Source: Bacillota bacterium
GTDB lineage: Bacteria > Bacillota > JAAYKD01
Assembly: GCA_036744005.1 (NCBI GenBank)
Contig: DAINOJ010000003.1
Coordinates: forward strand, 29,403 to 93,402
DNA: 64,000 bases
Direction: 5' to 3'
How positions within the stretch are numbered: the first letter of the stretch is position 1; each line of letters opens with the position of its first letter. A program made the position numbers and the translations under genes. This document shows positions 1 to 64,000 of this stretch, piece by piece. The notes beneath the pieces are model-generated. The model saw only the letters and a list, made by a program, of their open reading frames with translations. It had not been told where the DNA came from and did not search any database.

Positions 1-368
1 CTGACTCTGCGCCACGCCACCCGTAATCGGGCCAACAATTCTTCTACGCTAAAGGGTTTGGTTAAGTAATCGTCGGCACCTTCATCCAATGCCAAGACCT
101 TATCTTTGTCGTTACTACGTGCGCTGACGATGATAATGGGTAAAGTGGACCAAGTTCGTACGCGACGAATGATTTCGACCCCATCCATATCGGGCAAACC
201 TAAATCAAGTATCAGAATGTCTGGGGGATTGCCGGTCAACTCTAGCAACGCCTCTCTGCCATTTTCGGCAAAACGATACAGATAACCACGGCTTCCCAAC
301 GTAGCAGCCATGAGATTGCGAATCGCTTTATCGTCTTCCACCACCAAGATCTGAATTTTCTTCTCCAC
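1..368 (-). CDS. OmpR-family response regulator (KdpE-like), receiver domain; C-terminal part lies beyond the window edge
   Basis: Reverse-strand translation from GTG at 368 reads VEKKIQILVVEDDKAIRNLMAATL...DILILDLGLPDMDGVEIIRRVR...ALDEGADDYLTKPF, a canonical receiver domain. The start overlaps the 3' end of the upstream kinase gene by about 40 nt. Confidence 0.8.
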   Translation of the reverse strand, partial: MEKKIQILVVEDDKAIRNLMAATLGSRGYLYRFAENGREALLELTGNPPDILILDLGLPDMDGVEIIRRVRTWSTLPIIIVSARSNDKDKVLALDEGADDYLTKPFSVEELLARLRVAWRRV

Positions 369-1884
369 GTAGAATCACCTCCTCTGCCGGTAAACTGAAT
401 TCAAATAAGGTACCATGCGGTTCTCGATCGTGTACTTGTATTTGACCTCCATGAGCATGAATAATCGCTTTGCATAAGGCAAGTCCTAATCCCAACCCTC
501 GACGCCCGTCGGCAGAAGAACGGGGGCCGGTATGAAACAAATCAAAAAGCTTACTTTTGGTATTATCGTCAATACCCGGTCCGTCATCGGCAACAGAGAC
601 GATGATCATGCTTCCTTCTCGCCGTATGCCAAGCTCAATACAAGAGTCGACTGGTGTATACTTGAAGGCATTATCCAGTAAATTGAGAATCACTTGGATA
701 ATCAGTCTCGACTCCATACGAGCCATGAGCATTTCATCCCCAAGATTTGTCACGATACGATGATGACCAACCCTTCTTTGTAAAGTGGTTAATGCTTCTT
801 CAATGACTTCTTGGAGGAGTTCCGGTTGAAGATTTAACTGCATGGTATCGTTCTCAATTCGGGTGATGAACAAGAGATTCTCTACCATTGTATTGAGCCA
901 CATGGCATCTTCATAAATATCTCGATAAAATTCTCGCCGTTGCTCTTCGCTCAACTCAATGGATTGTTGCATGAGAAAGTCTGCATTACCGGAAATACTG
1001 GTCAGTGGAGTTCGCAAATCATGGGATATACTACGTAGTAAGTTCGCACGTAACTGCTCCTGTTGAGCCGTCATAGAGATTTGCGTATTAATACGGTTGA
1101 GTCTCTCTTTTTCTAATGCCAAAGAAGATTCATTGAAGGTCGCGGTTAGGAGCTCCTTCTCCGATGGTTCCAATTCGGAATGATGTTCGAGCAGTAAACC
1201 GATTACGGCAAAGATTTTCTCTTTGCTCCGTACGGTTCGATAAAAACCGGTTGCCAAAGGAAACTGCCGGGTGGTTTTCCCCGCTTGCTGATTGTGCTCT
1301 AAGACCCAAGCTATGACTTCTTGCTCCAATGGAGTTTGCAACGAGGAGGGTACCTCACTAAGACTCTGATGAAACATATAGAACGGATTCTGAATGTGGT
1401 TCTCGTGAATCGGATATACCACGACACTACAACTAAGAAGTTTCCCCAATTGTCTGGCGGTTTCCTGTAAGATTTCTGTTTCACTACGAGCCTGTTGCAA
1501 TTTTTGACTGGTTTCTAACAAAATTTGCGTATGATGGGCTTTGGTAGCCGCAAGTTTGGCCTGGGTCTTCACTTGTATGGTCAAGGTTCCGGCTAATAGA
1601 GAGACCACAAACATGACGAGAAATGTAACAGGGTAATCCGCGTCGTAAGCTCTTAGGGTAAATCGTGGTTCTGTATAGAGGTAATTGAAGATGAAGACAC
1701 TTAGCAGCGATACCGCTGTGCCATAGAGGAAGCCATTGGTTAGCATAGCGGTCAACAAAACAGCCAAAAGGTAGACCATGATCATATTGGCGTCACTAAA
1801 CCCGGCTGCATCGAACCATTGTGTCAACAAGGTGGCAGCGAGCAAGATCCCCAATGATTTCAGAGAGTCTTTTAGGGTCGGCAT
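328..1884 (-). CDS. Sensor histidine kinase, KdpD C-terminal type (4 TM, GAF-like, HisKA, HATPase) lacking the N-terminal KdpD/Usp module
   Basis: 518 aa. The N-terminal TM cluster resembles the KdpD membrane region (NYLYTEPRFTLRAYDADYPVTFLVMFVVSLLAGTLT). H-box SISHDLRTPLTSI and ATP-binding motifs (LLDNAFKYT, DDGPGI, GLGLGLALCKAI) are present. Confidence 0.8.
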   Translation of the reverse strand: MPTLKDSLKSLGILLAATLLTQWFDAAGFSDANMIMVYLLAVLLTAMLTNGFLYGTAVSLLSVFIFNYLYTEPRFTLRAYDADYPVTFLVMFVVSLLAGTLTIQVKTQAKLAATKAHHTQILLETSQKLQQARSETEILQETARQLGKLLSCSVVVYPIHENHIQNPFYMFHQSLSEVPSSLQTPLEQEVIAWVLEHNQQAGKTTRQFPLATGFYRTVRSKEKIFAVIGLLLEHHSELEPSEKELLTATFNESSLALEKERLNRINTQISMTAQQEQLRANLLRSISHDLRTPLTSISGNADFLMQQSIELSEEQRREFYRDIYEDAMWLNTMVENLLFITRIENDTMQLNLQPELLQEVIEEALTTLQRRVGHHRIVTNLGDEMLMARMESRLIIQVILNLLDNAFKYTPVDSCIELGIRREGSMIIVSVADDGPGIDDNTKSKLFDLFHTGPRSSADGRRGLGLGLALCKAIIHAHGGQIQVHDREPHGTLFEFSLPAEEVILRGEENSDLGGGRR

Positions 1885-1910
1885 GAACCAACCCTCCTTT
1901 CAGCGGAGTC

Positions 1911-2417
1911 CTAGTTTTTTTTCTCAACCACAATCCAGCAAAAACCATCTCCGTCCATCACGTGTTTGGCGTGTCTCATCGTATGCTCAGGATCATAACC
2001 CTCATACTTTGATGGGTCCACCAAACAATAACTCCTGGCCAGAGGGGTCTGATATTGGGCGAAAACGTCGGCGACAGGGCAGTATGAGACGGTGCCGTGG
2101 GCTATCCTGTTTTCATCGACATAGGTTCCATGTTCCCAACCTTTGCTAGGCAAATCGGGAATCGAGCGAAAGTTTTCATAGGTCAGCGGTTTCCCTTGTG
2201 CTAAGACAGCATCGCGAACTGCTTGCCCGCAGAGAGTACCGTAATCCCAAACGATTTGATCGGTCAAGCGTTTCGCTTCTTCTTCTCCTAGAGCTCGAAT
2301 GAGATTGGTGGTCATTGCATGATACAGCAACGCCATACGTCGAACGGCAAGACGAACATCTTGAGTCCAAGCGGCTTCGACTTCCGGGGGAAGCGGCTTC
2401 TTTTGGTTTTCTGTCAT
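1911..2417 (-). CDS. Hypothetical protein, 168 aa (possibly an ATC-hydrolase-like small enzyme)
   Basis: Clean ORF with RBS AAAGGAGA 7 nt upstream of ATG. No confidently recognisable motif; family assignment is a weak guess. Confidence 0.45.
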   Translation of the reverse strand: MTENQKKPLPPEVEAAWTQDVRLAVRRMALLYHAMTTNLIRALGEEEAKRLTDQIVWDYGTLCGQAVRDAVLAQGKPLTYENFRSIPDLPSKGWEHGTYVDENRIAHGTVSYCPVADVFAQYQTPLARSYCLVDPSKYEGYDPEHTMRHAKHVMDGDGFCWIVVEKKN

Positions 2418-2587
2418 CGTTCATTCTCCTTTATCGGTTTGCTGGGTTATTTCGCGTAAACCCCGACAAAACCCTGCCAAATTATGCAAAAGGTACAGGA
2501 AACATTCGAGAATCCTTCGAGATGCAGGGCAGGACTTTGAACCACAAAAGCATAAATGATAGTCATACAATTTTAGGGAGGTGCGTC

Positions 2588-3985
2588 ATGAAACAAGCAT
2601 GTCAAACGATTGATACCGTAAGAGCAGAACTGATTCAACTCAGTGACCAAATTTGGAGTTTTGCAGAAACCAGCTTAAAGGAATACAAATCGGCGGATGC
2701 AAGCCGCGAGTATTTAGCATCAAAGGGATTTCGTATCGAAGAAAATGTAGCGGGCGTGCCCACTGCGTTTACGGCCAGCTGGGGAAGCGGCAAGCCCATT
2801 ATTGGGTTTCTAGCCGAATACGATGCTTTACCTGGGCTAAGCAATCAGGCTTGTCCCGATTTTAAACCCGTCCAAGAAGGTGCTCCGGGTCATGGTTGTG
2901 GTCACAACTTATTGGGTGTGGCTTGTGTGGGAGCCGTATTGGGCTTGAAAGAAGAAATGGAAGCAAAACATTTACCCGGTACCATCGTGTACTATGGATG
3001 CCCTGCCGAAGAAAACTATAGTGCGAAAGCCATGATGGCCAAACACGGCTTGTTTGCCGATGTCGATATCGCGTTTGCTTACCATCCGGGCAGCGTCAAT
3101 GGTGTACAACTCAACAGCTCCAATGCCAATAACTCCCTAAAATTCACCTTCAAAGGTCGTACCGCTCACGCGGGGGGAGATCCGCATAACGGTCGCAGTG
3201 CTTTAGACGCTGTAGAACTCATGAACGTGGGTAGTAACTACTTGCGTGAACATGTGATTACTCAAGCCAGAATTCATTATGTGATTACCGATGGCGGTAT
3301 GGCTCCCAACATTGTGCCCGACCGAGCCCAAGTGTGGTACTTTGTAAGAGCCCCATACGTGCAGGCCTTAAAAGACATTGTGGAACGGGTTAAAAAAATC
3401 GCACGCGGTGCAGCCATGATGACGGAGACCGAGGTCGATATTTTATTGGAAAGTGGTGTGTGGAACACATTGCCCAATGAAGTGGTTGCCAATGTGATGC
3501 ATGAAGCACTGGTAGAAGTCGGACCCGAGCCTTGGGATGAAGAGGATTTGAGATTTGCTAGGGAACTGTCCTCTCATGTTTTGGAGGAAGAACGAAAAAT
3601 CAAAGCCGAACGCTTAGGCATTTCCATGGATGAACCCTTGAGCAGTGATGTGAAAGAACCCAGTGGAAAAGGGACCGCCATGGCCGGGTCGACCGACGTG
3701 GCCGATGTCAGTTGGAATTGCCCCACTGTGATGTTTGGGACCGCAACCAATCCTTGGGCAATTCCTGGGCATTCTTGGATGGTAACGGCTTCCTCGGCTA
3801 GCTCTGTCGGACATAAAGGCATGATTTATGCGGCGAAAGCTATGGCAGCTGCAGGATTAAAATTCTTACAGCAACCCGAACTGGTCCAAGCGGCCAAAGA
3901 TGAATTTGTGAAAGCCACCAATGGCATCACCTATGAATCTTTTCTACAACACCCCTATCCTGTCTTTCCCCGTGAGGAGAAGTAA
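2588..3985 (+). CDS. M20D-family amidohydrolase, AbgB-like (aminobenzoyl-glutamate utilisation protein B family)
   Basis: Internal ATG with RBS GGGAGG. Motifs GFLAEYDALPGLS, GHGCGHNLLG and YYGCPAEE match the AbgB/M20D pattern. The longer ORF starting at 2315 has no RBS and a non-homologous extension. Confidence 0.8.
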   Translation: MKQACQTIDTVRAELIQLSDQIWSFAETSLKEYKSADASREYLASKGFRIEENVAGVPTAFTASWGSGKPIIGFLAEYDALPGLSNQACPDFKPVQEGAPGHGCGHNLLGVACVGAVLGLKEEMEAKHLPGTIVYYGCPAEENYSAKAMMAKHGLFADVDIAFAYHPGSVNGVQLNSSNANNSLKFTFKGRTAHAGGDPHNGRSALDAVELMNVGSNYLREHVITQARIHYVITDGGMAPNIVPDRAQVWYFVRAPYVQALKDIVERVKKIARGAAMMTETEVDILLESGVWNTLPNEVVANVMHEALVEVGPEPWDEEDLRFARELSSHVLEEERKIKAERLGISMDEPLSSDVKEPSGKGTAMAGSTDVADVSWNCPTVMFGTATNPWAIPGHSWMVTASSASSVGHKGMIYAAKAMAAAGLKFLQQPELVQAAKDEFVKATNGITYESFLQHPYPVFPREEK

Positions 3986-4015
3986 GCTCATTTGATATGG
4001 AGGCGCATCATTTAA

Positions 4016-5224
4016 ATGGATCCGAAACGTCGCTCAAGAATACTGTTTTTCGCTACCGTAGTGCTGTTGAACATGGCGGCCAGCTTTGCTCATCCGGTTA
4101 CGCCAACTATTTTCAAGAGCCTTCATCTAGGCGATTATATGTTCGGGGTCGCTTTGGGCTCCATGATGATTGTCAATTTTTTGCTCTCGCCTTTTTGGGG
4201 TAAGATTAACACCTATATCTCCAGCAAAAAAGGTTTGCTAATCGGGTGCCTGGGTTATGCTCTGGGACAAACCTTCTTTGGTTTGTCGCAAACGGAGTTG
4301 CATTTCATCCTCGCTAGGGCGTTTACCGGTGCCTTTACCGGGGCGACGTTTGTTTCGGTATTGACTTATGTGGTCAATACCGCCCGGGACGAACGCGAAC
4401 GGGGGCGGGATTTGACCATTGTCGCGACCATCCAATCGGTAGGTAGTGCCTTTGGATTTTTGACCGGGGGGTTGTTGGGCGAAATCCACACCTATTTGGC
4501 CATCGTGGCTCAAGTCGTGATATTAGCCCTTTGCGGCATCATCTTCTTCTTCCTCTGTGAAGACGATACTAAGATTCCGCTGAACTCTTTAAACTTAAAG
4601 CAATTTGCCGTTCAAGCGAACCCATTTCAAGCCTTTATGGACAGCCGCAAATTTCTCAACTGGGTATTGGCCTTCCTGTTTGGCGTGGTTATGATGCAGA
4701 GTTTAGGGTTTACGGCGTTTGATCATTCCTTCAATTACTATATTAAGGATGTTTTTGGTTTTAGCTCCGGTTATAACGGACTCCTGAAAGGAGCAATGGG
4801 GCTCATCACCTTAGCGGCAAACACCACGATTGCTATGTGGTTGATTCATAAAACAGACATACGCAAGTCAATAGTTTTTGTTTTACTCATCTGTGTGGCT
4901 ACCGTTACCGGTATCGTTTTGGTGGACAATGTAGTTCCTTTTATCTTGATCAACGTATTCTTCTTTGCGTTCAATGCGGTAACCATGCCGGTCATACAAG
5001 CCCTGGTTTCTCAGCGAGCTAAGGGAAAAGAGAGCAATTTGGTCATGGGGTTCTATAATGCCATGAAGTCGCTAGGGTCCATTTTTGGTTCCTTTGCTTC
5101 AGGGGCGTTGTACACCATCAACCCCAAATTCCCCTTTACATTAACCTTGGTGGCGTTTTCAGCAGCAGCTCTATTTGCTTTTATTTATGAACGCAAAGGA
5201 AGAAACGAGAAGACAGCAGCATAA
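4016..5224 (+). CDS. MFS transporter
   Basis: 402 aa, about 12 predicted TM segments, typical MFS loop motifs (GKINTYISSKKGLLIG, ARAFTGAFTGA). Confidence 0.75.
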   Translation: MDPKRRSRILFFATVVLLNMAASFAHPVTPTIFKSLHLGDYMFGVALGSMMIVNFLLSPFWGKINTYISSKKGLLIGCLGYALGQTFFGLSQTELHFILARAFTGAFTGATFVSVLTYVVNTARDERERGRDLTIVATIQSVGSAFGFLTGGLLGEIHTYLAIVAQVVILALCGIIFFFLCEDDTKIPLNSLNLKQFAVQANPFQAFMDSRKFLNWVLAFLFGVVMMQSLGFTAFDHSFNYYIKDVFGFSSGYNGLLKGAMGLITLAANTTIAMWLIHKTDIRKSIVFVLLICVATVTGIVLVDNVVPFILINVFFFAFNAVTMPVIQALVSQRAKGKESNLVMGFYNAMKSLGSIFGSFASGALYTINPKFPFTLTLVAFSAAALFAFIYERKGRNEKTAA

Positions 5225-5242
5225 TACAGATGGTGATTTTAT

Positions 5243-5274
5243 AAAGTGCTCTCTCCAACCGGAGAGAGCACTTT
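5243..5274 (+). terminator. Stem-loop downstream of the MFS gene (14-bp perfect stem AAAGTGCTCTCTCC / GGAGAGAGCACTTT)
   Basis: Perfect inverted repeat with a 4-nt loop; the downstream T-tract is weak (ATTGCTT). Confidence 0.5.
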
Positions 5275-5389
5275 ATTGCTTAAAAAAAGAATCAACACGA
5301 AGTTTCTATTGCGCCAAGCATATGAATATGATACATTAACCGTATTATCGCAACAATATGTAGAATTTAAATCTTAAGGGGGGATTACA

Positions 5390-6955
5390 GTGAAATGGAC
5401 TCGCCAAAAAGTGAGTTTTTCGTTATTGTCCCTCTATTTTTTATGGTATTTAAATGTTACCCTTCAGCATCACCATCTTTTAGGCGATACACTTTCTTTA
5501 ATGGGTTCCTTCGTCGTCTTATGGTTTCTCTTACGAGCACGAAGAAGAGCAGAACCAACGGATGGCCAAAAAACGAGCTGGATGCTGTTGATTCTGGCGG
5601 TGGGCTGTTATATTGTAGGTGATATCATCTGGCTCGTTTCAGCACAGCTTTTAAAAATGGATCCATCTGAATGGATGGGGATTTCACTGATGTACGGTGG
5701 AACCAACCTGTTTTTCATGTTGTATCATTTGCATTTGGCCAAACAAAGAATTGAAAAGTGGCGCCTTATTCAATATGTGGTGGATGCGATATCGGTAACG
5801 TATTTTACGCTCACTTTTTTATGGTTGGTTTTTTTTCGGGGGGATTGGCAATCGGCTCCTCTTTTAAAAGATATGGGTTGGTATTTCACGTTTTTTATCT
5901 TGATAGACGCCATGGTTCTCGTCGGTGCAACCACCAACTTTTTGACACTAGAACGCAAAAGTATTCCAATTTGGCGTGGCTTGGTTGCTTTGGGTAGTGT
6001 GCTTTATATTATGGTGGATATTCGTTGGGCGTATTTAGTGCTTTACGATTTATACATGCCAAATTCACCGGTGGATGCCTTTTACATGTTATCCTTTTTG
6101 TTGCTTGCAGCCGGCGCTATGAGTTTTTGCAGTTCGGAGCAGCGAGTACCTCTTTCTCGTCTCTTTGATCCTGAGCGTAACCTGTTTCGGTGGGTTCGCA
6201 TCACCTATGCCTTAATAAACCCTATCGTTTTTTTCCTGTGGGGAAGTTCTCATCTGAGCTTGCTTCTCAATTCCGTCTTCTTTGCTGTTTTCTACATCAG
6301 CATGAGCGGATATATTCAGGTTTCGTTGCGCAACGAGTATTTATTACGCCAAAGCCAGAAGATCCTGGAAGAGAAAGTCCAGCAAAGGACACAAGATTTG
6401 CAGGAGAGTAGGGCCATGTATCAGGAGCTGGCTAGGCGAGACGAATTAACCCATCTGTACAATCGGCGCTATTTTTTAGAGACGTTGCAACATCGCATAG
6501 AAAACCTCCAGGAAAAGGTACAGATTGCCATTTTATTTTTAGACCTCGATCGATTCAAGACGATTAATGATACGTTTGGACATGATTTTGGAGATCGTGT
6601 CTTAATTGAAATCGCCCGACGATTATCTCGATGCTGCCCGGAAAATGCTTTTTTAGCACGTTTATCCGGAGATGAGTTTATTTGCCTTCTGGAGAGTGAG
6701 GACGCCAAAAAACAAGCTGTTGAATTTGCCGAGAATATGTTAATACAGTGTTGTGAAGGATTGGTCATGGACGACCAACCATTGCAGATAACCGGGAGCA
6801 TTGGCCTTTCGGTGTATCCAGAGGATGCATCAACCATGGATCAACTTTTGAAAAAAGCCGATATGGCCATGTACCGGGTTAAGAAACAGGGGACTTCAAA
6901 AAGGATCGCCATGAACGCGGACGAGTCCAAGGGGGGTTCGTGCCAACCTCAATAA
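5390..6955 (+). CDS. Integral-membrane GGDEF-domain protein (SGDEF variant of the active-site motif)
   Basis: GTG start with RBS AAGGGGGG. N-terminal ~300 aa polytopic membrane domain, then coiled coil and a GGDEF domain (LYNRRYF, FLDLDRFKTINDTFGHDFGD, RLSGDEF). Confidence 0.75.
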   Translation: MKWTRQKVSFSLLSLYFLWYLNVTLQHHHLLGDTLSLMGSFVVLWFLLRARRRAEPTDGQKTSWMLLILAVGCYIVGDIIWLVSAQLLKMDPSEWMGISLMYGGTNLFFMLYHLHLAKQRIEKWRLIQYVVDAISVTYFTLTFLWLVFFRGDWQSAPLLKDMGWYFTFFILIDAMVLVGATTNFLTLERKSIPIWRGLVALGSVLYIMVDIRWAYLVLYDLYMPNSPVDAFYMLSFLLLAAGAMSFCSSEQRVPLSRLFDPERNLFRWVRITYALINPIVFFLWGSSHLSLLLNSVFFAVFYISMSGYIQVSLRNEYLLRQSQKILEEKVQQRTQDLQESRAMYQELARRDELTHLYNRRYFLETLQHRIENLQEKVQIAILFLDLDRFKTINDTFGHDFGDRVLIEIARRLSRCCPENAFLARLSGDEFICLLESEDAKKQAVEFAENMLIQCCEGLVMDDQPLQITGSIGLSVYPEDASTMDQLLKKADMAMYRVKKQGTSKRIAMNADESKGGSCQPQ

Positions 6956-7029
6956 ATTCTATGTGGATTCTTCAAGGAGGTAACGCGTAAAACACCCGGT
7001 TCGGTTTATTTGTACATCTGGCAGAAGGA

Positions 7030-8211
7030 GTGTTTCGATTCTTGATACATCAAATCAGTAAACAGCAAGCACGTCGTTTTTTACTTCATCGACAGGGGCT
7101 CTTAGGTCAAACTCCTTTTATTGGCAAAGAGGGGATTGTTCAGTTTGTACGAAAGAGCGGATGTTTGCAATTTGATCCCATAGATATCTGCGGGAAGAGC
7201 CCTGAGTTAAGTTTGTTTTCCCGAGTAGAAGGATTTCAAAAAAACATGCTCGACCAGTTGTTGTATGAGGACCGCCGGCTCATCGATTATTTTGATAAGA
7301 ATTTAGCCATTATTCCAACAGAAGATTGGCCGTGTTTCGAACGAACGAGAAATCGATATCGCACTAGGGTGCGAAGCGAAGAGCAGATTGAAAAAGTAGC
7401 AGAGAAAATTCGCGAAGAGTTACGAGTAAAAGGACCTCTCTCTTCCAATGAAGTGGAGCAGAAAGGAAAGGTAGATTGGTACTGGAGTAAGACCAGCTTA
7501 GCCAGAGCGGCATTGGAAACCCTATATTTTCGCGGAGAATTGATTGTGCATCATAAGCAAGGTACGGTCAAGAGCTATGATTTTGCCGAACATCATCTGC
7601 CAAAGAGGCTATTACAACAAGCAGATCCCAATGTGACGGAAGAGCAGTACCATGCGTGGGGTGTTTTGCGTCGGATTGGAGCGGTTGGATTTTTGTGGAA
7701 GAAGGCCTCGGATGCTTGGTTGGGTTTAGTGGGGTTCAAGGCTGCACAAAGAGAAGCCGCTTTTCGTCAATTAGACGCAGCAGGGCAAATCACTGCTCTT
7801 GAAATCGAAGGCGTAAGAGACAAAGTCTATTGTCTTAGTAAAGAATTACCTCTCTTGGAGGAAGCGAAAGAAAGATCTTGTCCAGACATGTTGCGGTTTT
7901 TGGCTCCACTGGACTGTTTCTTATGGGACCGAAAACTCATACAAGCATTATTTGGGTATTCTTATACCTGGGAAATATACAAAAAACCGGAACAACGCGA
8001 ATTTGGGTATTATGTGTTACCCATCTTGTATGGTGAGCAATTCGTGGGGAGAATTGAACCGGTTTGTCGACGCAAGCAAGGTTTCATGGAAGTCAAGGGT
8101 TTGTGGTGGGAACCTGACGTTGTCGTACATGCAGACTTGAAACAAGCCCTTCGAAGTGAACTGCAAAGACTAGCAGAATGGAATCAATGCAAGTGGTTGG
8201 ATACGCTTTAA
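7030..8211 (+). CDS. YcaQ/AlkZ-family winged-helix protein (DNA glycosylase-like, interstrand crosslink repair family)
   Basis: Family-typical N-terminus ISKQQARRFLLHRQGLLG, QFDPIDICGKSPELSLFSRV and C-terminal YTWEIYKKPEQREFGYYVLPILYGEQFVGRIE align to E. coli YcaQ by eye. Confidence 0.75.
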   Translation: MFRFLIHQISKQQARRFLLHRQGLLGQTPFIGKEGIVQFVRKSGCLQFDPIDICGKSPELSLFSRVEGFQKNMLDQLLYEDRRLIDYFDKNLAIIPTEDWPCFERTRNRYRTRVRSEEQIEKVAEKIREELRVKGPLSSNEVEQKGKVDWYWSKTSLARAALETLYFRGELIVHHKQGTVKSYDFAEHHLPKRLLQQADPNVTEEQYHAWGVLRRIGAVGFLWKKASDAWLGLVGFKAAQREAAFRQLDAAGQITALEIEGVRDKVYCLSKELPLLEEAKERSCPDMLRFLAPLDCFLWDRKLIQALFGYSYTWEIYKKPEQREFGYYVLPILYGEQFVGRIEPVCRRKQGFMEVKGLWWEPDVVVHADLKQALRSELQRLAEWNQCKWLDTL

Positions 8212-8213
8212 TG

Positions 8214-8248
8214 AAAAATCGATACAGCGTTTTGCTGTATCGATTTTT
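8214..8248. terminator. Bidirectional intrinsic terminator between convergent genes
   Basis: AAAAATCGATACAGC-gtttt-GCTGTATCGATTTTT: perfect 15-bp stem flanked by A/T runs on both sides. Confidence 0.8.
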
Positions 8249-8249
8249 G

Positions 8250-9143
8250 TTAAAACCTCATGGTTGCGCAACAAGCAGCATTCTCCAAATCGATGACCTG
8301 TTCATGACGTATGAACCGAAGAATTTCAAACGTAGTTTGATGAAGCTTCTCTTGTTGTTTTAAAAATTGCCTGACACGGATGCTGTCGTCACGAATATAA
8401 GGTTGTTCCAGCAAACAACGTTGACGTAATTGCTTTTCCAATTTTCCCTGGCGAATTCGGGCGAGAACTTGATCGGGTTTCCCCTGATAAGTGGGATCCA
8501 GCGTCATCTCATGGTCGATTTCGTGCTGTATGGCTTCCAGTTCTTGAGAAGAAAGCTCTTCTTGACGTATCACCGCAGGAGACATCGAGGCTATTTGCAA
8601 GGCCAGCTCTTTGGCAACAAATTGATTCACATCCTTTGTTGCCTGGTTTTCCATTAAGGTTAATACGACACCGATTCTCCCTTTCAAATGCATGTAAGCA
8701 TAGGGAAACGCACCTTCTATCACCTGTACGTCTTGAAGAACAATATTTTCACGAAACATCATAATCATTTTTTGTAAAACATCTTGAACAGAGGAATTTG
8801 GCTGTTCCGTCGGCATTTGCATGAGCTGAGAAACATTCGTTACGGAGGGGTGGCCAGCAGCGCGTGCGATGACCCCTGATAATTCCAGGAATTTGGGGTT
8901 CGCTGCCACAAAGGGAGTTTCACAGCGAACATGGAGCAAAATGGCCCTTCCTTGAACCACTTCGGCATAGGACACCCCGCTTTCGACTGCGCGCTCTGCC
9001 TTCTTCTGGACCAGTTGAAAACCTTTTTCCATGAGCAGAGACATCGCTCGAGTGGTGTCTCCTTCGGCTTTGAGCAAGGCCGACTTACACTCCATGATTC
9101 CTGCACCGGTTTCGGCTCGTAATCGTTGTATTTTTTCTAGCAT
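8250..9143 (-). CDS. Elongation factor Ts-like protein (divergent EF-Ts paralog)
   Basis: N-terminus MLEKIQRLRAETGAGIMECKSALLKAEGD matches the EF-Ts UBA-like N-domain (LRERTGAGMMDCKKAL). Further matches at CETPFVA, LALQIASMSPAVI and the C-terminal FIRHEQ. Start is at an internal ATG with RBS AAGGAGG; the 339-aa ORF upstream extension is not used. Confidence 0.7.
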   Translation of the reverse strand: MLEKIQRLRAETGAGIMECKSALLKAEGDTTRAMSLLMEKGFQLVQKKAERAVESGVSYAEVVQGRAILLHVRCETPFVAANPKFLELSGVIARAAGHPSVTNVSQLMQMPTEQPNSSVQDVLQKMIMMFRENIVLQDVQVIEGAFPYAYMHLKGRIGVVLTLMENQATKDVNQFVAKELALQIASMSPAVIRQEELSSQELEAIQHEIDHEMTLDPTYQGKPDQVLARIRQGKLEKQLRQRCLLEQPYIRDDSIRVRQFLKQQEKLHQTTFEILRFIRHEQVIDLENAACCATMRF

Positions 9144-9147
9144 GATT

Positions 9148-9702
9148 TCATGCCTCCTTTTCATTTTGTAAAGCGATGTATTGTTCCATAGCTTGGTCAA
9201 GCCAATGAAGCTCGTTTTGGTAGAATGACAGTATGTGTTCATCCAAACGCTGTTGAATGAAGTCCACATGAGACAGATCTGGGTTCGCTGACTTACGTTT
9301 TATTCGCTCTTTCTCAAAGAGCCACTGTTCTATTAGTTGAGAGTGATACCGCTTTAATAGCGTTATCCCTTCATCCTTCGGTAGCAAATCGATTTGTGAC
9401 CATAATAAGAGGAATCGATTGCGATATTCAGGCAATGGAATTTCTTCGGGTTGAAGTCCCGTTTGGAGTTGCCGTAAACCCTCTTCGGTCAGATGATAGA
9501 TTTTTTTAGAAGGACCACTTTCTTGATGAATCACTTCACAGGATAACGCTCCTTCTCGGCATAAAGCGAGCAGAGCCGTGTAGATTTGATTATTATTACC
9601 CGACCAAAGCTGGTGGGGAGAATCTTGCATGGCTTTCTTCAAATCATATCCGGACATGGATTTTGCCCGTAGCAAACCTAAGATTGCAAAATGGATGTTC
9701 AT
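9148..9702 (-). CDS. PadR-family transcriptional regulator
   Basis: Winged-helix signature (FAILGLL...SGYDL...IYTALLAL..EG). ATG at 9702 with RBS AAGGAGG at 9 nt spacing. Its stop lies 4 nt before the EF-Ts-like start. Confidence 0.8.
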   Translation of the reverse strand: MNIHFAILGLLRAKSMSGYDLKKAMQDSPHQLWSGNNNQIYTALLALCREGALSCEVIHQESGPSKKIYHLTEEGLRQLQTGLQPEEIPLPEYRNRFLLLWSQIDLLPKDEGITLLKRYHSQLIEQWLFEKERIKRKSANPDLSHVDFIQQRLDEHILSFYQNELHWLDQAMEQYIALQNEKEA

Positions 9703-9718
9703 TTGTATCAACCTCCTT

Positions 9719-9744
9719 AACATATGTTAATAATAACATATGTT
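9719..9744. promoter_or_regulatory. Tandem palindromic operator AACATATGTT-aataat-AACATATGTT containing the PadR-type ATGT-N8-ACAT motif
   Basis: Read directly in the sequence, immediately upstream of the padR RBS and in the divergent intergenic region shared with the ZIP transporter gene. Confidence 0.6.
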
Positions 9745-9853
9745 CTGTTCTTGTCAAGAGTACTTATTATTCAGATGGTATTTGCTTACGAAGGAAATTG
9801 CAGGTGCTTTGGTGAACACAAAAAGAAGATTTATGAGAGGAAGGAGAATCACC

Positions 9854-10690
9854 TTGGGTAATGTTTGGTTCGCCTTTTTATTAACGGTTTTTGCAGGTCT
9901 CTCTACAGGCATAGGCAGTTTAATTGCACTCTTTACCAAGAAAGTCAACAATCATATCTTGGCCATTAGTTTGGGTTTTTCTGCCGGAGTCATGATTTAT
10001 GTCTCTATGGTAGAAATTTTCTTCAAAGCCAAGGATTCTTTATCGGCGGCCTATGGAGATCAAATGGGTTTTTTGGTTACGAACATTGCTTTTTTTGCTG
10101 GAATGCTCATCATCGGTTTGATTGATAAGATTTTACCGAGTGAGCAGAACCCCCATGATTTCAACCAATCCTCTCATGTGCATGACGAGGAGGGAAAACA
10201 AGTTCTCGTCGATGGCGTCAAGCAGCGTGAAGATCATTCGAAGCTCATGAGAACAGGGGTTTTCACCGCTTTAGCGATTGCCATTCATAACTTTCCGGAA
10301 GGTTTGGCCACGTTTGTCTCGGCGTTACAAGATCCTACCATAGCTATTCCCATTGTCGTAGCCATTGCGATTCATAATATTCCCGAAGGTATGGCGGTAT
10401 CCTACCCGATATACTATGCAACGGGAGATAAGAAGAAGGCGTTCCTGTATTCATTTTTATCGGGTTTGTCAGAGCCCATAGGAGCCATTATTGGGTATTT
10501 GGTTTTAATGCCCTTCATGAATGATGTGGTTTATGGAATTCTCTTCGGTATCGTGGCAGGTATCATGGTGTATATTTCCATTGATGAGTTATTGCCCTCT
10601 GCCCAAGAGTATGGAGAACACCATTTCAGTATTTATGGTATGATTGCCGGTATGATTGTGATGGCAATTAGCCTATGGCTATTTAAGTAA
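9854..10690 (+). CDS. ZIP-family divalent metal transporter (ZupT-like)
   Basis: Motifs HNFPEGLATF and HNIPEGMAV with a ZupT-like TM layout. Start chosen at TTG 9854 (RBS GGAAGGAG, 7 nt spacing); the in-frame ATG at 9833 is an alternative. Confidence 0.75.
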   Translation: MGNVWFAFLLTVFAGLSTGIGSLIALFTKKVNNHILAISLGFSAGVMIYVSMVEIFFKAKDSLSAAYGDQMGFLVTNIAFFAGMLIIGLIDKILPSEQNPHDFNQSSHVHDEEGKQVLVDGVKQREDHSKLMRTGVFTALAIAIHNFPEGLATFVSALQDPTIAIPIVVAIAIHNIPEGMAVSYPIYYATGDKKKAFLYSFLSGLSEPIGAIIGYLVLMPFMNDVVYGILFGIVAGIMVYISIDELLPSAQEYGEHHFSIYGMIAGMIVMAISLWLFK

Positions 10691-10698
10691 TAAAATCA

Positions 10699-10741
10699 CA
10701 CCCATCCATCGCTATACACAGCAATGGATGGGTGCTTTTTA
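10699..10741 (+). terminator. Intrinsic terminator
   Basis: CACCCATCCAT / ATGGATGGGTG stem followed by CTTTTTAT. Confidence 0.8.
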
Positions 10742-10817
10742 TAAAAACGTCGCAAATTTGGAACAGCAACCGTTTTCAGAATCGAGTATAGTAAGGTTGC
10801 TCGAGCAGAAAGGCTAG

Positions 10818-11735
10818 GTGGTGAATTTGAATTATCGAATCGATATCGAGAACAGCATACGATTTATTGAACAGCATCTCAGAGAAGATGTAACTGCAGA
10901 ACAAATCGCCGCCGAGGCCGGTTACTCCCTTTTCCATTTTTGCCGTGTTTTCCAAATCGTGACAGATGTGACTGTAATGGATTATGTACGCAAACGACGC
11001 CTGTCTTTAGCGGCAATCAAGCTGAGTGAAGAGGGCAAAATCATTGATGTGGCTCTGGAATTTGGATTTGAAACGCCAAGCGGATTTGCGAAAGCGTTTC
11101 GAAAAGAGTTTGGACTCAGCCCAAGCCAATACATTCGCAAGTCACAGCAATGGAAACGATGGTCCACACAAGAGATTTCAATTCAAAAAACAGGAGGAAC
11201 TATGATTCAACCAAAAATAATCAACAGACCCGCCTTTCAAGTCGCGGGGTTTGGTATTCAAACCAACATCACAGATGGCTCTTATACCAAAGATATTGCC
11301 GTTTTCTGGACCCACTATGATACCTATTCCTGGGAAAAACAAATGTATGATGTGCTTCAACCACCCAAACACGGGGAAGTGGGTATCATCTTACCAGAAT
11401 CGCGACAAAGTGGTACACTGACCTATATTTTAGGTGTCATTGTGGAGGATTTCAGCAAAGTTTTGCCGGAAATGCGCACCGTAGAAGTACCAGCAGCAAA
11501 GTACGCCGTATTCACTACCCCACCGGTGGATCTTACTCAAGGAGGATATCATGGGGAAGCCAATACAGTGGATTTTCCACAGTCGATTCGCAATACCTGG
11601 AAATATATCTTTGAAGTTTGGCTTCCTCAATCGGGATATGCGTTTGATGAAAGTAAGATCGATTTTGAGTTCTACGATGAACGTTGCCATTTTCGCCCGG
11701 ATGCTGTGATGGAGATATGGATTCCCATAAAGTAA
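10818..11735 (+). CDS. AraC-family transcriptional regulator with C-terminal GyrI-like effector-binding domain
   Basis: N-terminal AraC HTH (GYSLFHFCRVFQ, GFETPSGFAKAFRKEFGLSPSQY), then a ~150-aa C-terminal domain. Confidence 0.75.
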   Translation: MVNLNYRIDIENSIRFIEQHLREDVTAEQIAAEAGYSLFHFCRVFQIVTDVTVMDYVRKRRLSLAAIKLSEEGKIIDVALEFGFETPSGFAKAFRKEFGLSPSQYIRKSQQWKRWSTQEISIQKTGGTMIQPKIINRPAFQVAGFGIQTNITDGSYTKDIAVFWTHYDTYSWEKQMYDVLQPPKHGEVGIILPESRQSGTLTYILGVIVEDFSKVLPEMRTVEVPAAKYAVFTTPPVDLTQGGYHGEANTVDFPQSIRNTWKYIFEVWLPQSGYAFDESKIDFEFYDERCHFRPDAVMEIWIPIK

Positions 11736-11746
11736 GTCATAGAGCA

Positions 11747-11785
11747 AAAGCTCCTCTCGCTGTAGCGAGAGGAGCTTTTGTTATT
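11747..11785. terminator. Bidirectional intrinsic terminator between convergent genes
   Basis: AAAGCTCCTCTCGC-tgta-GCGAGAGGAGCTTT: perfect 14-bp stem followed by TGTTATT. Confidence 0.75.
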
Positions 11786-12371
11786 AGAACACGGAAAGGA
11801 TGCCGCCTTTTTCCTGGTGCCCGGTATCCCAAAGCAGTTTTAAGTCGGCAGTTCTGCGTTCCCCCCAAGTGGAGTATATAATCTCATCTCCCTGATAACC
11901 GGTAATCGTAAACCAGTGCCACTCAATTTCGTCGAAAAGTGGATTCGTGTGCCGTAGTAAAAGGTATTGTACACTGATTCCGGCGTCAATATAACGGTGG
12001 ATCATATTTCGTGCTTCCTCATACGAAGCATCTCCTTGCAGAGATTCGAATTGTACCTCAACTCCGTGGGCGGCGGCGTACTTGGCAAACCCACGCTCAA
12101 AAAGCTTTGTTTCAGCCATGCCACGGAATCCGGGTGCAACAAAGCGATACATACGATCGGCAAATTTGGTGAATTCCGGTTGGCTGAGGTCAAGACCGGC
12201 ATAGGGATATAAATCCGCACGTTTGGGATCATGAACGGCCAAGAGCGCAGCGGCATGACAACCACAAACCGTGGAACAACCGCCACGATTCATAATGGGA
12301 TGGCGGAATTGATATTGGTTTCCACCATATGCCCCATTCACTTTGAGAAAATCCAGTTCTCTTACTTCCAT
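11784..12371 (-). CDS. Hypothetical protein, 195 aa (possible papain-fold / C39-like cysteine hydrolase)
   Basis: Clean ORF with RBS. A Cys-containing motif GGCSTVCGCHAAALL and downstream His residues suggest a Cys/His hydrolase; low confidence. Confidence 0.35.
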   Translation of the reverse strand: MEVRELDFLKVNGAYGGNQYQFRHPIMNRGGCSTVCGCHAAALLAVHDPKRADLYPYAGLDLSQPEFTKFADRMYRFVAPGFRGMAETKLFERGFAKYAAAHGVEVQFESLQGDASYEEARNMIHRYIDAGISVQYLLLRHTNPLFDEIEWHWFTITGYQGDEIIYSTWGERRTADLKLLWDTGHQEKGGILSVF

Positions 12372-12481
12372 GGTATCACCTTACCCTTTTGTTGCCTTTA
12401 CTGACTGTAGGGTCAATGCATATCATTATAATCGAAAGCATACAAACTAGCAAGTGATGGAATCACAAAACATGAACTCAC

Positions 12482-12510
12482 TTGACAATTGTTGCAGGAA
12501 TGAGTAAGAT
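12482..12510 (+). promoter_or_regulatory. Sigma-70-like promoter (TTGACA-17-TAAGAT) driving the leader of the CNNM/CorC transporter gene
   Basis: -35 TTGACA at 12482-12487, 17-nt spacer, -10 TAAGAT at 12505-12510. Confidence 0.5.
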
Positions 12511-12517
12511 AAAAGAA

Positions 12518-12655
12518 AACAGTGTGAGTGAGGAATGAAGCATGGCTCCAGATGGAACCGACGAGGACGATAACCCTACTTATCTGTGTACAGAAAAGCG
12601 ACATAAGCAACCCTTTAGGCCATAAGCGGAAAGGGTATGCTTGTTTTTTATTTTG
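12518..12655 (+). ncRNA. Candidate M-box (Mg2+-sensing, ykoK-type) riboswitch with terminator expression platform
   Basis: ~140-nt structured leader containing GAGTGAGG...GGCTCC and ACAGAAAAGCGACATAAG, which resemble the conserved M-box segments GGTGAGGCTCC and ACAGAAATCATCGACATAAGG. It ends in a CCCTTT / AAAGGG hairpin plus T-run directly before the RBS of a predicted Mg2+-transporter-family gene. Confidence 0.5.
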
Positions 12656-12669
12656 AAAGGAGATGTAAT

Positions 12670-13989
12670 TTGGAAAGCTCTATAGGAATGTTACTGGCGA
12701 TTCAGGCTGTTTTAGTGTTCCTGAATGCAATCTTTGCCAGCGCAGAAATCGCAATTATCTCGATCAATGATAATAAGTTGGCAAAAATGGCCGAACAAGG
12801 AGATAAAAGAGCCATTCGTCTATTGGTATTGACCAAACAACCGGCAAAGTTCCTAGCTACCATTCAGGTAGCGATTACCTTATCGGGATTTTTGGGAAGT
12901 GCTTTTGCTGCAGAGAATTTCTCGGATTCTTTAGTCGGTTGGCTAATGCAAATAGGTTTAAAGGGGAATCCTCAAACTTTGAATACCGCTGCAGTAATCT
13001 TGATTACTATCCTCTTGTCCTATGTCACTTTAGTTTTTGGAGAACTGGTTCCCAAACGATATGCCATGCGCAAAGCAGAACCTTTGGCTCTTGGTATGTC
13101 AGGGTTGATTCATGTGATTGCCAAAGTGTTTTCCCCTATTGTCGGTTTACTCACCGGATCAACCAACCTGATTCTACGAGTCATCGGTATCGACCCCAAT
13201 CACGTGGATGAAGAAGTGAGTGAAGAAGAAATTCGTATGATGGTCGATGTGGGAAGTGCCAAAGGAACCATTGAAAAACATGAGAAAGAGTTCATCCAAA
13301 ACGTTTTCGAGTTTGATGACATCACAGCAGCGGAAATAGCCACACATCGAATGAAAGTAGCCATTTTGTGGTCGGACGAGACACTGGAACAGTGGGAAGA
13401 AACCATTCATAAAAACTCCTATACTGTATATCCTGTCTGCCATGAGACGGCAGATGAAGTCTTAGGGGTAATCAATATCAAAGAGTACTTCAGGCACAAG
13501 AACCCTACCAAAGAATTTGTGATGGAAAAGGTCTTGCAACCTGCTTACTTTGTACCTGGTTCGGTCAAAGCAGATAACTTGTTCCGCAACATGAAGAGCC
13601 AGCGCACTCGCTTCGCGATTGTTCTCGATGAGTATGGTGGGATGTGTGGTATTGTCACCATGAATGATCTCATCGAACAATTGGTGGGAGACTTTAGTGA
13701 TGGGCATCATACTAAGGGGGAGACCCAAGTCGTCCGAAAACTGAATGAGGACACTTGGCAAGTTTCAGGTCAGCAAGAACTTGAGGGTTTGGCGGAGCAG
13801 TTAAACATGTGGTTACCAACGGAGGAGTATGAAACCTTTGGTGGTATGGTCTTTGGAGTCTTGGGCTCTATCCCCGACGATGGAGTGCAGTTTGAACTGA
13901 ATGCGTATGGTCTTCACATTGAAGTCAAAAACATATTGGATCATCGCATTGAAATCGCAACCATACAAAAAATATCCGGCTCTGCATAA
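12670..13989 (+). CDS. CNNM/CorC-HlyC family transporter (DUF21 TM domain, CBS pair, CorC_HlyC C-terminal domain)
   Basis: N-terminal 4-TM DUF21 region, CBS-pair region and a C-terminal transporter-associated domain. Start at TTG 12670 (RBS AAAGGAG, 7 nt spacing); ATG 12688 is an alternative. Confidence 0.75.
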   Translation: MESSIGMLLAIQAVLVFLNAIFASAEIAIISINDNKLAKMAEQGDKRAIRLLVLTKQPAKFLATIQVAITLSGFLGSAFAAENFSDSLVGWLMQIGLKGNPQTLNTAAVILITILLSYVTLVFGELVPKRYAMRKAEPLALGMSGLIHVIAKVFSPIVGLLTGSTNLILRVIGIDPNHVDEEVSEEEIRMMVDVGSAKGTIEKHEKEFIQNVFEFDDITAAEIATHRMKVAILWSDETLEQWEETIHKNSYTVYPVCHETADEVLGVINIKEYFRHKNPTKEFVMEKVLQPAYFVPGSVKADNLFRNMKSQRTRFAIVLDEYGGMCGIVTMNDLIEQLVGDFSDGHHTKGETQVVRKLNEDTWQVSGQQELEGLAEQLNMWLPTEEYETFGGMVFGVLGSIPDDGVQFELNAYGLHIEVKNILDHRIEIATIQKISGSA

Positions 13990-14006
13990 AGCCGGATATT
14001 TTTTGC
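13974..14006. terminator. Bidirectional intrinsic terminator
   Basis: ATCCGGC-tctgcataaa-GCCGGAT followed by ATTTTTTGCTTTCTT; A/T-rich on the other side as well. Confidence 0.75.
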
Positions 14007-14011
14007 TTTCT

Positions 14012-14659
14012 TTACTTCTTGCGGCGATTGTAATCGTCTTCGATACTCTTTTTCCAATCGGTCTTCATCGATTTGTTTTTGCGCAAATGTGTGACCGCAT
14101 CGTTCAAAGCGGAGTAATTCAATTCGGTGCCTTGGGCATCTGCAACGAAATTGGTCGCGTAATCGGCTTGAATTCCCATAGTTTCTGCTGTGCCGATGGC
14201 ATCGATATTCGCACCGAGAAAGAGAAATTCCCAGCCGAACTGAGCCTTTTGTCGCTGAATCAGTTGGCGAATTCCGTACACGTCGTATTCGCGACTGGCA
14301 TTTTCCATGCCATCGGTCGTGATTACGAAGAGCACTTTCTCTGCTCGCTCTGCATCGACGGTATGTTTTTGAACCAAAGCGATTTTGTGAATGGTTTTAC
14401 CAATGGCATCGAACAATGCGGTAGAGCCACGTACGAAATAATCCTTTTCCGTTAAGGTTGTAATGCCACGAAGGGGAATTCGATCGTGAAGCAACTCGTA
14501 GCGGTCATCAAACAAAACCGTTGTGACCACACATTCCCCCTCCGATTCTTTTTGGCGATTCAAAAGCGAGTTGAAACCCCCAATCGTATCCTTTTCCAAC
14601 CCGCTCATGGAACCACTACGATCTAAAATAAAAACCAACTCTGTCCATCCTTTTTCCAT
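14012..14659 (-). CDS. von Willebrand factor type A (vWA) domain protein
   Basis: MIDAS motif LVFILDRSGSMSG, plus VITTDGMEN. ATG at 14659 with RBS AAGGAGG. Confidence 0.75.
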   Translation of the reverse strand: MEKGWTELVFILDRSGSMSGLEKDTIGGFNSLLNRQKESEGECVVTTVLFDDRYELLHDRIPLRGITTLTEKDYFVRGSTALFDAIGKTIHKIALVQKHTVDAERAEKVLFVITTDGMENASREYDVYGIRQLIQRQKAQFGWEFLFLGANIDAIGTAETMGIQADYATNFVADAQGTELNYSALNDAVTHLRKNKSMKTDWKKSIEDDYNRRKK

Positions 14660-14712
14660 GATAATCCTCCTTGTTTTTGATGTCACTGAAAGGATACCAT
14701 GGAGAAAGAGTT

Positions 14713-15783
14713 TTAGGGTCGCTCGTCAAACGACATTTCGCTCCCCAGCAGTTTTTGTTCGAAGCGATACAAAACCTGATTGATTTCTAGGATATTGTAG
14801 CGCTGTTCTTCAATGAAGAACTGAACAATGCGGTCACCCGTGTTATGACGTGACAGGGCATATCCGGCACTGCGCAGTAAATCCTCGGTTTGGTCCAGGT
14901 TCAGCTCTAACGCAATGGCAATCGCCAAAGCGGTCCTCTTGGTAGGTTGATAGTCTCTCCCCCTCAAACTCGAAAAAACCCGACGGTCTACATTGGCTCG
15001 CCGATACACATCTGGGTCACTGAATCCCTTTTCATCGATCCATCGCAAGACCATTTCGCTAAAACTTTCTCCTGCTTTATCGATGACGTCTTCCAACCTG
15101 CGGGTTTTGCCGGTATCAATCAATCTGGGTTGGGTTATATATGGCAAATAGTGTTCGGCTTCCTCGCTGACATCGTATTCTATGTTTTCATGAATCGCTT
15201 GAGGCAGGGAGGGAGCATTGGATGCTCGATTTCTGCGGCTGAGGGATCTCTCGTCAACATCGCTGTTTTTGATATAGGCCTGCACACGTTTGAACAACTG
15301 CCCGCTGATTTCGAAGGCTTCCCGGTCATAGACCACTAAGAAGATATCCATATCGTTCTCTAAGAGAAATGCACCAATCACTTGTAAGGCAATTTGCAGA
15401 GCCTGTGCTTTCGGATATCCATATAAGCCACTGGAGATTAAGGGAAAGGCCATGGAAGAACATCCGTTTTCTTGAGCTAATCGCAGGGCATTTCGGTAAC
15501 TATCGGCCAGCAATGAGGCTTCCTGAGCATGACCGCCCCGCCAAATTGGACCGACCGTGTGAATAATATACTTGGCTGGTAACAAATACCCTTTGGTCAA
15601 TACGGCCTGTCCAACGGCTATCGGTGCCAAACTAGCACATTCCGCTTGCAGGTGTTCCTCGCCGGCTGCAGCAAAAATAGCGCCACATACCCCGCCACCG
15701 GGTTCTAGCAAAGGATTTGCAGCATTGACAATCGCATCGACCTTCATGTGGGTGATGTTGTTTCTGACAATCTGAAAAGGCAT
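14713..15783 (-). CDS. Macro-domain protein (ADP-ribose binding/processing) with ~170-aa C-terminal extension of unknown function
   Basis: N-terminal macro signature VDAIVNAANPLLEPGGGVCGAIFAAAG and MAFPLISSGLYGYP. The C-terminal half has no recognisable family. Confidence 0.75.
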   Translation of the reverse strand: MPFQIVRNNITHMKVDAIVNAANPLLEPGGGVCGAIFAAAGEEHLQAECASLAPIAVGQAVLTKGYLLPAKYIIHTVGPIWRGGHAQEASLLADSYRNALRLAQENGCSSMAFPLISSGLYGYPKAQALQIALQVIGAFLLENDMDIFLVVYDREAFEISGQLFKRVQAYIKNSDVDERSLSRRNRASNAPSLPQAIHENIEYDVSEEAEHYLPYITQPRLIDTGKTRRLEDVIDKAGESFSEMVLRWIDEKGFSDPDVYRRANVDRRVFSSLRGRDYQPTKRTALAIAIALELNLDQTEDLLRSAGYALSRHNTGDRIVQFFIEEQRYNILEINQVLYRFEQKLLGSEMSFDERP

Positions 15784-15825
15784 GGATTGCTGAACTCCTT
15801 TCAATGTAAGATGAGGTTGAGAGGA

Positions 15826-16713
15826 TTAAGCGCGCGACAAAAGTGGCATTCTCATTTTGTTTTGTTGGAAGGGATTTTCCAGATCTTTATGAACAAACAA
15901 CGTGGTATCGTCTTCTTGTAAAACATATTCTATGACGTCTCGGCGATTGCTAGGGGTGAAACCCAGGTCCACCTGTACCTCCTGATTGGGCCGTAGACAA
16001 CCTAATAATTCAGAAAGCGAAAGGGTGCTATTCCCAAAAATATCGCAGCAAGTCCAATGACCGTCTCGTTCTTTGGCGACGATTAGAGTATCTTGTTCCG
16101 GTAGATAATACACATCGTTTCGATACCATTGCAGGGTATAAAACATGAGCAAGTTATAAGTGTCGACTTGAAATGTCGCGTAGGGATTACCTTGTTGAAA
16201 GCAGTGACGCATTTTCCACTGATCTTTATCATTTAAAGGGTCCAATCGTTGCATCTCTTGAGGAACACCTTTTGCTACGACTTTATATCCTTGCTCCGGA
16301 GCGCGTTCAAAACCAAATCGTGGATAGTAATCGACCACACTGTCGTTGGCATACAAGTAGAGGACGTGGCATTGTGCTTTCCAGTCGTCTAAGACTTGCT
16401 GCATGAGAGTGCGAGATAAACCACGCCCCCAAAAATCGTGTGCAGTCATCACACCCCCTAATTGAACGTAAAGCTTCTTCTGGCTTTCGGTTCTAACCGG
16501 TAAGAGATTGACGCAAACGGAGGCGACGACTTCCCCCTCAAATGTGAGAACATAAGGCAAAAAGTGGTCATCCCAAAACCCCTGTTCGTACCAAGGACGA
16601 AAGTCTATGCCAAAGGTTTGCTTGGCTAACCGCATAAAACCATTTCTGAGTCCGGGATGTCTGCTCGCATCCCGATGAAAACCATATCGTTCGTTTTGAA
16701 TTTGCAATTCCAT
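15826..16713 (-). CDS. GNAT-family N-acetyltransferase
   Basis: Acetyl-CoA-binding-type motif (QLGGVMTAHDFWGRGLSRTLMQQV). ATG 16713 with RBS AGGAGG; the longer upstream extension was rejected. Confidence 0.65.
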   Translation of the reverse strand: MELQIQNERYGFHRDASRHPGLRNGFMRLAKQTFGIDFRPWYEQGFWDDHFLPYVLTFEGEVVASVCVNLLPVRTESQKKLYVQLGGVMTAHDFWGRGLSRTLMQQVLDDWKAQCHVLYLYANDSVVDYYPRFGFERAPEQGYKVVAKGVPQEMQRLDPLNDKDQWKMRHCFQQGNPYATFQVDTYNLLMFYTLQWYRNDVYYLPEQDTLIVAKERDGHWTCCDIFGNSTLSLSELLGCLRPNQEVQVDLGFTPSNRRDVIEYVLQEDDTTLFVHKDLENPFQQNKMRMPLLSRA

Positions 16714-16769
16714 GTTGCACCTCCTAAGCCATGTGCTTATGTTAAAGCATAACATGTGGAGATAATCGT

Positions 16770-16815
16770 GTCAAAGAAAAAGAAAAGCAGGCCATGAAAG
16801 CCTTCATTGCCTGCT
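16770..16815 (-). terminator. Intrinsic terminator after the amidase gene (minus strand)
   Basis: On the minus strand, AGCAGGC...GCCTGCT hairpin followed by TTTTCTTTTTCTTT. Confidence 0.65.
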
Positions 16816-16837
16816 AAGGGAATATGATTCTGAGAGT

Positions 16838-18301
16838 CTAATTCAGGATTGCACAATCCGGGTCTTTGCGATGTTTGGTGTTGAGTTCGTATCCAGAGGC
16901 GATTTCAAGGAGCAATCCTTCTTGCCAGGCACTTGCGGTAAGAGACATACCAAATGGCTCGCCATTGGCTAGGTAACCGACGGGTACACAAATAGAAGGG
17001 TACCCAGCTCTAGCGGCCAATGTTGCTACACTGGAAGCAGCGAAGACGAGCGCATCGACCTTATATGTTTGTAAAGCCCAATCGATTCCTTCTTCACGGG
17101 ACCATTTTAAGTCGTTTTTTCGGTCTTGGATGTATTCTTTTTCACTCAAAGACCCACTGCGCGCCTGAGCTGCAATAAATTGGCTTTGGCCATATTTCAA
17201 GCATTGTTCGCTGTATTCTTGGTTGAAGCGGATCACATCGTTCATGTTGTGAACCGGTAGGTGAGATTCCACCGTGGAAAGGTATTTATTCAGAGCCGGT
17301 TTAAATTCAAAACTCATGGCATTGCCCACATTCCAAGCTTGTTTTCTTAGTTCAGCAAAACCGGGTATGTTTTCGATGATCTCAACCTCGGCACCCAAGG
17401 CTTTCACTTCATCCATGACACGCTTCATGGTATCTTGTTTTTCTTGGGAGAAGCAGTCATAATTCTGCGTGACAAAACCTAAGCGTTTGCCCTTCAGGCC
17501 ATCTGTTTTAATGTATGCAGTATAATCTTCTTCCATATGCCCGGAAGCCGACATTGTAGCAGCATCCTCATCGTCCACACCTACCATGGCATTCAGTAAG
17601 AAGGCGGCATCTTCGGTGCTAAGGGCTAAAGGACCGGCTGTATCTTGGCTGAACATAATTGGAATGATACCGCTACGACTGACGAGACCGACCGTGGGTT
17701 TGATTCCGACCAGGCTATTCCAACTGGCGGGGCTCATAATCGAACCGCTGGTTTCGGTACCCACCGCTACCGGCACCATGCGAGCCGCCACAGCAGCCGC
17801 GGAACCGGAACTGGAACCGCTGACATCGAAGACATCGGGACCATAGGGATTGAACACTTGTCCACCCCTTGAACTATAGCCGTTACGCATGTTCTGGGCC
17901 ATAAAATTCGCCCACTCGGTCATATTGGCTTTCCCAAATACGATGGCTCCGGCTTTACGCAAGCGTTTGACCACATAAGCATCTTTGGCGGCATAATGGT
18001 CTTTGAGGGCAAGCGAACCGGCAGAGGTATGGCACATATCGTGTGTGTCGATGTTGTCTTTAAGCAAGACCGGGATACCATGCAGGGCTCCTTTGGCTTT
18101 ACCTCGAGCTCGTTCACGATCTTTGGCTGCGGCCAAGTGTTCGAGTTCCGGATTCAATTCCAAAATAGCATTCAATTTGGGACCTTCATGATTGAGATGA
18201 GCTACCCGGTCTAGGTAAAAGCGAACGAGTGCTTGCGAAGTCAATGTGCCGTCATCTAGAACTTGTCTGAGTTGCTTCAGAGATAAGGACAAAATATCCA
18301 T
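16838..18301 (-). CDS. Amidase-signature (AS) family amidase
   Basis: Gly/Ser-rich AS motif GGSSSGSAAAVAARMVPVAVGTETSGSI and catalytic-region conservation. RBS GGGAGG. Confidence 0.8.
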   Translation of the reverse strand: MDILSLSLKQLRQVLDDGTLTSQALVRFYLDRVAHLNHEGPKLNAILELNPELEHLAAAKDRERARGKAKGALHGIPVLLKDNIDTHDMCHTSAGSLALKDHYAAKDAYVVKRLRKAGAIVFGKANMTEWANFMAQNMRNGYSSRGGQVFNPYGPDVFDVSGSSSGSAAAVAARMVPVAVGTETSGSIMSPASWNSLVGIKPTVGLVSRSGIIPIMFSQDTAGPLALSTEDAAFLLNAMVGVDDEDAATMSASGHMEEDYTAYIKTDGLKGKRLGFVTQNYDCFSQEKQDTMKRVMDEVKALGAEVEIIENIPGFAELRKQAWNVGNAMSFEFKPALNKYLSTVESHLPVHNMNDVIRFNQEYSEQCLKYGQSQFIAAQARSGSLSEKEYIQDRKNDLKWSREEGIDWALQTYKVDALVFAASSVATLAARAGYPSICVPVGYLANGEPFGMSLTASAWQEGLLLEIASGYELNTKHRKDPDCAILN

Positions 18302-18516
18302 GTTTCAACCTCCCTCACCTGTTTGAAGTTCTTTTCCACATAAGAGTTTGCATCCCCTTTTTTTCGTAGAGAAGGGATAAGGGGGAGTTGAATTATTTTT
18401 CCAGAAGAAAGGAGAACATTAAAAAATTCACGAATAGAAAGGCAGAAAAAGTTACAAAAATTTCATAGAGAAACCCGTCAGATATTACCGAAAAGAGTTT
18501 TTGAGGAGGTGTTTTT

Positions 18517-21500
18517 ATGTTCCGTCTCGGTACAAACCAGCGGTTCATTCGGGTGATTCATTGGTTATTGATATTTTCCATGATCGTCCCCCAAATTTCG
18601 GTAGTAGCGGTAGTGCAAGCACAAGAAAACGAGCAGACTCCAAGGCAGGAGTCTGTTTTTTTATCGGAAATCTCTTCCGACCCAGTTTTTCTGAGAGATG
18701 TTCCGGCAGGATCTACGGTGCAATTTGCGTCATATGATTGGCTGGTGCTCGATCCTGCCAATGGTATGCTGATCAAACAATCTCCCTATGGTACTCCGGT
18801 CCCCTACGACTCGTCAACACCGGGTGGTAATGTCTATTTCCAACCTTCGAATGCTAGCAACATTGGGTTTTTGTTAAATACGACCTTCTTATCCAGCTTA
18901 TCTGCACTCGACCAAAGCCGAATTCGCAATGTGAACTGGGAGATTGGGCCACAAGGACACGAGTGGGAGCACATCGTAGGTGCCAAGGTCGGGCTGTTAA
19001 ATACCATGCAAGTTCAAACCGAACCGGTAGCCAGCCAGTTGCAACCGTTTTTGGCGGACTCCTGGTTGCTGACTTGGCATGCCGTTGAGTATGATACATA
19101 TGCTTGGGCTTCCGGACTTTCTGGTAATTACTACATCGGTTCAGACCTTCTCCCAACCGTGGAAACCGATTACTCTGTGGGTCATAATGTCCACCCGGTG
19201 ATGTACTTATCCCCGAATACACCAACCTTAAGCGGAGCCGTCATACCACCACAAAATGAGATTCTTAGCTTCAGCGTACCGAACCAGAGGGGCGAAAGTG
19301 TGTTCGATTACGACACCTCGACCCTTACGTTTACGGTTACGGATTTGGTCGACCTAACCTCCATTGCCCCGCAAATTACGGTTTCTCCCGGAGCAACGTC
19401 TCAAGTGGTGAACGGTGTGGCTACGGATTTGTCGATTCCAACCACCTGCACCGTGACTTCATCCGATGGTTTCACAAAAAATTGGGTATTGGTTGCGCAG
19501 GTGCTTAGCACGAAAACCGATATCACTGAATTTAGCGTAGATGAAATGCAGCTGGTTGGCGAAGACAATTACGCCACCATAAACCGCAGTCTCCACACGG
19601 TACATTTTTTAGTCCCGGCAGATACCGATGTCACTCAACTGACCCCATCGATTTATGCCATGATGGATGCGAATATTGTACCCGAAACGAAAACAACGCA
19701 GGATTTCACTTCGCCGGTGGCTTATACCGTGACCGCCGAAGCGGGAAATTCGCAAAATTGGTTGGTCACTTGTGTGCGGGTAGGCGACACTGTGCCTTAT
19801 ACCGTAGAGCATTATCATCAGGATTTGGTCGGATTAAATTATTCCTTGAACCATACCCAAACTCTTTCGGGAACCTTGGGTAGCACCGTCACGGCTTCCA
19901 CCCAGAGCAGCTCTGGCTTTGTAGAAAACATCACCCAAGCAAACCGAATCACCTCTGGTGTGACCCAATTGGATGGCAGTTTAACTCTGCGACTTTATTA
20001 TGACCGGACTCTGCATCGTGTGACGTATGAAGAAGATGGTGGTAGTAGCGTGGCGGACCTCGCTTCTCTGCGCTATGGTAGTACGTTGACTACACCACAG
20101 ACTCCTGTCAGAACCGGCTACCAATTCTTGGGCTGGTTTACCGATGTAGACCGAACTCAAGCAGCATCTTTTCCCATGATCTTGACTGCAGACACCACCT
20201 TCTATGCCAAATGGCAATCTACGCTGGGAGAGCCGGGAGATATCACCGGATTTACGGTGCGCAATCAAAAAGGCAATAGCAGCATCACTCGTTATGATGG
20301 GTATGGTAGCATCGATTTGGTGATGCCAGCCGGTAGCGATGTACAATTCCTGTCACCGGTCATTACCACGGCTGCGGGTACGACGATTTCTCCTGCTTCC
20401 GGGGAAATTCGAGATTTTCGTGGCTCGGACCAATATGGGGTTGAATATACAGCAAGTTATGGCGAGGATTCAACTCTTGCCTGGTATGTACGGATGACCC
20501 TCGAAGAGGAACCCAAAGAAATTCGGACATTTCACGTCCCCGGACAGCTGGGAGACTCTATCATCAACCCAACCGACCATACCGTGTATTTTGTCATGCC
20601 TTTTGGTAGCGATGTAACTACTTTGCGGCCTTCGATTACCGTACCTAATTGGGACACCGTTTTTACAGGATACTGGTGGGGAGTGCAAAACTATTACTCA
20701 CCGACGGCATACGATGCAGAGGATTTCTCGTATCCGGTTGAATTTCATGTTGTAGGGAGCGATTCCATTGAGCAAAGTTGGACCGCTACCTGCAGGGTTC
20801 AGGCGGAAACAGCGGGGTATATTTCATCCTTTACTGTGCCAAGCCAGGTGGGGAACAGTTTCATCGACATGGTAAACCACAAAGTGGTCTTCCACATGCC
20901 CTACGGCACCGACGCCACTCATCTTGAGCCTACTATTGTAGTTCCTGCCGGAAGCACCCTGCAGCCCTTAGCCGATAGCGTTCGCGATTACTCCGGCTTG
21001 GTCTATTTCCAGGTCACTGCTCCGGGAGGAAGCCCCCAACTGTGGACCGTGCAATGCATCGTTGACCAGAATACCGAAAAGAGTATCGCAGGGGTGACCC
21101 TGGAGAAGAGCAAAGGTGTCGTCATCGATTCGGCTCTGCATACTGTCACCATAAAAATGCCGGCTGAAACCGATGTCACCAGTCTGGCACCACAGTTCCA
21201 ACTACCGGCGGGTGCAGAGATCTACCCTTCTTCCGGAATTGCCAAAGATTTCACTTCGCCAAGGCAGTACTTGGTTTATGCCCAAGATGGGAGCAAACAG
21301 CTTTGGACAGTAACAGTGTTACTATTGGGAAATGTGACCGTAGAGCATTATCAGATGATGCCTTCGGGAGATTGGTATGGAGTGGAGAGAGTCAACTATT
21401 ATTACGATCAGCAACCTAGTAGTACTTTTACCGCCGAAGCAGCTACTTTTGTGGGTTTTGTGGAGAACACCACGCACTCATCCCGTGTACCTGCCGGAAC

Positions 21501-24500
21501 CGTTCAAGCAGGGAAAACATTGACCCTCAAGTTGTATTACGACCGCCTACCCTACACCGTTCAATTTGTGGAAAATGGTGGTAGTGAAATTGCGGATTTA
21601 ACCCATGTTCTCTATGGAACCTGGCCAACACGACCCACTCCACCCGTGAAAACGGGGTATCGATTAGAAAACTGGTATACCGACCCAGAATGGACTAATG
21701 CTTATCAATTTAATGTGGATCTCACACAAGACCTAGTCCTCTACGCCAAATGGGAAGTCACCCCTCCCGTACTTTCACCTGCGGGTGGAAAGTATGCCCC
21801 GGGAATTACCGTGACAGCCGATATCGATTGCTATTACACCCTCGATGGCTCTGACCCACGCACCTCGTCCGGAGTGTTCCTCGCAGCGGGTGCAAGCATC
21901 GCCATAGACCAAACGACCTTGGTCAAATCGTGTTCTAAGCTTGCCGGAGAATATAGCCCGGTAGAAGAAACCACCTATGAAATCGTTACAACCAAATATT
22001 TGGTGAGCTTTGAGAGCAATCACGGAAGTGCCGTCGAAGCACAAGAAATTGCCTATGGACATCGTGCCACATTGCCGCAGACGCCGACTCAATATGGGTA
22101 CACCTTTGTTCATTGGTGCAGCGATATTCATTTAAGTGAACCGTATGATTTCTCAACCGCAGTTTATGAGGATATCACCCTGTATGCAAAGTGGACGTTC
22201 GCTACCTTAACCATCACCTTCGATACCCAAAGTGGGAGTACCATAGAACCCGTTTCTGCATGGTTTGGCACCTACTTAACCGAACCCACCCCACCCAGCA
22301 AAGCCGGATATACCTTTAAAGAGTGGAACCCAGCTTTCCCGAGCACCATGCCGGGAGAAGATATCACCTTAACTGCCATTTGGACTGCCAACCAGTATAC
22401 TCTACACTTCAATTCCGACGGTGGAAGCACTGTTGCAGACCAGTTGCAAACCTATCTTCAACCCATATCGGCTCCGGTTGCTCCTACCAAAACAGGATAT
22501 ACGTTTGCCGGTTGGTCTCCGGCGATTCCCAATGTCATGCCCATGTCCGATCTTACTGTCACGGCCCAATGGACGGTGAATCAATATACCATCACTTTCG
22601 ATTCTGACGGTGGCACAGCCGTATTACCTATAACTCAAGATTATGGCAGTACCCTGATTTCACCCGAGAATCCTACCAAAACCGGATACGAATTTGGTGG
22701 ATGGACTCCGTTTCTCCCTGCTACCATGCCTGCTGAGAATTTGACCTTGACAGCGTACTGGGGAGCAAATTTCTATACCGTCACCTTGGACACCAACGGG
22801 GGCAATCTCATCGACCCCATCCGCCGCGAAGTCAACACGGTGTTGACGGCACCGGCCAATCCAGTGCGAGCCGGATATATCTTTACTAGCTGGCAACCCT
22901 CATTCCCCTCGACAATGCCTGCTAATAACATGACCATTACAGCACAATGGCAAGCCAATTCGATTACACTGAGCTTTGATTCGGCCGGTGGTTCTGAAGT
23001 GGCTTCGATAGTACAGCTGTGCGATACGACGTGGACTCCTCCAGCGAATCCAAGCCGAGCCGGATATACCTTTGTTGCCTGGAACCCACTCTTGCCGAGC
23101 AAAATACCAACCTCTAACCAAACCCACACGGCAATGTGGAGCATCAACTCTTATACGATCAGCTTTACTACCGCAGGGGGCTCCGATGTTGCGAGTATGA
23201 CAGAAGCGTACAATACCCCCCTAACCCAGCCAACGAATCCAACCCGAACCGGCTATACCTTTAGCGGTTGGAATCCCACTTTCCCCACGAAGATGCCTGC
23301 CGAAAATCGAACCTTGGTGGCTCAGTGGACTCCGAATCTTTACACAGTGACCTTTGATTCCAAAGGCGGCTCTGCGGTAACACCAGTCACCCAAGAATAT
23401 CTCAAAGCCATAACTCTACCGAGCAACCCCTCCAAAGCAGGGCATACCTTTACCGGCTGGTATACCGATGCCGAAGCCACACTGTTATATGACTTCAACA
23501 CACTGATTACCGGAAATCGTACCCTTTATGCCGGTTGGCAGATACAAAGTTACCTGGTTCGCTTTGAAGACTGGGATGGCGAACTCCTCAAAGAAGAAAC
23601 AATAATCTATAACACCGCATCCAATCCACCGGTGAGTCCCGACCGTATGCCGACCGCTCAATACTTCTTTGAATTTACTGGTTGGGGTGGGGATACCAGC
23701 AAAATCACGTCTGCAACCACCTTTACAGCGGTGTATGAATCCATTTTGCGCCAATACACAGTGTATTACCTCGATACCACTGGGACAGAGATCTCCACCC
23801 AAACCGTTGCTTACGATAACTGGGCTGCGGAACCTCAACAACCTTATCGTGAGGGTCTCACCTTCATGGGTTGGTACCAAGATTCTGCTTTGATAAATGC
23901 GGTCACATTCCCGGTGCTCATACAGGGGGACATGTCGTTCTATGCCAGTTTCAAACGACCCGGAAACGAAATACTATCTTTCGAAGTAGCTGGGCAAGTA
24001 GGGAGCACCAGCATCGACTCCTATTTCAACATCGTGAGCCTAGTGGTACCATGGCATACCGACCGCACTCAACTCGTGACCACCATTACCGTTTCTCCGG
24101 GGGCACTGGTTTCGCCGGCTTCCGGAGTCGCCACGGATCTTAGTAATGGCAAGAATTTCACAGTCACTGCAGAAGATGGCAGCCAAAAACAGTGGTTGGT
24201 AATGGTTGGCGAAGCTGAATCTCCCAACGAAATTGAAACGTTCAAGGTTACCGGTCAAAATGGAGATAGCATCATCGACCCCGTCGCCCGCACGGTTGTC
24301 TTTCACATGCCCTTTGGCAGCAATGTGACCGCCTTAAGACCTGAAGTAACACTGACCTATGGGGCGTATTGCAACATTGGCTGGTTCCCCGACATGGACT
24401 ATGGGGGTCGTAATCCGGTTGATTTTACTTATCAAGTGAAATACACCGTGATTACCGACCAGAAAGGATCCTACTCGTATTGGCAAGAATGGCTGGTAAG

Positions 24501-27500
24501 CTGTGTTATCGATCCCAACACTGCCCATGATTTCACTGCGTTCTCTGTGCAAAATCAGGTAGGCAACAGCGAAATCAACACAGCAGACCATACCATTGTC
24601 TTTCATATGCCCTATGGGACTGACGTAACCAATTTGCAACCCCAGTGGACGTTGTCGGCCAATGCTGCGGTGAGCCTAGGGGCTTCCATCCGGGACTATA
24701 GTCAACCTGTTACCATGACTACTCGCTCCGAAAGTGGGGCAGAGCAAGTGTGGCAAATCACATGTGTCGTAGATCCCAACCGAGCCAACGATATTACCCA
24801 GTTTGTGGTGGCGAACCAAGTAGGGAGTAGCCAAATCGATGCGGCGAATCACACGATTGTATTCCACATGCTCTACAACACCGACGTCTCGGTCTTAACG
24901 CCACAAGTATTGATATCGGAAAAAGCCACCCTTTCGCCGGTGTCTGGACTGGTTCGTGATTTTAGATTACCTCAAACCTATGAAGTGACCTCTCAGAGTT
25001 TAGAAGTTCAGAATTGGACCGTGACCTGCGTGGTGGACCCCAATCGTGAAAACAAGATAGTAAGTCTGACCGTGCCAGGGCAAATAGGGCAGACTACTTG
25101 GGACGAAAGCAAGCAAGCCTGGGTGTTCCATGTGCCCTACGGAACCAACATTCAACAACTTACACCGAGTTTGACTCTCTCGGAGGAAGCTTCCGTGAAT
25201 CCAGCCAGTGGTACGACCTTAGATTTCAGCCAAGAGCAAATCTACACCGTGATTGCTCAAGGAGGAGAAATTCAAACTTGGGCCGTCCAATGTATGGTCG
25301 AACCCAACCAAGCAAACGACATCCTCACTTTTGTTGTAGACCGTCAGGTGGGCGAGAGCCTCATCGATGCGGCTCTACATACGGTGACCTTCCATATGCC
25401 CTATGGCACCAACGTCAAGACCTTAAACCCGAGCTTTACACTATCGGAACGGGCCAGCAGTGATGTGGCATCGGGAGTCCCTCGAGATTTTACACTTCCG
25501 GTGACCTACGGTATTCTCTCCGATAGTCAAGACGTACAGCTTTGGACCGTGACCTGTGTGGTGAACCCCAACACGGAAAACCGAATTCTTGGTTTCTCTG
25601 TGCCAAGCCAATCGGGTAGTAGTGTGATCGATACCAATGCACATACCATTACCCTTGCAGTTCCCTATGGCACACCCACTGGTGCGGTCATACCCACCTT
25701 CACCATTTCAGCAAAATCAACGGTAGAACCGGGCATTGGCGCAAGCGTGAATCTCGGGCAGCCGGTTGTCTACACCGTGACCTCTCAAAGTGGAACAGCT
25801 CAAACCTGGACCGTGACATGCAATATTTTACCCAATACCCAAAAGAATATAGAGCATTTTACGGTTCCGGGCCAAATCGGGGATACGGTCATAGACCAGA
25901 TCAACCATACCGTGCGCTTTGAAATGCCGTTTGCGACTCCGGTTACGGCCTTGACTCCAACCCTTGTCCTCTCAGTCGAAGCCAGCGTTTCACCAATCTC
26001 AACAGCTCAAGTCGACTTTTCTCAGCCGCAAACCTTTACAGTGACTGCACAAGATGGCACCAGTCAGGCATATATTGTGACTTGTATCCGTCGCAATACG
26101 GCGAATGATATTGTGAGTTTCCGAGTCAATGGTCAATACGGAAGCACTCAAATCGATTCTGTGAATCACAGCGTCCTCTTCTACTTGTTCCCAGGCACGT
26201 CCGTGAGCGCTCTTGCACCTACCCTAGAATGTTCCACTGGTGCCACGGTTTCACCAGTCAGCGGTAGAGAGCAAAACTTCAGTTCCGCCGTGGTCTACAC
26301 CGTTACCGCTGAAAACGGAACCCCCCAACTTTGGACGGTGACTTATCGCATATACTATGAACCCGAAGAAGAGGTAGCTCCACCGGTTAAACCACCAACA
26401 CCCCCTCCGGAAGATCAACCCTTGAAACCCAAGGAGCTGGAAGAGAAAATCGAACCATTAAAGAAAACCTTTGTTCAGGTGGCAACCGATAGCGCTTCGG
26501 GAATCACTTCCAAAACTGCAACCCTTGCAGGCCGCATCGTTGCAGGTGGCGGGGACTTGACCGTGGGATTCCGCTACCGTCAAGCCGGTCAAAGCGATTG
26601 GATGTATACCGGAACCAGCAGTCAAACCATTGGCAATGGTGGAACGTTCTCCACAACCTTGACGGATCTCTTACCCGGAACCGAATATGAAGCAGAAGCC
26701 AGAGCAGCCAACAGCTTTGGTTTAGGGGAAGGCGGAGTCGTATCTTGGAAGACCACAGCGGCAACAGCACCGAAAGTGGCAACCTATGAAGCCGTTGGGT
26801 TGAGCTTAAATCAAGCTACCCTCACGGGTGCGGTACTGGATGATGGAGGATCTGTTCTCACCAATACCGGCTTCCAATGGGGCTTGAGTGAAGATTCTGC
26901 TTCCGAAGTGAGCACCGGCATCGGTAAACTACTACAAACCACCATTACGGACTTGAAACCGGGTCAGAAAATCAGCTATCGTGCATTTGCCGGCAATGCC
27001 GTTGCGACGACCTATGCTTCTTGGCAAACCTTTACAGTTCCTGGTTTGGTCGTCACCACCTTGAAGCCAACCGAAATCACTCGATCATCGGCAACTTTGC
27101 AAGGTCTCATCGTCGGCAGTAGCAAAATCATCGAAAGCGGTTTCAGTATTAGCCCGGGAGATGTCAATCTCCTCTTGGCAAACCCCAATGCGCAAGGTGA
27201 ATTCTCGGTCAACTTGCAGAACTTAAAACCCGATGCCAAGTACTATTACACGGCCTATGCCAAAACAGCCGTCGGAGAATTCCGTGGCGAAGTTCAAGAG
27301 TTGATACTCGTCAATGACTTCCCGGTGGTAGAAACGTTGGAAGCCACGGAGAAGGCAACCATTGTGGCCAACATCGGTGGCTATGTCATCAAGAACAGTG
27401 GCTATAAGATTACCGACAGTGGCTTTGTCTGGGGTATGGACCCCAATCCCGACCAAAAAATCTCGGTGTCTCCTGGTGAAGACCTACGAACCCTGCAATA

Positions 27501-30500
27501 TAAACTGGTGGGGTTAAAGGGGGGTACCACTTATTACTATCGAGCCTATGCTACGAACGAAAAGGGTACTGGATACGGTAAGACCATGCAGTTTATCACT
27601 GCAAAGGCCCTAAAACCGACAGTGGTGACGCAATCGGTGAGCTTTGACCCTGCCAGCTGGCAATGGGTTCTGGTGGGAAGTGTTGCCAACAACGGTGGCG
27701 TTCCTTTGGTGGAATATGGCTTCCGCATTAGCAGCGATGAAAGCCAATGGGCGAATTTGGTGGTTGGCTTCGACGTGCGTGGGAATTATATCTCGAGAGG
27801 GTTGCAGTTCATGGATGAACTAACACCCGGTACATACTACATGCGTGCGTATGCTTTGAACCCAGGTGGCATGGGAGAAGGGGAAATCCTCTCGTTTAAG
27901 GTGCCCACCAAACCGAGTATCACGGCTGCAGTGGATAGGGAAAGCATTGTATTGGATCATCTCACACTCGTCGGGACAATCACCGATACGGGCGGTTCAG
28001 AGATTTCTTGTGTGACCACTCAATTTAAGGTTCGCAAAGTGGGTGAAAGCGAATGGACTACACTGGGGACCACCCAAGGTGTGTTTGGAATAGGGGATTT
28101 CCGTTTTGATGCCAGCAGCTTGTCCCCCGGAGCGAAGTATGAGCTCATGGCCGAGGCTCGCAACCAAATTGGCTGGGGAAGCAGTGCGGTGGTTTCTTTC
28201 CAAATGAACTATGGCAAAACAGATCGAGATGCGGTAACGTATTTGAAAACACAAGGAAAGACGGCTACCGAGATTGCTACGCTTTTGAAGACCTATTATC
28301 AAGATAGCCCGGCCTCTGCCTTTGCTGCCTTGGTATTTGGAGAATTCAGCTTAAGTGACATCACAGCGGCGATGAAACAATCGACATATGCCACCAGCCA
28401 CCGTAATGTGGCAAACCTCATTCAACAAGCAGGTTACGATGCTAAGGCTCTGACGAAAGTGATGTTAGAGCATTATGACCGTGATGTACTAATGATGGCC
28501 AGCGGGAATCGAGAAGAAGGTGCCTTGCTGTTAGCCAAAGTCAGTGGGTATACTTCTGTTGATCTTGCCAAAGTATGTTTGGAGCTGTTCCAATACGATA
28601 CAGCAAGAACCGTATCCCGATTAAGTACTTATAATTTCTATGGGCAAGACGAAGCATATCGAGCGGCCCTAGAAGTGTATGGACTAGAGTCTATGATACA
28701 ATTTTTGCTTGCCCAAGCGAATAGCTCCTTGCAACGTAGTGGTCAAGGGCGTATGCTTACAATTTTGACGGAAACAACCGCTTTTTTGCGTAACGTTGCG
28801 AAGTTGAGTTCAGAAGAAACGGCAAGTGTGTTAACGCGTTTTCATGCTGGCTTAAGTGCCAAAGAGCTAGCCAATGCGTTCTATTATGCCAAAGAAACCG
28901 TTTTCGAAACGGGCAAGGCCATTGCTTACTTGTTTGGGAGCAATCTTTCTGATATCGCCAGAGCACTAGAAGATACGCCCTTGAAAGAAGAGCGCATCAA
29001 CGACTACCTGATTTTAGACCTCGGAGCATCGGCTTTGGATATGGTGCCCATTGTGGTCGATATCTATAACCACTGGATGGACCCCAAAGAAGGGTGTGCC
29101 ATTATTTTCAAAACCTACTTCAAGTTAGATGCGATTGGTGCGGCGAAAGTTTTATATGCCGCCGGATGGACGGAGAATGTCGTCGATTATCCCGGTTATG
29201 GATTAGGTAATCTCATTTGGACCATGAAGTTACACTATGGCTACACCAGTGATGCGCAGTTGATTGAAGTATTTAAAGCGCTGGGGTTGTCCCCTCTGGA
29301 AGTAGCCAAACGGTTGGTGAACAATTCCGGCTGGCGGTGGTTACCATCATACCGGTTGGGTGGATACACAGCGACCGATGCCGCGGTCTGGCTCAAAGCA
29401 GATTGGGTGAAATACGGTCGTAGAACGCAAATCAGTCAGACCATTAAGATGTGCTATGAGGCCGGTTATGAGGTATCGGACATTGCATCGGCTTTGATTT
29501 TCCACTATGACCTCGAAATTGCTGAGGCCATGGCATTCTTTGTCGACAACATCAATCTGAGCTCGACAGCCATTAACGAAGCATTAACCAAGGCTTATGG
29601 CAAAGATCCTTTACAAAGCGCAGTAGAAAAAATGAAAGGGCAACCGCTGGAGAAGATTCTTTCGACTCTAAAGAGTACGTATGAAGTGAAAGATCCGGTT
29701 GAGGTGACAAATTTACTAATCAAAGCGGGGTATTCGCAGGAAGCCATTTTCGAAAAGATGATTTGGACCTATTTTGAATCGTTTAATCGGCGAGAGCATC
29801 TTGAGGCATTTACGGCATATCTGCAACAAATAGACTCTGGATTGAATCGAAAAGACGCCATGAATGCATTTCTGCGTCGAAATCAACTTGCGGAAGGCCC
29901 AGAACACGCTGCCGGTTTCCTCAGGCATTCTGCACAGTATTCTATGAGTGAAATCGCGGAAATCTTCCAAAACGAGTACCAAATAACCATTGCAGAGGCG
30001 TTGACCGTCTTCTTTAGCACCTTTGGAGCAGGCAAAGAAGTAGAGTATTACCCGGTTGTCGTCAAGGCCTACGATATGGACGTTAGCAGTTACATCAGAT
30101 ATCAACACAAACGGGGCATTGACGCAACCGAGAGTACCAAAGAACTCATCGACAACTTCAAACTGACCAATCAGATTGAAATCGCAGAAGTCCTCTACAA
30201 AAGTGATTACAATAAAGAAGCCATTGTCCAGAGTTTCCTGCAAGTATACTTCTCCGGTTTTCTAAGTCCGGAAGTAATAACGCTCATGAATGAGTTGGAT
30301 GAGAAGGTATTTAAGCAAGGATTGAGCGTACAAATCGAAACACTGACACAAAAAGGTACGTTGCAACCCGTAACAAAGGTGATTACAACCTTGTACGCCG
30401 CGGGGATTTCGCTAACAGAGATCATCCGAACTCTGAAAGATTTATATGCACTTTCTCAGAAAGAAGCTCATGACAGTACCATGGCGGTGTCTCTGTTCTC

Positions 30501-32190
30501 CTACGAAGAGGTGTCACAGGCAGTTCAGCTGGTTTATGGCGGTGATTTTGTGGTCGCGATGATACGCTTGTGGCGAACGAAAAAGTGGGGAAATGCGGAG
30601 TATTGCTTTAGAGAATTGGAACGGTCTTCAGGGATCAACGATCGGGTAGCCATCTTCCGTTACTTACGCATTGCGGGTTTCAGCGAGGAAGAAGCAGCAG
30701 TCGGTTTATACTGGGTGGCGCGAGATGACATGCTCGTGACGTTGAAAGAGGCATACAACCTGCAAAGCGCACTCGAACTCGCCCAAAAGTTGAAACAAGT
30801 CACCGGAGATTTAACGAGTCGATTCTATAGTACGACCTTTGCGAATTACTTAGTATCATTGTTCCCGCAGACTACCAATTACGAAATCGTAAAAGCCTTC
30901 TTAGCGATTGGTCTGCAGATACCACAAACAGGCACCGATTCCATAGCCGGATGGCTGCGCTCGCATGCGAACGTGGGTAAACGCGATAACAGGTTGGCTG
31001 CTTACTTGGGAACGAATAACAATGGATTGAACTTGGAAGTGCATACAGCGATTGAGATTTTAGAAAAAATGGGCTACAATATTCAAGATGCCGTGTATTG
31101 GGCTCTGCAATCAGGATACCAGTGGAAAGATTTTTTGCAGCATATGGTATATCGTTTTGCTCCAGCGAGTTTCCCGACATCTTATTATGATAACAATTCG
31201 TCCTCCAAGTTTGTTGTCATGTATCTAAAGGATTATTATTCTGCACTCGATATTGCAGCAGGCTTACTGGGCTATCATAAGTCCGCAGGAAGGGTACTTG
31301 CGGATCTCATCAGTGGTGGATTTTCCGTGGAAGAAGCGACCTACGCTACATTATGGCAAGGAGGAGGAGCCGCAGTCGATATTGTGGTCAGTTTGGTGGA
31401 TGATAGCATTGGACGAGCCAATACGGCAAGAGATCAATCGTTACGACTGAACGCCGTGCAAGCTACCGAGATAGCGTTCTACAACAGTTTAGCGGTTGCG
31501 TATGATCGTAAAGTAAAAGGACTTCCTTATGAGGACCCCATTACCTTGGAGGATTTAGCGGCAAGTTTGGTCAAGTATGGTCCCAGTGCACAAAGTGGGT
31601 GGAGCAGCCAATATTTCAGCCACTGGGAAGTGCTGACTGCCATGCAAAATATTACCCGAATTTACTTAGAACTCGCCAAGGTGGACATGCCCTACACGGA
31701 AATTGCCCTAGCCACGTTGCGCTTGGCAGGACTCTCGGTTTCGGATGCAGCCGAGATGATGGCAGCACATAAAGTGGGCTTGAGTACCGGTGATGTGATT
31801 ATGAGTGTGCTGGGGTTAGGAAACGAGTGGTTCGATGCCGTCAAAATTCTTGCCGGAAGCGGCTATAGCTTTAGTGACTCAATGTCCGCTGTTTACAATA
31901 ACAGAACCTATCACATGGTGATCGGTATTAGTGTACTCAGTAGCTTGGTCACAACCGCGGTATCGAAACTTAGCAGTATCGCTTCACTGGGAACCTACAT
32001 TAATTATGTCAAACAAACCGCTGTTTTAGGATTTATGATTGGTCAGAATGCTAGTTATACGGATATGTTGCTGCATTTACCCAATTTCTATTTGGGATTC
32101 TTCGGAAAATTGGCCTATGCCGGGGGTAGAGTAGGTTATACTTATATCCCGAAAGATTACCGTGTTGAAACGTATGTGCCTATTCCATAA
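18517..32190 (+). CDS. Giant secreted/surface repeat protein (4557 aa): signal peptide, Ig-like beta-sandwich repeats, InlB B-repeat (Flg_new-type) arrays, Fn3-like repeats, Pro-rich linker, ~1200-aa alpha-helical repeat array, hydrophobic C-terminal tail
   Basis: RBS GAGGAGG 7 nt before ATG. N-terminal hydrophobic signal-like segment. Repeat classes read directly from the translation; no LPXTG, SLH or choline-binding motifs seen. Confidence 0.85.
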   Translation: MFRLGTNQRFIRVIHWLLIFSMIVPQISVVAVVQAQENEQTPRQESVFLSEISSDPVFLRDVPAGSTVQFASYDWLVLDPANGMLIKQSPYGTPVPYDSSTPGGNVYFQPSNASNIGFLLNTTFLSSLSALDQSRIRNVNWEIGPQGHEWEHIVGAKVGLLNTMQVQTEPVASQLQPFLADSWLLTWHAVEYDTYAWASGLSGNYYIGSDLLPTVETDYSVGHNVHPVMYLSPNTPTLSGAVIPPQNEILSFSVPNQRGESVFDYDTSTLTFTVTDLVDLTSIAPQITVSPGATSQVVNGVATDLSIPTTCTVTSSDGFTKNWVLVAQVLSTKTDITEFSVDEMQLVGEDNYATINRSLHTVHFLVPADTDVTQLTPSIYAMMDANIVPETKTTQDFTSPVAYTVTAEAGNSQNWLVTCVRVGDTVPYTVEHYHQDLVGLNYSLNHTQTLSGTLGSTVTASTQSSSGFVENITQANRITSGVTQLDGSLTLRLYYDRTLHRVTYEEDGGSSVADLASLRYGSTLTTPQTPVRTGYQFLGWFTDVDRTQAASFPMILTADTTFYAKWQSTLGEPGDITGFTVRNQKGNSSITRYDGYGSIDLVMPAGSDVQFLSPVITTAAGTTISPASGEIRDFRGSDQYGVEYTASYGEDSTLAWYVRMTLEEEPKEIRTFHVPGQLGDSIINPTDHTVYFVMPFGSDVTTLRPSITVPNWDTVFTGYWWGVQNYYSPTAYDAEDFSYPVEFHVVGSDSIEQSWTATCRVQAETAGYISSFTVPSQVGNSFIDMVNHKVVFHMPYGTDATHLEPTIVVPAGSTLQPLADSVRDYSGLVYFQVTAPGGSPQLWTVQCIVDQNTEKSIAGVTLEKSKGVVIDSALHTVTIKMPAETDVTSLAPQFQLPAGAEIYPSSGIAKDFTSPRQYLVYAQDGSKQLWTVTVLLLGNVTVEHYQMMPSGDWYGVERVNYYYDQQPSSTFTAEAATFVGFVENTTHSSRVPAGTVQAGKTLTLKLYYDRLPYTVQFVENGGSEIADLTHVLYGTWPTRPTPPVKTGYRLENWYTDPEWTNAYQFNVDLTQDLVLYAKWEVTPPVLSPAGGKYAPGITVTADIDCYYTLDGSDPRTSSGVFLAAGASIAIDQTTLVKSCSKLAGEYSPVEETTYEIVTTKYLVSFESNHGSAVEAQEIAYGHRATLPQTPTQYGYTFVHWCSDIHLSEPYDFSTAVYEDITLYAKWTFATLTITFDTQSGSTIEPVSAWFGTYLTEPTPPSKAGYTFKEWNPAFPSTMPGEDITLTAIWTANQYTLHFNSDGGSTVADQLQTYLQPISAPVAPTKTGYTFAGWSPAIPNVMPMSDLTVTAQWTVNQYTITFDSDGGTAVLPITQDYGSTLISPENPTKTGYEFGGWTPFLPATMPAENLTLTAYWGANFYTVTLDTNGGNLIDPIRREVNTVLTAPANPVRAGYIFTSWQPSFPSTMPANNMTITAQWQANSITLSFDSAGGSEVASIVQLCDTTWTPPANPSRAGYTFVAWNPLLPSKIPTSNQTHTAMWSINSYTISFTTAGGSDVASMTEAYNTPLTQPTNPTRTGYTFSGWNPTFPTKMPAENRTLVAQWTPNLYTVTFDSKGGSAVTPVTQEYLKAITLPSNPSKAGHTFTGWYTDAEATLLYDFNTLITGNRTLYAGWQIQSYLVRFEDWDGELLKEETIIYNTASNPPVSPDRMPTAQYFFEFTGWGGDTSKITSATTFTAVYESILRQYTVYYLDTTGTEISTQTVAYDNWAAEPQQPYREGLTFMGWYQDSALINAVTFPVLIQGDMSFYASFKRPGNEILSFEVAGQVGSTSIDSYFNIVSLVVPWHTDRTQLVTTITVSPGALVSPASGVATDLSNGKNFTVTAEDGSQKQWLVMVGEAESPNEIETFKVTGQNGDSIIDPVARTVVFHMPFGSNVTALRPEVTLTYGAYCNIGWFPDMDYGGRNPVDFTYQVKYTVITDQKGSYSYWQEWLVSCVIDPNTAHDFTAFSVQNQVGNSEINTADHTIVFHMPYGTDVTNLQPQWTLSANAAVSLGASIRDYSQPVTMTTRSESGAEQVWQITCVVDPNRANDITQFVVANQVGSSQIDAANHTIVFHMLYNTDVSVLTPQVLISEKATLSPVSGLVRDFRLPQTYEVTSQSLEVQNWTVTCVVDPNRENKIVSLTVPGQIGQTTWDESKQAWVFHVPYGTNIQQLTPSLTLSEEASVNPASGTTLDFSQEQIYTVIAQGGEIQTWAVQCMVEPNQANDILTFVVDRQVGESLIDAALHTVTFHMPYGTNVKTLNPSFTLSERASSDVASGVPRDFTLPVTYGILSDSQDVQLWTVTCVVNPNTENRILGFSVPSQSGSSVIDTNAHTITLAVPYGTPTGAVIPTFTISAKSTVEPGIGASVNLGQPVVYTVTSQSGTAQTWTVTCNILPNTQKNIEHFTVPGQIGDTVIDQINHTVRFEMPFATPVTALTPTLVLSVEASVSPISTAQVDFSQPQTFTVTAQDGTSQAYIVTCIRRNTANDIVSFRVNGQYGSTQIDSVNHSVLFYLFPGTSVSALAPTLECSTGATVSPVSGREQNFSSAVVYTVTAENGTPQLWTVTYRIYYEPEEEVAPPVKPPTPPPEDQPLKPKELEEKIEPLKKTFVQVATDSASGITSKTATLAGRIVAGGGDLTVGFRYRQAGQSDWMYTGTSSQTIGNGGTFSTTLTDLLPGTEYEAEARAANSFGLGEGGVVSWKTTAATAPKVATYEAVGLSLNQATLTGAVLDDGGSVLTNTGFQWGLSEDSASEVSTGIGKLLQTTITDLKPGQKISYRAFAGNAVATTYASWQTFTVPGLVVTTLKPTEITRSSATLQGLIVGSSKIIESGFSISPGDVNLLLANPNAQGEFSVNLQNLKPDAKYYYTAYAKTAVGEFRGEVQELILVNDFPVVETLEATEKATIVANIGGYVIKNSGYKITDSGFVWGMDPNPDQKISVSPGEDLRTLQYKLVGLKGGTTYYYRAYATNEKGTGYGKTMQFITAKALKPTVVTQSVSFDPASWQWVLVGSVANNGGVPLVEYGFRISSDESQWANLVVGFDVRGNYISRGLQFMDELTPGTYYMRAYALNPGGMGEGEILSFKVPTKPSITAAVDRESIVLDHLTLVGTITDTGGSEISCVTTQFKVRKVGESEWTTLGTTQGVFGIGDFRFDASSLSPGAKYELMAEARNQIGWGSSAVVSFQMNYGKTDRDAVTYLKTQGKTATEIATLLKTYYQDSPASAFAALVFGEFSLSDITAAMKQSTYATSHRNVANLIQQAGYDAKALTKVMLEHYDRDVLMMASGNREEGALLLAKVSGYTSVDLAKVCLELFQYDTARTVSRLSTYNFYGQDEAYRAALEVYGLESMIQFLLAQANSSLQRSGQGRMLTILTETTAFLRNVAKLSSEETASVLTRFHAGLSAKELANAFYYAKETVFETGKAIAYLFGSNLSDIARALEDTPLKEERINDYLILDLGASALDMVPIVVDIYNHWMDPKEGCAIIFKTYFKLDAIGAAKVLYAAGWTENVVDYPGYGLGNLIWTMKLHYGYTSDAQLIEVFKALGLSPLEVAKRLVNNSGWRWLPSYRLGGYTATDAAVWLKADWVKYGRRTQISQTIKMCYEAGYEVSDIASALIFHYDLEIAEAMAFFVDNINLSSTAINEALTKAYGKDPLQSAVEKMKGQPLEKILSTLKSTYEVKDPVEVTNLLIKAGYSQEAIFEKMIWTYFESFNRREHLEAFTAYLQQIDSGLNRKDAMNAFLRRNQLAEGPEHAAGFLRHSAQYSMSEIAEIFQNEYQITIAEALTVFFSTFGAGKEVEYYPVVVKAYDMDVSSYIRYQHKRGIDATESTKELIDNFKLTNQIEIAEVLYKSDYNKEAIVQSFLQVYFSGFLSPEVITLMNELDEKVFKQGLSVQIETLTQKGTLQPVTKVITTLYAAGISLTEIIRTLKDLYALSQKEAHDSTMAVSLFSYEEVSQAVQLVYGGDFVVAMIRLWRTKKWGNAEYCFRELERSSGINDRVAIFRYLRIAGFSEEEAAVGLYWVARDDMLVTLKEAYNLQSALELAQKLKQVTGDLTSRFYSTTFANYLVSLFPQTTNYEIVKAFLAIGLQIPQTGTDSIAGWLRSHANVGKRDNRLAAYLGTNNNGLNLEVHTAIEILEKMGYNIQDAVYWALQSGYQWKDFLQHMVYRFAPASFPTSYYDNNSSSKFVVMYLKDYYSALDIAAGLLGYHKSAGRVLADLISGGFSVEEATYATLWQGGGAAVDIVVSLVDDSIGRANTARDQSLRLNAVQATEIAFYNSLAVAYDRKVKGLPYEDPITLEDLAASLVKYGPSAQSGWSSQYFSHWEVLTAMQNITRIYLELAKVDMPYTEIALATLRLAGLSVSDAAEMMAAHKVGLSTGDVIMSVLGLGNEWFDAVKILAGSGYSFSDSMSAVYNNRTYHMVIGISVLSSLVTTAVSKLSSIASLGTYINYVKQTAVLGFMIGQNASYTDMLLHLPNFYLGFFGKLAYAGGRVGYTYIPKDYRVETYVPIP
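21550..23960 (+). repeat. Array of ~11 InlB B-repeat / Flg_new-type ~70-aa repeats within the giant gene
   Basis: Units such as YTVTFDSKGGSAVTPVTQEYLKAITLPSNPSKAGHTFTGWYTD...LYAGW recur with diverged sequence. A further isolated copy lies at ~20000-20220. Confidence 0.7.
23960..26340 (+). repeat. Array of ~13 Ig-like ~87-aa repeats within the giant gene
   Basis: Consensus F.VP.Q.G.S.ID...HT..FHMPYGTDVT.L.P...LS..A.VSP.SG...DF..P..YTVT...G..Q.W.VTC.VDPN. Earlier copies lie at ~19240-19790 and ~20230-21320. Confidence 0.7.
26470..28210 (+). repeat. ~7 Fn3-like ~85-aa repeats within the giant gene
   Basis: Units with TATL.G.I...GG......GF.Y........W......................L.PGT.Y...A.A.N..G.G.G, following the linker EPEEEVAPPVKPPTPPPEDQPLKPKE. 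Confidence 0.6.
28215..31900 (+). repeat. ~19 diverged copies of an unassigned alpha-helical repeat (core L..AGYS.eeIa..L...Y) within the giant gene
   Basis: Recurring units such as LIQQAGYDAKALTKVMLEHYD, MCYEAGYEVSDIASALIFHYD, LLIKAGYSQEAIFEKMIWTYF, LRIAGFSEEEAAVGLYWVARDD and ILEKMGYNIQDAVYWALQSGY, spaced ~60-70 aa apart. Confidence 0.6.
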
Positions 32191-32212
32191 TGAACATTCA
32201 TCCCAAATAGTT

Positions 32213-32262
32213 ATCGTGCCGGTTCCTGTGAAAAGGGAACCGGCACGATTTATTTGTATTTT
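32213..32262 (+). terminator. Strong intrinsic terminator after the giant gene
   Basis: ATCGTGCCGGTTCC-tgtgaaaa-GGAACCGGCACGAT (14-bp stem) followed by TTATTTGTATTTT. Confidence 0.85.
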
Positions 32263-32354
32263 ATTCTAATTTTCTATTGACATATGCTGTGATGTTTGAT
32301 AGTTTTAGAGAGAAGATGTGTTTTGCACAGTAAAGAATGGTTAGGAGGAGGATG

Positions 32355-33203
32355 ATGAGACAAACAGCAGTCTCGGCAGGAAAGCTTCTTTGGGGGAAGT
32401 TACTCTTCATAACATTGGGTGGCTTGATGTTATCGCGTATTGAGAACGGAAGTTCGTATGCATCCCATCTCTTTGTTCTCATCTTGGCATTGTATGAGAG
32501 GACTCCGGTCTTGGAGTCAAAACGCAACCCTTCTCGTCAAGCATGGCTGGGCTTTGCCATGGTCATTTTGAGCGGGTTTTTCCTCACCGGAGTGGCTGGT
32601 TATCTTACCGATGGTGTTTTAGGTCTTCTAGGGTATCGACAAGAGACCTCACATTACATAGAGTTTTTGGGCAGTGGTTGGTCACTGCTTTTTCGTACCT
32701 CTTTATTGGCCCCCATTGCCGAAGAGGTTTTCTTTCGTGGCATTTTATTAAAACGATTGCTGCCTCATGGCATCCTTTTTGCTGCGATTGCTTCTTCGTT
32801 TCTCTTTGCCATACAGCATGGCGTGCTCATTCAGGTTTTCTATGCATTCTTTGTGGGTCTGTTTTTGTGTGCGGTGACTTATCGGTACGGATTACGCTGG
32901 GCAATCGTCATCCACATCTTGAACAATTTGACGATGTCGAGCATTCTTCTGTTGCATTACAATGGCTTACCCGCATCCTACTTAACTAACATCGAAAATA
33001 TCCTTACTGCGTTGGGTGGCCTTTCGATGCTGTTGCTGTTAAAGCAGCGGCGTGAAGTTAAACCCTGGTGGAGAAATTTTCTGCTGGGACAAGAGCAAAC
33101 AAAAGAGAAACTATGGCATTTCTTCAAAGAACATTGGATGTGGACGTATGTTTTATTCAACGTAGTGGTCATGATACCATTTCTGATTTCTCCCTTGGAA
33201 TAA
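32355..33203 (+). CDS. CPBP-family intramembrane metalloprotease (CAAX protease / Abi-type), paralog 1
   Basis: Catalytic-region motifs EEVFFRGILLKRLLPHG and FAIQHG, ending at HILNNL; polytopic. Start at ATG 32355 after GGAGG (ATG 32352 possible). Confidence 0.75.
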   Translation: MRQTAVSAGKLLWGKLLFITLGGLMLSRIENGSSYASHLFVLILALYERTPVLESKRNPSRQAWLGFAMVILSGFFLTGVAGYLTDGVLGLLGYRQETSHYIEFLGSGWSLLFRTSLLAPIAEEVFFRGILLKRLLPHGILFAAIASSFLFAIQHGVLIQVFYAFFVGLFLCAVTYRYGLRWAIVIHILNNLTMSSILLLHYNGLPASYLTNIENILTALGGLSMLLLLKQRREVKPWWRNFLLGQEQTKEKLWHFFKEHWMWTYVLFNVVVMIPFLISPLE

Positions 33204-33241
33204 CGATAGATAGATAAAAATGAGAGAAGAGAGGGAATTAT

Positions 33242-34132
33242 TTGAAACAAGCACTTACGTCTGCAGGGAAGTTACTTTGGAAGCAGATGGCATTCATTAC
33301 CATTGTAGCATTGCTGTTTCGCAAAAATGCGCAAAGCGCGAATTGGGCGGTGCTGGCTTTTGTGCTCTTTGTGGCTTTTCGCGAAAAATTACCGGTTTGG
33401 AAAGAAGAATGTACCCCAACGGGGAAACGATTTGCCGAAATTCTGTTGTTGATCTTTGGGTTTCGTTTGATGACACTGCAGTTGTTTGGGATCATTCAGC
33501 AGTTTTTACAACCCTTGGGGTTAGAACAAAATTTGGAAGCCTATTCCGAATTCTTGGGTTCAGGGTGGAGCATGTTTTTTCTAACTGTGCTGGTTGCCCC
33601 ATTGGGAGAAGAAATTTTATACCGAGGGCTTCTTCTACAGCGCTTGTTGCCACATGGAAAAGGAATGGCGATCTTTCTCCCTGCACTTCTTTTTGCTTCA
33701 CAACACGCCATCTTGACCCAATCCATCCATACTTTTTTTATGGGCGTTTTATTGGGTGCGATTGCTATGCAATACGGGTTGCGTTGGTCGATTCTGCTGC
33801 ATGCTTTGAACAATTTTTTTGTCTTCCTGCAAAGCTCATTGCACCAGCACGACCATGGAATTCAGCAGATGAACAGTGAGTATACCTTGTGGATGAGTCA
33901 AATCCTGAACTGGGTTTTTGTGGGATTGGGTGTACTGGGGATCCTGTACTTCATATGGAAATGGCGGAAGCAACAGCAGGACTGGAAGTCCTGGTGGTTG
34001 GAGTATAGGCCACAACCGGGGCAATGGTGGGAAGTTCTGACCAATGGTTGGATGATCAGTTATTTGGCGTTTAACTTTTTGAGTATGTTACTTTTTCTGC
34101 TAGCACCTCAAATTACCGAGTTGCCACATTAA
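33242..34132 (+). CDS. CPBP-family intramembrane metalloprotease (CAAX protease / Abi-type), paralog 2
   Basis: EEILYRGLLLQRLLPHG, FASQHA, HALNNF. N-terminus (KQALTSAGKLLWKQMAFITI) is paralogous to the upstream gene (RQTAVSAGKLLWGKLLFITL). TTG start after GAGAGGGAA. Confidence 0.7.
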   Translation: MKQALTSAGKLLWKQMAFITIVALLFRKNAQSANWAVLAFVLFVAFREKLPVWKEECTPTGKRFAEILLLIFGFRLMTLQLFGIIQQFLQPLGLEQNLEAYSEFLGSGWSMFFLTVLVAPLGEEILYRGLLLQRLLPHGKGMAIFLPALLFASQHAILTQSIHTFFMGVLLGAIAMQYGLRWSILLHALNNFFVFLQSSLHQHDHGIQQMNSEYTLWMSQILNWVFVGLGVLGILYFIWKWRKQQQDWKSWWLEYRPQPGQWWEVLTNGWMISYLAFNFLSMLLFLLAPQITELPH

Positions 34133-34204
34133 TCAGTGGGAAAGGGTTTTCATACAGGGGAGAAGAATACATAGGAAAGCTTATAGTGGGCTTATTACAA
34201 TAGA

Positions 34205-35119
34205 ATGGAAGTCATTGCGGTGGAAAAAATTCTACGAGAAATTGAAGAACGGCTCTCGGTTTTTGAGAATTTGTATACCTATATACGATTGGTTGAACCC
34301 GAGAAGAAAGAAGCCTGCCATCTACTGGAAAGCAGGGACGATGTAACAAAAGAAACCTGCTATTCTTTTTGGGGGCGGAGTGTGCCTTGTGAAAACTGTA
34401 TATCCATGCGAGCAGTTCAGGAAAGAAAATCGTTTTCCAAAATTGAAATCAGCGATGGTCGTACTTATTTTGTACAGACAGTGCCCTTTTTTATGGAGGG
34501 TGAGACGTATATTGTTGAAATGTTGAAAGACATTACAGAAGATCAAGTGTTGCTGGTGCAAGACCAAGGAGCCATGAGTATAGAGGAATACATTCGTGTC
34601 ATCAACGTCAAATTGGTTACCGACGAGTTGACCGGGTTGTATAATCGACGATTTATTGCAGAGCGGCTACCGGCTGATATTTATTATGCCAAATCACACG
34701 ATTACCCCATTGCCATTGTCATGGCAGACATTGATTATTTTAAGAAAATCAATGACACCTATGGGCATTTGGTGGGAGATTGTGTGTTGAAAGAACTGGC
34801 GAATCTCATGCATCAAAGTGTTTCTGAGCCCATGCATTGGGTGGCACGTTATGGCGGAGAAGAGTTTATGATGGTGCTGAATCATATTGAACAAGAACAA
34901 GTGTGGAGTATGGTCGAACGCTTGCGGCAGAGCATGGAAGCTCATATTTTTCATTGCAATGGACAGAACCTAAGGGTGACTTGTAGCTTTGGCATTAGTT
35001 TTATCCACGACACCGACAGTAACGTGACCAAAGCCATCGAAGATGCCGATCGTTTATTGTATCAAGCCAAGCAATCCGGCAGAAATCGTGCTATTTTGGA
35101 ACCGGCAAAAACCGAATAA
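34205..35119 (+). CDS. Diguanylate cyclase (GGDEF domain, GGEEF active-site motif) with N-terminal Cys-containing sensory domain
   Basis: LTGLYNRRF, ADIDYFKKINDTYGHLVGD, RYGGEEFMM. N-terminal ~130 aa carries CHLL...CYSFWGRSVPCENCISMRAV. Confidence 0.8.
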   Translation: MEVIAVEKILREIEERLSVFENLYTYIRLVEPEKKEACHLLESRDDVTKETCYSFWGRSVPCENCISMRAVQERKSFSKIEISDGRTYFVQTVPFFMEGETYIVEMLKDITEDQVLLVQDQGAMSIEEYIRVINVKLVTDELTGLYNRRFIAERLPADIYYAKSHDYPIAIVMADIDYFKKINDTYGHLVGDCVLKELANLMHQSVSEPMHWVARYGGEEFMMVLNHIEQEQVWSMVERLRQSMEAHIFHCNGQNLRVTCSFGISFIHDTDSNVTKAIEDADRLLYQAKQSGRNRAILEPAKTE

Positions 35120-35127
35120 GGAAACTT

Positions 35128-35159
35128 CCGCTACACCTTAGGGTGTGGCGGATTTTTTT
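35128..35159 (+). terminator. Intrinsic terminator
   Basis: CCGCTACACC-ttag-GGTGTGGCGG followed by ATTTTTTTA. Confidence 0.75.
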
Positions 35160-35181
35160 ACTAAAAAGCGCTATCCCCCTC

Positions 35182-35233
35182 TTGACCGAGTGGTCAAATT
35201 GGTGTAGAATGAAATTAAACCAGTCGGTCAAAT
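35182..35233 (+). promoter_or_regulatory. Promoter (TTGACC-17-TAGAAT) with overlapping inverted repeat TGACCgagtGGTCA and a repeated GGTCAAAT box; candidate TetR operator for the ABC operon
   Basis: -35 at 35182-35187, -10 at 35205-35210. The inverted repeat overlaps the -35 (35183-35196). GGTCAAAT occurs at 35192-35199 and 35226-35233. Confidence 0.55.
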
Positions 35234-35247
35234 AGGAGGTTTATACG

Positions 35248-36096
35248 ATGATTCGAGTTCAACACGTGTACCATGATTACGAAGGTAAAGGGCATTATGC
35301 CGTGGCTGATATTTCTTTTGTTGCTGAAAGTGGCAAGATTTTTGGCTTCTTAGGTCCAAGTGGGGCTGGGAAATCCACAGTGCAAAATATTATGACCGGG
35401 CTACTCCCTTTGCAAAAAGGGGAGGTCTTTTACGATGAGTTATCGGTTCGCCATGTGAAGACCGCTTTTTTTAACCGTGTAGGCGTCTCGTTTGAGCAGC
35501 CCAATGTGTATACCGCCCTCACCGGATATGAAAATCTGGCGTATTTTGCGGCACAATTCTCGGTGCCAACGCTAGATCCCATGAAGCTACTCGACCGAGT
35601 GGGCTTACGTGACTCGGTGCATAAGAAAGCTTCCGAGTATTCAAAGGGCATGAAACAGCGCTTGACCTTAGCCAGGGCATTGATCAACCAAGGAGATTAC
35701 TTGTTCTTAGATGAACCGACTAGTGGGCTCGACCCGGCGACATCGGTTTTAGTCAGAGAGTTGATTCGTGAGCAAGCCAAACGAGGTGCAACGATTTTTC
35801 TAACGACCCATAATATGGAGTTGGCCGATAGTTTGTGTGATACCGTTGCGTTCTTGTCGGACGGGAAAATTCAAGCGATGGATACCCCCAATGCTCTCAA
35901 ACGGACCTATGGCACCAGTCAAGTGAGGGTTACTGTATTAAAGGATGGCAGAGAAGAAGATTCTTTTTTTGACTTGCGTCAGCCACAAGCATTTCATGAG
36001 TTCCTAAAGGAGAACAATGTATTGAAAGTACATTCCATGGAAGCAACCTTAGAAGAAATCTTCCTGAGAGTGACCGGAAAGGAGCTGAAATCATGA
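35248..36096 (+). CDS. ABC transporter ATP-binding protein
   Basis: Walker A GPSGAGKST, ABC signature YSKGMKQR, Walker B LFLDEPTSGLD. RBS AGGAGG. Confidence 0.85.
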   Translation: MIRVQHVYHDYEGKGHYAVADISFVAESGKIFGFLGPSGAGKSTVQNIMTGLLPLQKGEVFYDELSVRHVKTAFFNRVGVSFEQPNVYTALTGYENLAYFAAQFSVPTLDPMKLLDRVGLRDSVHKKASEYSKGMKQRLTLARALINQGDYLFLDEPTSGLDPATSVLVRELIREQAKRGATIFLTTHNMELADSLCDTVAFLSDGKIQAMDTPNALKRTYGTSQVRVTVLKDGREEDSFFDLRQPQAFHEFLKENNVLKVHSMEATLEEIFLRVTGKELKS

Positions 36097-37061
36097 AAGC
36101 TATAGGGGCTTTGGTCCTACAAGACTTGAAACGCTTATTGAAAAATGCGTTGTTTTGGGTGGTTTCGGTGACCCTCGTTCTGATTGTGCTCTTGGTGCAA
36201 TTCGTTTTCCCTAAAAGCGTGAGCACGGATGCGCCCTTGCTGGTTTCTTTCCAAGCACCCTCCTACAGTACCATGACCCGAGTAGTGGACTCCGAAGCTG
36301 CTTTACGAAAAGTCGTAGCAGAGGAGCAAGCGATTGGTTTTTTAGGAGATGCCGAGGGGAATCTCGCCATTTTGCATCATGGTTTATCCGAAAAAACCAT
36401 TGCTTCGGTATTATTGACGTTGCAACATCAGCAAGCGCCTGTAAGAAGCGAAGTCCTGCAGCCGCAAGAGCCAATCCCTTTTAACCTACATTGGTTACCG
36501 GTGCTGATTAGTTTTGAAGCTTTGGTGCTGGGTTTTATTTTGAGTGGAACACTCATGTTGTCGGAAAAACAAGAAGGCACAGTTCGCGCCATGCGCATCT
36601 CTCCCTTGAGCGAAGTGCGTTACATCATCGCAAAAATGATCCTGTTTGCATTCATCGGCAGCTCATATGCCGGGTTGATGGCCTTGTTCACGGTGGGACC
36701 TTGGATCAATTGGGTTGCATTTCTTTTGGTGAGCGCTTTGGGGAGTGCGTTGTTTGCCTTAATCGGTTTGGCGGTTACCACCCCTTTTCGCGATATGAAC
36801 TCCTGGTTCTTTTCTACGGCACTGTTGCTTTCGGTGAATATGCTGAGTGCATTGGGGTATAGCAATCCGTCGATACAACCTTGGTGGATGCGTATGCTGC
36901 CATCATACCCATTTCTCATGAGTTATGATGACATTCTGTTTGGAAGCGGGTGGCCACAAGGGGTATGGCTGACCATCGGACTATGGATGTTGGTTGCGAT
37001 TCCTGTGGCTCTCCTGGCGGTTCGGCGAGTCTTTTTTGCAAAAGGTGGTGTTTGGGCTTGA
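36093..37061 (+). CDS. ABC-2-type transporter permease
   Basis: Polytopic membrane protein. ATG overlaps the stop of the ATPase gene (ATGA). Confidence 0.7.
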   Translation: MKAIGALVLQDLKRLLKNALFWVVSVTLVLIVLLVQFVFPKSVSTDAPLLVSFQAPSYSTMTRVVDSEAALRKVVAEEQAIGFLGDAEGNLAILHHGLSEKTIASVLLTLQHQQAPVRSEVLQPQEPIPFNLHWLPVLISFEALVLGFILSGTLMLSEKQEGTVRAMRISPLSEVRYIIAKMILFAFIGSSYAGLMALFTVGPWINWVAFLLVSALGSALFALIGLAVTTPFRDMNSWFFSTALLLSVNMLSALGYSNPSIQPWWMRMLPSYPFLMSYDDILFGSGWPQGVWLTIGLWMLVAIPVALLAVRRVFFAKGGVWA

Positions 37062-38047
37062 AAGGTGTCGTATCACAAGTCAAAAAAGAGATGGTCTTAG
37101 TCTCTCGCAGTGGCTTATCGTTGTACATGACCTTAGCTCCTGCCCTCATGGCTTTGGTGTTCCTTTTGGTGTTTGGCAGTATGCAAAGTAGTAGCCCCCG
37201 ATTGGCGGTCATGCACGATATGCCGACCGAAGTCGTTGCCAAACTGGAACAAGTAGCCGAACTCGAGCGGTTTACCAGCGAAAACTCTTTGCGACGTCGC
37301 ATAGAAGGACCCGATGCTCTGGCTGGGGTGCTTATATACGAAGGAGTGGCAACGGTTTTAACGGAAGGGAACGAGGGGGAGAGTTTTGTAAAGGCGATGC
37401 ATCAGCTGGTATCGAGTGCTTTAGCGGCAGAGATACCGGCATTTACAGAAGAGATTTTACCGGGAAATGGCGGATTGGCCATGCAAATCAGTCGTATCAG
37501 TGTGTTTCTATTGGCGTTATTCGTAGGGGGAGCTACTTTGGGATTATCGGCGGTAGATGAACGAGAAACCGGCGTGATTCGAGCCTTCACAGTAAGTCCC
37601 TTTGGCTTATGGGACTACATGCTTAGTAAATGGTTGCCGGCTTTGCTGATCGGTGCATTGGGTGTGACTGCTGCAGCAGCAGTCATGGGTTTGTGGAAGG
37701 AACTACCTCTTCTGCTGATGTTAAGTATGTGTGGCGCAGGGGTAGGAGCATTCTCGATCTTTATTTTGGCAGGATTTGCTAAAAACCAAATTGCTGCCAT
37801 TGGAGTGATGAAACTACTGATGCCACTCATGCTCATGGTGCCGATTTCGGCTTTCTTTGTGGCAGAGCGTTGGCAGTGGTTGTATTACGCCTTTCCCATG
37901 TATTGGCAAAGCAAAGCCTTGCAGAGTATTTTTACCGGAGAACCGGTGACATGGTTTTTGATGCTCTCGTTCTTGGTTAGCTTACCTTGGGCAGTAGGAG
38001 CTGCCATGATTTTTCGTCGACAAACAATGTGGAAGGGATGGAGGTGA
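37058..38047 (+). CDS. ABC-2-type transporter permease (second subunit)
   Basis: Polytopic. Start placed at TTG 37058 overlapping the upstream stop (TTGA); ATG 37091 is an alternative. The ORF-track start at 36950 would overlap the previous gene by 110 nt. Confidence 0.6.
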   Translation: MKGVVSQVKKEMVLVSRSGLSLYMTLAPALMALVFLLVFGSMQSSSPRLAVMHDMPTEVVAKLEQVAELERFTSENSLRRRIEGPDALAGVLIYEGVATVLTEGNEGESFVKAMHQLVSSALAAEIPAFTEEILPGNGGLAMQISRISVFLLALFVGGATLGLSAVDERETGVIRAFTVSPFGLWDYMLSKWLPALLIGALGVTAAAAVMGLWKELPLLLMLSMCGAGVGAFSIFILAGFAKNQIAAIGVMKLLMPLMLMVPISAFFVAERWQWLYYAFPMYWQSKALQSIFTGEPVTWFLMLSFLVSLPWAVGAAMIFRRQTMWKGWR

Positions 38048-38193
38048 AGACTGTGGAAACGTATTGGTATTGGATTATCGCGGGCGTAGTGCTATTGGCG
38101 GCGTTTAAGGTTTGGTATGTGCCCAAATGGCTCAAACAACAAGCCGATAAACGAGCTGAAAAGCAACGCTTACTGGAGAAGGACGACGAATGA
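38038..38193 (+). CDS. Small single-pass membrane protein (51 aa)
   Basis: MEVKTVETYWYWIIAGVVLLAAFKVWYVPKWLKQQADKRAEKQRLLEKDDE: one TM helix and a charged tail. Start overlaps the permease stop; its stop overlaps the TetR start (ATGA). Confidence 0.45.
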   Translation: MEVKTVETYWYWIIAGVVLLAAFKVWYVPKWLKQQADKRAEKQRLLEKDDE

Positions 38194-38804
38194 GTAAAAT
38201 GAAGTGGAAAGCCGAGCAGACGAGAAACCCGCTTTGGCTACAAGAGGAATTGTGGAATGCATCCTTGGATGTATTCTCGATGCAGGCCTATGGAGAAGCT
38301 TCTTTGAATGAAATCATCCGTAAGGCCGGGATGAACAAAGGAAGCTTTTATTACCGATTCTACGATAAGCTGGATTTGTATCTCTCACTTCTGACCCGCA
38401 TGGCAGACGAGAAGCTGACCATGGTTTCGCAGGGCCAAATGCGAGCGACCGGAAAAGATTTCTTTGAAGATTTTCGGCAAATTGCCATGCTCTCATTGCG
38501 ATTTGCACAACAAGAACCGCGTTATATGGGCTTGTGGCGTAGGTTCATGTCTGAGGATCATGAAATAAAGCGAATGGTGCACGAAGAATTTGGACCCATG
38601 TCGCAAGATGCCATTGGAGCTATGGTAGAAATGGCCAAAGCACAAGGAAAAATTCGACCCAACAGCTCCACCGTTTTGGTCAGCCACATGATTTCGGCAC
38701 TGTTGAACAGCATTGATCAGATGATTGTGCCCAACGGCAGCGAAGAAGAAATGATGGTACAAATTGACGAGCTCATTGAGATGTTGAAACATGGAATTCG
38801 TTAA
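38190..38804 (+). CDS. TetR/AcrR-family transcriptional regulator
   Basis: N-terminal HTH (SLNEIIRKAGMNKGSFYYRFYDKLDLY) and helical C-terminal ligand domain. Confidence 0.75.
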   Translation: MSKMKWKAEQTRNPLWLQEELWNASLDVFSMQAYGEASLNEIIRKAGMNKGSFYYRFYDKLDLYLSLLTRMADEKLTMVSQGQMRATGKDFFEDFRQIAMLSLRFAQQEPRYMGLWRRFMSEDHEIKRMVHEEFGPMSQDAIGAMVEMAKAQGKIRPNSSTVLVSHMISALLNSIDQMIVPNGSEEEMMVQIDELIEMLKHGIR

Positions 38805-38824
38805 ATAGCCGATAGAGAATCGTA

Positions 38825-38863
38825 ACACCCTCAGGTGCAGAGTGTATCTGAGGGTGTTTTTCT
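38825..38863 (+). terminator. Intrinsic terminator
   Basis: ACACCCTCAG-gtgcagagtgtat-CTGAGGGTGT followed by TTTTC. Confidence 0.8.
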
Positions 38864-39122
38864 TGGAATTATATGGTTACAAACAAATGGCCAAAAATTT
38901 ACAATGATTATTTTTAATCAGAGAAGGAGTTTGTAAAAAACAGCACGAATAACAAAGACATTCGATATGTGGCTTAAACATACACTATGCATCAATATGT
39001 TGTGTTTCTATACTCGTTGAACAATTAATACGGTTACAAATTAATTACATGCATACTTTGGGGCTTTGACGTAAAAACAAAGCTCTTTCGTATAGATTTG
39101 GACCAAGAAGGAGGTGAAAAAT

Positions 39123-39905
39123 ATGGGTCTCGCTCCAGGCAATATTTTTGGATTTTGGATGTTCCTCATTTGGACCGGATTAGCGGTTTTTGTCATGAAT
39201 CGTTCCCGTACCGGTCAAATTCATGTGAAATTGCGTCGTATTTCCGGTATGGACGCGGTGGAAGAAGCGGTAGGTCGTGCCACCGAAATGGGTAAACCGG
39301 TGCATTTTACTCCGGGGTTAGGGGATGTTGTGGCCAGCAATGCTGCTGAAACCTTTGCAGGGCTCGAATTACTGCAATATGTCTCTGGATTAGCAGCCAA
39401 ATACGATGCCGGTTTAATCGTAACCATTCGTCAACCCAACGTTTTTCCATTGGCGCAAGAATCGGTAAAACAGAGCTTTTTGACGGCCGGTCACCCGGAC
39501 AAGTACCAAGAAAACACCGTTCGTTTCATCTCGAATAACCAAGACGCGTATACATCGGGTGTGGTAGGTATTCTGCATCGCGAGAAAGCGGCTGCCAACA
39601 TTATGGCTGGTTTGTTCATGGGTGAATCTCTGCTGTTAGCAGAAGCGGGTTCGCAAATTGGAGCCATTCAAGTGGCGATTACTGCTTCTACCACTCAGTT
39701 ACCGTTCTTTGTTGCGGCATGTGACTACACCATTATTGGAGAAGAATTATACGCTGCCGGTGCTTATGTCTCGCAAAACAAAATCAAATTGGGCGGCATT
39801 GCTACTCAAGACTATTTTAAATTAGCGGTCATCGCGGTCATTATCCTTGGAACTATTATGACTTCTATGGGCAGTACTGCTTTGAAAGATTTATTGGTTC
39901 GCTAA
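39123..39905 (+). CDS. Uncharacterised bitopic membrane protein (gene 1 of a four-gene membrane operon)
   Basis: RBS AAGGAGG 8 nt before ATG. N-terminal TM (IFGFWMFLIWTGLAVFVM), ~200-aa soluble region, C-terminal TM (LAVIAVIILGTIMTSM). No recognised motif. Confidence 0.6.
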   Translation: MGLAPGNIFGFWMFLIWTGLAVFVMNRSRTGQIHVKLRRISGMDAVEEAVGRATEMGKPVHFTPGLGDVVASNAAETFAGLELLQYVSGLAAKYDAGLIVTIRQPNVFPLAQESVKQSFLTAGHPDKYQENTVRFISNNQDAYTSGVVGILHREKAAANIMAGLFMGESLLLAEAGSQIGAIQVAITASTTQLPFFVAACDYTIIGEELYAAGAYVSQNKIKLGGIATQDYFKLAVIAVIILGTIMTSMGSTALKDLLVR

Positions 39906-39947
39906 GGATGCAACGTATACTTTAAAAACAATAAGGAGGTGTAAACC

Positions 39948-40583
39948 ATGCGAAAGCAAGTACCTGTGCTGATTACCTTTGTGGTTGGTATTCTCGTCAT
40001 GCTAGCCGGCATTACGACCGGACCATTGCCCGGAGTGTTTAAGAATCATATCAGTCCTTGGATGACCATTGTCTCTGCGTTCGCGGTAGGTTTGGCTTCC
40101 GTCAACTTAACACGCGTGCATGGACGCAAAATTAGTCGCAAAAGCGAAGGTTGGATCAACAGTGTCATCTTATTGGGTAGTATGGCGATTTACGCCATTT
40201 GGAGATCGTATATCGAAATCAATCCGACCGACAAAGTGGCGGTCGATGGTTATGCTTTAATCTATAATCATATTTTATCTCCCTTATCTTCCGGTATTTG
40301 GGCTTGTTTGGCGTTTTACGTGGCTTCGTCTTCGTATCGGGCATTCCGTGCGCGCAACCTGGAAGCGACCATTTTGCTGGTGTCCGCTGTCGTGGTCATG
40401 TTGGGGGCAGCACCCATCGGAGCTCAAATCTGGGACAAATTCCCGACCATCCAAAACTGGCTACTCAGTGTTCCCAATATGACCGGTCAACGAGGCATTG
40501 TGATTGGCGCGGCTTTGGGTAGCTTTGTCACCGCCTTACGTGTCTTGTTAGGGTTGGAACGGGGCCATCTTGGTTCACAATAA
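39948..40583 (+). CDS. Uncharacterised polytopic membrane protein (gene 2 of the operon)
   Basis: RBS AAGGAGG. About 5-6 predicted TM helices. Confidence 0.6.
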   Translation: MRKQVPVLITFVVGILVMLAGITTGPLPGVFKNHISPWMTIVSAFAVGLASVNLTRVHGRKISRKSEGWINSVILLGSMAIYAIWRSYIEINPTDKVAVDGYALIYNHILSPLSSGIWACLAFYVASSSYRAFRARNLEATILLVSAVVVMLGAAPIGAQIWDKFPTIQNWLLSVPNMTGQRGIVIGAALGSFVTALRVLLGLERGHLGSQ

Positions 40584-40616
40584 GCAAAGATCTTGCAGAA
40601 AAGGAGGTGTCCAAGC

Positions 40617-41441
40617 TTGAACATTTTCGAACGTTTACAAAAAATCGATCGACGGATTATCTATGTTCTGTTGCTGATTGTTTGTGCCGTGCCATTGGTT
40701 CGTCCGATAGGCTTACCCGTACTGGTCAACGATCGCACTCGCGCCGTGTATAATATAATTGAAGAACTAGACCCAGCCAAAGACACAGTCTTGTTGTCTT
40801 TTGACTATGGACCAGGAGCTGGATTGGATGCCCACGTCGTGCCGGTTGCTGTTGTGGAGCATTTGGCCATGCGTGGAATTAAGTTTGTATGTGTTTCATT
40901 TAGCGCAGAAGGTCCCATGATGGCAGATCAAATCATCAAAAAACTGGAAGAACGCGGTATGAAATATGGAACAGATTTTGCCAACTTAGGGTACTTAGCC
41001 GGGGATGAGAATGCCATTCGCTTGTTTGCAGTGGACAGTCAAACCATCACTACCGATTCTCGCGGTAACAAGGTAGCAGATTTGCCGATTATGAAAGACA
41101 AGAAAACGGTCAAAGATTTTGCTTTTGTTCATCAATTTACATCGGGAGACCCGGCACTTTGGATTCGACAAGTAGTCGATCCCATGGGTATTAAATTCGC
41201 AGCCGGTGTGGTAACAGTAAGTGTACCTTCGGCTATGCCATATTACAACTCCGGGCAAATGGTTGGATTATTAGGCGGATTACGATCGGCAGCCGAATAT
41301 GAGTTGCTTATTGGCAAACCCGGCAGACCGGTTGCCATGATGGACGCTCAGTCCATGGCTCACTTATTGATTATTGGTTTCATCTTTTTAGGTAATGTCG
41401 GACATTTTCTCAGCAAACGCAACGAAGCGAAAGCATCCTAA
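40617..41441 (+). CDS. Uncharacterised bitopic membrane protein (gene 3 of the operon)
   Basis: TTG start 9 nt after AAGGAGG. Same N-TM / soluble / C-TM topology as gene 1. Confidence 0.55.
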   Translation: MNIFERLQKIDRRIIYVLLLIVCAVPLVRPIGLPVLVNDRTRAVYNIIEELDPAKDTVLLSFDYGPGAGLDAHVVPVAVVEHLAMRGIKFVCVSFSAEGPMMADQIIKKLEERGMKYGTDFANLGYLAGDENAIRLFAVDSQTITTDSRGNKVADLPIMKDKKTVKDFAFVHQFTSGDPALWIRQVVDPMGIKFAAGVVTVSVPSAMPYYNSGQMVGLLGGLRSAAEYELLIGKPGRPVAMMDAQSMAHLLIIGFIFLGNVGHFLSKRNEAKAS

Positions 41442-41458
41442 AGTGAGGAGGTGATTTT

Positions 41459-42079
41459 GTGAATATATCTACCAACATTTGGACGTGGACCACGGCCATC
41501 TGCATTTTGGCCATGTGGACCTTCTTGTTCAAAGAAAACCCCATCTTTCGTGCGGCAGAGCATTTGTTCGTCGGAAGTACAGCGGGACATGCCATCGGGA
41601 TGGCCGTGGGCAATATTCATCGCTACGGTTTTAATCCTTTAGTGCAAAAGCAACAGTTGTTGCTGTTGGTTCCGTTGGTCTTAGGCGTCTTGCTCTATGC
41701 CAGATTTTTCCCCAAATGGGCTTGGCTCAGCCGTTATCCGGTTGCTTTCTTGGTTGGTGTGGGAACAGGGCAGTCGATTTATACCTCACTGCGCACCCAA
41801 GTCATTAACCAAAGCATTGGAGCGATGTATAAATTCCCGGGGAATACCGCACTCGATACCATCAATGCATTCATCAGCGTTTTTGGATTGCTGGCAGTAT
41901 TATGTTACTTCTTATTCACAATCCCCCTCAAAGGTGGATTGCAGCAGTTTGCGAAATCAGGTCGGTGGATTATGATGGTGACTTTTGGCGTGGCTTTTGG
42001 CAACGTGGTCGCCGGTCGTATATCTGTTTTATTGGGTGAACTCACGAAAATTCTAGGTGATTGGTTGGGTATGATGTAA
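41459..42079 (+). CDS. Uncharacterised polytopic membrane protein (gene 4 of the operon)
   Basis: GTG start after GAGGAGGTG. About 6 predicted TM helices. Confidence 0.6.
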   Translation: MNISTNIWTWTTAICILAMWTFLFKENPIFRAAEHLFVGSTAGHAIGMAVGNIHRYGFNPLVQKQQLLLLVPLVLGVLLYARFFPKWAWLSRYPVAFLVGVGTGQSIYTSLRTQVINQSIGAMYKFPGNTALDTINAFISVFGLLAVLCYFLFTIPLKGGLQQFAKSGRWIMMVTFGVAFGNVVAGRISVLLGELTKILGDWLGMM

Positions 42080-42092
42080 ACGATGTCGTAGG

Positions 42093-42131
42093 AACAACCT
42101 CAGGTGCAACACGCATTTGAGGTTGTTTTTT
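42093..42131 (+). terminator. Intrinsic terminator
   Basis: AACAACCTCA-gtgcaacacgcattt-TGAGGTTGTT followed by TTTTTTTG. Confidence 0.8.
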
Positions 42132-42214
42132 TGTGAGCTTCATAGGGAATAAAGTAAAATGTAGCGAATGAATAAAGCAAACGAAGTATCATAGAGAACA
42201 AAGGGGGGAGTGGC

Positions 42215-43000
42215 TTGGATTTACGAAAAACCTTTAGCGAAGATGTGGTACTTTATGAAAAATATCGACCAAGGTATTGTCCGGCGTTGTTTCAAAGCAT
42301 TGTATCACGGGCAAACCTGAACCGAGAATCTCTGGCTTTGGAAATTGGGTGTGGGACAGGTCAAGCGACGAAGCCATTTCTCGAGACCGGTAGTCGGGTG
42401 GTTGCCATTGAGTTGGGTCAAGAGATGGCCGATTTTGTGCGCGAAAAGTATACGGGATACCCGAATTTTGAAGTGGTATGTGGGGAATTTGAGCAGTATA
42501 CAGGACCGGAGACGGCATTTGACCTTATTTACTCAGCGACGGCCTTTCACTGGATACCCGAGGAGATTGGGTATCCCAAAGTATTCAATTTGTTAAAGCC
42601 GGGAGGTTTGGTGGCATTGTTCTGGAACCGCCCACAACCCGATCTGGCGAATTTGGCTTTGCATGAGCAGATTCAAGCAGTATATACCGAGTATACGGAA
42701 CGGGGAATATTTAAGAAATCGGGAACGCCCATGACAGGGCAGACAGAGCGCAGAGATGGAATCCTACGTGCTCTGCAGCATGCAGGATTTGTGGATGTGC
42801 AGGTGCAAGACTTCTTGGCTTATCGTGCGTTTTCGGCGGAGGAGTATGTGAAGCTACTCGATACGTATTCCGATCATCGCAGTTTGCCGGCAGACGTAAA
42901 AACCGAGTTTTATAAGAAAGTGAAAGACGCGATTCTCAGGCACGGAGACACGATCCGGTTGGAGGATCATATGGATTTATATATGGCAAAGAAACCCTAA
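42215..43000 (+). CDS. Class I SAM-dependent methyltransferase
   Basis: Motif I LEIGCGTGQAT and motif-post-I VVAIE. TTG start after AGGGGGGAG. Confidence 0.75.
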   Translation: MDLRKTFSEDVVLYEKYRPRYCPALFQSIVSRANLNRESLALEIGCGTGQATKPFLETGSRVVAIELGQEMADFVREKYTGYPNFEVVCGEFEQYTGPETAFDLIYSATAFHWIPEEIGYPKVFNLLKPGGLVALFWNRPQPDLANLALHEQIQAVYTEYTERGIFKKSGTPMTGQTERRDGILRALQHAGFVDVQVQDFLAYRAFSAEEYVKLLDTYSDHRSLPADVKTEFYKKVKDAILRHGDTIRLEDHMDLYMAKKP

Positions 43001-43057
43001 TGGAGGTTGGAAGAACTTGAAGATTTGTCAAAGAGCAAATGAGAAGGATGTGAGACA

Positions 43058-43486
43058 ATGTATGAACCGAAAACCAAGGTGACGGAGCAGAGTGTCGTGG
43101 ATTTTATTGAAGCCATAGATCATCCACGCCGAAAAGAAGAGGCTTACCAATTGGTGGAGTTGTTCCATAGGGTGACCGGTCATGAAGCGAAAATGTGGGG
43201 ACCTAGCATCATAGGATTTGGCAGCGTGCATTATAAATACGCAACGGGGCACGAAGGGGACATGGGGTTGGCAGGATTCTCACCTCGAAAAGCAAAAATT
43301 AGCATTTACTCCATGTTATCTGCCGAACGCAAACAGGAGTTCTTGATGCGCTTGGGCAAACACACCACTGGAGTGGGCTGTATTTATGTCAACCGATTGA
43401 CCGATATTGATTTGAAGGTACTGGAAGAGCTGATTGCTGCTACAGCAGAGGAATTGAAACAGCTGTATCCAGAGAACGAGGTGTAA
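43058..43486 (+). CDS. DUF1801 (YdhG-like) domain protein
   Basis: 142 aa; pattern MWGPSIIGFG...Y.Y..G.EG......FSPRK..ISIY is typical of this family, by recollection. Confidence 0.5.
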   Translation: MYEPKTKVTEQSVVDFIEAIDHPRRKEEAYQLVELFHRVTGHEAKMWGPSIIGFGSVHYKYATGHEGDMGLAGFSPRKAKISIYSMLSAERKQEFLMRLGKHTTGVGCIYVNRLTDIDLKVLEELIAATAEELKQLYPENEV

Positions 43487-43488
43487 GA

Positions 43489-44346
43489 GTGGCAAGACGA
43501 AAAGACGAAGTTATGGTTAGTTTGAGTGTGTTGCAAGATACCGAGCGCAGCCGTGCACTATTGCAAGGATTATGGGCGTTAATACGCCAAGGTTGCGAAG
43601 GTGGAGAGAACGAAGTTCGTGAGTTGTACCTAGAGTGGGCGAACGAGGATGAGGTTTTAACACTTGAACCCGGTACCGTGCAGGAGCAGATGATACAGCT
43701 AGAGCGATTGCAGCAAAGGGTTGAAGAGCAACCGGTGGGAGCTTTGTGGATGGATGTTACGGTAGAGCACAAACGGGATGAGAGCCATCCTCTTTGTTTG
43801 CAATCTTTTATGACGATGTTAAACGAGGAAGATACCGAGTGGTTGGCACTGCGGGCGATGTGGTTGAGTAATGTGGAGGGGCCACGCTTGTTTGTGTGTG
43901 CGAAGGGTGAAAAGGGTGTTGTTTGTGGGGAGGTTGCCGGAGCAGTGGCGACGGCGACGGAACTGGAAGGGTATCCGTTTTACTCGCATGGCAAAGCGTT
44001 GGATGTGCAGATGGCACAGCCGGAGAAACTACCTGCCGAAGTGGTAAAGAAAGTGAAACAGCTGTGTGGGCAAATAAACCATCGTTATTGTGATGACACC
44101 GCAGAATATGGCAAGAAGTCGGGGAAATACCGTTTTGTGGCGGAAGACTTGAAGTTTGAAGATGCCGAAGGTCTGTTGTTTTTTACGGATCGTGTCGCTG
44201 AGTTGTTACAGATTTCGGGAGTGAACGTGCAGTTAGCCGAAACGTATTACAGCGTGGAGGAAGAGCATATGTCCTTGTTGCAACTGGAGTTTGACCCGCA
44301 AGTGAGATTCACACTGAGAAGCACCCACGCTGTTCATAAGAATTGA
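43489..44346 (+). CDS. Hypothetical protein (285 aa), acidic and Cys-containing
   Basis: GTG start 5 nt after GAGGTG, immediately after the upstream stop. No recognised domain. Confidence 0.5.
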   Translation: MARRKDEVMVSLSVLQDTERSRALLQGLWALIRQGCEGGENEVRELYLEWANEDEVLTLEPGTVQEQMIQLERLQQRVEEQPVGALWMDVTVEHKRDESHPLCLQSFMTMLNEEDTEWLALRAMWLSNVEGPRLFVCAKGEKGVVCGEVAGAVATATELEGYPFYSHGKALDVQMAQPEKLPAEVVKKVKQLCGQINHRYCDDTAEYGKKSGKYRFVAEDLKFEDAEGLLFFTDRVAELLQISGVNVQLAETYYSVEEEHMSLLQLEFDPQVRFTLRSTHAVHKN

Positions 44347-44399
44347 TATCGTAAATTTCCCAAAAGGGTCTGACCCCATTGGGAAAAAAGGAGGAAAAG

Positions 44400-45588
44400 A
44401 TGAAGAAAAAAGGCTTAATGACTCGGTTGACCCACGCCGGTGAGAATACCATGGCGAAGAAGATTGCTACATCGGTCTCGGTGCCCAAGGTGAACCCCAT
44501 TTACATGAGCAGTGTATTTTCCTTTGATGATGTGGAGAGTTTGGATGCCGTCTACGATGGTATCGCCAAAGGGTATGTGTACTCGCGCATGTCGAACCCA
44601 GGGACCGATGCCGTGGAAGAGGTGCTGGCGGAGGCAGAAGATTGTGCCGGAGCTCTTGTATTCTCTTCGGGTATGGCAGCGATTATTACCTCGATTTTGG
44701 CTCATGTGCAGTGTGGTGACCATGTTTTGTCGTCCAATGTGCTGTATGGTGGCGTGTATGATTTTTTTAAAAACGAACTACCGCGGTTTGGTATTGAAAT
44801 CACCTTGGCTGATTTCGAAAAGGAAGATGTCAAAGCGCTGATTCGACCCAACACCAAGGTCATTTACACGGAGACCATTTCCAACCCGCTCATGGTGGTA
44901 GAAGATTTGCCACACCTTGCACAGGTAGCTCATGCGCATGGATGCAAGCTCATCGTCGATAATACCTTTGCCACGCCGGCGGTCGCGCAGATTTTAAAAC
45001 TGGGGGTGGATGTGGCGGTATACAGTGCGACCAAGTATTTGGGTGGGCATAGTGATATTTTGGGAGGGGCTCTTACAGCCAACGCGGAAACCATGGGCCA
45101 TCTGCGTCGCTACTTTACGTTATATGGTTCGATTATTCGATGCCTGGATGCTGACACGAAGTTTGCGCACCTTGGATTTGCGTATGGAGCGCCACTGTCG
45201 AAACGCACAAAAAGTGGCGGAGTTTTTTGAGAAACACCAGAAAATTGAACGGGTGTATTACCCGGGCTTAGCTTCTTCGCCGTATCACGAAAGGGCCAAG
45301 CAGTTCTTCTTGGAGAATCGCTTTGGTGGCATGCTCTCGGCCGACATTGCCGGTGGCGAAAAGGCAGCAAGCGCGTTTATAAAAGCATGCCCCACTATAA
45401 AATTGGTACCCAGTTTGGCAGGGGTCTCGACCACCATCTCCTACCCGGCCAAGACTTCGCATCGGGCTTACTCGCCGGAAATGTTAAAACAGGTGGGCAT
45501 TTCCACAGGGCAATTGCGTTTTTCGGTGGGCTTGGAGACCATTGACGATATTTTGGAGGAGTTTGACCAGGCATTGAAGCAAATATAG
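44400..45588 (+). pseudogene. Cys/Met-metabolism PLP-dependent enzyme (cystathionine gamma-synthase / methionine gamma-lyase family) interrupted by a frameshift near 45118-45139
   Basis: Frame A (44400-45230) carries the N-terminal and PLP-lysine region (SATKYLGGHSD). Frame B (through 45588) carries the conserved C-terminal region (FDAWMLTRSLRTLDLRMERHC...). Homology switches frame between HLRRYF and FDAW. Confidence 0.6.
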
Positions 45589-45592
45589 AGAA

Positions 45593-45620
45593 ACGACCTC
45601 GAGTGCTTACTCGGGGTCGT
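45593..45620. terminator. Hairpin between convergent genes (probable bidirectional terminator)
   Basis: ACGACCTCGAG...CTCGGGGTCGT imperfect stem, flanked by T-rich sequence. Confidence 0.5.
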
Positions 45621-45645
45621 CTTTGTATGGCGTCATGGAAGATTT

Positions 45646-46281
45646 TTATACAAGATGGTTACGAAGTGCGAAAAGCGCGATTTGGGTACGATCTTGTAAG
45701 CCGGTGGAGGCAAGGATGGCTGAGATGCGGTTACGAATCGTTCCTTCAGAATAATTCAAATGCTCGGCGATCAGGCGATTGGCATAACCAATGCCAATGC
45801 AACGAATGATTTCCAAATCGATTTCGTCAAATTCTAAGTTCAAGTCTGTTGGCATATAGGGTGGAGATGTCACAGCTTGCTCGAGGGTATGCAGTATCGA
45901 AGGATGCATACAAACCAATCCGGCCATGCAACTCTCGATAGCCAAAATAAGAGCAGCCGGTGTCATATCTTTTAACAAATAACCATCGGCATGCAAAGCA
46001 ACCGCTTCCTGGATTTTTTCGTAATCGCCAAATGTGGTTAGCATCACCACTTTCATTTCGGGGAAGGTGGCTTTTAGCTTCTTCAGGGCAAGCAAACCAC
46101 TGCTACCGGGCATTTGAATATCGAGCAAGCAAAGATCGGGAAGATGCTTCGAAGCGAGTCGAACGGCTTCTTCACCATTGCAGGCTCGGGCGATGACCCT
46201 AAAATCAGAGCGACTTCCCAGCAACGTGGCCAACAAATCTAAGAACAGACTCTGATCATCGGCTATTAGAATATGCGTCAT
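45646..46281 (-). CDS. NarL/FixJ (LuxR-type HTH) response regulator
   Basis: Receiver motifs ILIADDQ, LLDIQMPG, and a C-terminal LuxR HTH (IIRCIGIGYANRLIAEHLNYSEGTIRNRISAI). RBS GGAGGG. Confidence 0.85.
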   Translation of the reverse strand: MTHILIADDQSLFLDLLATLLGSRSDFRVIARACNGEEAVRLASKHLPDLCLLDIQMPGSSGLLALKKLKATFPEMKVVMLTTFGDYEKIQEAVALHADGYLLKDMTPAALILAIESCMAGLVCMHPSILHTLEQAVTSPPYMPTDLNLEFDEIDLEIIRCIGIGYANRLIAEHLNYSEGTIRNRISAILASTGLQDRTQIALFALRNHLV

Positions 46282-47110
46282 GACTCATCCCTCCGTGTAC
46301 TAGACGACGAATTTGCTGCAACAATTCACGCAAGCCATGGGCAAGGGTCTGCAGAGTTTCATTTTGACCATCGTTGGCTTGGTTCAACATGTCGGTATCA
46401 CTGAGTAAAAGCAACTCGTCTAGTTTTTTTTGTATTTCCATTTGCAATTGCTCCGCCAATAGTCTTTGTTGTTCCGCCAATAACAAGGCTTCATCTGCTC
46501 GAATTGCCTCTTGCAATTGTTGTTGAATGGCTTGCAACTCTGTCGACTTAAGAGTCCACTCCTGAAACAAAGCTTTCTCGTGGCTGATGTCCTGCAAGAC
46601 GATGAGACACCCTAACGGAATCCCCTTTTGCTGCAATGGCAATTCGCGCAGGATAAAGGTCTGCTCCCCCACTAGCCACTCTTTCTCTGATTTTCGAAGA
46701 GGTAGCACTGCCTGCTCCCATTCCAAAGGCATATTTGAATACACCACTATCCCCGAAGCATTCAACATAAGCAAGGGATCTAGTAACAATGGGGAAACAT
46801 CAGTGACCTTCAACCGAGACGACTTTCCTTTACTTGTTTGCCTCCACTGCCATAACCACCCCAGAATCGCACCCCACCAAATCACGGTTACAGAAACAGA
46901 TAGATACTTCGCAGTAGTGGTCGTCGGTGCAATCACGAGCAAAAACTGCCCCCCGGATGCAAAACAAGCTAACAGCCAAGGCCATACTGCCACAGACCTG
47001 TGCAGGGAAAGATCAAACTGCAGCATGCCGAACCTAAGAAATGTAAGCGCTGCAGTTAACCAAAATAGTAATTGCGGTAGAAACCAAGGACTCATTAGGG
47101 TGTATCGCAT
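46256..47110 (-). CDS. Membrane protein with PAS-like region and a degenerate, histidine-less DHp (HisKA_3-like) segment; no ATPase domain (pseudo-kinase-like)
   Basis: N-terminal TM helices, then EQQRLLAEQLQMEIQKKL...LAHGLRELLQQIRRLVHGG, which aligns by eye to the HisKA_3 pattern with LHD replaced by LQM. Overlaps both the upstream kinase and downstream regulator genes. RBS GGAGGG. Confidence 0.6.
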   Translation of the reverse strand: MRYTLMSPWFLPQLLFWLTAALTFLRFGMLQFDLSLHRSVAVWPWLLACFASGGQFLLVIAPTTTTAKYLSVSVTVIWWGAILGWLWQWRQTSKGKSSRLKVTDVSPLLLDPLLMLNASGIVVYSNMPLEWEQAVLPLRKSEKEWLVGEQTFILRELPLQQKGIPLGCLIVLQDISHEKALFQEWTLKSTELQAIQQQLQEAIRADEALLLAEQQRLLAEQLQMEIQKKLDELLLLSDTDMLNQANDGQNETLQTLAHGLRELLQQIRRLVHGGMSHDAYSNSR

Positions 47111-48729
47111 GATTCAACCCTCCGTTTTAGTAAGGTGTCTATTCGGAACCCTTCCCCTGGGCCATAGGTGAACTTCACCGTTCCGCCCAAAGCAGATACA
47201 CGCTCTTCCATTCCTAGCAATCCGTGACCTTTTTGCAGGTTTTCACAACCCTGACCGTTATCCAAGATGATGAGTTGCACCTGACGAGGTAAATAACGTA
47301 GAACCACATCCATCCTTGTTGCCTTGCTATGCTTAATAGCGTTTGTCAACGCCTCTTGTAACAACCTGTATAAAAGACGGGTTTCCTCTGATCTCAACTC
47401 ATAGGGGTCGCCCTGAACCAACAAGTCTACAGCAATGCCACTGTGAGCGGCTCCGTTTCGAATACTATGTAACGCCATTTGTAAGCTAGTTTGATCCTGT
47501 TTGTTTTCTATCTGCAAGGAAGATTGCCAGTCTGTTCTGCCTTGGATTAAAAGCTCTTTCACTTTGCTTAGCGCTTCCGAAAAGGTCGTGTCTTGTAGCA
47601 AGGCCACCTCTGCTGTCGATAAAGCTAAAACGACCGTATGACCTAAAACGTCGTGCAACTCCTGTAAAACCTTTTGTCGAGCTTTCCACGCAATCCATTC
47701 CTGCCTACGCTGAAGCATTCGCTGCCACCCGGCATTCGCCTCTTGTAAAAGTCGGTTCTGCTCTTCCAGCAGTTGCCTCATCCTCCGAATCGTAGTCACC
47801 GGACGCAAGCGCCACAAGGCACCTGCGGGCACGGTGCTTTTTTCTACCTCGAACCAATCGGATCCCACTTGCACAGTGCTACCCGGGATCCACTCGATGA
47901 ATGGGAGACCTAAAAACACCTCCCTTGCTCGTTCATTGCGGTGTAACACCGTTCCTTGTTCATCGCAAACAAAGCAGGCATCACCGTGTCGCTCAAACAA
48001 TTGTTCTTGTGCCAAGGGAAGCACATCGAGGAAACGGGTTCGCAGGGCAGCCATGGCAAATAAAAGCAAACTGGCATTGGTCGCGATGGGAGTGTAATCA
48101 AAACGAGGGGTATGGTGCAATAGCATTTTGAACCAGCCAAACACATAAAAGAGATTGACAACGAGCGGCAAGAGGATCGCTCCGGTAAATAAGATGGCTT
48201 GTGTCCTTCTATGTTGAAACAAACTGCTATAATCACGGCTCAGCCAGTAGAAGGCAACAGCTAAATAAGCATAGGTAACACTCATGACACCATAGAACAG
48301 AGGTCCGAAATCATCGGCATATAGGGTGAATCGACTATAGAACATAAAGTGCCAAGGGTTACTCCACACGAGCAAAAAACTGATCATTCCGGGCAAAAGC
48401 AGCCAGAAGATTCTCCTGCGCGACGGTAAGCGATGAAACCGATAGACCATGGCAAACAACAATACCAAAGGACCTAAGAAAGAAGAAGCAAAATACTGAA
48501 GTACCACAAAAAACCACCGTAGATCCAAGGTAGAAGCAACGGTCTTGCCGATTTTAGCCAACATCCATAAAGCCAAAGAACCTTGAGCCAACAAATAACA
48601 AGACAACAATGCACCCTTTTTCGCTTTGTGAGAAATAAACCAATTGAAACCAAAGGAAACCAACAATGAGAACAAGTGCCAGGCTTCAATGATAAAAACC
48701 TCGTCTGCTAATTTGGCGGATACTTGCAT
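47095..48729 (-). CDS. Sensor histidine kinase, NarL-partner type (polytopic N-terminal domain, PAS-like, HisKA_3, HATPase_c)
   Basis: About 6-7 N-terminal TM helices, H-box LQELHDVLGHTVV, N-box LLQEALTNAIKHS, G-boxes ILDNGQG and GHGLLGMEERV. Confidence 0.85.
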   Translation of the reverse strand: MQVSAKLADEVFIIEAWHLFSLLVSFGFNWFISHKAKKGALLSCYLLAQGSLALWMLAKIGKTVASTLDLRWFFVVLQYFASSFLGPLVLLFAMVYRFHRLPSRRRIFWLLLPGMISFLLVWSNPWHFMFYSRFTLYADDFGPLFYGVMSVTYAYLAVAFYWLSRDYSSLFQHRRTQAILFTGAILLPLVVNLFYVFGWFKMLLHHTPRFDYTPIATNASLLLFAMAALRTRFLDVLPLAQEQLFERHGDACFVCDEQGTVLHRNERAREVFLGLPFIEWIPGSTVQVGSDWFEVEKSTVPAGALWRLRPVTTIRRMRQLLEEQNRLLQEANAGWQRMLQRRQEWIAWKARQKVLQELHDVLGHTVVLALSTAEVALLQDTTFSEALSKVKELLIQGRTDWQSSLQIENKQDQTSLQMALHSIRNGAAHSGIAVDLLVQGDPYELRSEETRLLYRLLQEALTNAIKHSKATRMDVVLRYLPRQVQLIILDNGQGCENLQKGHGLLGMEERVSALGGTVKFTYGPGEGFRIDTLLKRRVESCDTP

Positions 48730-48783
48730 GATGTCACATCCTTCGCCATGATTCTACTCATTGGGACCAAAAAAGTCAATCAA

Positions 48784-48801
48784 AAATGACAATTGTCATT
48801 T
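48784..48801. promoter_or_regulatory. Perfect 18-bp palindrome AAATGACAATTGTCATTT in the divergent intergenic region
   Basis: Verified base by base. Lies between the kinase operon start (48729) and the small-protein / 2536-aa protein operon start (48880). Confidence 0.6.
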
Positions 48802-48879
48802 CGATTTGGCGGATTCTCACTGTCCCCTCTCCATGGATGCATGTTACACTGGAAAAAAATACAGGAGAAGAGGGATACT

Positions 48880-49119
48880 ATGGAAGAGCATTTCATCCAA
48901 GAACTCTTTGATTTAGGAGAAATCATTGCCAAGCTGGAAGAACGCAGCGTGCGCTTATATGAAAGATTGGGAAGAGAGAGTTACTTACATCGGGAATCTG
49001 ATGCCGCTTTGACACGATTGGAACTACAATATGTGCAAAGCGAGTTGCAAAAGCAAAAGAAGCGACTGGAAGGATTTCATTTTCCAGGAGCATCGGACAA
49101 CAAGGAGGAACGCTCATGA
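48880..49119 (+). CDS. Small coiled-coil protein (79 aa), translationally coupled to the 2536-aa protein gene
   Basis: RBS AGGAGAAGAGGGA before ATG; its TGA stop overlaps the ATG of the next gene (ATGA). Sequence MEEHFIQELFDLGEIIAKLEERSVRLYERL... Confidence 0.5.
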   Translation: MEEHFIQELFDLGEIIAKLEERSVRLYERLGRESYLHRESDAALTRLELQYVQSELQKQKKRLEGFHFPGASDNKEERS

Positions 49120-52100
49120 GACAATCCAAGACACGAATTCTTTGTTTTATTTTACTATTTGTCTCTATGATGATGCAGGTTTCTACACCGATTTCTGCGC
49201 AATCGCTACTGGGTAACGCGCAAGTCCATCGATTGGAATGGACCAGACACCTTGCCGAAGAGGGGGAGGACTCTTTTACTCTGGATGCTGTACATATAGA
49301 GAAAGGGGAAAGCCAGCAAGCGATGGGTTTCCTCACGGCGCAACTCAATGGGAAAATGATAGGGTTGCATCCTTTGGCTTTACCCGATGCAGCAGGAATG
49401 TATCGCATCGGCGACATCGCTTGGACGTTACAAGGCGACCCACAACTCTATAAGATTAAGGTAATCTTGCTGCAAAATCTGCAAGGCTTATTACCCATGA
49501 ATCGGATGTATCAGCTTGGCGAACGCTCTGCCCCGGAAATCGTGACCATCGCTCCAGATCAAGGCAGCTTTGGCACATCTGTCTTATTGACAGGACAGGG
49601 TTTTGCCAGCACTCCGGAGCGAAATATTGTACGGTTCATCCAAGCGGATGGCACAAAACTGTCTGCCTCGGTGGTTTCGGTAGGGAGCAATTACCTAGAG
49701 GTGCTGGCTCCGGTGCTCAATGCCGGCATTCATCAGGTTGAAGTCGAGGTCGAGGGGCGTATAAGTAATCAGAAGAGCTTCAACGCCGAAGCCCTTCCAG
49801 CAGCTCAAGGAAATGAAACACGACAACTCATGCAGGTTACACAATCGTTGTTGACCACTGCCGAGGAGGTGTCCGATACACTACAGGTGGCGAGTTTACC
49901 ACTTGCTCTACAGAGTCAAATGGTACAGTTGTTGGGAGAAGCAGAACAACAAATGAATCATGCTCAGACCGAGCTGATGCAATATTCCCCTGAAGCCCAA
50001 GAACTAATCAATCGTATGCTACAAAGTAGTGGAGTGCCAGAGCAGATCGCTCCCTTGAATAAAGATCCCGTGGGACTCTTGGCAGAAACAGGTCAAGATT
50101 ATACGATTGGAGACCGTTTGGAGAAAGTTGACCAAATCACAAACGACGTGCGTAATGCCAGAGACAAGATTCGCAGTCTCGACCGAAATCTGAAAATAAT
50201 GGAAGCATCACTCACTGTAGGCGGCATTGCCGGATTAGTTTTTGGAGGTTCGGGAAGCGGTGCTATTGCCTTGGCTGCCGAAATTGAAAGCTTTCGTCAA
50301 GCTATCATTCAACCGATACTGCTTAGTTTACGAGCCATTTATACAGTACTCAGCTGTAGCACCAGCAGTGCAGTTGCAGGGTCGTTGCGCTTTGAGTATG
50401 TGGATGATGTTCACATCGAGCAATACTTTGGCCATGCTCAAGAACCAGCACTTCCCGAGTGGCAGAATGAATCTTTGCTAAGCAGCTTGAGCAACGTGTT
50501 TGTGGGTATAGAAGAACTGCAATATCTGCACGATGACGTACTGCACTTGCTGCAGCAACCCTATGGAAGCACAAGCGAGACCATGCCCGAAGGCTTTAGC
50601 ACCGATATGCTACGTGCGTTGCAGCAGATTTCTTTATATGAGGACAACTGGAGACGATTAACACAACAAGCGGATCAGACTTTTTTGCCCGGTGAAACCT
50701 TAAGAAATAATGCCGGTGAGATAGAAGTGTTAATGAAGCAGTATCGCAGAATCGTCAACCAAATCCGTTCGGCGGGAGATAAGATGTTGCAGGATTTGAT
50801 GTATGCGCAAATCAATCCGCAAATGAGTTTTGATCACGATTGGTACCAAAGTATGAAGTATGCTATTGGGGATTTGCTGCGAGAAGCCAACAGCCTAAAC
50901 AGTGTACTAAATGCATTGATTTCTGAATTTCACGAACCGGAACAACTGAACTTTGAAGAAGAATCGCCCGCTTATGCGGGATTTATCGATACGCCAGGAA
51001 TCTTATTGGCAGGCCAATCCTACATAGCACGAGGAAACATGGACTTTAATGTCGGTTTGGACGAAACCAGAGGTCTCGACAACATGTTAGACGGCATTGG
51101 TACTAGTTTTATTGTCGATTTAGTGGGTGGATTGGTGGATCTGGAGTTGGAACTGGAAAACGTTGATGTACGACTCTCGGCGGTATCGTCAGATGAGAGT
51201 GTGTTGCGAACCGAATGGAGCGACAGCATCGGGTTGCGCTTGATTCCACTCAAACCAGGCTTGGTGACCGTAACGATTGTTCCAAACATTCGCCTCGTTA
51301 GGGAAGGAAAGATAAAAGCAGAGTATATCTCGGTGAGTAAACCTTTCCGTGTTATCTCTGCCAATCAGATAGCAGAGGAGTATTCGGTCAATGCTCCATT
51401 GGGCCCAAACTTGGAACATGTGACAGATGAAGCGGGGTTGGAAACTCGCCAAGTTTATTTGGGAGAGACTCTACATGTACAGGGACTGGGTTTTGCTTCT
51501 TCGAGTCAGTACATGAACGTGTATACCGCAGGAGTTCCGGGGATTCATATAGATGGTTTGTTACCTGACTTTCTCTATAAAGGTGTGGGTAGTGAACAGC
51601 AACGCCGAGAAGAACTTTGCATGGAAGTGCCGGACACCTTGTCCGGGCAGCTAAGAGTGGCAGTGCACTTAAAGCAAGCCATGGAAGGCGGAGCGCCTAT
51701 CGATCGTTCAGCGGGATTATCCAATGGAATAGACCTGCAAGTTTTGGCCCCCGTCATCGACTTTATGCCGCCGAATCTCATCGATGGCGAAAGTTATCCA
51801 GTTTTAGGTCGTGGCTTCTCGCATACTCCATGGATGAACAAGATTATATTCGATGACTTTGAAGCAACGAATCCCCAAAGCCAGTCACAATACTACGCAA
51901 TTGTTGAACCAAGTCTGGAAGAACCATTTACTCAACCCAAAGAATACAATGAAGTCACCGCCGAAAATCACCCGTTATTACACGTGTTGCACGAACGCCT
52001 TACTTTTTTGGCAGACGGACAAACCTCCAGTTCACTGAACAACCGTATCAAGGTGCTAGAGCAGGAAGATATGAGTGACATAGCCGGTGGTAGTTTGGTG

Positions 52101-55100
52101 CAAAGCTGGGGATCCGAAATTGTATTTTCGCAAAATGGCATCACCTCAATGCGACCACTATTGGCCGAGGATGAAACCAGCGGCTTACGCATGGCTGCTT
52201 GGGTTGCTCTAAACGAACGTGGCGCAGCTCAGTGGATTGCTGCTGAAATCTATGCGAACGGGAATATGGCTACACCTCAGCACATCGCCTCCAATTTAGG
52301 TTCCATGGAGACCGCACCCGATAAAGGTTGTTTAGTCGCTTATCGTAACCGGTTTTACTTCGTATACACCGGTCGTGATGGAGAGTTAGATCGATTGTAT
52401 TGCAGTATTTATGATGGAGGAAGTTGGTCGATACCCGTCCCTTTGACGGGAGGAATGAGTTCCGCTTTGAAGCCGGTCGCCTGGGTAGGTGATTGGCAAG
52501 ACGACAATCAGGCTGAGTTGTTTTTGGCGTACATTGCTGACGATGGCATGGTCGGCCAAACCATTACGGCGTGGTACACCTTACCTTCATCCGGAGCTCA
52601 ATTACTAGATCAAGTGGTTTTGTCGGCTAACAGCATATCGCGCCCGGCATTAACCAAACATGAAAATGGTTTTTACGTGGCATATCAGGGGATTCATTTA
52701 AGACAGAGTGATCTCTACCTGTGCCATGTGCAAATCTCTGCAAATTCAACATCCTTGCTCCCGGCTGCATCTTTGAGACTAAGTCGCAACAGTGGCGAAG
52801 CACAAGCCGAGAATCCTTCCATCGTCATTGGTCGACACCCGGTCAGTGCGGCTGAGCAAGTTGTGGTAGTGTGGGAGAACTCTGCACCTGCCTCTGGAAC
52901 CATGAACCAGCGTGAGGAGGTGTATTTGGCGACTGTAACCGGGGGAGTCGTCAACGAACCGGTGAATCTAACCCATTCTGAAGGTCATTCGCAAAGTCCC
53001 ACCTTAGCACTGGGTAAAGATGGTAGCATTGCTCTCCTGTTTTTAGAGATCACACCTGCGGGGATATCGGAGAATCAGACCCTGGGCTATACGTCGCAAG
53101 TCTGGTTTACTCGTTCTTTCGATGGAGGAACTCATTTCCAAAGACCCTATTACCCGCTAACCAGTCGTATTCAAGGCGTGCGATTGGGTCATCCTGCTTT
53201 GCTTAACCGCGGTGATGGCAAGGTCAACATGACATGGCAAGCCGGCGATCAATTGTTTTGGCGAAGTAGCGGTGAAACAATCATCCCACCGAGCGAATAT
53301 CCGGCGAATCTACTTACTCCTCGCAAACAAACCTTTGGGTATTCTAATGACGAAACAGGTGTTCGTTTGCTGAATGGAGCAGGAGAGCCCTTGCGTAGAA
53401 TAACAACTGCTACGGGGTGGATGCAAGCATACCCTAGTGAGATGTTGCGTCTAGCTGTTTCTCCTTCGGGTCGTTATGTAGCATTGCCAGGATATTGGCT
53501 TCAAATATCCGAAGCGGACGGCTCACATCCGTTGGACATTGCTCTACCGCATGACATAGAAGAAGAAATGCCCAAACACATTGCTTGGGGATTGGATGAA
53601 CAGGAACTTCGCGTATCGTATGTGGAATTTGGCATCAACAACGCGCAACCTCTAGGAACATGGCAACGGGAAGCGGTGGAAGGCGAGGTGGCTCGTTCTT
53701 ACGGTTTTTCATGGGATCGTCAGGAACGCTACATTCTGCAAAGAGAATGGTTGGACAGCATACCCACTCTGCACCGGGACTTTTATGTGGTCGATAGTGT
53801 AAGTGGAGAAGAGAGGTATGTAACATCGCTACCGAATCGTTTGTTGGCAATATCTCCTGATGGAACCGCAGTGCTCTTACACGATAGTCAAGGTGCTGGT
53901 AGAAATCGGGATGGCTTGGTCCTGCGACAACTCGGAGGAGCCTCAGTGGTATTGTATGAAGGAATTCCTGAAGCAGCAGCGTTTTCATTTAATGGTCGAT
54001 ATATTGCTGCTGTTATGCGACAAACCGGACAACAGGCCGTTTTAAAAGTCTGGGATCTCCATAGTGGAACCTGCTGGGATTTGGCACTTCTGGTGGATAA
54101 CATCGAACGGCTTTCGTTTAGTCCCGATAACAATCGAGTTTTCTGGCAGACCACACAAGCAACCTGGCATACACAAACAGCAGGCGGTGACTCGCAAGTC
54201 GCGAAAACATTTATACAGAATTTTGTTACAGTGGGCCAGGCGAGTGAAACCATGCACGTTTCTGCCGCAGCCAGTGTGTGGAAAAATCGTGCAGGAAGCG
54301 AGATAGGCGTCACGCTGCGTCAGACACCTACAGCAGATGTCACGGTTCAAGTGGTGGTCCCAATGGGGTTGGTTGCATTGCCACAAAGCGTTTCGTTTGC
54401 TGCCGGAGAAGCGCCGATTGCGAGAAAAGTTGGTATCTATGCTCAAGATTCGATGCCAGCAGGACTGAGCACCATTGCTTTACGACTACATTCCGCAGAT
54501 TTACGATTTGAAGGAGTGGAGCAACATGTATCAGTAATCACATCGGAAGCCGCGCCATTCACATCCGGTTTGGGCTACAGCGCTGCCGATTATGGCGATT
54601 TGGCTGTCTATCCGATTTTGCATAATTGGAACAGACAGGTACCGATTGCAGCTGCTGATTGGGAACAACCGTTGTGGCAGGTCAACCCCAGCTTCAATGA
54701 TGTGAAGGTGTTGCAGGCCGGAAATGGTGTCACACTGATGTATGGACGCGATTACATGTACCATGTACATGCGTATAGCAAAACGGGGCAATTGCTCTGG
54801 GAAACCGATGGGAAGTCCCCTTTGCTACAGGGCGAAGACGCGGTTTTCTTACGTGGAGACAATATGTTAATCCGAAAGGATTTACTCACTGGGGAAGAGC
54901 ACCCTCTGATTTTATATCGAGCAGATGGCACAGAGTGGAGATTCTGGACGAGTGACTTGTTCTATGCCGATACGCAGGGGAACATGTACGCTCTGGCTCA
55001 ACGTATGTGGGGTGAGACATTCTTGCACGTATTGCGAATCGAGCCAAACGGACGAGTGAGCGATCATCTTATCGACGAGGCACAGTATTGGCAAGGCGAC

Positions 55101-56726
55101 ATTCCGGTAGTGACTCAAGATGGCAAGCTTCTTGTTGCGCACAATCATACCATTGATGTGATGCGTTTGGACGATTTTTCGGTGGAGCAGACGCTGTATG
55201 GGGTGGACCATTTGTTGTCAGCAGCCATGTTGGATTTTGTTTCACCACAATATTCAATCTTCTATGTCATGAACGATCAGGGTACCTCCACATTGCTGAC
55301 CGCTATGTCCACCAAGAATGCATCGCCACTGTGGCAACGAGTTTTAGCGGGAACATGGAACCAAGTGGGACAACCGGTTCTACATCCACAAGGTATGATG
55401 ATGTTGCCTGTGGGATCGTCGATGCTGGCATTGGGGAGCCAAGACGGCAAAGTGCTATGGCAACAGGATTTTGAGGAAGAAATATCGGGAGCACCGGTCC
55501 TGGATGCCAGAGGTGATATATATGTAACAGTCGGTGATGACCTACTGCGCTTGTCAGGAGAAGGAGTGCTACTACAACGCAAGAGCTTTGGCGAAGGAGG
55601 GCGCTTCGCAGTGAATACTTGCATTGGCCATGCGGGCCAAGTGATCTTTGGTGGAGGTATGACTGCAGACCAAACGAGGTATCCGATTTATGCATGGGGT
55701 GTAACCTTGGAAGAACCCTTGGTCAGCGATGTAGTACTAGCCGATTCTTTGCTGCGCGTTCGCGAAGACGAAGGGGAATTGCGTGTACGGTTGCTGGATC
55801 AATCCTCAGGTGAGAAAGGTGGCTTTGAAGTGGAGGCGCAGCTGTTACCTCTCACGGCAATACAGGGTACGGATTATCAGCTCAATTACAAAAACAGCAC
55901 CGGACGAGTTGCATTCGCCGAGGGTGCAGAGGAAGCGTGGCTGTATATTGATATATTCGATGGGTACGATGTACAATCGAGCCGAGATTTTTTAGTGAAG
56001 ATCGTAGGTGTGACGGGTGAAAAGACCTTTACCAGCAATGTGACTACGGTGCTGGTGGAAGATGTCAGTGTGGCACCGGAGCAGCGTTCCCGCGTAGGTT
56101 GGGGGGTAGGAGAAATGCTATATAAAGAAGGAGAAAGTGGCAACATGGTGCTGAAACGTTCTCCAAACAGCATAGGAACCTTGCCGGAGTTGGAGGTGCG
56201 GTTGCAAATCGGGAGCCCGGGAAGTTATTTCGCCTATACCGAGGCACTACAAGGGGTGGATTATTCCGCACAATGGACTCCCGACAGCGCTGGGCGGGTG
56301 ACGATTTTGTTTGCCGAAGGGCAGAGCGAGGTTATCATACCATGGCAGGCATTCATGCGGGAAGGGATGCAAGGGCTACGCAAATGGGACGTACGAGTAT
56401 GGATGAACTCTGCAGTAGACCCCGACTTTTCTATGCCGCAGACCTATGTCAGCGAGCTCAAATTATATGTGGCAGAGGGAGACTTTGCGGTTCCGGAACC
56501 GAGAATCAAGCAGGTAGGCGAGACAGAGTGGAAGGTTTCCAATATACTATATGGTGGATGGTTCGAAGTAGAGACCTCCGATGGCACTGTTTTGCAGCAC
56601 ACGAACGGATACCTTCAGTCGCTCGATGGGGAATACTCGGTGTATGATTTACCCGCCGGTAATCCACTAATCTTGCGTTCCGGCTTCGCCAACCAATCTA
56701 CCACTCTGACATTTAACACACCCTAA
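49116..56726 (+). CDS. Giant secreted multidomain protein (2536 aa): signal peptide, IPT/TIG-like domain, long helical region, BNR/Asp-box-like and PQQ-like beta-propeller regions, Calx-beta-like domains
   Basis: RBS AAGGAGG 7 nt before ATG. Signal-like N-terminus MRQSKTRILCFILLFVSMMMQVSTPISAQS. IPT-like segment IVTIAPDQGSFGTSVLLTGQGFAS...IVRF. Asp-box-like TRSFDGGTHF. Calx-beta-like LPLTAIQGTDYQL...VAFAEGAEEAWLYIDIFDG. Confidence 0.8.
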   Translation: MRQSKTRILCFILLFVSMMMQVSTPISAQSLLGNAQVHRLEWTRHLAEEGEDSFTLDAVHIEKGESQQAMGFLTAQLNGKMIGLHPLALPDAAGMYRIGDIAWTLQGDPQLYKIKVILLQNLQGLLPMNRMYQLGERSAPEIVTIAPDQGSFGTSVLLTGQGFASTPERNIVRFIQADGTKLSASVVSVGSNYLEVLAPVLNAGIHQVEVEVEGRISNQKSFNAEALPAAQGNETRQLMQVTQSLLTTAEEVSDTLQVASLPLALQSQMVQLLGEAEQQMNHAQTELMQYSPEAQELINRMLQSSGVPEQIAPLNKDPVGLLAETGQDYTIGDRLEKVDQITNDVRNARDKIRSLDRNLKIMEASLTVGGIAGLVFGGSGSGAIALAAEIESFRQAIIQPILLSLRAIYTVLSCSTSSAVAGSLRFEYVDDVHIEQYFGHAQEPALPEWQNESLLSSLSNVFVGIEELQYLHDDVLHLLQQPYGSTSETMPEGFSTDMLRALQQISLYEDNWRRLTQQADQTFLPGETLRNNAGEIEVLMKQYRRIVNQIRSAGDKMLQDLMYAQINPQMSFDHDWYQSMKYAIGDLLREANSLNSVLNALISEFHEPEQLNFEEESPAYAGFIDTPGILLAGQSYIARGNMDFNVGLDETRGLDNMLDGIGTSFIVDLVGGLVDLELELENVDVRLSAVSSDESVLRTEWSDSIGLRLIPLKPGLVTVTIVPNIRLVREGKIKAEYISVSKPFRVISANQIAEEYSVNAPLGPNLEHVTDEAGLETRQVYLGETLHVQGLGFASSSQYMNVYTAGVPGIHIDGLLPDFLYKGVGSEQQRREELCMEVPDTLSGQLRVAVHLKQAMEGGAPIDRSAGLSNGIDLQVLAPVIDFMPPNLIDGESYPVLGRGFSHTPWMNKIIFDDFEATNPQSQSQYYAIVEPSLEEPFTQPKEYNEVTAENHPLLHVLHERLTFLADGQTSSSLNNRIKVLEQEDMSDIAGGSLVQSWGSEIVFSQNGITSMRPLLAEDETSGLRMAAWVALNERGAAQWIAAEIYANGNMATPQHIASNLGSMETAPDKGCLVAYRNRFYFVYTGRDGELDRLYCSIYDGGSWSIPVPLTGGMSSALKPVAWVGDWQDDNQAELFLAYIADDGMVGQTITAWYTLPSSGAQLLDQVVLSANSISRPALTKHENGFYVAYQGIHLRQSDLYLCHVQISANSTSLLPAASLRLSRNSGEAQAENPSIVIGRHPVSAAEQVVVVWENSAPASGTMNQREEVYLATVTGGVVNEPVNLTHSEGHSQSPTLALGKDGSIALLFLEITPAGISENQTLGYTSQVWFTRSFDGGTHFQRPYYPLTSRIQGVRLGHPALLNRGDGKVNMTWQAGDQLFWRSSGETIIPPSEYPANLLTPRKQTFGYSNDETGVRLLNGAGEPLRRITTATGWMQAYPSEMLRLAVSPSGRYVALPGYWLQISEADGSHPLDIALPHDIEEEMPKHIAWGLDEQELRVSYVEFGINNAQPLGTWQREAVEGEVARSYGFSWDRQERYILQREWLDSIPTLHRDFYVVDSVSGEERYVTSLPNRLLAISPDGTAVLLHDSQGAGRNRDGLVLRQLGGASVVLYEGIPEAAAFSFNGRYIAAVMRQTGQQAVLKVWDLHSGTCWDLALLVDNIERLSFSPDNNRVFWQTTQATWHTQTAGGDSQVAKTFIQNFVTVGQASETMHVSAAASVWKNRAGSEIGVTLRQTPTADVTVQVVVPMGLVALPQSVSFAAGEAPIARKVGIYAQDSMPAGLSTIALRLHSADLRFEGVEQHVSVITSEAAPFTSGLGYSAADYGDLAVYPILHNWNRQVPIAAADWEQPLWQVNPSFNDVKVLQAGNGVTLMYGRDYMYHVHAYSKTGQLLWETDGKSPLLQGEDAVFLRGDNMLIRKDLLTGEEHPLILYRADGTEWRFWTSDLFYADTQGNMYALAQRMWGETFLHVLRIEPNGRVSDHLIDEAQYWQGDIPVVTQDGKLLVAHNHTIDVMRLDDFSVEQTLYGVDHLLSAAMLDFVSPQYSIFYVMNDQGTSTLLTAMSTKNASPLWQRVLAGTWNQVGQPVLHPQGMMMLPVGSSMLALGSQDGKVLWQQDFEEEISGAPVLDARGDIYVTVGDDLLRLSGEGVLLQRKSFGEGGRFAVNTCIGHAGQVIFGGGMTADQTRYPIYAWGVTLEEPLVSDVVLADSLLRVREDEGELRVRLLDQSSGEKGGFEVEAQLLPLTAIQGTDYQLNYKNSTGRVAFAEGAEEAWLYIDIFDGYDVQSSRDFLVKIVGVTGEKTFTSNVTTVLVEDVSVAPEQRSRVGWGVGEMLYKEGESGNMVLKRSPNSIGTLPELEVRLQIGSPGSYFAYTEALQGVDYSAQWTPDSAGRVTILFAEGQSEVIIPWQAFMREGMQGLRKWDVRVWMNSAVDPDFSMPQTYVSELKLYVAEGDFAVPEPRIKQVGETEWKVSNILYGGWFEVETSDGTVLQHTNGYLQSLDGEYSVYDLPAGNPLILRSGFANQSTTLTFNTP

Positions 56727-56853
56727 TGAATGACTAGTAAGGGAACGAGGGATTTCATTTCGAATGAGGGGTTCAATTTTGTAAAATAAAAGGATAATGT
56801 CGACATAAAACGAAATAATTGGTATTCAACAAATTTTGTGCGGAGGTGACAAT

Positions 56854-58710
56854 ATGCCCCCTACCGATGAGATGCTGAACAGAAACCCATTGTTGTTGAA
56901 ACCCAATGAGCGTTTTCCGACCTATCAGTTCTATGCCACCATGACCGGGAAAGCGTCTCCCGAGCAAACGTTGCTTACGGCTATATTAACCACATTTTCC
57001 TGGTTGCGAGAACGCTTTCGCGAGTTAGAGGTTCCGGCGGATTTGCAGCTGCCATCTGCGAGCGAAGTTGCCACTGTAGGCCTAGAGTGCTTACGCTCGT
57101 TCCGCATTGCCGTGGGTTACACGGTAGAGGTGGTCTGGATTGCCGAAAAAGGGGTATGGGCCATGCAACTTAGCGAGCCCGACTTGGGTGATGGTCATCA
57201 AGCCGGTCGCACTCCGGTCGCCGGACGGATTTTTGAAACCAACATTGCTTTTCGTCTGACACACGATAAAGTGGAAATGGGGTTTCGCACCCTCGTTTCT
57301 CAGCCATTGGGCACCATGGAGCCTTGCGAAGTGTATCGCCCGGCGGTAATAAAGGATTTGGTGCGCAACTCTGGTCTGAAGTTCTTTGGCGAGTGGCCCA
57401 TTGTGGAGTCGTGCTGGAGCGTTTCCAAAGGAGAGGTCCATAAGCTGATGCTGTGGCTCAAAAACAAGAAACGCACCCTGCCGGCGGTCGTGACACGTAT
57501 GACTACCCCAGGTGTGACGACGATGAGCCGTGAAACAGTGTTGAAGATCGCTCAGTTGCTTGAAGTGATCGCGATACAAAGACCTGGCAGTCCACACATA
57601 AACCTTCCTTTCGTTGACCCAAATTCGGCAGCAAAATCAGCATCTACCCACCCGTTTTGTGGTCTACTAGATGATGTTCCCCGATTGCGCATGGGGTATG
57701 CCCAGTTTTTTCTGTTTGCCGAGGATTCTGCCTATGAAGCGGCTCGCAAGCTTGGCTTGGAACTGGCAGAGAACGAGATTCGAGTCTATCCAGTTTGTAA
57801 ACCAGATGGTTTAGTGCCTGCGCATTCGTTTCATATCACGAGCAAGAACCAGAAGCAGGTCAAAGAAGAGTTGCTGAAGGAGCTACAGGATGCACCGAAG
57901 AACCATCCGAATGAGTTTGGTGACGTGGTTTTCTTAGCGGAGGCGAAGATTTTAGAGCAGAGTCGCTTCATGGATTTGGCCAAGTCGAAGGAAGAACTAC
58001 AGCTGCGATGGATGGAAAAGTGGGATGCGCGGGAGAACGGCATTGAAAACGAACGGGCCAGTTGGCGTCGCCAGCTGGTGGAATGGAAAGAGGACTTGGC
58101 ACGAGTAGAAGAGGAGCTGGCAGAAGCGCGTGCCGATGCCAAACGCTGGGAAAAAGAATACCTTGAGCTCGAGCGTGCGAGTAAATGGCGAAACGAGGAG
58201 GACCAAGGACTCATCGATTGGCTGAAAGCGCAACGGAATTGGCCAAATGAGGTGGAAGAAGTGGCGGCCTGGGTAGAACGAACCCAAGCAGGGAAGCTGA
58301 TTCTACACCAAAAAGCATTGAGCGTACTGAAGAGTGTAGAGCTTCCGGATATCGATGTTTTTGCGCTATGTTCAGCACTGGAGTTTTTAGCGAATGAACA
58401 ACGCGATTGGTTGTTAAAGAAGATAGACGATGTGCAACTTCGTTTGCGATGCACCCGAAAATATGGTCGGCCTTTTGAAGTGTCTACCTCATCGGAAACA
58501 ACCTTGAAGAAATATTGGGATGAGTACAAAATCAAATACGGCAAATCAGAAAAAGGGAAATCGCATGAGCAAGCACTGACCTATCACTTAAAGGTAGGTA
58601 CTAACTCGGAAAAAATGATTCGTATTTACTATTTATGGGATGCTGAGAAAAAAATCATTGTGGTGGGGTCGTTGCCCAAGCATTTGCCAACAGTGTCGGA
58701 TCCACATTAA
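56854..58710 (+). CDS. Hypothetical 618-aa protein: unassigned N-terminal domain, central coiled coil, C-terminal segment resembling the RelE/ParE toxin-fold motif
   Basis: RBS GGAGGTG before ATG. Coiled-coil stretch ...WRRQLVEWKEDLARVEEELAEARADAKRWEKEYLELERA. C-terminus YHLKVGTNSEKMIRIYYLWDAEKKIIVVGSLPKH resembles the RelE core YKIKLRSSGYRLVYQVIDEKVVVFVISVGKRE. Confidence 0.55.
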   Translation: MPPTDEMLNRNPLLLKPNERFPTYQFYATMTGKASPEQTLLTAILTTFSWLRERFRELEVPADLQLPSASEVATVGLECLRSFRIAVGYTVEVVWIAEKGVWAMQLSEPDLGDGHQAGRTPVAGRIFETNIAFRLTHDKVEMGFRTLVSQPLGTMEPCEVYRPAVIKDLVRNSGLKFFGEWPIVESCWSVSKGEVHKLMLWLKNKKRTLPAVVTRMTTPGVTTMSRETVLKIAQLLEVIAIQRPGSPHINLPFVDPNSAAKSASTHPFCGLLDDVPRLRMGYAQFFLFAEDSAYEAARKLGLELAENEIRVYPVCKPDGLVPAHSFHITSKNQKQVKEELLKELQDAPKNHPNEFGDVVFLAEAKILEQSRFMDLAKSKEELQLRWMEKWDARENGIENERASWRRQLVEWKEDLARVEEELAEARADAKRWEKEYLELERASKWRNEEDQGLIDWLKAQRNWPNEVEEVAAWVERTQAGKLILHQKALSVLKSVELPDIDVFALCSALEFLANEQRDWLLKKIDDVQLRLRCTRKYGRPFEVSTSSETTLKKYWDEYKIKYGKSEKGKSHEQALTYHLKVGTNSEKMIRIYYLWDAEKKIIVVGSLPKHLPTVSDPH

Positions 58711-58715
58711 CAAAG

Positions 58716-58775
58716 AACAGCAACAGGTTCAAAAGGGAATGCTCCCTTCGGAAATCTGTTGCTGTTTTGTTGTTC
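58716..58775. terminator. Intrinsic terminator (nested hairpin) between convergent genes
   Basis: AACAGCAACAG...CTGTTGCTGTT with inner AAGGGA/TCCCTT, followed by TTTTGTTGTT. Confidence 0.75.
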
Positions 58776-58793
58776 GGGGTCAGAAGCTACAAT

Positions 58794-59672
58794 TTAACCC
58801 AATGGTTTGACGGCGACCAGCTCAATGTAACCACGTCCGCCGGTGGGTTCCAGTTGAATGCGGGGGTTCTCGGGGTCCCAAGCGTATCCAATAAACTTGG
58901 GGTTATACTTTTCGATGGCATCTTGGACTTCGTCAATGGCACGGCAGTATTCTTCCTCAGGGAAGGGTTCCCCTTGAAACATCAAATACTTGGTGGCGGG
59001 TAGTTCCAGCACATCGAATCCTTCGGGTACTTCTCCTGCGTATTCTAGGGGTACTTCTACACCTTGCACATACTCCGAAGTACCGGGCTTGCGGTCGCGC
59101 TCCGAAAGCCACATCGAGACGGGTTCACTGCCTGCGGTCGCCATGCTCAAGAGCAGCCCCCAGATATCGCATCCGATTTCTTCGCAATATTCAAAATAAT
59201 GAGTGGCCTTCACACCTCGGCGGATGAGCACTTTGCGTTGCGGTTTTTCTAGTATTTGCACAAAAACATGTTTTACAGAATTCATGGTCGGGCTCCTTTC
59301 CGGTTTGCTAAATTTGACACCGTACGGATTGAACAAATACAAAGGCACGGGGTGGGCGGCATAGTCACCGGGATTACGGCCGAATTCCCGATAGAAAGCG
59401 CGCTGATACCCATCGACGCTGCCAAAGCCCATATCAAATGCTACTTCGGTAATCCTAACGGCTTCGTCGCGCAACTTGAGGGCGGATTTTGATAACCGCA
59501 GCTTGCGAATGTAGTCTGCCGGGGTCAAACCCAGCCATTTGACGAACAAACGGTGTGAATACCAGGGGGAGAAGTAGGATACCTTACTCAAATGAGTTAA
59601 GTGGATTTCTTCGTCCCAATGGGCGGCAATGTAGTCTTGCATGCGCTGCACCGCGTCGATTTGCTCTTGCAC
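58794..59672 (-). CDS. AraC-family transcriptional regulator with GyrI-like effector-binding domain
   Basis: AraC HTH (HLSKVSYFSPWYSHRLF, GFGSVDGYQRAFYREFGRNPGDY) and a C-terminal ~150-aa domain. GTG start 8 nt after GGGAGG. Confidence 0.75.
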   Translation of the reverse strand: MQEQIDAVQRMQDYIAAHWDEEIHLTHLSKVSYFSPWYSHRLFVKWLGLTPADYIRKLRLSKSALKLRDEAVRITEVAFDMGFGSVDGYQRAFYREFGRNPGDYAAHPVPLYLFNPYGVKFSKPERSPTMNSVKHVFVQILEKPQRKVLIRRGVKATHYFEYCEEIGCDIWGLLLSMATAGSEPVSMWLSERDRKPGTSEYVQGVEVPLEYAGEVPEGFDVLELPATKYLMFQGEPFPEEEYCRAIDEVQDAIEKYNPKFIGYAWDPENPRIQLEPTGGRGYIELVAVKPLG

Positions 59673-59746
59673 TTGGTTCACCTCCCTACATTAGGTATTA
59701 TAGAATACTCGCCAAAATCCTGCTCGACTTTTTTTGCACATCGGAT

Positions 59747-59853
59747 TTACCACTTAGGGGACTGTCTCGCGTTTCGCAACAAAACGCTTACCCTAAGTGG
59801 TAAATATTCGCCAGTGAGGGGACTGTCCCCTAAGTGGTAACCCTAAGTGGTAA
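59747..59853. repeat. Cluster of repeated 13-20-bp elements: 20-bp inverted repeat TTACCACTTAGGGGACTGTC / GACTGTCCCCTAAGTGGTAA, plus direct copies of CCCTAAGTGGTAA
   Basis: Left arm at 59747-59766, right arm at 59821-59840. CCCTAAGTGGTAA also at 59791-59803 and 59841-59853. Located between the divergent AraC-type gene and the promoter of the PAS-GGDEF-HD-GYP gene. Confidence 0.7.
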
Positions 59854-59866
59854 ATCATAATTGGTG

Positions 59867-59895
59867 TTGTAATTACTTTGGTGCTGTTGTATAAT
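59867..59895 (+). promoter_or_regulatory. Sigma-70-like promoter TTGTAA-17-TATAAT
   Basis: -35 at 59867-59872, -10 at 59890-59895, immediately downstream of the repeat cluster. Confidence 0.55.
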
Positions 59896-59946
59896 TGCGG
59901 TATGTAACTAAAATTGAAACATTTACATGGATTGGGGGAGAATGCT

Positions 59947-62640
59947 GTGCAGAGCGAGGAATACTTGGAGAAAAAAATACGTGAAAACCCAGATTTTCAC
60001 AGTAGTTTGGTGCAAAGCTTTTTTCAGAATGCTCTCATCGGACAAGCGTTTACTTTGCCCTCAGGCGAAATCATCCCCAATCGAGCCATGTGTACTATGT
60101 TCGGCTACTCTGCCGAAGAACTCAGCACTATGACCTGGAATGACCTTACCTACCCCGAGGACAGACTAGCTTCACAGCAAATTATACAAGACATCGTGGA
60201 CGGAAAAGCCACAGAAGGACGCTTGATCAAACGCTACTTGCGCAAGAATCAAACCTACTTTTGGGCCGAAGCCTTTACATCTCAATTCAAAAACCCGGAT
60301 ACGGCTGTCATCCATAATCTGACCACCTTCCTCGACATTACTCGCCAAGTGGAGCATGAGCAAGAGGCCGAGCAAGTGAAGCAAACCTTTGAAACGTTCA
60401 TCGATGCCAGCGACGACAAAATCTTCCTTAAGGACGAGCATTTTCGTTACATCATTGTCAATGAAACGGCAGCAAGAAATCGAGGATTCAGCAAAGAAGA
60501 ATTTATCTTAAAGCAAGCCCAAGATTTTATGAGCAGCGAAGAAGCTCGTTCTCGCCAGTTATCGGATATGGAAGTGGTACAACAACATAAAGTAGTCATC
60601 AACGAGGAAAAAATCGGTGAGCGTGTCATGGAAAACCGCAAATTCCCAGTCGCCTTGGGCAATGGCAAAATCGGTGTGGGTGGTTTCGTTCGCGACGTTA
60701 CCGAAGCGGTACACCAACGTGAGTTTCTGAAAAAGATGGCTGAAAGCAACCGCATTGTCACAGAATGCATGACTCGTGAGTTCCAATCGGTGCAGGAACA
60801 AGTGGATTTTGCTTTATCGGAAGCCCTTACCCTCACCGAGAGCGACTGCGGTTGCATTATGGTATACAACGAACCACAAGCCGAGTTGGAGCTCTTTGCA
60901 CATTATCATAAGGACAAAAGTTTTCGAATGAGTGAAGGGAACGGGCAAAAAATGCCTTTAGCAGAAGCGGGCTTTTGGGGCGAAGCGGTTCACCAACGTA
61001 AAGTCTTGGTCTTTGATCCGTCTCAACCGGTCCGGTTGCCCGCCAACAACCCCTGTGCGCACATGAACATCCAAAACATTATGACACTGCCCATGTTCGA
61101 CCATGAGAAAATCGTGGCGCTGGTCGGTTTTGCCAATAAACCGGATGGCTACTCCGAACGCGACATTGCGGCGATTACTTCTCTGATGAACGGCGTCTGG
61201 ATGGCGGTCAACAAGCGCTTACAAGAACGTCGCACAGCTAGGTTATTGGCACGCTTGGAAGCCATGTTCAACAACCACGAAGCGGTCATGTTTTTGCTGG
61301 AAGCCGAAACCGGTAAAGTACTCGATGTCAACCCGGCTTGCCTGGCCTTCTACGGATATACTCGAGAAGAAATGATGCAAAAACATATGTACGAGATCAA
61401 TGCCATGGGCAAAGAGAACTCTGAGCAAATGCGCAACGAAGTCATCCAAAACAACAGTGCGCGATTTACAACGCAACATAAACTAAAAAACGGTGAAATT
61501 CGCACCGTCGACTTATACTGCTGTTCCATTCCCTACGGTGGCAAAACCCAACACTTTTCCATCCTCTTCGATATTAGTGAGCAGGTGAAAGCCACCAAGC
61601 AGATTGAATATTTGGCTTATCACGATCATCTCACCGGAGTATACAACCGCCGCTTCTTTGATGAAACCTTCCAACTCATGGCCGATGGAGGGATGCAATA
61701 TCCTATTGGCGTGATTATGGGTGACATTAACGGGTTGAAGTTGTTTAATGATACCTTTGGTCACCTCAACGGAGACACCGCCATACAACTTTTGGTGCGC
61801 CATATGCAGGATTTACTTCAACCGAATCAATTACTCGCCAGAATTGGTGGTGATGAGTTCGCCATTATCGTACCCAAGACCAATGAGAACGAGTTGAAAC
61901 AGCTGATTAAAACACTCGAGGTGGTCTATCGTCCGGAAACACCACAACACGATATGAGTTATTTAAGTATCTCTTTTGGCTTTAGTATACAGCGACATCG
62001 TAGAGACAATTTGGATTGGTTGCTCAAAGAAGCCGAAGCGTTTATGTATAATCGCAAATACTACAGCAATCGCAGCTTCCGCAGCAGTGCCATTCACGCC
62101 ATTATGGAAACCCTCTTTGCCAAATCGGAACGTGAGAAATTGCATTCGGAACGCGTCAGTCAGTTGAGTGAGAAGATTGCCAAGCAAATGAAACTTCATC
62201 AGGACACTGTAAACAAAATTCGCGTGGCGGGAATGCTGCATGACATTGGCAAAATCGGCATTGATGAAAGCATTTTGAACAAGCCGGCAAAACTGGATGC
62301 CAACGAATGGGAACTGATGAAACTACACAGCGCCAAAGGAGCAAAAATTCTTGGTAACACCGTTGAGTTCCACCAAATTGCCGAATGGGTATTACAGCAC
62401 CACGAAAGAATCGATGGCAAGGGCTACCCAAACCAAGTCAAAGGTAATGAGATTCCCTTGGCGGCACGCATCATCTCGGTAGCCGATGCCTACGATGCCA
62501 TGACCAACGAACGACCCTACCAAAAGGCCATGAGCCCCGAAGAAGCCCGCAAAGTACTTCTGACGGGAGCCGGAACCCAATGGGACAGTAAGGTCGTAGA
62601 TATCTTGCTGGAACAGGTTGTTCATGAGCTCAAGCGATAA
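59947..62640 (+). CDS. Multidomain c-di-GMP signalling protein: PAS, PAS, GAF, PAS, GGDEF (IGGDEF), HD-GYP
   Basis: GTG start 6 nt after GGGGGAG. GGDEF motifs HLTGVYNRRFF, GDINGLKLFNDTFGH, RIGGDEF. HD-GYP motifs GMLHDIGKIGI and HHERIDGKGYP. Confidence 0.8.
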   Translation: MQSEEYLEKKIRENPDFHSSLVQSFFQNALIGQAFTLPSGEIIPNRAMCTMFGYSAEELSTMTWNDLTYPEDRLASQQIIQDIVDGKATEGRLIKRYLRKNQTYFWAEAFTSQFKNPDTAVIHNLTTFLDITRQVEHEQEAEQVKQTFETFIDASDDKIFLKDEHFRYIIVNETAARNRGFSKEEFILKQAQDFMSSEEARSRQLSDMEVVQQHKVVINEEKIGERVMENRKFPVALGNGKIGVGGFVRDVTEAVHQREFLKKMAESNRIVTECMTREFQSVQEQVDFALSEALTLTESDCGCIMVYNEPQAELELFAHYHKDKSFRMSEGNGQKMPLAEAGFWGEAVHQRKVLVFDPSQPVRLPANNPCAHMNIQNIMTLPMFDHEKIVALVGFANKPDGYSERDIAAITSLMNGVWMAVNKRLQERRTARLLARLEAMFNNHEAVMFLLEAETGKVLDVNPACLAFYGYTREEMMQKHMYEINAMGKENSEQMRNEVIQNNSARFTTQHKLKNGEIRTVDLYCCSIPYGGKTQHFSILFDISEQVKATKQIEYLAYHDHLTGVYNRRFFDETFQLMADGGMQYPIGVIMGDINGLKLFNDTFGHLNGDTAIQLLVRHMQDLLQPNQLLARIGGDEFAIIVPKTNENELKQLIKTLEVVYRPETPQHDMSYLSISFGFSIQRHRRDNLDWLLKEAEAFMYNRKYYSNRSFRSSAIHAIMETLFAKSEREKLHSERVSQLSEKIAKQMKLHQDTVNKIRVAGMLHDIGKIGIDESILNKPAKLDANEWELMKLHSAKGAKILGNTVEFHQIAEWVLQHHERIDGKGYPNQVKGNEIPLAARIISVADAYDAMTNERPYQKAMSPEEARKVLLTGAGTQWDSKVVDILLEQVVHELKR

Positions 62641-62748
62641 GCTTGGGCTCGTTTTGTATTCTAACAAAGGAATTGAGTTTTTTGACGGAATATGGTATTA
62701 TTTACAAATAAAAGTATGTCATCGTTGATCATACAGGGGGGTGTGGGA

Positions 62749-64000
62749 ATGGAGACACAGTTGCATTACGAGCAGTTGCTACGCGACCAACCAGGGTATG
62801 TACAACAACTGCTCAAAGGTTTTTTCCATAATACTATGGTAGGGCAAGCTCTCACGTTGCCTTCGGGCACCCTGTTAGCCAATGATGCGCTATGCCATAT
62901 TTTGGGGTATCCCGTGGAAGAGCTCGTGAGACATCCATGGAGTTATTTTGTTGCAGATGAAGATCAAGCGAAAGCCCAAGCCACCTTTGCTCAACTCATG
63001 AGTGGTGAAAGGAACAACATAGAAAACGATTTGCACTTGGTCAAAAAAGATGGCAGTGTGATTTGGGTGGAATTCTACGCATCTGCCCATCGATTAAACC
63101 CAGAGGAACCATATCAGATTATGGTTACGATTATCGATAACACCGAGAAACGGCAAAGAGAAGATGAATTAGAACGGTATCGTAACCTGGTGCAAACCTT
63201 CATGGATGCCAGCAGCGACCGCATCTTCTTAAAAGACGATCAATTCCGTTTTGTTCTGGTGAACCAAACCACTGCAAAGATGAGGGGCTTGCAAAAAAGC
63301 GATTATATCAACCATACCGATTTTGATTTGATGCCACACCAAGAAGCTCAAAATCGGCGCCGAAATGACCAAGAAGTCTTGAAGCACAATCGCCTAATGA
63401 TTTGGGAAGAATCGGTCGGAGATCAAATCATTGAAACCAGGAAATTCCCGGTGGTGTTGGAAACCGGCATGACCGGAGTCGGTGGCTTTGGGCGAGACAT
63501 TACCCAAGAAGTCCAGCAACGAGAAATGATACGAAAAATGTCGGAGGCAAACCGTATTATTAATCGTTGCATGACCGATGAATTCCACTCGGTGGATGAA
63601 CAACTGGAATACGCCATTGAGGAAGCAAAACGCTTGACCGACAGCCAATTTGGCTTTATCTATTCCTATAACGAAACCAAACAAGAACTGCAGCTACAAC
63701 AATACACCGACAAAGTCATGGCGTCCTGTATGCTGGGTCCTAAGAAATCTTGCTGTTCACTCAACGAAGCCGGCCTATGGGGAGAAGCGGTGCGTCAAAG
63801 AAAGACCCTTGTGGTGGACGATTATGCCACCAGCCCATTGAAAAAAGAGTTACCGCAAGGTCACTTACCCGTGGTCAATTTTATGTCGATACCTCTGTTC
63901 GACCGCCAAAAAATCGTTGCCGTGATTGGCTTGGCGAACAAGGCCGGTGCGTATTCCGAAAGCGATATCTCGGTCATACAAGCCCTCATGAACGGGGTAT
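62749..64000 (+). CDS. Paralogous PAS-PAS-GAF sensory protein, 3' end beyond the window (probably a second PAS/GGDEF-type signalling protein)
   Basis: RBS AGGGGGGTG before ATG. The N-terminal ~415 aa parallel the upstream gene, e.g. FMDASSDRIFLKDDQFRFVLVN versus FIDASDDKIFLKDEHFRYIIVN, and GLWGEAVRQRKTLVVDDYA versus GFWGEAVHQRKVLVFDPSQ. Confidence 0.75.
   Translation, partial: METQLHYEQLLRDQPGYVQQLLKGFFHNTMVGQALTLPSGTLLANDALCHILGYPVEELVRHPWSYFVADEDQAKAQATFAQLMSGERNNIENDLHLVKKDGSVIWVEFYASAHRLNPEEPYQIMVTIIDNTEKRQREDELERYRNLVQTFMDASSDRIFLKDDQFRFVLVNQTTAKMRGLQKSDYINHTDFDLMPHQEAQNRRRNDQEVLKHNRLMIWEESVGDQIIETRKFPVVLETGMTGVGGFGRDITQEVQQREMIRKMSEANRIINRCMTDEFHSVDEQLEYAIEEAKRLTDSQFGFIYSYNETKQELQLQQYTDKVMASCMLGPKKSCCSLNEAGLWGEAVRQRKTLVVDDYATSPLKKELPQGHLPVVNFMSIPLFDRQKIVAVIGLANKAGAYSESDISVIQALMNGV

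What the first reader, a model, noticed from the sequence alone, without database searches (positions are those of the whole stretch)
32355..34132. Tandem duplication of CPBP intramembrane proteases with conserved active-site motifs
Both paralogs keep the EExxxR, FxxxH and HxxxN catalytic motifs and share a near-identical N-terminus (AGKLLW), but have diverged elsewhere. That suggests subfunctionalisation rather than a decaying copy.
Basis: seen in the sequence. Interest (0 to 1): 0.45.

Follow-up and report, generated by a model that had tools for sequence, protein, structure and literature searches.

The report
Two old paralogous CPBP membrane proteases
Two neighbouring genes encode intact but long-diverged copies of a very common bacterial membrane-embedded protease (CPBP/Rce1/Abi type) in an uncultured bacterium. 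Both are kept by selection, so this is an ordinary paralog pair whose exact job is unknown.

Summary

The duplication is old, not recent. A and B synonymous sites are saturated, and a relative (L007) carries a B ortholog (49% identity). All copy types are under purifying selection (dN/dS about 0.1-0.3). "Not a decaying copy" is therefore supported. "Subfunctionalisation" is not shown. Related genomes carry one or two copies drawn from three types (A+B, B+C, C alone), which looks like birth-and-death turnover.

By terminators, the pair sits in an inferred A-B-diguanylate cyclase operon, upstream of an ABC-2 exporter and a TetR gene. No bacteriocin-like peptide genes lie nearby.

Type B was seen only in genomes that also carry the neighbouring 4557-aa surface protein (3 of 3 lineages). 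That protein's C-terminal anchor region is unusually conserved. This is a weak lead.

Verdict: new members of a known kind, low to moderate interest.

The parts
32213..32249 (+). Intrinsic terminator ending the upstream 4557-aa surface-protein gene; it separates that gene from the CPBP transcription unit.
   Evidence: 15-bp stem with 9 GC pairs followed by a T-run; the sequence was read.
32277..32305 (+). Inferred promoter of the CPBP operon: TTGACA, 17 nt, TAGTTT, with TGn just before the -10 element.
   Evidence: Read from the sequence. TTGACA and TGATA(G/T)TTT are conserved in the upstream region of relative L019 even though that region is only about 75% identical overall. The consensus scan did not list it because the -10 element is weak. 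This is an inference.
32355..33203 (+). CPBP_A: 282-aa CPBP/Rce1-like glutamic intramembrane endopeptidase (type A), the faster-diverging copy.
33242..34132 (+). CPBP_B: 296-aa CPBP/Rce1-like glutamic intramembrane endopeptidase (type B), TTG start.
34205..35119 (+). Soluble diguanylate cyclase (GGDEF, GGEEF active site, Cys-rich N-terminal domain), probably co-transcribed with A and B.
   Evidence: PF00990, E 5.5e-45; TIGR00254. The gap after B is 73 nt with no terminator-like site. A CPBP gene also lies directly upstream of the GGDEF gene in L020-L025 and L107, but not in L007.
35127..35152 (+). Intrinsic terminator closing the inferred A-B-GGDEF operon.
   Evidence: 11-bp stem with 7 GC pairs followed by TTTTTTT.
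35248..38804 (+). Conserved neighbouring module: DrrA-like ABC ATPase, two ABC-2 permeases and a TetR regulator, with its own promoter-like site at 35182-35210. This is context, not shown to act with the CPBPs.
   Evidence: Pfam and NCBIfam; promoter and terminator scan; same module downstream of the CPBP gene(s) in L007, L020-L025 and L107.
18517..32190 (+). 4557-aa secreted surface protein (Listeria-Bacteroides repeats, DUF5018, Fn3) with a signal peptide, one C-terminal hydrophobic helix (residues 4464-4486) and a conserved tail. It is a possible, unproven partner of type B.
   Evidence: Pfam; hydropathy. The last ~100 aa are 88% identical in L106, against 45% over the C-terminal 2000 aa compared with L007. 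It is present in all three B-type lineages and absent from the C-only locus L020.

Best explanation
A and B are two functional, anciently diverged paralogs of a small, lineage-restricted subfamily of CPBP (Rce1/Abi-type) glutamic intramembrane endopeptidases. They are expressed from one promoter, probably together with a diguanylate cyclase.

Inferred mechanism, by homology to Rce1: each is a bundle of about 9 helices. A substrate segment in or next to the membrane enters a cavity, and the Glu pair of motif 1 (E123/E124) activates water. H155 (motif 2) and H187/N191 (motif 3) complete the site.

The two copies keep the catalytic core (50% identity) but differ strongly in helices 2-3 and in the C-terminal helices (21-23% identity). 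They therefore most likely recognise different substrates or partners (inferred).

Across related genomes the locus carries one or two genes drawn from three types (A, B, C). The pair is thus one state of a gain-and-loss family of specificity variants, not a fixed two-part division of labour.

The physiological substrate is not known. The most likely role is processing of, or protection against, envelope-associated peptides or proteins. Type B tracks the neighbouring giant surface protein.
For: Family, motifs and fold are shown for both copies.

Purifying selection is shown for all three types.

The age of the split is shown by saturated A-B dS, by B orthologs at 48-49% identity in L007 and L106, and by the A ortholog followed by the start of B in L019.

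Copy-type turnover in otherwise syntenic loci is shown: window A+B, L007 B+C, L020-L025 and L107 C only. L007 has about 1 kb extra DNA carrying the B-type gene relative to L020.

The CPBPs diverge faster than their neighbours between the window and L007/L020: A 33% and B 49%, against amidase 85%, ABC ATPase 80%, TetR 68%, GGDEF 63% and permeases 55-62%.

The operon structure is inferred from two strong terminators with no terminator-like site between the genes and from a conserved promoter.

The subfamily is rare. Only about six 50%-identity clusters match the profile over their full length, out of 1.84 billion representatives, while 25,314 broader CPBP proteins match at E<=1e-3.
Against: No substrate, no activity and no expression data exist. 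The catalytic competence of both copies is inferred from conserved residues only.

The three-type tree has only 72-78% NJ bootstrap support. A and C share a ~10-residue deletion after helix 7. A could therefore be a fast-evolving ortholog of C, which would mean one duplication plus one loss.

Co-transcription with the GGDEF gene is not conserved in L007.
Confidence: 0.8

Rival explanations
1. Orphan Abi-type immunity or resistance genes. A and B each protect the cell against a different membrane-active peptide (bacteriocin) made by competitors, possibly together with the adjacent DrrA-like ABC-2 exporter and TetR regulator.
For: Abi/CPBP proteins give bacteriocin self-immunity, and LAB bacteriocin loci carry tandem arrays such as plnTUVW (PMC4467070, citing Kjos et al. 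2010, J Bacteriol 192:2068). Fast divergence, variable copy number and type turnover are typical of immunity genes. Between the window and L019, divergence drops abruptly from the A gene (third codon positions 60% identical) to the first 37 codons of B (89% identical; Fisher p=2e-4), which suggests allele replacement at A. An ABC-2 exporter plus TetR lies downstream in every relative. The subfamily member P0020 sits next to an ABC ATPase gene.
Against: The window holds no bacteriocin-like small ORF, no double-glycine leader, no C39-peptidase transporter and no modification enzymes. The permeases do not match the permease half of the ABC-permease/CPBP fusion family NF041647. The linkage to the exporter is proximity only, with separate transcription units.
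Confidence: 0.25
2. Type B is a dedicated processing, sorting or shedding protease for the C-terminal membrane anchor of the neighbouring 4557-aa surface protein. This would be functionally analogous to myxosortase-type CPBP enzymes or to SpdC-type 'surface protein display' factors. Type A (or C) would serve another client.
For: B-type genes were found only where the giant gene lies within 4 kb (window, L007, L106). The C-only relative L020 lacks the giant gene, lacks B, and has lost RsgI and part of the sigma-factor gene beside it. Those are separate deletions in one neighbourhood. The giant protein has a signal peptide and a single C-terminal hydrophobic helix plus tail. That tail is 88% conserved over the last ~100 aa, against 45% over the C-terminal 2000 aa. 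CPBP enzymes are proposed, and for MYXO-CTERM shown, to be sorting enzymes (bioRxiv 10.1101/2023.06.07.544157; PMC11980579).
Against: There are only three positive lineages and one clear negative, and they are closely related, so the co-occurrence may be shared ancestry. The giant gene has its own terminator. In L007 four genes separate it from B. The tail has no Cys signature, no Arg-rich end and no match to any NCBIfam sorting domain. No second protein in the window carries this tail. The Mrt models score 20-25 bits against cut-offs of 75-130.
Confidence: 0.2
3. Signalling role. The CPBP proteins control the co-transcribed diguanylate cyclase, or produce or destroy a peptide signal, as Abx1 does with CovS, SpdC with WalK, or MroQ with AgrD.
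For: The A-B-GGDEF operon is inferred from terminators. A single CPBP gene directly precedes the GGDEF gene in L020-L025 and L107. Several of the best hits outside the tight subfamily are AgrC-like histidine kinase-CPBP fusions (P0021, P0041, P0079). Abx1-CovS is a precedent (PMC3578759).
Against: The cyclase shows no hydrophobic membrane segment in its sequence (read) and no obvious cleavage target. In L007 two opposite-strand genes separate the CPBPs from the GGDEF gene. No CPBP-diguanylate cyclase link was found in the literature library.
Confidence: 0.1
4. One copy is a decaying or redundant duplicate from a recent tandem duplication.
For: A diverges faster than B (33% against 49% identity to the L007 copies). 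A also lacks the C-terminal E(Y/H)(R/K)PxxGxW motif kept by B, C, P0020 and, more weakly, P0168.
Against: Both ORFs are intact, with ribosome-binding sites. All invariant family residues are kept. dN/dS for A is 0.09-0.16. The AF2 model of A is confident. A-B dS is saturated. The same A and B sequences recur across several metagenome samples.
Confidence: 0.03

Closest known systems
Rce1 / type II CAAX prenyl endopeptidase (MmRce1, PDB 4CAD)
   Different: Only 14-15% identity. There is no evidence of prenylated CAAX substrates in bacteria. A and B have two subfamily-specific N-terminal helices carrying SxGKLLW, and extra C-terminal helices.
SpdC/LyrA of Staphylococcus aureus (PDB 6U0O) and the SpdA/B/C 'surface protein display' Abi-domain proteins
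   Different: 12-13% identity. SpdC works as a partner of the glucosaminidase SagB and of WalK (own knowledge). No glucosaminidase or WalK-like gene lies next to A and B.
Abi bacteriocin-immunity proteins (PlnI, PlnLR, SkkI; tandem plnTUVW)
   Same: Same Pfam family. Occurrence as adjacent paralogs. Fast evolution and variable copy number.
   Different: No bacteriocin structural, export or regulatory genes are nearby. Immunity was not tested.
Myxosortase-type CPBP sorting enzymes (MrtX/MrtC/MrtP, MrtJ, MrtS)
   Same: CPBP core. Genomic association with a large surface protein that has a C-terminal hydrophobic segment.
   Different: Scores are far below the model cut-offs. The neighbour lacks the tripartite Cys-containing signal and the Arg cluster.
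NF041647 ABC-transporter-permease/CPBP fusion proteins, and AgrC-like kinase-CPBP fusions
   Same: The CPBP half of NF041647 is the best curated match for A and B (46-50 bits). An ABC-2 exporter lies one gene downstream.
   Different: A and B are stand-alone proteins. The whole-protein score is far below the cut-off of 435. The local permeases do not match the fusion's permease half.

Membership tests
CPBP / Rce1-like (Pfam PF02517) | Profile match above the curated gathering score | tested here: met
   A scores 63.9 bits and B 62.1 bits against a cut-off of 22.4.
CPBP / Rce1-like (Pfam PF02517) | Motif 1 EExxxR, motif 2 FxxxH, motif 3 HxxxN/D | tested here: met
   All three are present at residues 123, 151 and 187 in both copies. 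The residues are invariant in the 96-sequence alignments.
CPBP / Rce1-like (Pfam PF02517) | Multi-helix membrane fold of Rce1/SpdC | tested here: met
CPBP / Rce1-like (Pfam PF02517) | Endopeptidase activity dependent on the motif Glu and His residues | not testable with these tools
   Needs biochemistry or genetics.
Abi bacteriocin-immunity proteins | Encoded beside bacteriocin structural gene(s) or a double-glycine-leader peptide and its export genes | tested here: not met
   No GG-leader ORF among 1261 small ORFs, and only spurious-looking intergenic ORFs. No C39 transporter or modification enzymes in the window.
Abi bacteriocin-immunity proteins | Confers protection against a cognate peptide | not testable with these tools
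   Needs an experiment.
Myxosortase-type sorting CPBPs (Mrt core, MrtJ, MrtS) | Match to the NCBIfam models above cut-off | tested here: not met
   Mrt_core scores 19.7-21.1 against 100, MrtJ 22.8-24.6 against 75, MrtS 24.3 against 130.
Myxosortase-type sorting CPBPs (Mrt core, MrtJ, MrtS) | Cognate proteins with a tripartite C-terminal signal (Cys motif, TM helix, Arg cluster) | tested here: not met
   The giant protein's tail has one hydrophobic helix but no Cys and no basic end. It has no NCBIfam match.
MroQ (AgrD leader peptidase) | Match to NF046050 above cut-off, and an agr-type locus | tested here: not met
   A scores 16.5 bits against a cut-off of 270, and B has no hit. No agrBDCA-like genes are nearby.
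ABC permease-CPBP fusion (NF041647) | Single polypeptide with an ABC-2 permease half and a CPBP half, scoring above 435 bits | tested here: not met
   Only the CPBP half matches (46-50 bits, profile positions about 470-635). The neighbouring permeases have no NCBIfam hit.
Anti-phage 'Abi' (abortive infection) systems | Match to a known defence-system protein model | tested here: not met
   No PADLOC hit for A or B.

The most novel reading that the evidence does not exclude
Type-B CPBP is the cognate intramembrane protease for a previously undescribed C-terminal anchor or sorting domain. That domain is a single hydrophobic helix plus a ~70-aa conserved tail ending in ...GRVGYTYIP, carried by giant adhesin-like proteins of an uncultured deep-branching lineage. 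This would be a new protein-sorting or shedding pair that works like myxosortase/MYXO-CTERM but lacks its Cys-containing tripartite signal. Type A/C would serve a different client tied to the diguanylate cyclase and ABC-2 module.
Probability: 0.12. Interest if true: 0.6.

Novelty: new member of a known kind. Interest (0 to 1): 0.2.

Why it matters
CPBP/Abi proteins are among the most abundant uncharacterised membrane proteins in bacteria, and very few have known substrates. This pair adds little to that picture by itself. It shows that two intact paralogs can persist under purifying selection while the locus swaps copy types between close relatives. If the association of type B with the giant surface protein held up in more genomes, it would point to a testable protease-substrate pair and a new C-terminal anchoring signal. 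Otherwise this is routine annotation: two CPBP family intramembrane glutamic endopeptidases.

Tried and rejected
dS is saturated (NG86 2.9; YN00 fails), so it is uninformative. Ortholog comparisons were used instead.
- **Genome-collection scan with the family alignment:** it returned only 4 distant loci (30-38% identity), none from this lineage.
- **Metagenome scan:** the patterns came from the generic catalytic core, so it returned 80 distant relatives (24-45% identity) and no new subfamily members. It was used only as a background set, in which 1-2 of 84 loci carry a second CPBP gene.
- **Profile against PDB sequences:** nothing found.
- **Bacteriocin hypothesis:** no GG-leader or other plausible small peptide ORF.
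- **Anti-phage Abi:** no PADLOC hit.
- **Riboswitch or other RNA element:** no Rfam match in the whole window.
- **Rosetta-stone link to the ABC-2 permeases:** the local permeases do not match NF041647.
- **Known sorting-domain match for the giant protein's tail:** none.
- **Literature link between CPBP and diguanylate cyclases:** none found.
- **Taxonomy:** the EF-Ts gene's best named relatives are only 35-41% identical and belong to several phyla, so the organism could not be placed.
- **First bootstrap script:** it timed out and was rerun with a faster method.

Full report
**What is there**

Two same-strand ORFs fill the reported interval. A is 32355-33203 (282 aa; ATG three bases after AGGAGGAGG). 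B is 33242-34132 (296 aa; TTG six bases after GAGGG). The gene caller used on identical metagenome contigs gives the same two products. The TTG start and ribosome-binding site of B are conserved in a relative.

Both match Pfam Rce1-like/CPBP well above the curated cut-off. They align over their whole length at 35% identity, E 1e-53. EExxxR, FxxxH and HxxxN sit at residues 123, 151 and 187 in both. In a 96-sequence alignment of the wider family that includes both copies, the eleven invariant columns are P120, E123, E124, R128, G129, G139, F151, H155, G168, H187 and N191.

S7 and K10 are invariant, and G9, L12 and W13 are nearly invariant, in 10 sequences.

**Age and selection**

A and B are too diverged for a direct dN/dS: dS is 2.9 or undefined. 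Orthologs give usable estimates.
- The A ortholog in L019 (83% aa identity) gives dN/dS 0.09-0.16, lowest in the catalytic core.
- B-type genes in L007 against L106 (89% aa identity) give 0.17-0.31.
- C-type genes give 0.10-0.23.
- The flanking amidase gives about 0.045.

All copies are therefore constrained, though less tightly than a housekeeping neighbour. Neither copy is decaying.

**Relatives and locus history**

The exhaustive profile search found 25,314 CPBP proteins at E<=1e-3. Only about six 50%-identity clusters match over the full length including the N-terminus. Word-indexed searches found almost nothing else. All close relatives come from metagenomes.

Four syntenic loci are informative.
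- **L019** has A followed by the start of B.
- **L007** has the giant gene, then SLH/RsgI/sigma and the amidase on the other strand, then a B-type gene (49% to B), then a third type, C (286 aa). Two inverted genes follow, then the GGDEF gene and the ABC-2 module.
- **L106** has the end of the giant gene, then the amidase, then B-type.
- **L020-L025 and L107** have the amidase, a single C-type gene, the GGDEF gene and the ABC-2 module. Where upstream sequence is available, no giant gene is present.

L007 and L020 are sister taxa (amidase 91% identical), and both are equally distant from the window (amidase 85%). L007 has about 1 kb extra DNA carrying the B-type gene, and L020 lacks RsgI and part of the sigma-factor gene.

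An NJ tree (Kimura distances, 200 bootstraps) makes the ten-member subfamily monophyletic (100%). It gives (A,(B,C)) with 72-78% support. A and C share a ~10-residue deletion after helix 7, so ((A,C),B) with a fast-evolving A cannot be excluded.

Either way the duplication predates these lineages, and copy content varies: A+B, B+C, or C alone. That fits birth-and-death of variants better than a fixed subfunctionalised pair.

Between the window and L007/L020 the CPBPs are the fastest-diverging genes apart from the giant protein. A is 33% identical and B 49%. The giant protein's C-terminal 2000 aa are 45% identical (compared with L007 only). Other neighbours are 55-85% identical.

**Transcription context**

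A strong terminator (32213-32249) follows the giant gene. A second one (35127-35152) follows the GGDEF gene. No terminator-like site lies between the coding regions of A, B and the GGDEF gene. A TTGACA-17-TAGTTT element with an extended -10 (32277-32305) is conserved in L019.

I therefore infer an A-B-diguanylate cyclase operon. The cyclase has GGEEF and no hydrophobic segment in its sequence (read; domain match). The next unit has its own promoter-like site. It encodes a DrrA-like ATPase, two ABC-2 permeases and a TetR regulator.

**Function**

Nothing here identifies a substrate.

Against a classical bacteriocin-immunity role: there is no GG-leader or credible small ORF, no C39 transporter and no modification genes.

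Against anti-phage Abi: there is no PADLOC hit.

Against membership in curated CPBP subfamilies (Mrt, MroQ, ABC-permease fusion): all scores are far below cut-off, and the local permeases do not match the fusion family.

In favour of an immunity or resistance-like role: fast divergence, type turnover, the neighbouring exporter plus TetR, and an abrupt change in divergence in L019. There the A gene is 60% identical at third codon positions while the first 37 codons of B are 89% identical (Fisher p=2e-4). That suggests allele replacement at A. Tandem Abi genes such as plnTUVW are a known pattern (PMC4467070).

A second lead concerns type B. It occurs only with the giant surface protein, in three of three lineages, and the C-only relative has lost the giant gene, B and RsgI through separate deletions. 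The giant protein has a signal peptide and a single C-terminal hydrophobic helix. Its last ~100 aa are 88% conserved, against 45% for the C-terminal 2000 aa. CPBP sorting enzymes are a precedent (bioRxiv 10.1101/2023.06.07.544157; PMC11980579). However, the tail lacks their Cys and Arg signature and matches no known sorting domain, and the sample is tiny and phylogenetically non-independent.

A third lead is signalling. It rests on the co-transcribed cyclase and on AgrC-like kinase-CPBP fusions among the nearest outgroup hits, with Abx1-CovS as a precedent (PMC3578759).

**Verdict**

The pair consists of two functional, anciently diverged CPBP glutamic intramembrane endopeptidases of a rare subfamily in an uncultured lineage. 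The EF-Ts gene has no named relative above 41% identity. They are new members of a very well-known family in an arrangement (adjacent paralogs) already known elsewhere.

Tandem pairs are nonetheless uncommon among random relatives of this clade, at 1-2 of 84 loci. Interest is low. The one thread worth following is the association of type B with the giant protein.

Noticed in passing
window 18517-32190 (residues 4464-4557 = about 31906-32187): The 4557-aa surface protein has an unannotated ~1300-aa helical C-terminal region. It ends in one hydrophobic helix plus a tail that is 88% identical to the L106 ortholog over the last ~100 aa, while the C-terminal 2000 aa are only 45% identical to L007. 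The tail matches no Pfam or NCBIfam model. It may be a new anchoring domain.
   Followed up: partly
L019 1-1104 against window 32246-33352: Divergence drops abruptly between neighbouring genes of the same two genomes. The A gene is 80% nt identical (60% at third positions). The first 111 nt of B are 93% identical (89% at third positions). Fisher p=2e-4. This suggests recombination or allele replacement confined to A and its upstream region.
   Followed up: partly
window 8250-9269 (-): EF-Ts has metagenomic relatives at 62-65% identity, but its best named relatives (Eremiobacterota, Armatimonadota, Peptococcia, Chloroflexi MAGs) are only 35-41% identical. The window comes from a deep, uncultured lineage with no representative among the GTDB species genomes scanned.
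   Followed up: partly
window 39114-42079: The DUF6754 protein (39114-39905) is 93% identical to its L020 ortholog, more conserved than the amidase (85%) or the ABC ATPase (81%). It is followed by three conserved ORFs with no Pfam match (211, 282 and 206 aa). The block is absent from the L007 locus.
   Followed up: no
window about 38040-38193 (+): A small ORF encodes a single-helix membrane peptide (...YWYWIIAGVVLLAAFKVWYVPKWLKQQADKRAEKQ...) between the second ABC-2 permease and TetR. A 46-51-aa gene is called at the same place in L007 and L020-L023.
   Followed up: no
window 49116-56726 (+): A second giant secreted protein (2536 aa; signal peptide, one TIG domain, otherwise no Pfam match) is unrelated to the first. 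It lies downstream of a 7TM histidine kinase and a LuxR-type response regulator on the opposite strand.
   Followed up: no
window 34205-34610 (N-terminal 135 aa of the GGDEF protein): The diguanylate cyclase has a Cys-rich N-terminal domain (CX13CX9CXXC) with only a sub-threshold match to DUF6171. It has no RxxD inhibitory site upstream of GGEEF. This may be a metal or redox sensor domain.
   Followed up: no
L015 5542-5631, L016 7264-7353, L017 3039-3128: In a distant subfamily member (P0168) the single CPBP gene is preceded by an identical 29-aa ORF (MNAKYSFMEAAPLIGFIEEHKKDKVINEL) and a 446-aa protein with no Pfam match, and is flanked by an IS21 element. This may be a mobile peptide/CPBP cassette.
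   Followed up: no
L008 123-3174: The nearest hit in the genome collection, a Coriobacteriia MAG, has two CPBP paralogs (351 and 371 aa). They are separated by an opposite-strand 236-aa membrane protein and followed by a sigma-54-type activator. This is another example of paired CPBP genes.
   Followed up: no
P0021, P0041, P0079: Proteins of 789-814 aa fuse an AgrC-like histidine kinase to a C-terminal CPBP domain of this clade. The fusion suggests a functional link between peptide-sensing kinases and CPBP proteases.
   Followed up: no

What the first reader, a model, noticed from the sequence alone, without database searches (positions are those of the whole stretch)
38865..42131. Four-gene membrane operon of unknown function with a long AT-rich leader
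Four tightly spaced genes, each with a strong GGAGG RBS and bounded by terminators, encode two bitopic proteins (N- and C-terminal TM helices flanking a ~200-aa soluble domain) alternating with two polytopic proteins of ~210 aa. None contains an ATPase, transporter signature or other motif I can recognise. The alternating bitopic/polytopic pattern suggests an internally duplicated two-component membrane complex. A ~250-nt AT-rich leader with two GGTTACAAA repeats precedes it.
Basis: seen in the sequence. Interest (0 to 1): 0.6.

Follow-up and report, generated by a model that had tools for sequence, protein, structure and literature searches.

The report
Conserved four-subunit membrane complex, function unknown
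The four genes are real and form an operon conserved, in the same order, in hundreds of mostly uncultured anaerobic bacteria (and MAGs labelled archaeal); it encodes an uncharacterised membrane complex whose two halves appear to sit in the membrane in opposite orientations.

Summary
There are four tightly spaced genes, each with a GGAGG ribosome-binding site: g1 39123-39905, g2 39948-40583, g3 40617-41441 and g4 41459-42079. Strong hairpin terminators bound them.

Only g1 matches a catalogued family (Pfam DUF6754, function unknown). g2, g3 and g4 match nothing in Pfam, NCBIfam, PADLOC or PDB sequences.

All four genes recur together in 75 of 80 fetched genomes, nearly always in this order. These span Bacillota, Ignavibacteria, Zixibacteria, Cloacimonadota, WOR-3, Elusimicrobia, Sumerlaeota and Bathyarchaeia-labelled MAGs, and some genomes carry two or three tandem copies. 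This is one conserved hetero-oligomeric module.

AlphaFold models show that g1 and g3 share one plan: a TM helix, a six-stranded Rossmann-like domain, then a TM helix. Charge statistics, insertion positions and ectodomain fusions place:
- the g1 domain inside the cell and the g3 domain outside;
- g2 as six TM helices with the N-terminus inside, and g4 with the N-terminus outside.

So (g1+g2) is the topological mirror of (g3+g4). Sequence evidence for duplication is weak for g1/g3 and absent for g2/g4.

My best guess is a translocation or ion-coupling device. In about a fifth of relatives it lies next to a GlmL-like ATPase. The AT-rich "leader" is an ordinary, unconserved promoter region. No literature exists.

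The parts
38824..38858 (+). Intrinsic terminator of the upstream TetR-family gene (38190-38804). It forms the 5' boundary of the unit.
   Evidence: Terminator scan. RNA fold -27 kcal/mol, z = -5.9.
38859..39122 (+).
   Evidence: GC 0.31-0.34 against about 0.46 in the flanks. A sigma-70-like site lies at 38876-38905. No Rfam family matches. RNA fold z = +0.45. Not conserved in relatives.
38871..38888 (+). Copy 1 of an 18-nt direct repeat (ATATGGTTACAAACAAAT). It overlaps the -35-like hexamer GTTACA.
39028..39045 (+). Copy 2 of the direct repeat (ATACGGTTACAAATTAAT), 83% identical to copy 1 and 157 nt downstream of it.
39123..39905 (+). g1 is a bitopic protein (260 aa) of Pfam family DUF6754. 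It consists of TM helix 8-30, a cytoplasmic six-stranded Rossmann-like domain, and TM helix 220-248. The N-terminus is predicted outside.
   Evidence: Pfam E = 9e-85. AF2 model pLDDT 81.8. 45 invariant residues among 24 homologues, including GRATEMG and CDYTxIGEE. K+R bias in 77 of 78 homologues. Signal-peptide plus Fn3-like ectodomains are fused N-terminally in FCB-group homologues.
39948..40583 (+). g2 is a polytopic protein (211 aa) with six TM helices and both termini predicted inside. It carries a conserved cytoplasmic loop, SAAYRAFRAR. It belongs to no catalogued family.
   Evidence: K+R bias in 77 of 77 homologues. Insertions occur only in predicted outside loops. The family comprises 2128 clusters at 50% identity.
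40617..41441 (+). g3 is a bitopic protein (274 aa). It consists of TM helix 12-28, an extracytoplasmic six-stranded Rossmann-like domain, and TM helix 237-273. Both termini are predicted cytoplasmic. It belongs to no catalogued family.
41459..42079 (+). g4 is a polytopic protein (206 aa) with about six TM helices and the N-terminus predicted outside. It has a Gly-rich TM4 and the conserved motifs YFFFSxEHKG and FGAxFGxTVMxR. It belongs to no catalogued family.
   Evidence: K+R bias in 67 of 72 homologues. Insertions lie only in predicted outside loops.
42090..42132 (+). Intrinsic terminator ending the operon. It shares the core CCTCAGGTGCA with the upstream terminator.
   Evidence: RNA fold -25.1 kcal/mol, z = -6.3. 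Shared 11-mer.

Best explanation
The four genes encode the subunits of one conserved hetero-oligomeric complex in the cytoplasmic membrane. It is built from two topologically mirrored modules.
- Module A is g1 plus g2. g1 has two TM helices holding a highly conserved Rossmann-like domain on the cytoplasmic face. g2 has six TM helices with the N-terminus inside.
- Module B is g3 plus g4. g3 has the same plan, but its Rossmann-like domain is on the outer face. g4 has six TM helices with the N-terminus outside.

I think it most likely works as a translocation device, either a transporter or an ion-coupled carrier. In this reading:
- the 12 helices of g2 and g4 form an antiparallel core;
- the conserved polar residues of the C-terminal helices of g1 (Q229, D230, K233) and g3 (D243, Q245, H249, N260) line or gate the path;
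- the outer g3 domain binds or gates on the outside;
- the inner g1 domain binds a cytoplasmic ligand, or a partner that regulates or energises the cycle.

In about a fifth of relatives that partner is probably the adjacent GlmL-like ASKHA ATPase with its barrel-sandwich protein. The window itself lacks these genes.

What is shown and what is inferred:
- Shown: gene anatomy, conservation of the four-gene set, the folds of g1 and g3, and the absence of any known-family match.
- Inferred from statistics: the topologies.
- Inferred without direct evidence: physical assembly, the transport function and the energy source.
For: **One module.**
- All four genes are present in 75 of 80 loci from other species. 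Three exceptions are cut off by contig ends.
- Gene order is the same across more than 10 phylum-level groups.
- Median intergenic gaps are 6-15 nt.
- Two or three tandem copies of the whole set occur in L014, L024, L041, L046, L053 and L072.
- Neighbouring genes are otherwise variable.

**Folds.** g1 and g3 both follow the plan TM helix, (beta-alpha)x6, TM helix. Their nearest solved folds overlap: MTH0777, RCK/KTN, Sir2 and transhydrogenase dIII.

**Mirrored topology.**
- K+R counts over 72-78 homologues per family:
  - g1: 1.5 at the termini against 5.2 next to the domain (77/78 homologues).
  - g3: 6.1 against 3.3 (67/74).
  - g2: odd loops 10.2 against even loops 3.9 (77/77).
  - g4: odd loops 4.1 against even loops 7.6 (67/72).
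- Lineage-specific insertions fall only in the loops predicted to be outside.
- A WD40 propeller and other domains are inserted in the g2 TM3-4 loop. One g2 homologue carries a lipoprotein signal, a domain and an extra TM helix ahead of g2.
- Signal-peptide plus Fn3-like ectodomains precede TM1 of g1 in FCB-group lineages.

**Transport-like features.**
- Conserved polar or charged residues lie in or at the TM helices, and some helices are Gly-rich.
- Tandem paralogue expansion is present.
- Amidohydrolase and peptidase neighbours occur in several Bacillota loci.
- RCK/KTN domains of K+ transporters are among the best structural neighbours.

**Partner ATPase.** A MutL/GlmL-like protein (PF13941, E = 4e-124), a protein with an RnfC_N-type barrel-sandwich domain, and a small protein lie adjacent in about 16 of 80 loci from several phyla.
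Against: - There is no similarity to any transporter, channel or pump family by sequence or profile.
- The conservation of g1 is more typical of an enzyme active site than of a regulatory domain. It is 43-50% identical between phyla and has invariant H61, C200, D201, E207 and E208 at the C-terminal edge of the sheet.
- Accretion of Fn3, WD40 and other ectodomains is more usual for envelope or surface machinery than for small-molecule carriers.
- No energy source is encoded in the window's operon, and no GlmL-like gene lies within the 64 kb window.
- Physical association of the four proteins was not tested.
- The topology is a prediction from charge bias and fusions, not a measurement.
Confidence: 0.4

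Rival explanations
1. It is a membrane-anchored enzyme or energy-converting complex. The g1 cytoplasmic domain is the catalytic subunit and binds a nucleotide, cofactor or metal. Chemistry there is coupled to ion movement through g2/g4, in the manner of transhydrogenase or Rnf/Nqr.
For: - g1 is extremely conserved. It has 45 invariant positions clustered after the beta-strands, including H, C, D and E residues.
- Transhydrogenase dIII and Sir2-type domains are among the structural neighbours of both g1 and g3.
- The composition resembles RnfA/E plus RnfG plus RnfC: two 6-TM proteins of about 210 aa with opposite orientation, a bitopic outer-face subunit, and in relatives an adjacent protein with an RnfC_N barrel-sandwich domain.
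Against: - There is no Rnf-Nqr Pfam hit, and g2/g4 profiles show no similarity to E. coli RsxA or RsxE.
- g2 and g4 have no conserved cysteines and no Fe-S, flavin or GxGxxG motifs.
- No redox partner genes recur next to the operon.
Confidence: 0.25
2. It is an envelope or cell-surface scaffold or signalling platform. The complex anchors or senses extracellular or periplasmic macromolecules through the g3 domain and lineage-specific ectodomains. It then relays this to the cytoplasmic g1 domain and to GlmL-like actin-fold ATPases, broadly like PilMNO or MreBCD-type assemblies.
For: - Fn3-like domains are fused to g1 in many diderm lineages.
- WD40 propeller, PEGA-like or CBM-like and helical domains are inserted in an outer loop of g2.
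- The operon recurs next to an ASKHA (actin-fold) ATPase.
- In the FCB group it sits among housekeeping genes such as obg, dprA, ptsI, metK and ahcY.
Against: - The Bacillota form, as in this window, has none of these ectodomains.
- The system occurs in monoderms, diderms and archaea-labelled MAGs, which do not share an envelope.
- Twelve polytopic helices with conserved polar residues are more than an anchor needs.
- No output domain such as a kinase or cyclase is present.
Confidence: 0.15
3. It is a parallel, internally duplicated two-component complex. g1/g3 and g2/g4 are paralogue pairs in the same orientation.
For: - The bitopic/polytopic pattern alternates and the sizes are similar.
- g1 and g3 share the same fold plan.
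- The g1/g3 profile score is above the reversed nulls.
- The two share a motif in the C-terminal TM helix.
Against: - Charge bias, insertion sites and ectodomain fusions put the two pairs in opposite orientations.
- The g2/g4 profile score equals the null.
- BLASTP finds nothing for either pair.
Confidence: 0.1
4. The four ORFs are unrelated neighbours, or two independent two-gene systems, and do not form one unit.
For: Two loci (L037, L076) have a g1 homologue without detectable g2-g4.
Against: - 75 of 80 loci have all four genes, nearly always in the same order with near-zero spacing. The whole set is duplicated as a block.
- In the window, terminators lie only at the two ends.
Confidence: 0.03

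Closest known systems
Pfam DUF6754 (PF20539), a domain of unknown function
   Same: g1 is a full-length member: E = 9e-85, 284 bits against a cut-off of 27, covering profile positions 16-255 of 257. Sources name its homologues 'DUF6754 domain-containing protein' or 'hypothetical protein'.
   Different: The Pfam entry covers only g1 and carries no function. Three things are not part of any catalogued description I could find, and no paper in the searched library mentions it. These are the obligate partners g2, g3 and g4, which have no family, the four-gene architecture, and the topology.
RnfA/RnfE and NqrD/NqrE pairs, with RnfG/NqrC and RnfC/NqrA (ion-translocating ferredoxin/NADH oxidoreductases)
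   Same: - Both have two polytopic subunits of about 200-210 aa with six TM helices and opposite membrane orientation.
- Both have a bitopic subunit with its domain on the outer face.
- In about a fifth of relatives an adjacent soluble protein carries an RnfC_N-type barrel-sandwich domain.

The properties of Rnf/Nqr are taken from established knowledge of those complexes.
   Different: - There is no sequence or profile similarity to Rnf-Nqr.
- There are no conserved cysteines and no flavin or Fe-S motifs.
- There are no RnfB or RnfD equivalents.
- The outer domain is Rossmann-like, not an FMN-binding fold.
RCK/KTN domains of K+ channels and transporters (MthK, KtrA/TrkA, KefC)
   Different: - The matches are weak and generic, and no TrkA_N Pfam hit or GxGxxG motif is present.
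- RCK domains are cytoplasmic and are not clamped between two TM helices.
- The g3 domain is predicted to lie outside the cell.
Proton-translocating transhydrogenase (PntAB), domain dIII
   Different: There is no sequence similarity and no NAD(P)-binding signature. The subunit plan is different, and one of the domains here is extracytoplasmic.
Antiparallel (inverted-topology) membrane protein pairs such as EmrE-type SMR pairs and Fluc
   Same: Partner subunits are predicted to have opposite orientation, with opposite K+R bias.
   Different: In those pairs the homology is obvious. Here g2/g4 homology is not detectable. Each module also carries a large soluble domain, which those pairs lack.

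Membership tests
Pfam DUF6754 (g1) | Score above the curated Pfam gathering threshold over the whole domain | tested here: met
   284.3 bits against a cut-off of 27; E = 9.1e-85; profile positions 16-255 of 257.
Conserved g1-g2-g3-g4 module (defined here) | All four genes adjacent and co-oriented, in the order bitopic, polytopic, bitopic, polytopic | tested here: met
   The window has this arrangement. It is the same in 75 of 80 other loci, and three of the five exceptions are cut by contig ends.
Rnf/Nqr complexes | RnfA/E-NqrD/E family membership (Pfam Rnf-Nqr) for the two 6-TM subunits | tested here: not met
   No hit at E <= 0.5 for any of 37 g2 or 34 g4 homologues. hhalign against E. coli RsxA and RsxE gives P 0.22-0.66.
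Rnf/Nqr complexes | Conserved TM cysteines (Fe-S site) and flavin or Fe-S subunits in the operon | tested here: not met
   The g2 and g4 family consensus has no conserved Cys. The operon has no Fe-S or FMN domains.
RCK/KTN (TrkA_N) domain | TrkA_N profile match and a GxGxxG nucleotide-binding loop | tested here: not met
   No Pfam or NCBIfam hit. The loop after beta-1 reads HFTPGLGD in g1 and DYGPGAG in g3. Only fold-level resemblance is seen.
ABC/ECF transporters | A Walker-motif ATPase subunit, and a recognised permease, S or T component in the operon | tested here: not met
   No ABC_tran, CbiQ, CbiM or similar hit in g1-g4. The ABC-2 system upstream is a separate unit ended by its own terminator.
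Periplasmic substrate-binding proteins (g3 domain) | Match to an SBP family profile, or a two-lobed SBP fold | tested here: not met
   NMT1_2 scores only E = 0.017, 15.4 bits against a cut-off of 24.7. The model is a single Rossmann-like lobe, and SBP hits are no better than other Rossmann folds.
Anti-phage defence systems (PADLOC) | Match to any PADLOC model | tested here: not met
   No hit at E <= 0.1 for any of the four proteins. There are also no homologues on plasmids or phages.
Riboswitch or cis-regulatory leader RNA | An Rfam covariance-model match, or conserved stable structure upstream of g1 | tested here: not met
   Best Rfam E = 0.57, far below the gathering score. Fold z = +0.45. 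No riboswitch lies upstream of g1 in 9 related loci. The repeat is not conserved.
Extended GlmL-associated cluster (fam6, GlmL-like, barrel-sandwich, g1-g4) | An adjacent PF13941 MutL/GlmL-like gene and an RnfC_N-domain gene | tested here: not met
   Present in about 16 of 80 relatives. tblastn finds none in the 64 kb window. The rest of the genome could not be searched.
Inverted-duplication (antiparallel paralogue) architecture | Detectable homology between the two modules | tested here: inconclusive
   - g1/g3: hhalign score 27.5 (P = 0.004) against a reversed-null maximum of 22.5.
- g2/g4: 21.7 against a null of 21.4-22.5.
- A1/A2 profiles align only the C-terminal TM helix.
- The models could not be superposed with the tools available.
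Inverted-duplication (antiparallel paralogue) architecture | Opposite membrane orientation of the two modules | tested here: met
   Shown by prediction only. The K+R bias is consistent in 67-77 of 72-78 homologues per family. It is supported by insertion sites and by ectodomain and signal-peptide fusions.

The most novel reading that the evidence does not exclude
The operon encodes a previously undescribed, ancient superfamily of membrane machines shared by many bacterial phyla and some archaea. It would be built by inverted duplication of a 'two-TM-clamped Rossmann domain plus 6-TM' module. Homologous soluble domains would then work on opposite faces of the membrane around an antiparallel 12-TM core. 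This would be a new architecture for transport or energy coupling, in some lineages driven by a GlmL-like actin-fold ATPase.
Probability: 0.3. Interest if true: 0.85.

Novelty: categorically new. Interest (0 to 1): 0.62.

Why it matters
**Scale of the family.**
- g1 has at least 6900 clusters at 90% identity.
- g2 has 2128 clusters at 50% identity.

These genomes are concentrated in poorly understood anaerobic lineages: deep Bacillota, the FCB group, WOR-3, Elusimicrobia and Bathyarchaeia-labelled MAGs.

**State of knowledge.**
- Three of the four subunits have no family at all.
- Nothing has been published on the one DUF that exists.

**What a worked-out function would give.**
- It would annotate thousands of genes at once.
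- If the mirrored-module architecture is real, it would be a rare case of inverted-topology evolution that carries large soluble domains to both sides of the membrane. That would interest membrane-protein evolution and transporter mechanism.
- The link to GlmL-like proteins could also give that family a role outside B12-mutase reactivation.

Tried and rejected
**Family and database searches.**
- Pfam, NCBIfam and PADLOC scans of all four proteins gave only DUF6754 for g1.
- Per-member Pfam scans of 37 g2 and 34 g4 homologues at E <= 0.5 gave only scattered chance hits.
- PDB sequence and profile searches for all four families found nothing significant.
- There are no homologues on plasmids or phages.

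**Structure searches.**
- The afdb50 library was unavailable. Whether the g3 model retrieves DUF6754 models could therefore not be tested.

**Duplication tests.**
- BLASTP of g1/g3 and g2/g4 found nothing.
- hhalign gave weak g1/g3 support only.
- Half-protein comparisons suggest a possible internal repeat in g4 (TM2-3 against TM4-5, P = 6e-4). This is marginal after multiple testing.

**Rnf/Nqr hypothesis.** Rejected at the sequence level.

**Regulatory RNA in the leader.** Rejected.

**Gene neighbourhood.**
- A census of 104 flanking proteins found only the MutL/GlmL-like and RnfC_N-domain genes recurring. Everything else occurred two or three times at most.
- Amidohydrolase, M20 peptidase, aminopeptidase and asparaginase neighbours in some Bacillota are suggestive, but too few to count.
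- The barrel-sandwich partner family matched only KOW domains in the PDB.
- Genes flanking the Bathyarchaeia-labelled loci are not diagnostic of domain, so the archaeal occurrence rests on MAG labels.

**Literature.** Searches for DUF6754, PF20539, PF13941 and GlmL plus membrane cluster returned nothing relevant.

Full report
**1. Observation**

The region holds four co-oriented ORFs.
- g1: 39123-39905, 260 aa, ATG start.
- g2: 39948-40583, 211 aa, ATG start.
- g3: 40617-41441, 274 aa, TTG start.
- g4: 41459-42079, 206 aa, GTG start.

Each is preceded by GGAGG 7-9 nt upstream, and the gaps between genes are 42, 33 and 17 nt. Public gene calls on identical metagenomic contigs use the same four coordinates.

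A strong hairpin with a T-run ends the upstream TetR gene at 38824-38858. Another ends the operon at about 42090-42132. Both fold far better than shuffled sequence, with z = -5.9 and -6.3.

The 264 nt between the first terminator and g1 have GC of 0.31-0.34, against about 0.46 around them. They hold the only two copies of GGTTACAAA in the window. These are the core of an 18-nt direct repeat at 38871 and 39028.

**2. The 'leader' is not special**

- No Rfam family approaches its threshold.
- The putative 5' UTR folds no better than shuffles, z = +0.45.
- The repeat is absent upstream of g1 in the closest relatives.
- No riboswitch lies upstream of g1 in nine related Bacillota loci.
- The first repeat copy overlaps a sigma-70-like -35 hexamer.

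I read this stretch as an ordinary AT-rich promoter or operator region. It may be bound by the adjacent TetR regulator, but that is inference.

**3. What the proteins are**

g1 is a full-length member of Pfam DUF6754 (E = 9e-85). g2, g3 and g4 match nothing:
- not Pfam or NCBIfam;
- not PADLOC;
- not PDB sequences, whether searched as single proteins or as family profiles;
- not Pfam when 37 g2 and 34 g4 homologues are scanned one by one.

Every database name for the homologues is 'hypothetical' or 'DUF6754 domain-containing'. The literature library holds no paper mentioning DUF6754, PF20539 or PF13941.

**4. It is one conserved module**

In the 80 loci kept, tblastn finds all four proteins in 75.
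- Three exceptions are truncated by contig ends (L009, L012, L056).
- Two have only g1 (L037, L076).

Gene order is g1-g2-g3-g4 almost everywhere, and median intergenic gaps are 6-15 nt.

The carriers span many groups:
- uncultured Bacillota, including Symbiobacteriaceae and Fermentithermobacillaceae;
- Ignavibacteria, Zixibacteria, Cloacimonadota and Marinimicrobia;
- Fermentibacteria, WOR-3, Stahlbacteria, Eisenbacteria and Coatesbacteria;
- Sumerlaeota and Elusimicrobia;
- three MAGs labelled Bathyarchaeia. The genes flanking those three loci are not diagnostic of domain, so the archaeal occurrence rests on the MAG labels.

Several genomes carry two copies, and L041 and L053 carry three tandem copies of the whole set.

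The families are large:
- at least 6900 clusters at 90% identity for g1;
- 2128 clusters at 50% identity for g2.

None is on a plasmid or phage record. The window itself is an uncultured Bacillota contig.

**5. Folds**

AlphaFold2 models are confident for g3 (pLDDT 90.5) and good for g1 (81.8). Both follow the same plan:
- an N-terminal TM helix;
- a three-layer alpha/beta domain with six strands alternating with helices;
- a long C-terminal TM helix.

g1 is unusually conserved. It is 43-50% identical between phyla. Among 24 homologues it has 45 invariant residues, including GRATEMG, H61, PG after strand 1, and C200-D201-Y202...G206-E207-E208. Most of these lie at the C-terminal edge of the sheet, where Rossmann-like domains bind ligands.

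**6. Topology**

*Charge bias over 72-78 homologues per family.*

| Protein | Regions compared (mean K+R) | Homologues agreeing | Reading |
|---|---|---|---|
| g1 | termini 1.5; domain-proximal flanks 5.2 | 77/78 | domain inside |
| g3 | termini 6.1; domain-proximal flanks 3.3 | 67/74 | domain outside |
| g2 | odd loops 10.2; even loops 3.9 | 77/77 | N-terminus inside |
| g4 | odd loops 4.1; even loops 7.6 | 67/72 | N-terminus outside |

*Independent support.*
- Lineage-specific insertions occur only in the loops predicted to be outside, in both g2 and g4.
- Some g2 homologues carry a WD40 propeller or other domains in the TM3-4 loop. One has a lipoprotein signal, a domain and an extra TM helix ahead of g2.
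- In many FCB-group lineages g1 is preceded by a signal peptide and an Fn3-like ectodomain with the motif D-x-PND-x-G. In Cloacimonadota the ectodomain is about 700 aa.

So (g1+g2) is the topological mirror image of (g3+g4). This is a prediction, not a measurement.

**7. Were the modules duplicated?**

- BLASTP finds nothing for either pair.
- On alignments built from the 80 loci, hhalign scores g1/g3 at 27.5 (P = 0.004). The alignment is collinear over strand 1, helix A, strand 2, helix B and strand 3.
- Twelve forward-against-reversed null comparisons reach at most 22.5.
- A greedy alignment is collinear over nearly the full length. It lines up AACDY in g1 with AAEY in g3. It also reveals a shared C-terminal TM motif, Q-[DS]-x2-[KH]-L-x9-G-[TN].
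- A second, narrower profile pair finds that last motif on its own.
- g2/g4 score 21.7, the same as the nulls.

Duplication of the bitopic subunit is therefore plausible. Duplication of the polytopic subunit is not shown.

**8. Neighbours**

Flanking genes vary widely. The one association that crosses phyla, seen in about 16 of 80 loci, is a trio of genes:
- a roughly 600-aa MutL/GlmL-like ASKHA protein. It matches PF13941 at E = 4e-124 but falls far below the NCBIfam GlmL cut-offs;
- a roughly 375-aa protein with an RnfC_N-type barrel-sandwich domain and a KOW-like C-terminus;
- a roughly 127-aa protein.

These lie immediately before or after the four genes. The window has none of them. Some Bacillota loci have amidohydrolase, M20 peptidase, aminopeptidase or asparaginase neighbours, but too few to weigh.

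**9. Interpretation**

*Established.* This is a self-contained, strongly conserved four-subunit membrane module with no known relatives.

*Most likely (about 0.4).* It is a translocation device. g2 and g4 would form an antiparallel 12-helix core. The TM hairpins of g1 and g3 would contribute conserved polar residues. One Rossmann-like domain on each face would bind, gate or couple. In some lineages a GlmL-like ATPase would act as a cytoplasmic partner.

*Rivals.*
- An enzyme or energy-converting complex centred on the g1 domain (about 0.25). The resemblance to Rnf/Nqr is in composition only, and sequence tests failed.
- An envelope or surface scaffold (about 0.15). The ectodomain accretions suggest this.

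*Close to excluded.* The four genes being unrelated neighbours.

**10. Novelty**

Beyond the DUF label on one subunit, nothing known matches in sequence, profile or specific fold. The predicted mirrored architecture, with soluble domains on both faces, has no described counterpart that I could find. I rate it as lying outside known kinds, with two caveats: the function is unknown, and deeper profile or structure searches, which I could not run, might still connect it to a known superfamily.

Noticed in passing
window 38829-38839 and 42098-42108: The two terminators that flank the operon share the 11-mer CCTCAGGTGCA and similar stems. The exact 11-mer occurs nowhere else in the window; one copy with a single mismatch lies at 47276. 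The cause is unknown. They could be a repeated terminator element or a remnant of a cassette boundary.
   Followed up: partly
window about 44400-45590 (L001 14453-15641): The Cys/Met-metabolism PLP enzyme gene is split into 276-aa and 134-aa overlapping calls in this contig. A near-identical contig (L002) has it intact at 398 aa. This is probably a frameshift, from either a pseudogene or an assembly error.
   Followed up: no
window about 35250-38800 (L001 5301-8857): An ABC ATPase, two ABC-2 permeases and a TetR regulator lie immediately upstream and have their own terminator. The TetR gene is the nearest candidate regulator for the GGTTACAAA repeats.
   Followed up: no
window up to about 32190 and from about 49116 (L001 1-2243 and 19169 to the end): Two giant predicted surface proteins flank the region. 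One is 4557 aa with Flg_new, DUF5018 and fn3 repeats. The other is 2536 aa with TIG domains. Two Rce1-like CPBP protease genes and a GGDEF gene lie after the first one.
   Followed up: no
L041 and L053 (whole loci); L014, L024, L046, L072: L041 (Ignavibacteria) and L053 (Zixibacteria) carry three tandem copies of the complete four-gene set. The other four loci carry two copies, either tandem or divergent.
   Followed up: partly
L047, L071, L073, L081 (g1 homologues of 910-993 aa); L079 (704 aa): The Cloacimonadota g1 homologues (L047, L071, L073, L081) carry a roughly 700-aa N-terminal ectodomain with a signal peptide. L079, labelled only 'uncultured bacterium', has an extended 704-aa g1 with a similar repetitive N-terminal region. 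Shorter FCB-group versions carry one Fn3-like domain with a conserved D-x-PND-x-G...W motif and QWF just before the TM helix.
   Followed up: partly
L020, L026, L029, L031, L040 and others: A GlmL-like ASKHA protein often occurs in two paralogues, together with an RnfC_N-domain protein and a small protein of about 127 aa with a hydrophobic segment. In Bacillota a roughly 170-aa two-TM protein also lies directly upstream of g1. None of these has a known function.
   Followed up: partly
g4 (window 41459-42079), residues 36-87 against 97-157: There may be an internal repeat, with TM2-TM3 resembling TM4-TM5 (hhalign P = 6e-4 on half-alignments). It is marginal after multiple tests.
   Followed up: partly

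What the first reader, a model, noticed from the sequence alone, without database searches (positions are those of the whole stretch)
45646..48729. Three-gene signalling unit: histidine kinase, histidine-less kinase paralog, NarL-type regulator, with overlapping reading frames
Between a bona fide HisKA_3 kinase and its LuxR-type regulator lies a 284-aa membrane protein with a PAS-like region and a DHp-like segment in which the phospho-acceptor motif LHD is replaced by LQM; it has no ATPase domain. All three genes overlap by 16-26 nt, implying translational coupling. This looks like a built-in modulator (decoy dimerisation partner or phosphatase-only partner) of the kinase, an architecture I do not recognise as a described system.
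Basis: partly seen in the sequence, partly recalled or inferred. Interest (0 to 1): 0.65.

Follow-up and report, generated by a model that had tools for sequence, protein, structure and literature searches.

The report
Kinase operon with built-in pseudokinase
Between a normal bacterial sensor kinase and its DNA-binding regulator lies a conserved, membrane-anchored copy of the kinase's sensor and dimerisation parts that has lost both the phosphorylated histidine and the ATP-binding domain. It most likely acts as a built-in, non-catalytic partner that tunes the signalling pair.

Summary
On the minus strand lie a HisKA_7TM/PAS/HisKA_3/HATPase_c kinase (47095-48729), a 284-aa protein (46256-47110) and a NarL-type regulator (45646-46281). 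They overlap by 16 and 26 nt, and each downstream start has its own GGAGGG ribosome-binding site.

The middle protein matches no Pfam or NCBIfam model, but profile comparison shows it is a truncated kinase paralog:
- Its PAS+linker matches the neighbouring kinase's (97.6%, E 4e-12).
- Its C-terminal hairpin matches HisKA_3 DHp domains (92-96%; score 47 against at most 16.5 for shuffles).
- Gln223 sits exactly on the phospho-histidine.
- There is no catalytic domain.

It belongs to a tiny unnamed family: 14 hits among 1.84 billion representatives, all 213-333 aa. Every member lies directly upstream of the regulator, and purifying selection is evident.

The canonical phosphatase motif DxxxQ is absent, so the "phosphatase-only" idea is disfavoured. 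The PAS-to-His/Gln spacing is 47 residues in both proteins in six loci. An invariant Arg also matches the regulator-contacting Arg235 of DesK. Both points favour a non-catalytic partner of the kinase and/or regulator, but this is inference.

A conserved palindrome (ATGACAATTGTCAT) upstream of the operon links it to a divergent giant surface-protein operon.

Verdict: a new variant of the known kinase-pseudokinase theme.

The parts
47095..48729 (-). Sensor histidine kinase, 544 aa: 7-TM N-terminal domain, small PAS-like domain, S-helix linker, HisKA_3-type DHp (His359 in LQELHDVLGH) and HATPase_c.
   Evidence: One search gives the ORF. One search gives HisKA_7TM at 1.6e-29 and HATPase_c at 9.6e-9. 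One search aligns it to a generic HisKA_3+CA profile at 99.9%, E 4e-37, with N and G boxes present.
46256..47110 (-). Pseudo-histidine kinase, 284 aa: 3 TM helices, PAS-like domain, linker and DHp hairpin. It has no catalytic domain and carries Gln223 in place of the phospho-His.
   Evidence: Searches show the ORF has no curated family. hhalign results are. One search gives the AF2 model at pLDDT 77. One search shows Foldseek top hits to PAS-DHp kinases. One search shows the family has 14 hits, all 213-333 aa.
46826..47083 (-). Membrane anchor of the pseudokinase (residues 10-95, three predicted TM helices). The N-terminal motif M-x-Y-x-T-M-x-P-x-F and the loop motif V-T-A-P-T are conserved in the family.
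   Evidence: One search gives helices 10-31, 36-60 and 64-95. Searches give the family consensus. Homology to the kinase 7-TM domain is not significant.
46586..46789 (-). PAS-like domain of the pseudokinase (residues about 108-175), ending in the D-I-S/T motif.
   Evidence: One search shows the strands and one helix. One search shows hits to cytoplasmic PAS domains of CitA and WalK. One search aligns it to the PAS region of the cognate kinase at 92.8%, E 3.9e-7.
46268..46585 (-). Linker (S-helix) plus DHp-like helical hairpin (residues 176-281), with invariant Arg261 and Arg268 in helix 2.
   Evidence: One search gives helices 176-243 and 249-281. One search aligns it to HisKA_3 DHp at 92-96%. 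One search gives the shuffle control, 47.1 against a maximum of 16.5. One search gives R261 and R268 in 15 of 15.
46442..46444 (-). Codon CAA for Gln223, at the position of the phospho-accepting histidine.
   Evidence: One search gives the sequence. Searches align it on the His of ELHD. One search gives the family states Q10, H2, E2, R1.
45646..46281 (-). NarL/LuxR-type response regulator, 211 aa. The receiver residues D8/D9, D54, T82 and K104 are present, followed by a GerE-type HTH.
   Evidence: The receiver residues were read directly from the translation.
47095..47110 (-). 16-nt overlap between kinase and pseudokinase. The GGAGGG ribosome-binding site lies 7 nt upstream of the ATG.
46256..46281 (-). 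26-nt overlap between pseudokinase and regulator. The GGAGGG ribosome-binding site lies 8 nt upstream of the ATG.
   Evidence: The same 26-nt overlap is present in L001 and L006.
48751..48779 (-). Sigma-70-type promoter of the three-gene operon: TTGACT, 17 nt, TAGAAT.
   Evidence: One search gives 10 of 12 matches. It is the only good match on this strand in 45500-49200.
48784..48801 (.). Perfect 18-bp palindrome AAATGACAATTGTCATTT (core 48786-48799). It lies just upstream of the -35, between the divergent operons, and is the candidate operator of the regulator.
   Evidence: One search shows it is unique in the window. Searches find the exact 14-mer at the equivalent place in L007, L008/L009 and L010. 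Searches find it with one mismatch in L006, L094 and L096.
45593..45620 (.). GC-rich hairpin between the convergent ends of the regulator gene and the neighbouring gene, probably the operon terminator.
   Evidence: One search gives a 12-pair stem. It was scored on the + strand only.
48880..49119 (+). Conserved small (79 aa) coiled-coil protein gene, transcribed divergently from the kinase. It overlaps the giant gene by 4 nt.
   Evidence: alignment A6 across 6 loci. One search finds no Pfam family.
49116..56726 (+). Giant (2536 aa) surface-type protein gene, the conserved neighbour and probable target of the system.
   Evidence: One search gives TIG and a weak PQQ_2 hit. Equivalent giant genes (TIG, Calx-beta, SLH, LRR) lie in L007, L008, L094 and L096.

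Best explanation
The middle gene encodes a membrane-anchored pseudo-histidine kinase. It is a degenerate paralog of HisKA_7TM/PAS/HisKA_3 kinases that keeps a membrane anchor, the PAS-like sensor, the coiled-coil linker and the DHp dimerisation hairpin. It has lost the ATP-binding domain, the phospho-accepting His (now Gln) and the adjoining catalytic Asp. It is co-transcribed, and probably translationally coupled, with a catalytically intact kinase and a NarL-type regulator. Transcription starts from one promoter that carries a conserved palindromic operator. Because it can neither phosphorylate nor be phosphorylated, nor catalyse the canonical dephosphorylation, it must act by binding. The most likely mode is pairing in register with the kinase through PAS, linker and DHp, and/or docking the regulator through its retained helix-2 arginine. 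Either way it would set the kinase/phosphatase balance, and hence the level of phosphorylated regulator. That regulator in turn controls the operon itself and the divergent small-protein plus giant surface-protein operon. Shown: the domain anatomy, the paralogy, the losses, the conservation and the gene linkage. Inferred: the physical partners, the sign of the effect and the target genes.
For: Paralogy and anatomy:
- The family profile aligns to the cognate kinase orthologs at 97.6%, E 3e-12 over 264 columns.
- PAS+linker alone scores 69.7 against a shuffle maximum of 15.8.
- The C-terminal hairpin aligns to generic HisKA_3 DHp at 92-96%, E 6e-7 to 4e-9, with Gln223 on the His. Its score of 47.1 compares with shuffles of 10.6 +/- 2.0 and a maximum of 16.5.
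- The family HMM hits full-length HisKA_7TM kinases P0012 (2e-17) and P0010 (7e-16), from the last TM helices to DHp helix 1.
- The AF2 model shows 3 TM helices, a PAS-like sheet and a helical hairpin. Foldseek top hits are WalK, VicK, LOV-kinase chimeras and NifL.
- Across the 15 members, the commonest weak Pfam hits are HisKA_3 and PAS.

Losses:
- No member exceeds 333 aa.
- The His position is Q in 10, H in 2, E in 2 and R in 1. Position +1 is never Asp.

Selection and linkage:
- pN is 0.30 against pS 0.73.
- 15 intact variants are on record.
- The gene sits directly upstream of the regulator gene in every context seen, even where the kinase gene has moved.

Partner clues:
- The spacing from the D-I-T motif to the His/Gln is 47 residues in both proteins in 6 of 6 loci.
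- Arg268, equivalent to DesK Arg235 which salt-bridges the regulator (PMC5231405), is kept in 15 of 15 family members. Only 3 of 11 cognate kinases keep it.

Operon: there is a single promoter with a conserved palindrome.

Precedents for non-catalytic kinase paralogs acting by binding: RocA-CovS (PMC7028121), FasC-FasB (PMC12675982), RetS-GacS (PMC8498467) and ChrS_CA-fs with HrrS (PMC9491836).
Against: - No interaction was tested, and heterodimer modelling was not possible with the tools.
- The DHp region of the family is not significantly similar to the cognate kinase's own, rather divergent DHp (score 12.6 against a shuffle maximum of 14.8). Pairing through the DHp is therefore not implied by similarity.
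- The helix-1 residues after the Gln are charged, coiled-coil-like, and unlike the hydrophobic regulator-docking face of the kinase.
- Identical linker length may only reflect common descent.
- Two members keep a His and two carry Glu at that position, so the family may not have one uniform mechanism.
- That the palindrome is the regulator's site is inferred only from co-conservation.
Confidence: 0.6

Rival explanations
1. Regulator-sequestering homodimer. The pseudokinase forms its own dimer and docks the regulator's receiver domain without any chemistry. It would buffer the regulator or hold it at the membrane, away from the kinase or from DNA, until its PAS or TM sensor releases it.
For: - The gene is invariably adjacent to and upstream of the regulator gene, even when the kinase gene is elsewhere in the operon (and all other contexts).
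- The helix-2 Arg equivalent to DesK Arg235, which contacts the regulator (PMC5231405), is invariant.
- The regulator carries the K104-D105 pair, read.
Against: - Helix 1 below the Gln does not resemble the docking face of the cognate kinase.
- One conserved Arg is thin evidence.
- The strongest similarity to the kinase lies in PAS+linker, which is a dimerisation and signal-transmission module rather than a regulator-binding one.
Confidence: 0.2
2. Phosphatase-only partner. The His-less DHp dephosphorylates the phosphorylated regulator, as kinase-negative, phosphatase-positive His-to-Gln mutants of HisKA_3 kinases do.
For: It has a HisKA_3-type DHp. From my own knowledge, not checked here: a Gln at the His position is compatible with phosphatase activity in mutant kinases.
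Against: The DxxxQ pair required for HisKA_3 phosphatase activity (PMC3510030, PMC5231405) is absent. Position +1 is Asp in 0 of 15 members, and position +5 is Gln/His in 2 of 15. In the window protein these positions are Met224 and Lys228.
Confidence: 0.05
3. Split-kinase or phosphorelay element. The DHp-only protein is phosphorylated in trans by the catalytic domain of the neighbouring kinase and passes the phosphoryl group to the regulator, as proposed for FasB/FasC or M. tuberculosis HK1/HK2.
For: - Two family members, P0070 and P0074, have His at the site in the same operon layout.
- In FasBCA, the TM+DHp part of FasC is sufficient and its His246 is required (PMC12675982).
Against: - The window protein and 9 other members have Gln, and others have Glu or Arg, which cannot carry a phosphoramidate.
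- The neighbouring kinase has its own intact His box.
Confidence: 0.04
4. Decaying remnant of a duplicated kinase gene, or an assembly or frameshift artefact that splits one kinase.
For: It lacks catalytic features and evolves faster than its neighbours: pN is 0.30 against 0.22 for the kinase and 0.15 for the regulator.
Against: - The length and domain set are the same in 15 clusters drawn from 1.84 billion representatives.
- pN is well below pS.
- 15 intact 284-aa variants come from independent assemblies.
- The N-terminal motif is conserved and the gene has its own ribosome-binding site.
- The upstream kinase is already complete.
- The gene order differs in L011.
Confidence: 0.02
5. A role outside phosphosignalling, for example a membrane scaffold or chaperone-like factor for export or anchoring of the giant surface protein. 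In that case it merely shares the operon.
For: The giant protein gene and a small coiled-coil protein gene are conserved neighbours.
Against: - In L011 and L095 the middle gene stays with the regulator although the giant gene is not seen next to it.
- All recognisable parts are signalling modules.
Confidence: 0.09

Closest known systems
RocA, the pseudokinase accessory protein of the CovS/CovR system of group A Streptococcus (PMC7028121)
   Same: It is a membrane-spanning homolog of sensor kinases that needs neither its His nor its catalytic domain. It acts by interacting with a real kinase to shift the regulator's phosphorylation.
   Different: - RocA still has a His and a degenerate CA domain.
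- It is encoded away from covRS.
- It belongs to a different kinase subfamily.
- There is no detectable sequence relationship to the family described here.
FasB/FasC/FasA three-component system of group A Streptococcus (PMC12675982)
   Same: - Two kinase-like genes plus one regulator lie in one operon.
- The two kinase-like proteins are proposed to heterodimerise through their DHp domains.
- The TM+DHp part of FasC suffices, and FasC is proposed to be a pseudokinase.
   Different: - FasC keeps a CA domain in nature, and its His246 is essential.
- Here the CA domain is naturally absent and the His is replaced.
- FasA is a ComE/LytTR-type regulator, not a NarL-type one.
ChrS_CA-fs, a laboratory-evolved CA-less pseudokinase of the HisKA_3 kinase ChrS in Corynebacterium glutamicum (PMC9491836)
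   Same: It is a HisKA_3-type kinase without a functional catalytic domain that still shapes signalling with a paralogous kinase (HrrS). The two proteins form heterodimers in two-hybrid assays.
   Different: - It arose by a frameshift in the laboratory.
- It retains the His.
- It is not a separately conserved gene family.
RetS-GacS multikinase network of Pseudomonas aeruginosa (PMC8498467)
   Same: One kinase-family protein modulates another by direct contact through the DHp dimerisation interface.
   Different: - RetS is a full hybrid kinase with catalytic and receiver domains.
- It is encoded elsewhere.
- It is of HisKA rather than HisKA_3 type.
HK1/HK2/TcrA of Mycobacterium tuberculosis (listed in PMC9321153; details from my own knowledge)
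   Same: It is a natural three-protein system in which the DHp part and the ATP-binding part of a kinase are separate polypeptides encoded next to the regulator.
   Different: - There the DHp-only protein carries the phospho-accepting His and the partner lacks it.
- Here the full kinase is complete and the DHp-only protein lacks the His.
DivL of Caulobacter (PMC4211667)
   Same: It is a kinase-family protein whose phospho-accepting His is naturally replaced. It works as a binding module for a response regulator and controls another kinase.
   Different: - DivL has Tyr at the site and keeps a CA domain.
- It is cytoplasmic and polar, and essential for the cell cycle.
- It is not operon-linked to its partners.

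Membership tests
HisKA_3 DHp domain (PF07730) | Helical hairpin homologous to the family profile | tested here: met
   - Profile-profile comparison gives 92-96%, E 6e-7 to 4e-9.
- The score of 47.1 compares with a column-shuffle maximum of 16.5.
- The AF2 model shows the hairpin as helices 176-243 and 249-281.
- Single sequences fail the Pfam threshold. The best family member reaches E 0.0025.
HisKA_3 DHp domain (PF07730) | Phospho-accepting His in helix 1 | tested here: not met
   Gln223 aligns on the His. The family states are Q10, H2, E2 and R1.
HisKA_3 DHp domain (PF07730) | Asp next to the His and Gln/His one turn later (the DxxxQ kinase/phosphatase motif) | tested here: not met
   Position +1 is Asp in 0 of 15 members, against 52 of 52 in generic kinases. 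Position +5 is Gln/His in 2 of 15, against 42 of 52.
HisKA_3 DHp domain (PF07730) | Conserved Arg in helix 2 (the DesK Arg235 position) | tested here: met
   Arg268 is present in 15 of 15 members and aligns on the 'dvR' Arg of the generic profile. In P0013 that Arg lies at His+47, as in DesK (PMC5231405).
Functional sensor histidine kinase | HATPase_c catalytic domain with N and G boxes | tested here: not met
   - There is no hit.
- The protein ends after DHp helix 2.
- Only the DHp columns of the DHp+CA profile are matched.
- All family members are at most 333 aa.
PAS domain | Five-stranded antiparallel sheet fold with flanking helices | tested here: met
   - The AF2 model places strands at 113-174.
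- Foldseek hits PAS domains of CitA, WalK, Aer2 and others with probability about 1.0 and E 6e-3 to 7e-2.
- The region aligns to the PAS region of the cognate kinase at 92.8%.
- Pfam PAS models give sub-threshold hits only.
Bacterial pseudokinase accessory proteins (RocA/FasC type; a functional class, not a sequence family) | Homology to sensor kinases combined with absence or dispensability of kinase chemistry | tested here: met
Bacterial pseudokinase accessory proteins (RocA/FasC type) | Physical interaction with, and modulation of, a cognate kinase | not testable with these tools
   Only indirect clues are available: the shared operon, and the identical 47-residue PAS-to-site spacing in 6 of 6 loci.
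Split kinase (HK1/HK2 type) or Spo0B-like phosphotransferase | The DHp-only protein carries a phosphorylatable His | tested here: not met
   The window protein has Gln223. Only P0070 and P0074 in the family have His.
LiaF/VraT-type accessory proteins of HisKA_3 kinases | Sequence membership in the LiaF-type families | tested here: not met
   No Pfam or NCBIfam match of that kind was found for any of the 15 members.
NarL/LuxR-type response regulator (the third gene) | Receiver domain with phospho-acceptor Asp, plus a GerE-type HTH | tested here: met
   - Response_reg scores 2.9e-26.
- GerE scores 23.0 bits, just under the 23.5 cut-off.
- The NarL model scores 2.4e-35.
- D8/D9, D54, T82 and K104 were read.
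HisKA_7TM / HisKA_3 sensor kinase (the first gene) | 7-TM domain, His box and complete catalytic domain | tested here: met

The most novel reading that the evidence does not exclude
The kinase and the pseudokinase form an obligate asymmetric heterodimer with divided labour. The full kinase supplies the His box and the ATP-binding domain. The pseudokinase supplies a second membrane/PAS input and the helix-2 arginine of a composite docking site for the regulator. This would explain why that arginine is invariant in the pseudokinase but relaxed in the cognate kinases. It would be a naturally hard-wired two-input kinase, encoded as a fixed three-gene unit.
Probability: 0.2. Interest if true: 0.7.

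Novelty: new variant of a known kind. Interest (0 to 1): 0.5.

Why it matters
Kinase-pseudokinase partnerships are only now being recognised in bacteria. The known cases are few and mostly involve proteins that still look like complete kinases. This family shows that evolution has stripped a kinase paralog to exactly membrane anchor, PAS, linker and DHp. It removed the chemistry and fixed the gene between the kinase and the regulator.

That makes it a clean natural system for two questions:
- What does a DHp/PAS module contribute without catalysis: heterodimerisation, regulator docking or a second input?
- How is signalling specificity kept when two DHp domains share one regulator?

The locus also offers a complete, compact circuit for study: sensor pair, regulator, conserved operator and a giant surface-protein target. 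It comes from uncultured bioreactor bacteria.

Tried and rejected
1. BLASTP of the middle protein against the adjacent kinase found nothing significant. Phmmer against PDB sequences also found nothing. Only profile methods revealed the relationship.
2. The word-indexed protein search gave only two relatives. The exhaustive HMM search was needed.
3. Two scans of GTDB species genomes failed to recover the lineage. The second returned only generic HisKA_3 kinases, mostly from Actinomycetota, and one distant Peptoanaerobacter kinase. The organism therefore remains unidentified: uncultured, from a bioreactor metagenome. The window genes scanned against NCBIfam held no taxonomic marker.
4. Homology of the 3-TM anchor to the kinase's 7-TM domain was marginal, 20.7 against a shuffle maximum of 18.6, and is not claimed.
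5. I tested 'complementary degeneration', meaning the kinase lost the helix-2 Arg while the pseudokinase kept it. It is only partly true: 3 of 11 cognate kinases still have the Arg, including the closest ortholog. It stays a hint, not a finding.
6. The 327-aa protein downstream of the distant kinase in L012 is unrelated to the family.
8. The inverted-repeat tool missed the window's zero-spacer palindrome. It was found by direct inspection and pattern search.

Full report
**1. What is in the sequence**

Three tightly packed ORFs lie on the minus strand:
- a 544-aa protein, 47095-48729
- a 284-aa protein, 46256-47110
- a 211-aa protein, 45646-46281

They overlap by 16 and 26 nt. Both downstream ATG codons are preceded at 7-8 nt by GGAGGG inside the preceding gene. 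The starts are therefore well supported, and translational coupling is plausible.

Only one good sigma-70-type promoter lies on this strand: TTGACT-17-TAGAAT, at 48779 to 48751. No promoter or terminator consensus lies on the operon's strand between the genes (the only minus-strand terminator-like match falls inside the kinase gene), and a GC-rich hairpin follows the last gene. The three genes therefore form one operon.

**2. The flanking genes are ordinary and intact**

- The first protein hits HisKA_7TM (1.6e-29) and HATPase_c.
- It aligns to a profile of 52 generic HisKA_3 kinases at 99.9%, E 4e-37. His359 sits in LQELHDVLGH, and the N and G boxes are present.
- The third protein is a receiver plus GerE-type HTH regulator. 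Its best NCBIfam model is NarL at 2.4e-35.
- It has the usual D8/D9, D54, T82 and K104, read.

**3. The middle protein is a truncated kinase paralog**

It matches nothing in Pfam, NCBIfam or PDB sequences. BLASTP against its neighbour is also negative.

An exhaustive HMM search of 1.84 billion representative proteins found 14 relatives. All are 213-333 aa, so none carries a catalytic domain.

A profile of the family gives these results:
- It aligns to the orthologs of the adjacent kinase at 97.6%, E 3e-12. The alignment runs from the last TM helix through the PAS-like domain and the linker into DHp helix 1.
- Taken by segment, PAS+linker carries the signal, scoring 69.7 against at most 15.8 for 25 column shuffles.
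- The C-terminal hairpin is not significantly similar to the cognate kinase's own divergent DHp.
- The hairpin is clearly similar to generic HisKA_3 DHp domains at 92-96%, E 6e-7 to 4e-9. Its score of 47.1 compares with 10.6 +/- 2.0 for 60 shuffles (maximum 16.5) and 14.8 for the reversed alignment.
- The family HMM also hits full-length HisKA_7TM kinases directly: P0012 at 2e-17 and P0010 at 7e-16.

The AlphaFold model has a mean pLDDT of 77. It shows three TM helices, a small PAS-like sheet, a 68-residue helix and a returning helix. Its best Foldseek matches in the PDB are PAS-DHp kinases (WalK, VicK, LOV-kinase chimeras), NifL and isolated cytoplasmic PAS domains.

**4. What has been lost and what has been kept**

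Lost:
- In every alignment Gln223 falls on the phospho-accepting His.
- Across the 15 family representatives that position is Gln in 10, His in 2, Glu in 2 and Arg in 1.
- The next residue is never Asp, whereas 52 of 52 generic kinases have Asp there.
- The residue one turn later is Gln/His in only 2 of 15, against 42 of 52.
- These two residues form the DxxxQ pair required for phosphatase activity in HisKA_3 kinases (PMC3510030, PMC5231405). A canonical phosphatase role is therefore unlikely.

Kept:
- Two helix-2 arginines, R261 and R268, are invariant.
- R268 aligns with the conserved Arg that in DesK (Arg235) salt-bridges Asp103 of the regulator (PMC5231405).
- Only 3 of 11 cognate kinases keep that Arg.
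- The distance from the D-I-T motif at the end of the PAS domain to the His or Gln is exactly 47 residues, in both the kinase and the pseudokinase, in six loci whose kinases are only about 40% identical.

**5. It is a real, selected gene with fixed neighbours**

- Fifteen near-identical variants, all 284 aa, occur in independent assemblies.
- Against the 53-57% identical ortholog, pN is 0.30 and pS 0.73. This gives dN/dS of about 0.14, although dS is saturated.
- It evolves faster than the kinase (pN 0.22) and the regulator (pN 0.15).
- Wherever sequence upstream of it is available, the kinase gene precedes it (the window, L001-L010, L093, L094, L096). The regulator gene follows directly wherever sequence downstream is available.
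- In L011 the order is pseudokinase, regulator, kinase. In L095 it is again directly upstream of a regulator.
- A more distant HisKA_7TM kinase (L012) has no such gene.
- The exact overlaps vary between loci, but spacing is always tight.

**6. The wider module**

In most loci a 77-91-aa coiled-coil protein gene followed by a giant surface-type protein gene is transcribed divergently from the kinase gene (it is not called in L096 and absent from L011).
- In the window these are 48880-49119 and 49116-56726. The giant protein is 2536 aa, with a TIG domain and a weak PQQ_2 hit.
- Elsewhere the giant proteins carry TIG, Calx-beta, SLH or LRR domains.

The intergenic region holds a perfect palindrome, AAATGACAATTGTCATTT, at 48784-48801.
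- It is unique in the window and ends 6 nt before the -35 of the operon promoter.
- The 14-nt core is exactly conserved at the same place in L007, L008/9 and L010.
- It carries one mismatch in L006, L094 and L096.
- The surrounding DNA in these loci is otherwise unalignable.

The regulator is the only recognisable DNA-binding protein of the conserved module. I therefore infer that the palindrome is its operator, giving autoregulation and control of the giant-protein operon.

**7. Mechanism**

Shown: the middle protein has the membrane anchor, sensor, linker and dimerisation hairpin of a kinase, but none of its chemistry.

Inferred: it works by binding. I rank the options as follows.
- (a) In-register pairing with the kinase through PAS, linker and DHp, possibly together with docking of the regulator through Arg268. 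This would tune the kinase/phosphatase balance.
- (b) A separate homodimer that sequesters the regulator.
- (c) A role outside phosphosignalling.
- (d) A phosphatase.
- (e) A phosphorelay element. This is conceivable only for the two His-bearing relatives.
- (f) A remnant or artefact.

The sign of the effect, activation or inhibition, cannot be deduced.

**8. Comparison with known systems**

The closest functional precedents are:
- RocA-CovS (PMC7028121)
- FasB/FasC/FasA (PMC12675982)
- the laboratory-evolved CA-less ChrS, which still acts with HrrS (PMC9491836)
- RetS-GacS (PMC8498467)
- DivL (PMC4211667)

None is a sequence relative. All of them retain a catalytic-domain remnant, the His, or both. 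The M. tuberculosis HK1/HK2 split kinase has a DHp-only protein, but one that carries the His.

This family is therefore a new variant of a known kind. It is a naturally DHp-only, His-less kinase paralog hard-wired between kinase and regulator.

Of its two mechanistic guesses, the 'decoy or dimerisation partner' remains viable and the 'phosphatase-only partner' is disfavoured.

**9. Limits**

- No interaction or activity was tested.
- The family is small, at 15 clusters.
- The organism is unknown: uncultured, from bioreactor and other metagenomes, and absent from GTDB representatives in my scans.
- The operator assignment rests on co-conservation only.

Noticed in passing
window 48784-48801: A perfect 18-bp palindrome, AAATGACAATTGTCATTT, lies between the divergent kinase operon and the small-ORF/giant-protein operon, 6 nt upstream of the -35. 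Its 14-nt core is exactly conserved, or has one mismatch, at the same place in seven other loci whose kinases are only about 40% identical. It is a likely operator of the NarL-type regulator.
   Followed up: yes
window 48880-49119 and 49116-56726 (+): A conserved 79-aa coiled-coil protein with no known family (motif LFxLGExIxxLE...LG) is encoded with a 4-nt overlap ahead of a 2536-aa surface-type protein (TIG, weak PQQ_2). This pair accompanies the kinase operon in most related loci.
   Followed up: partly
window 44379-45588 (+), frame change near 45136-45152: A Cys/Met-metabolism PLP enzyme gene (cystathionine synthase/lyase type) is split into two overlapping ORFs by a +1 frameshift. The ortholog in L006 is one intact 398-aa gene. 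The near-identical strain in L004 is also called as two genes, so this is either a real pseudogene or a recurrent sequencing error.
   Followed up: partly
window 18517-32190 (+): A second, even larger ORF of 4557 aa lies in the same window. It was not analysed.
   Followed up: no
window 47096-47125 and 46267-46296 (-): The two gene junctions are nearly the same sequence: CGGAGGGTTGAATCATGCGA and CGGAGGGATGAGTCATGACG. This may reflect a shared optimal coupling signal or an old duplication boundary.
   Followed up: no
window 328-1884 (-), 5390-6955 (+), 59914-62640 (+): The window is rich in other signalling genes. It holds a KdpD-like histidine kinase C-terminal half, a GGDEF diguanylate cyclase and a 908-aa PAS-GGDEF protein with a c-di-GMP phosphodiesterase-like C-terminus.
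   Followed up: no
P0070 (L093) and P0074 (L094:6001-6924): Two members of the pseudokinase family carry His at the phospho-site position (IHEEL and IHLEL) in the same operon layout. L094 comes from NCBI assembly GCA_028693645.1. These relatives might still be phosphorylated in trans.
   Followed up: partly
L011:2130-5357: In one distant locus the gene order is pseudokinase, regulator, kinase. The pseudokinase there is strongly degenerate around the phospho-site, and the neighbours differ: an ankyrin-repeat protein and no giant protein.
   Followed up: partly
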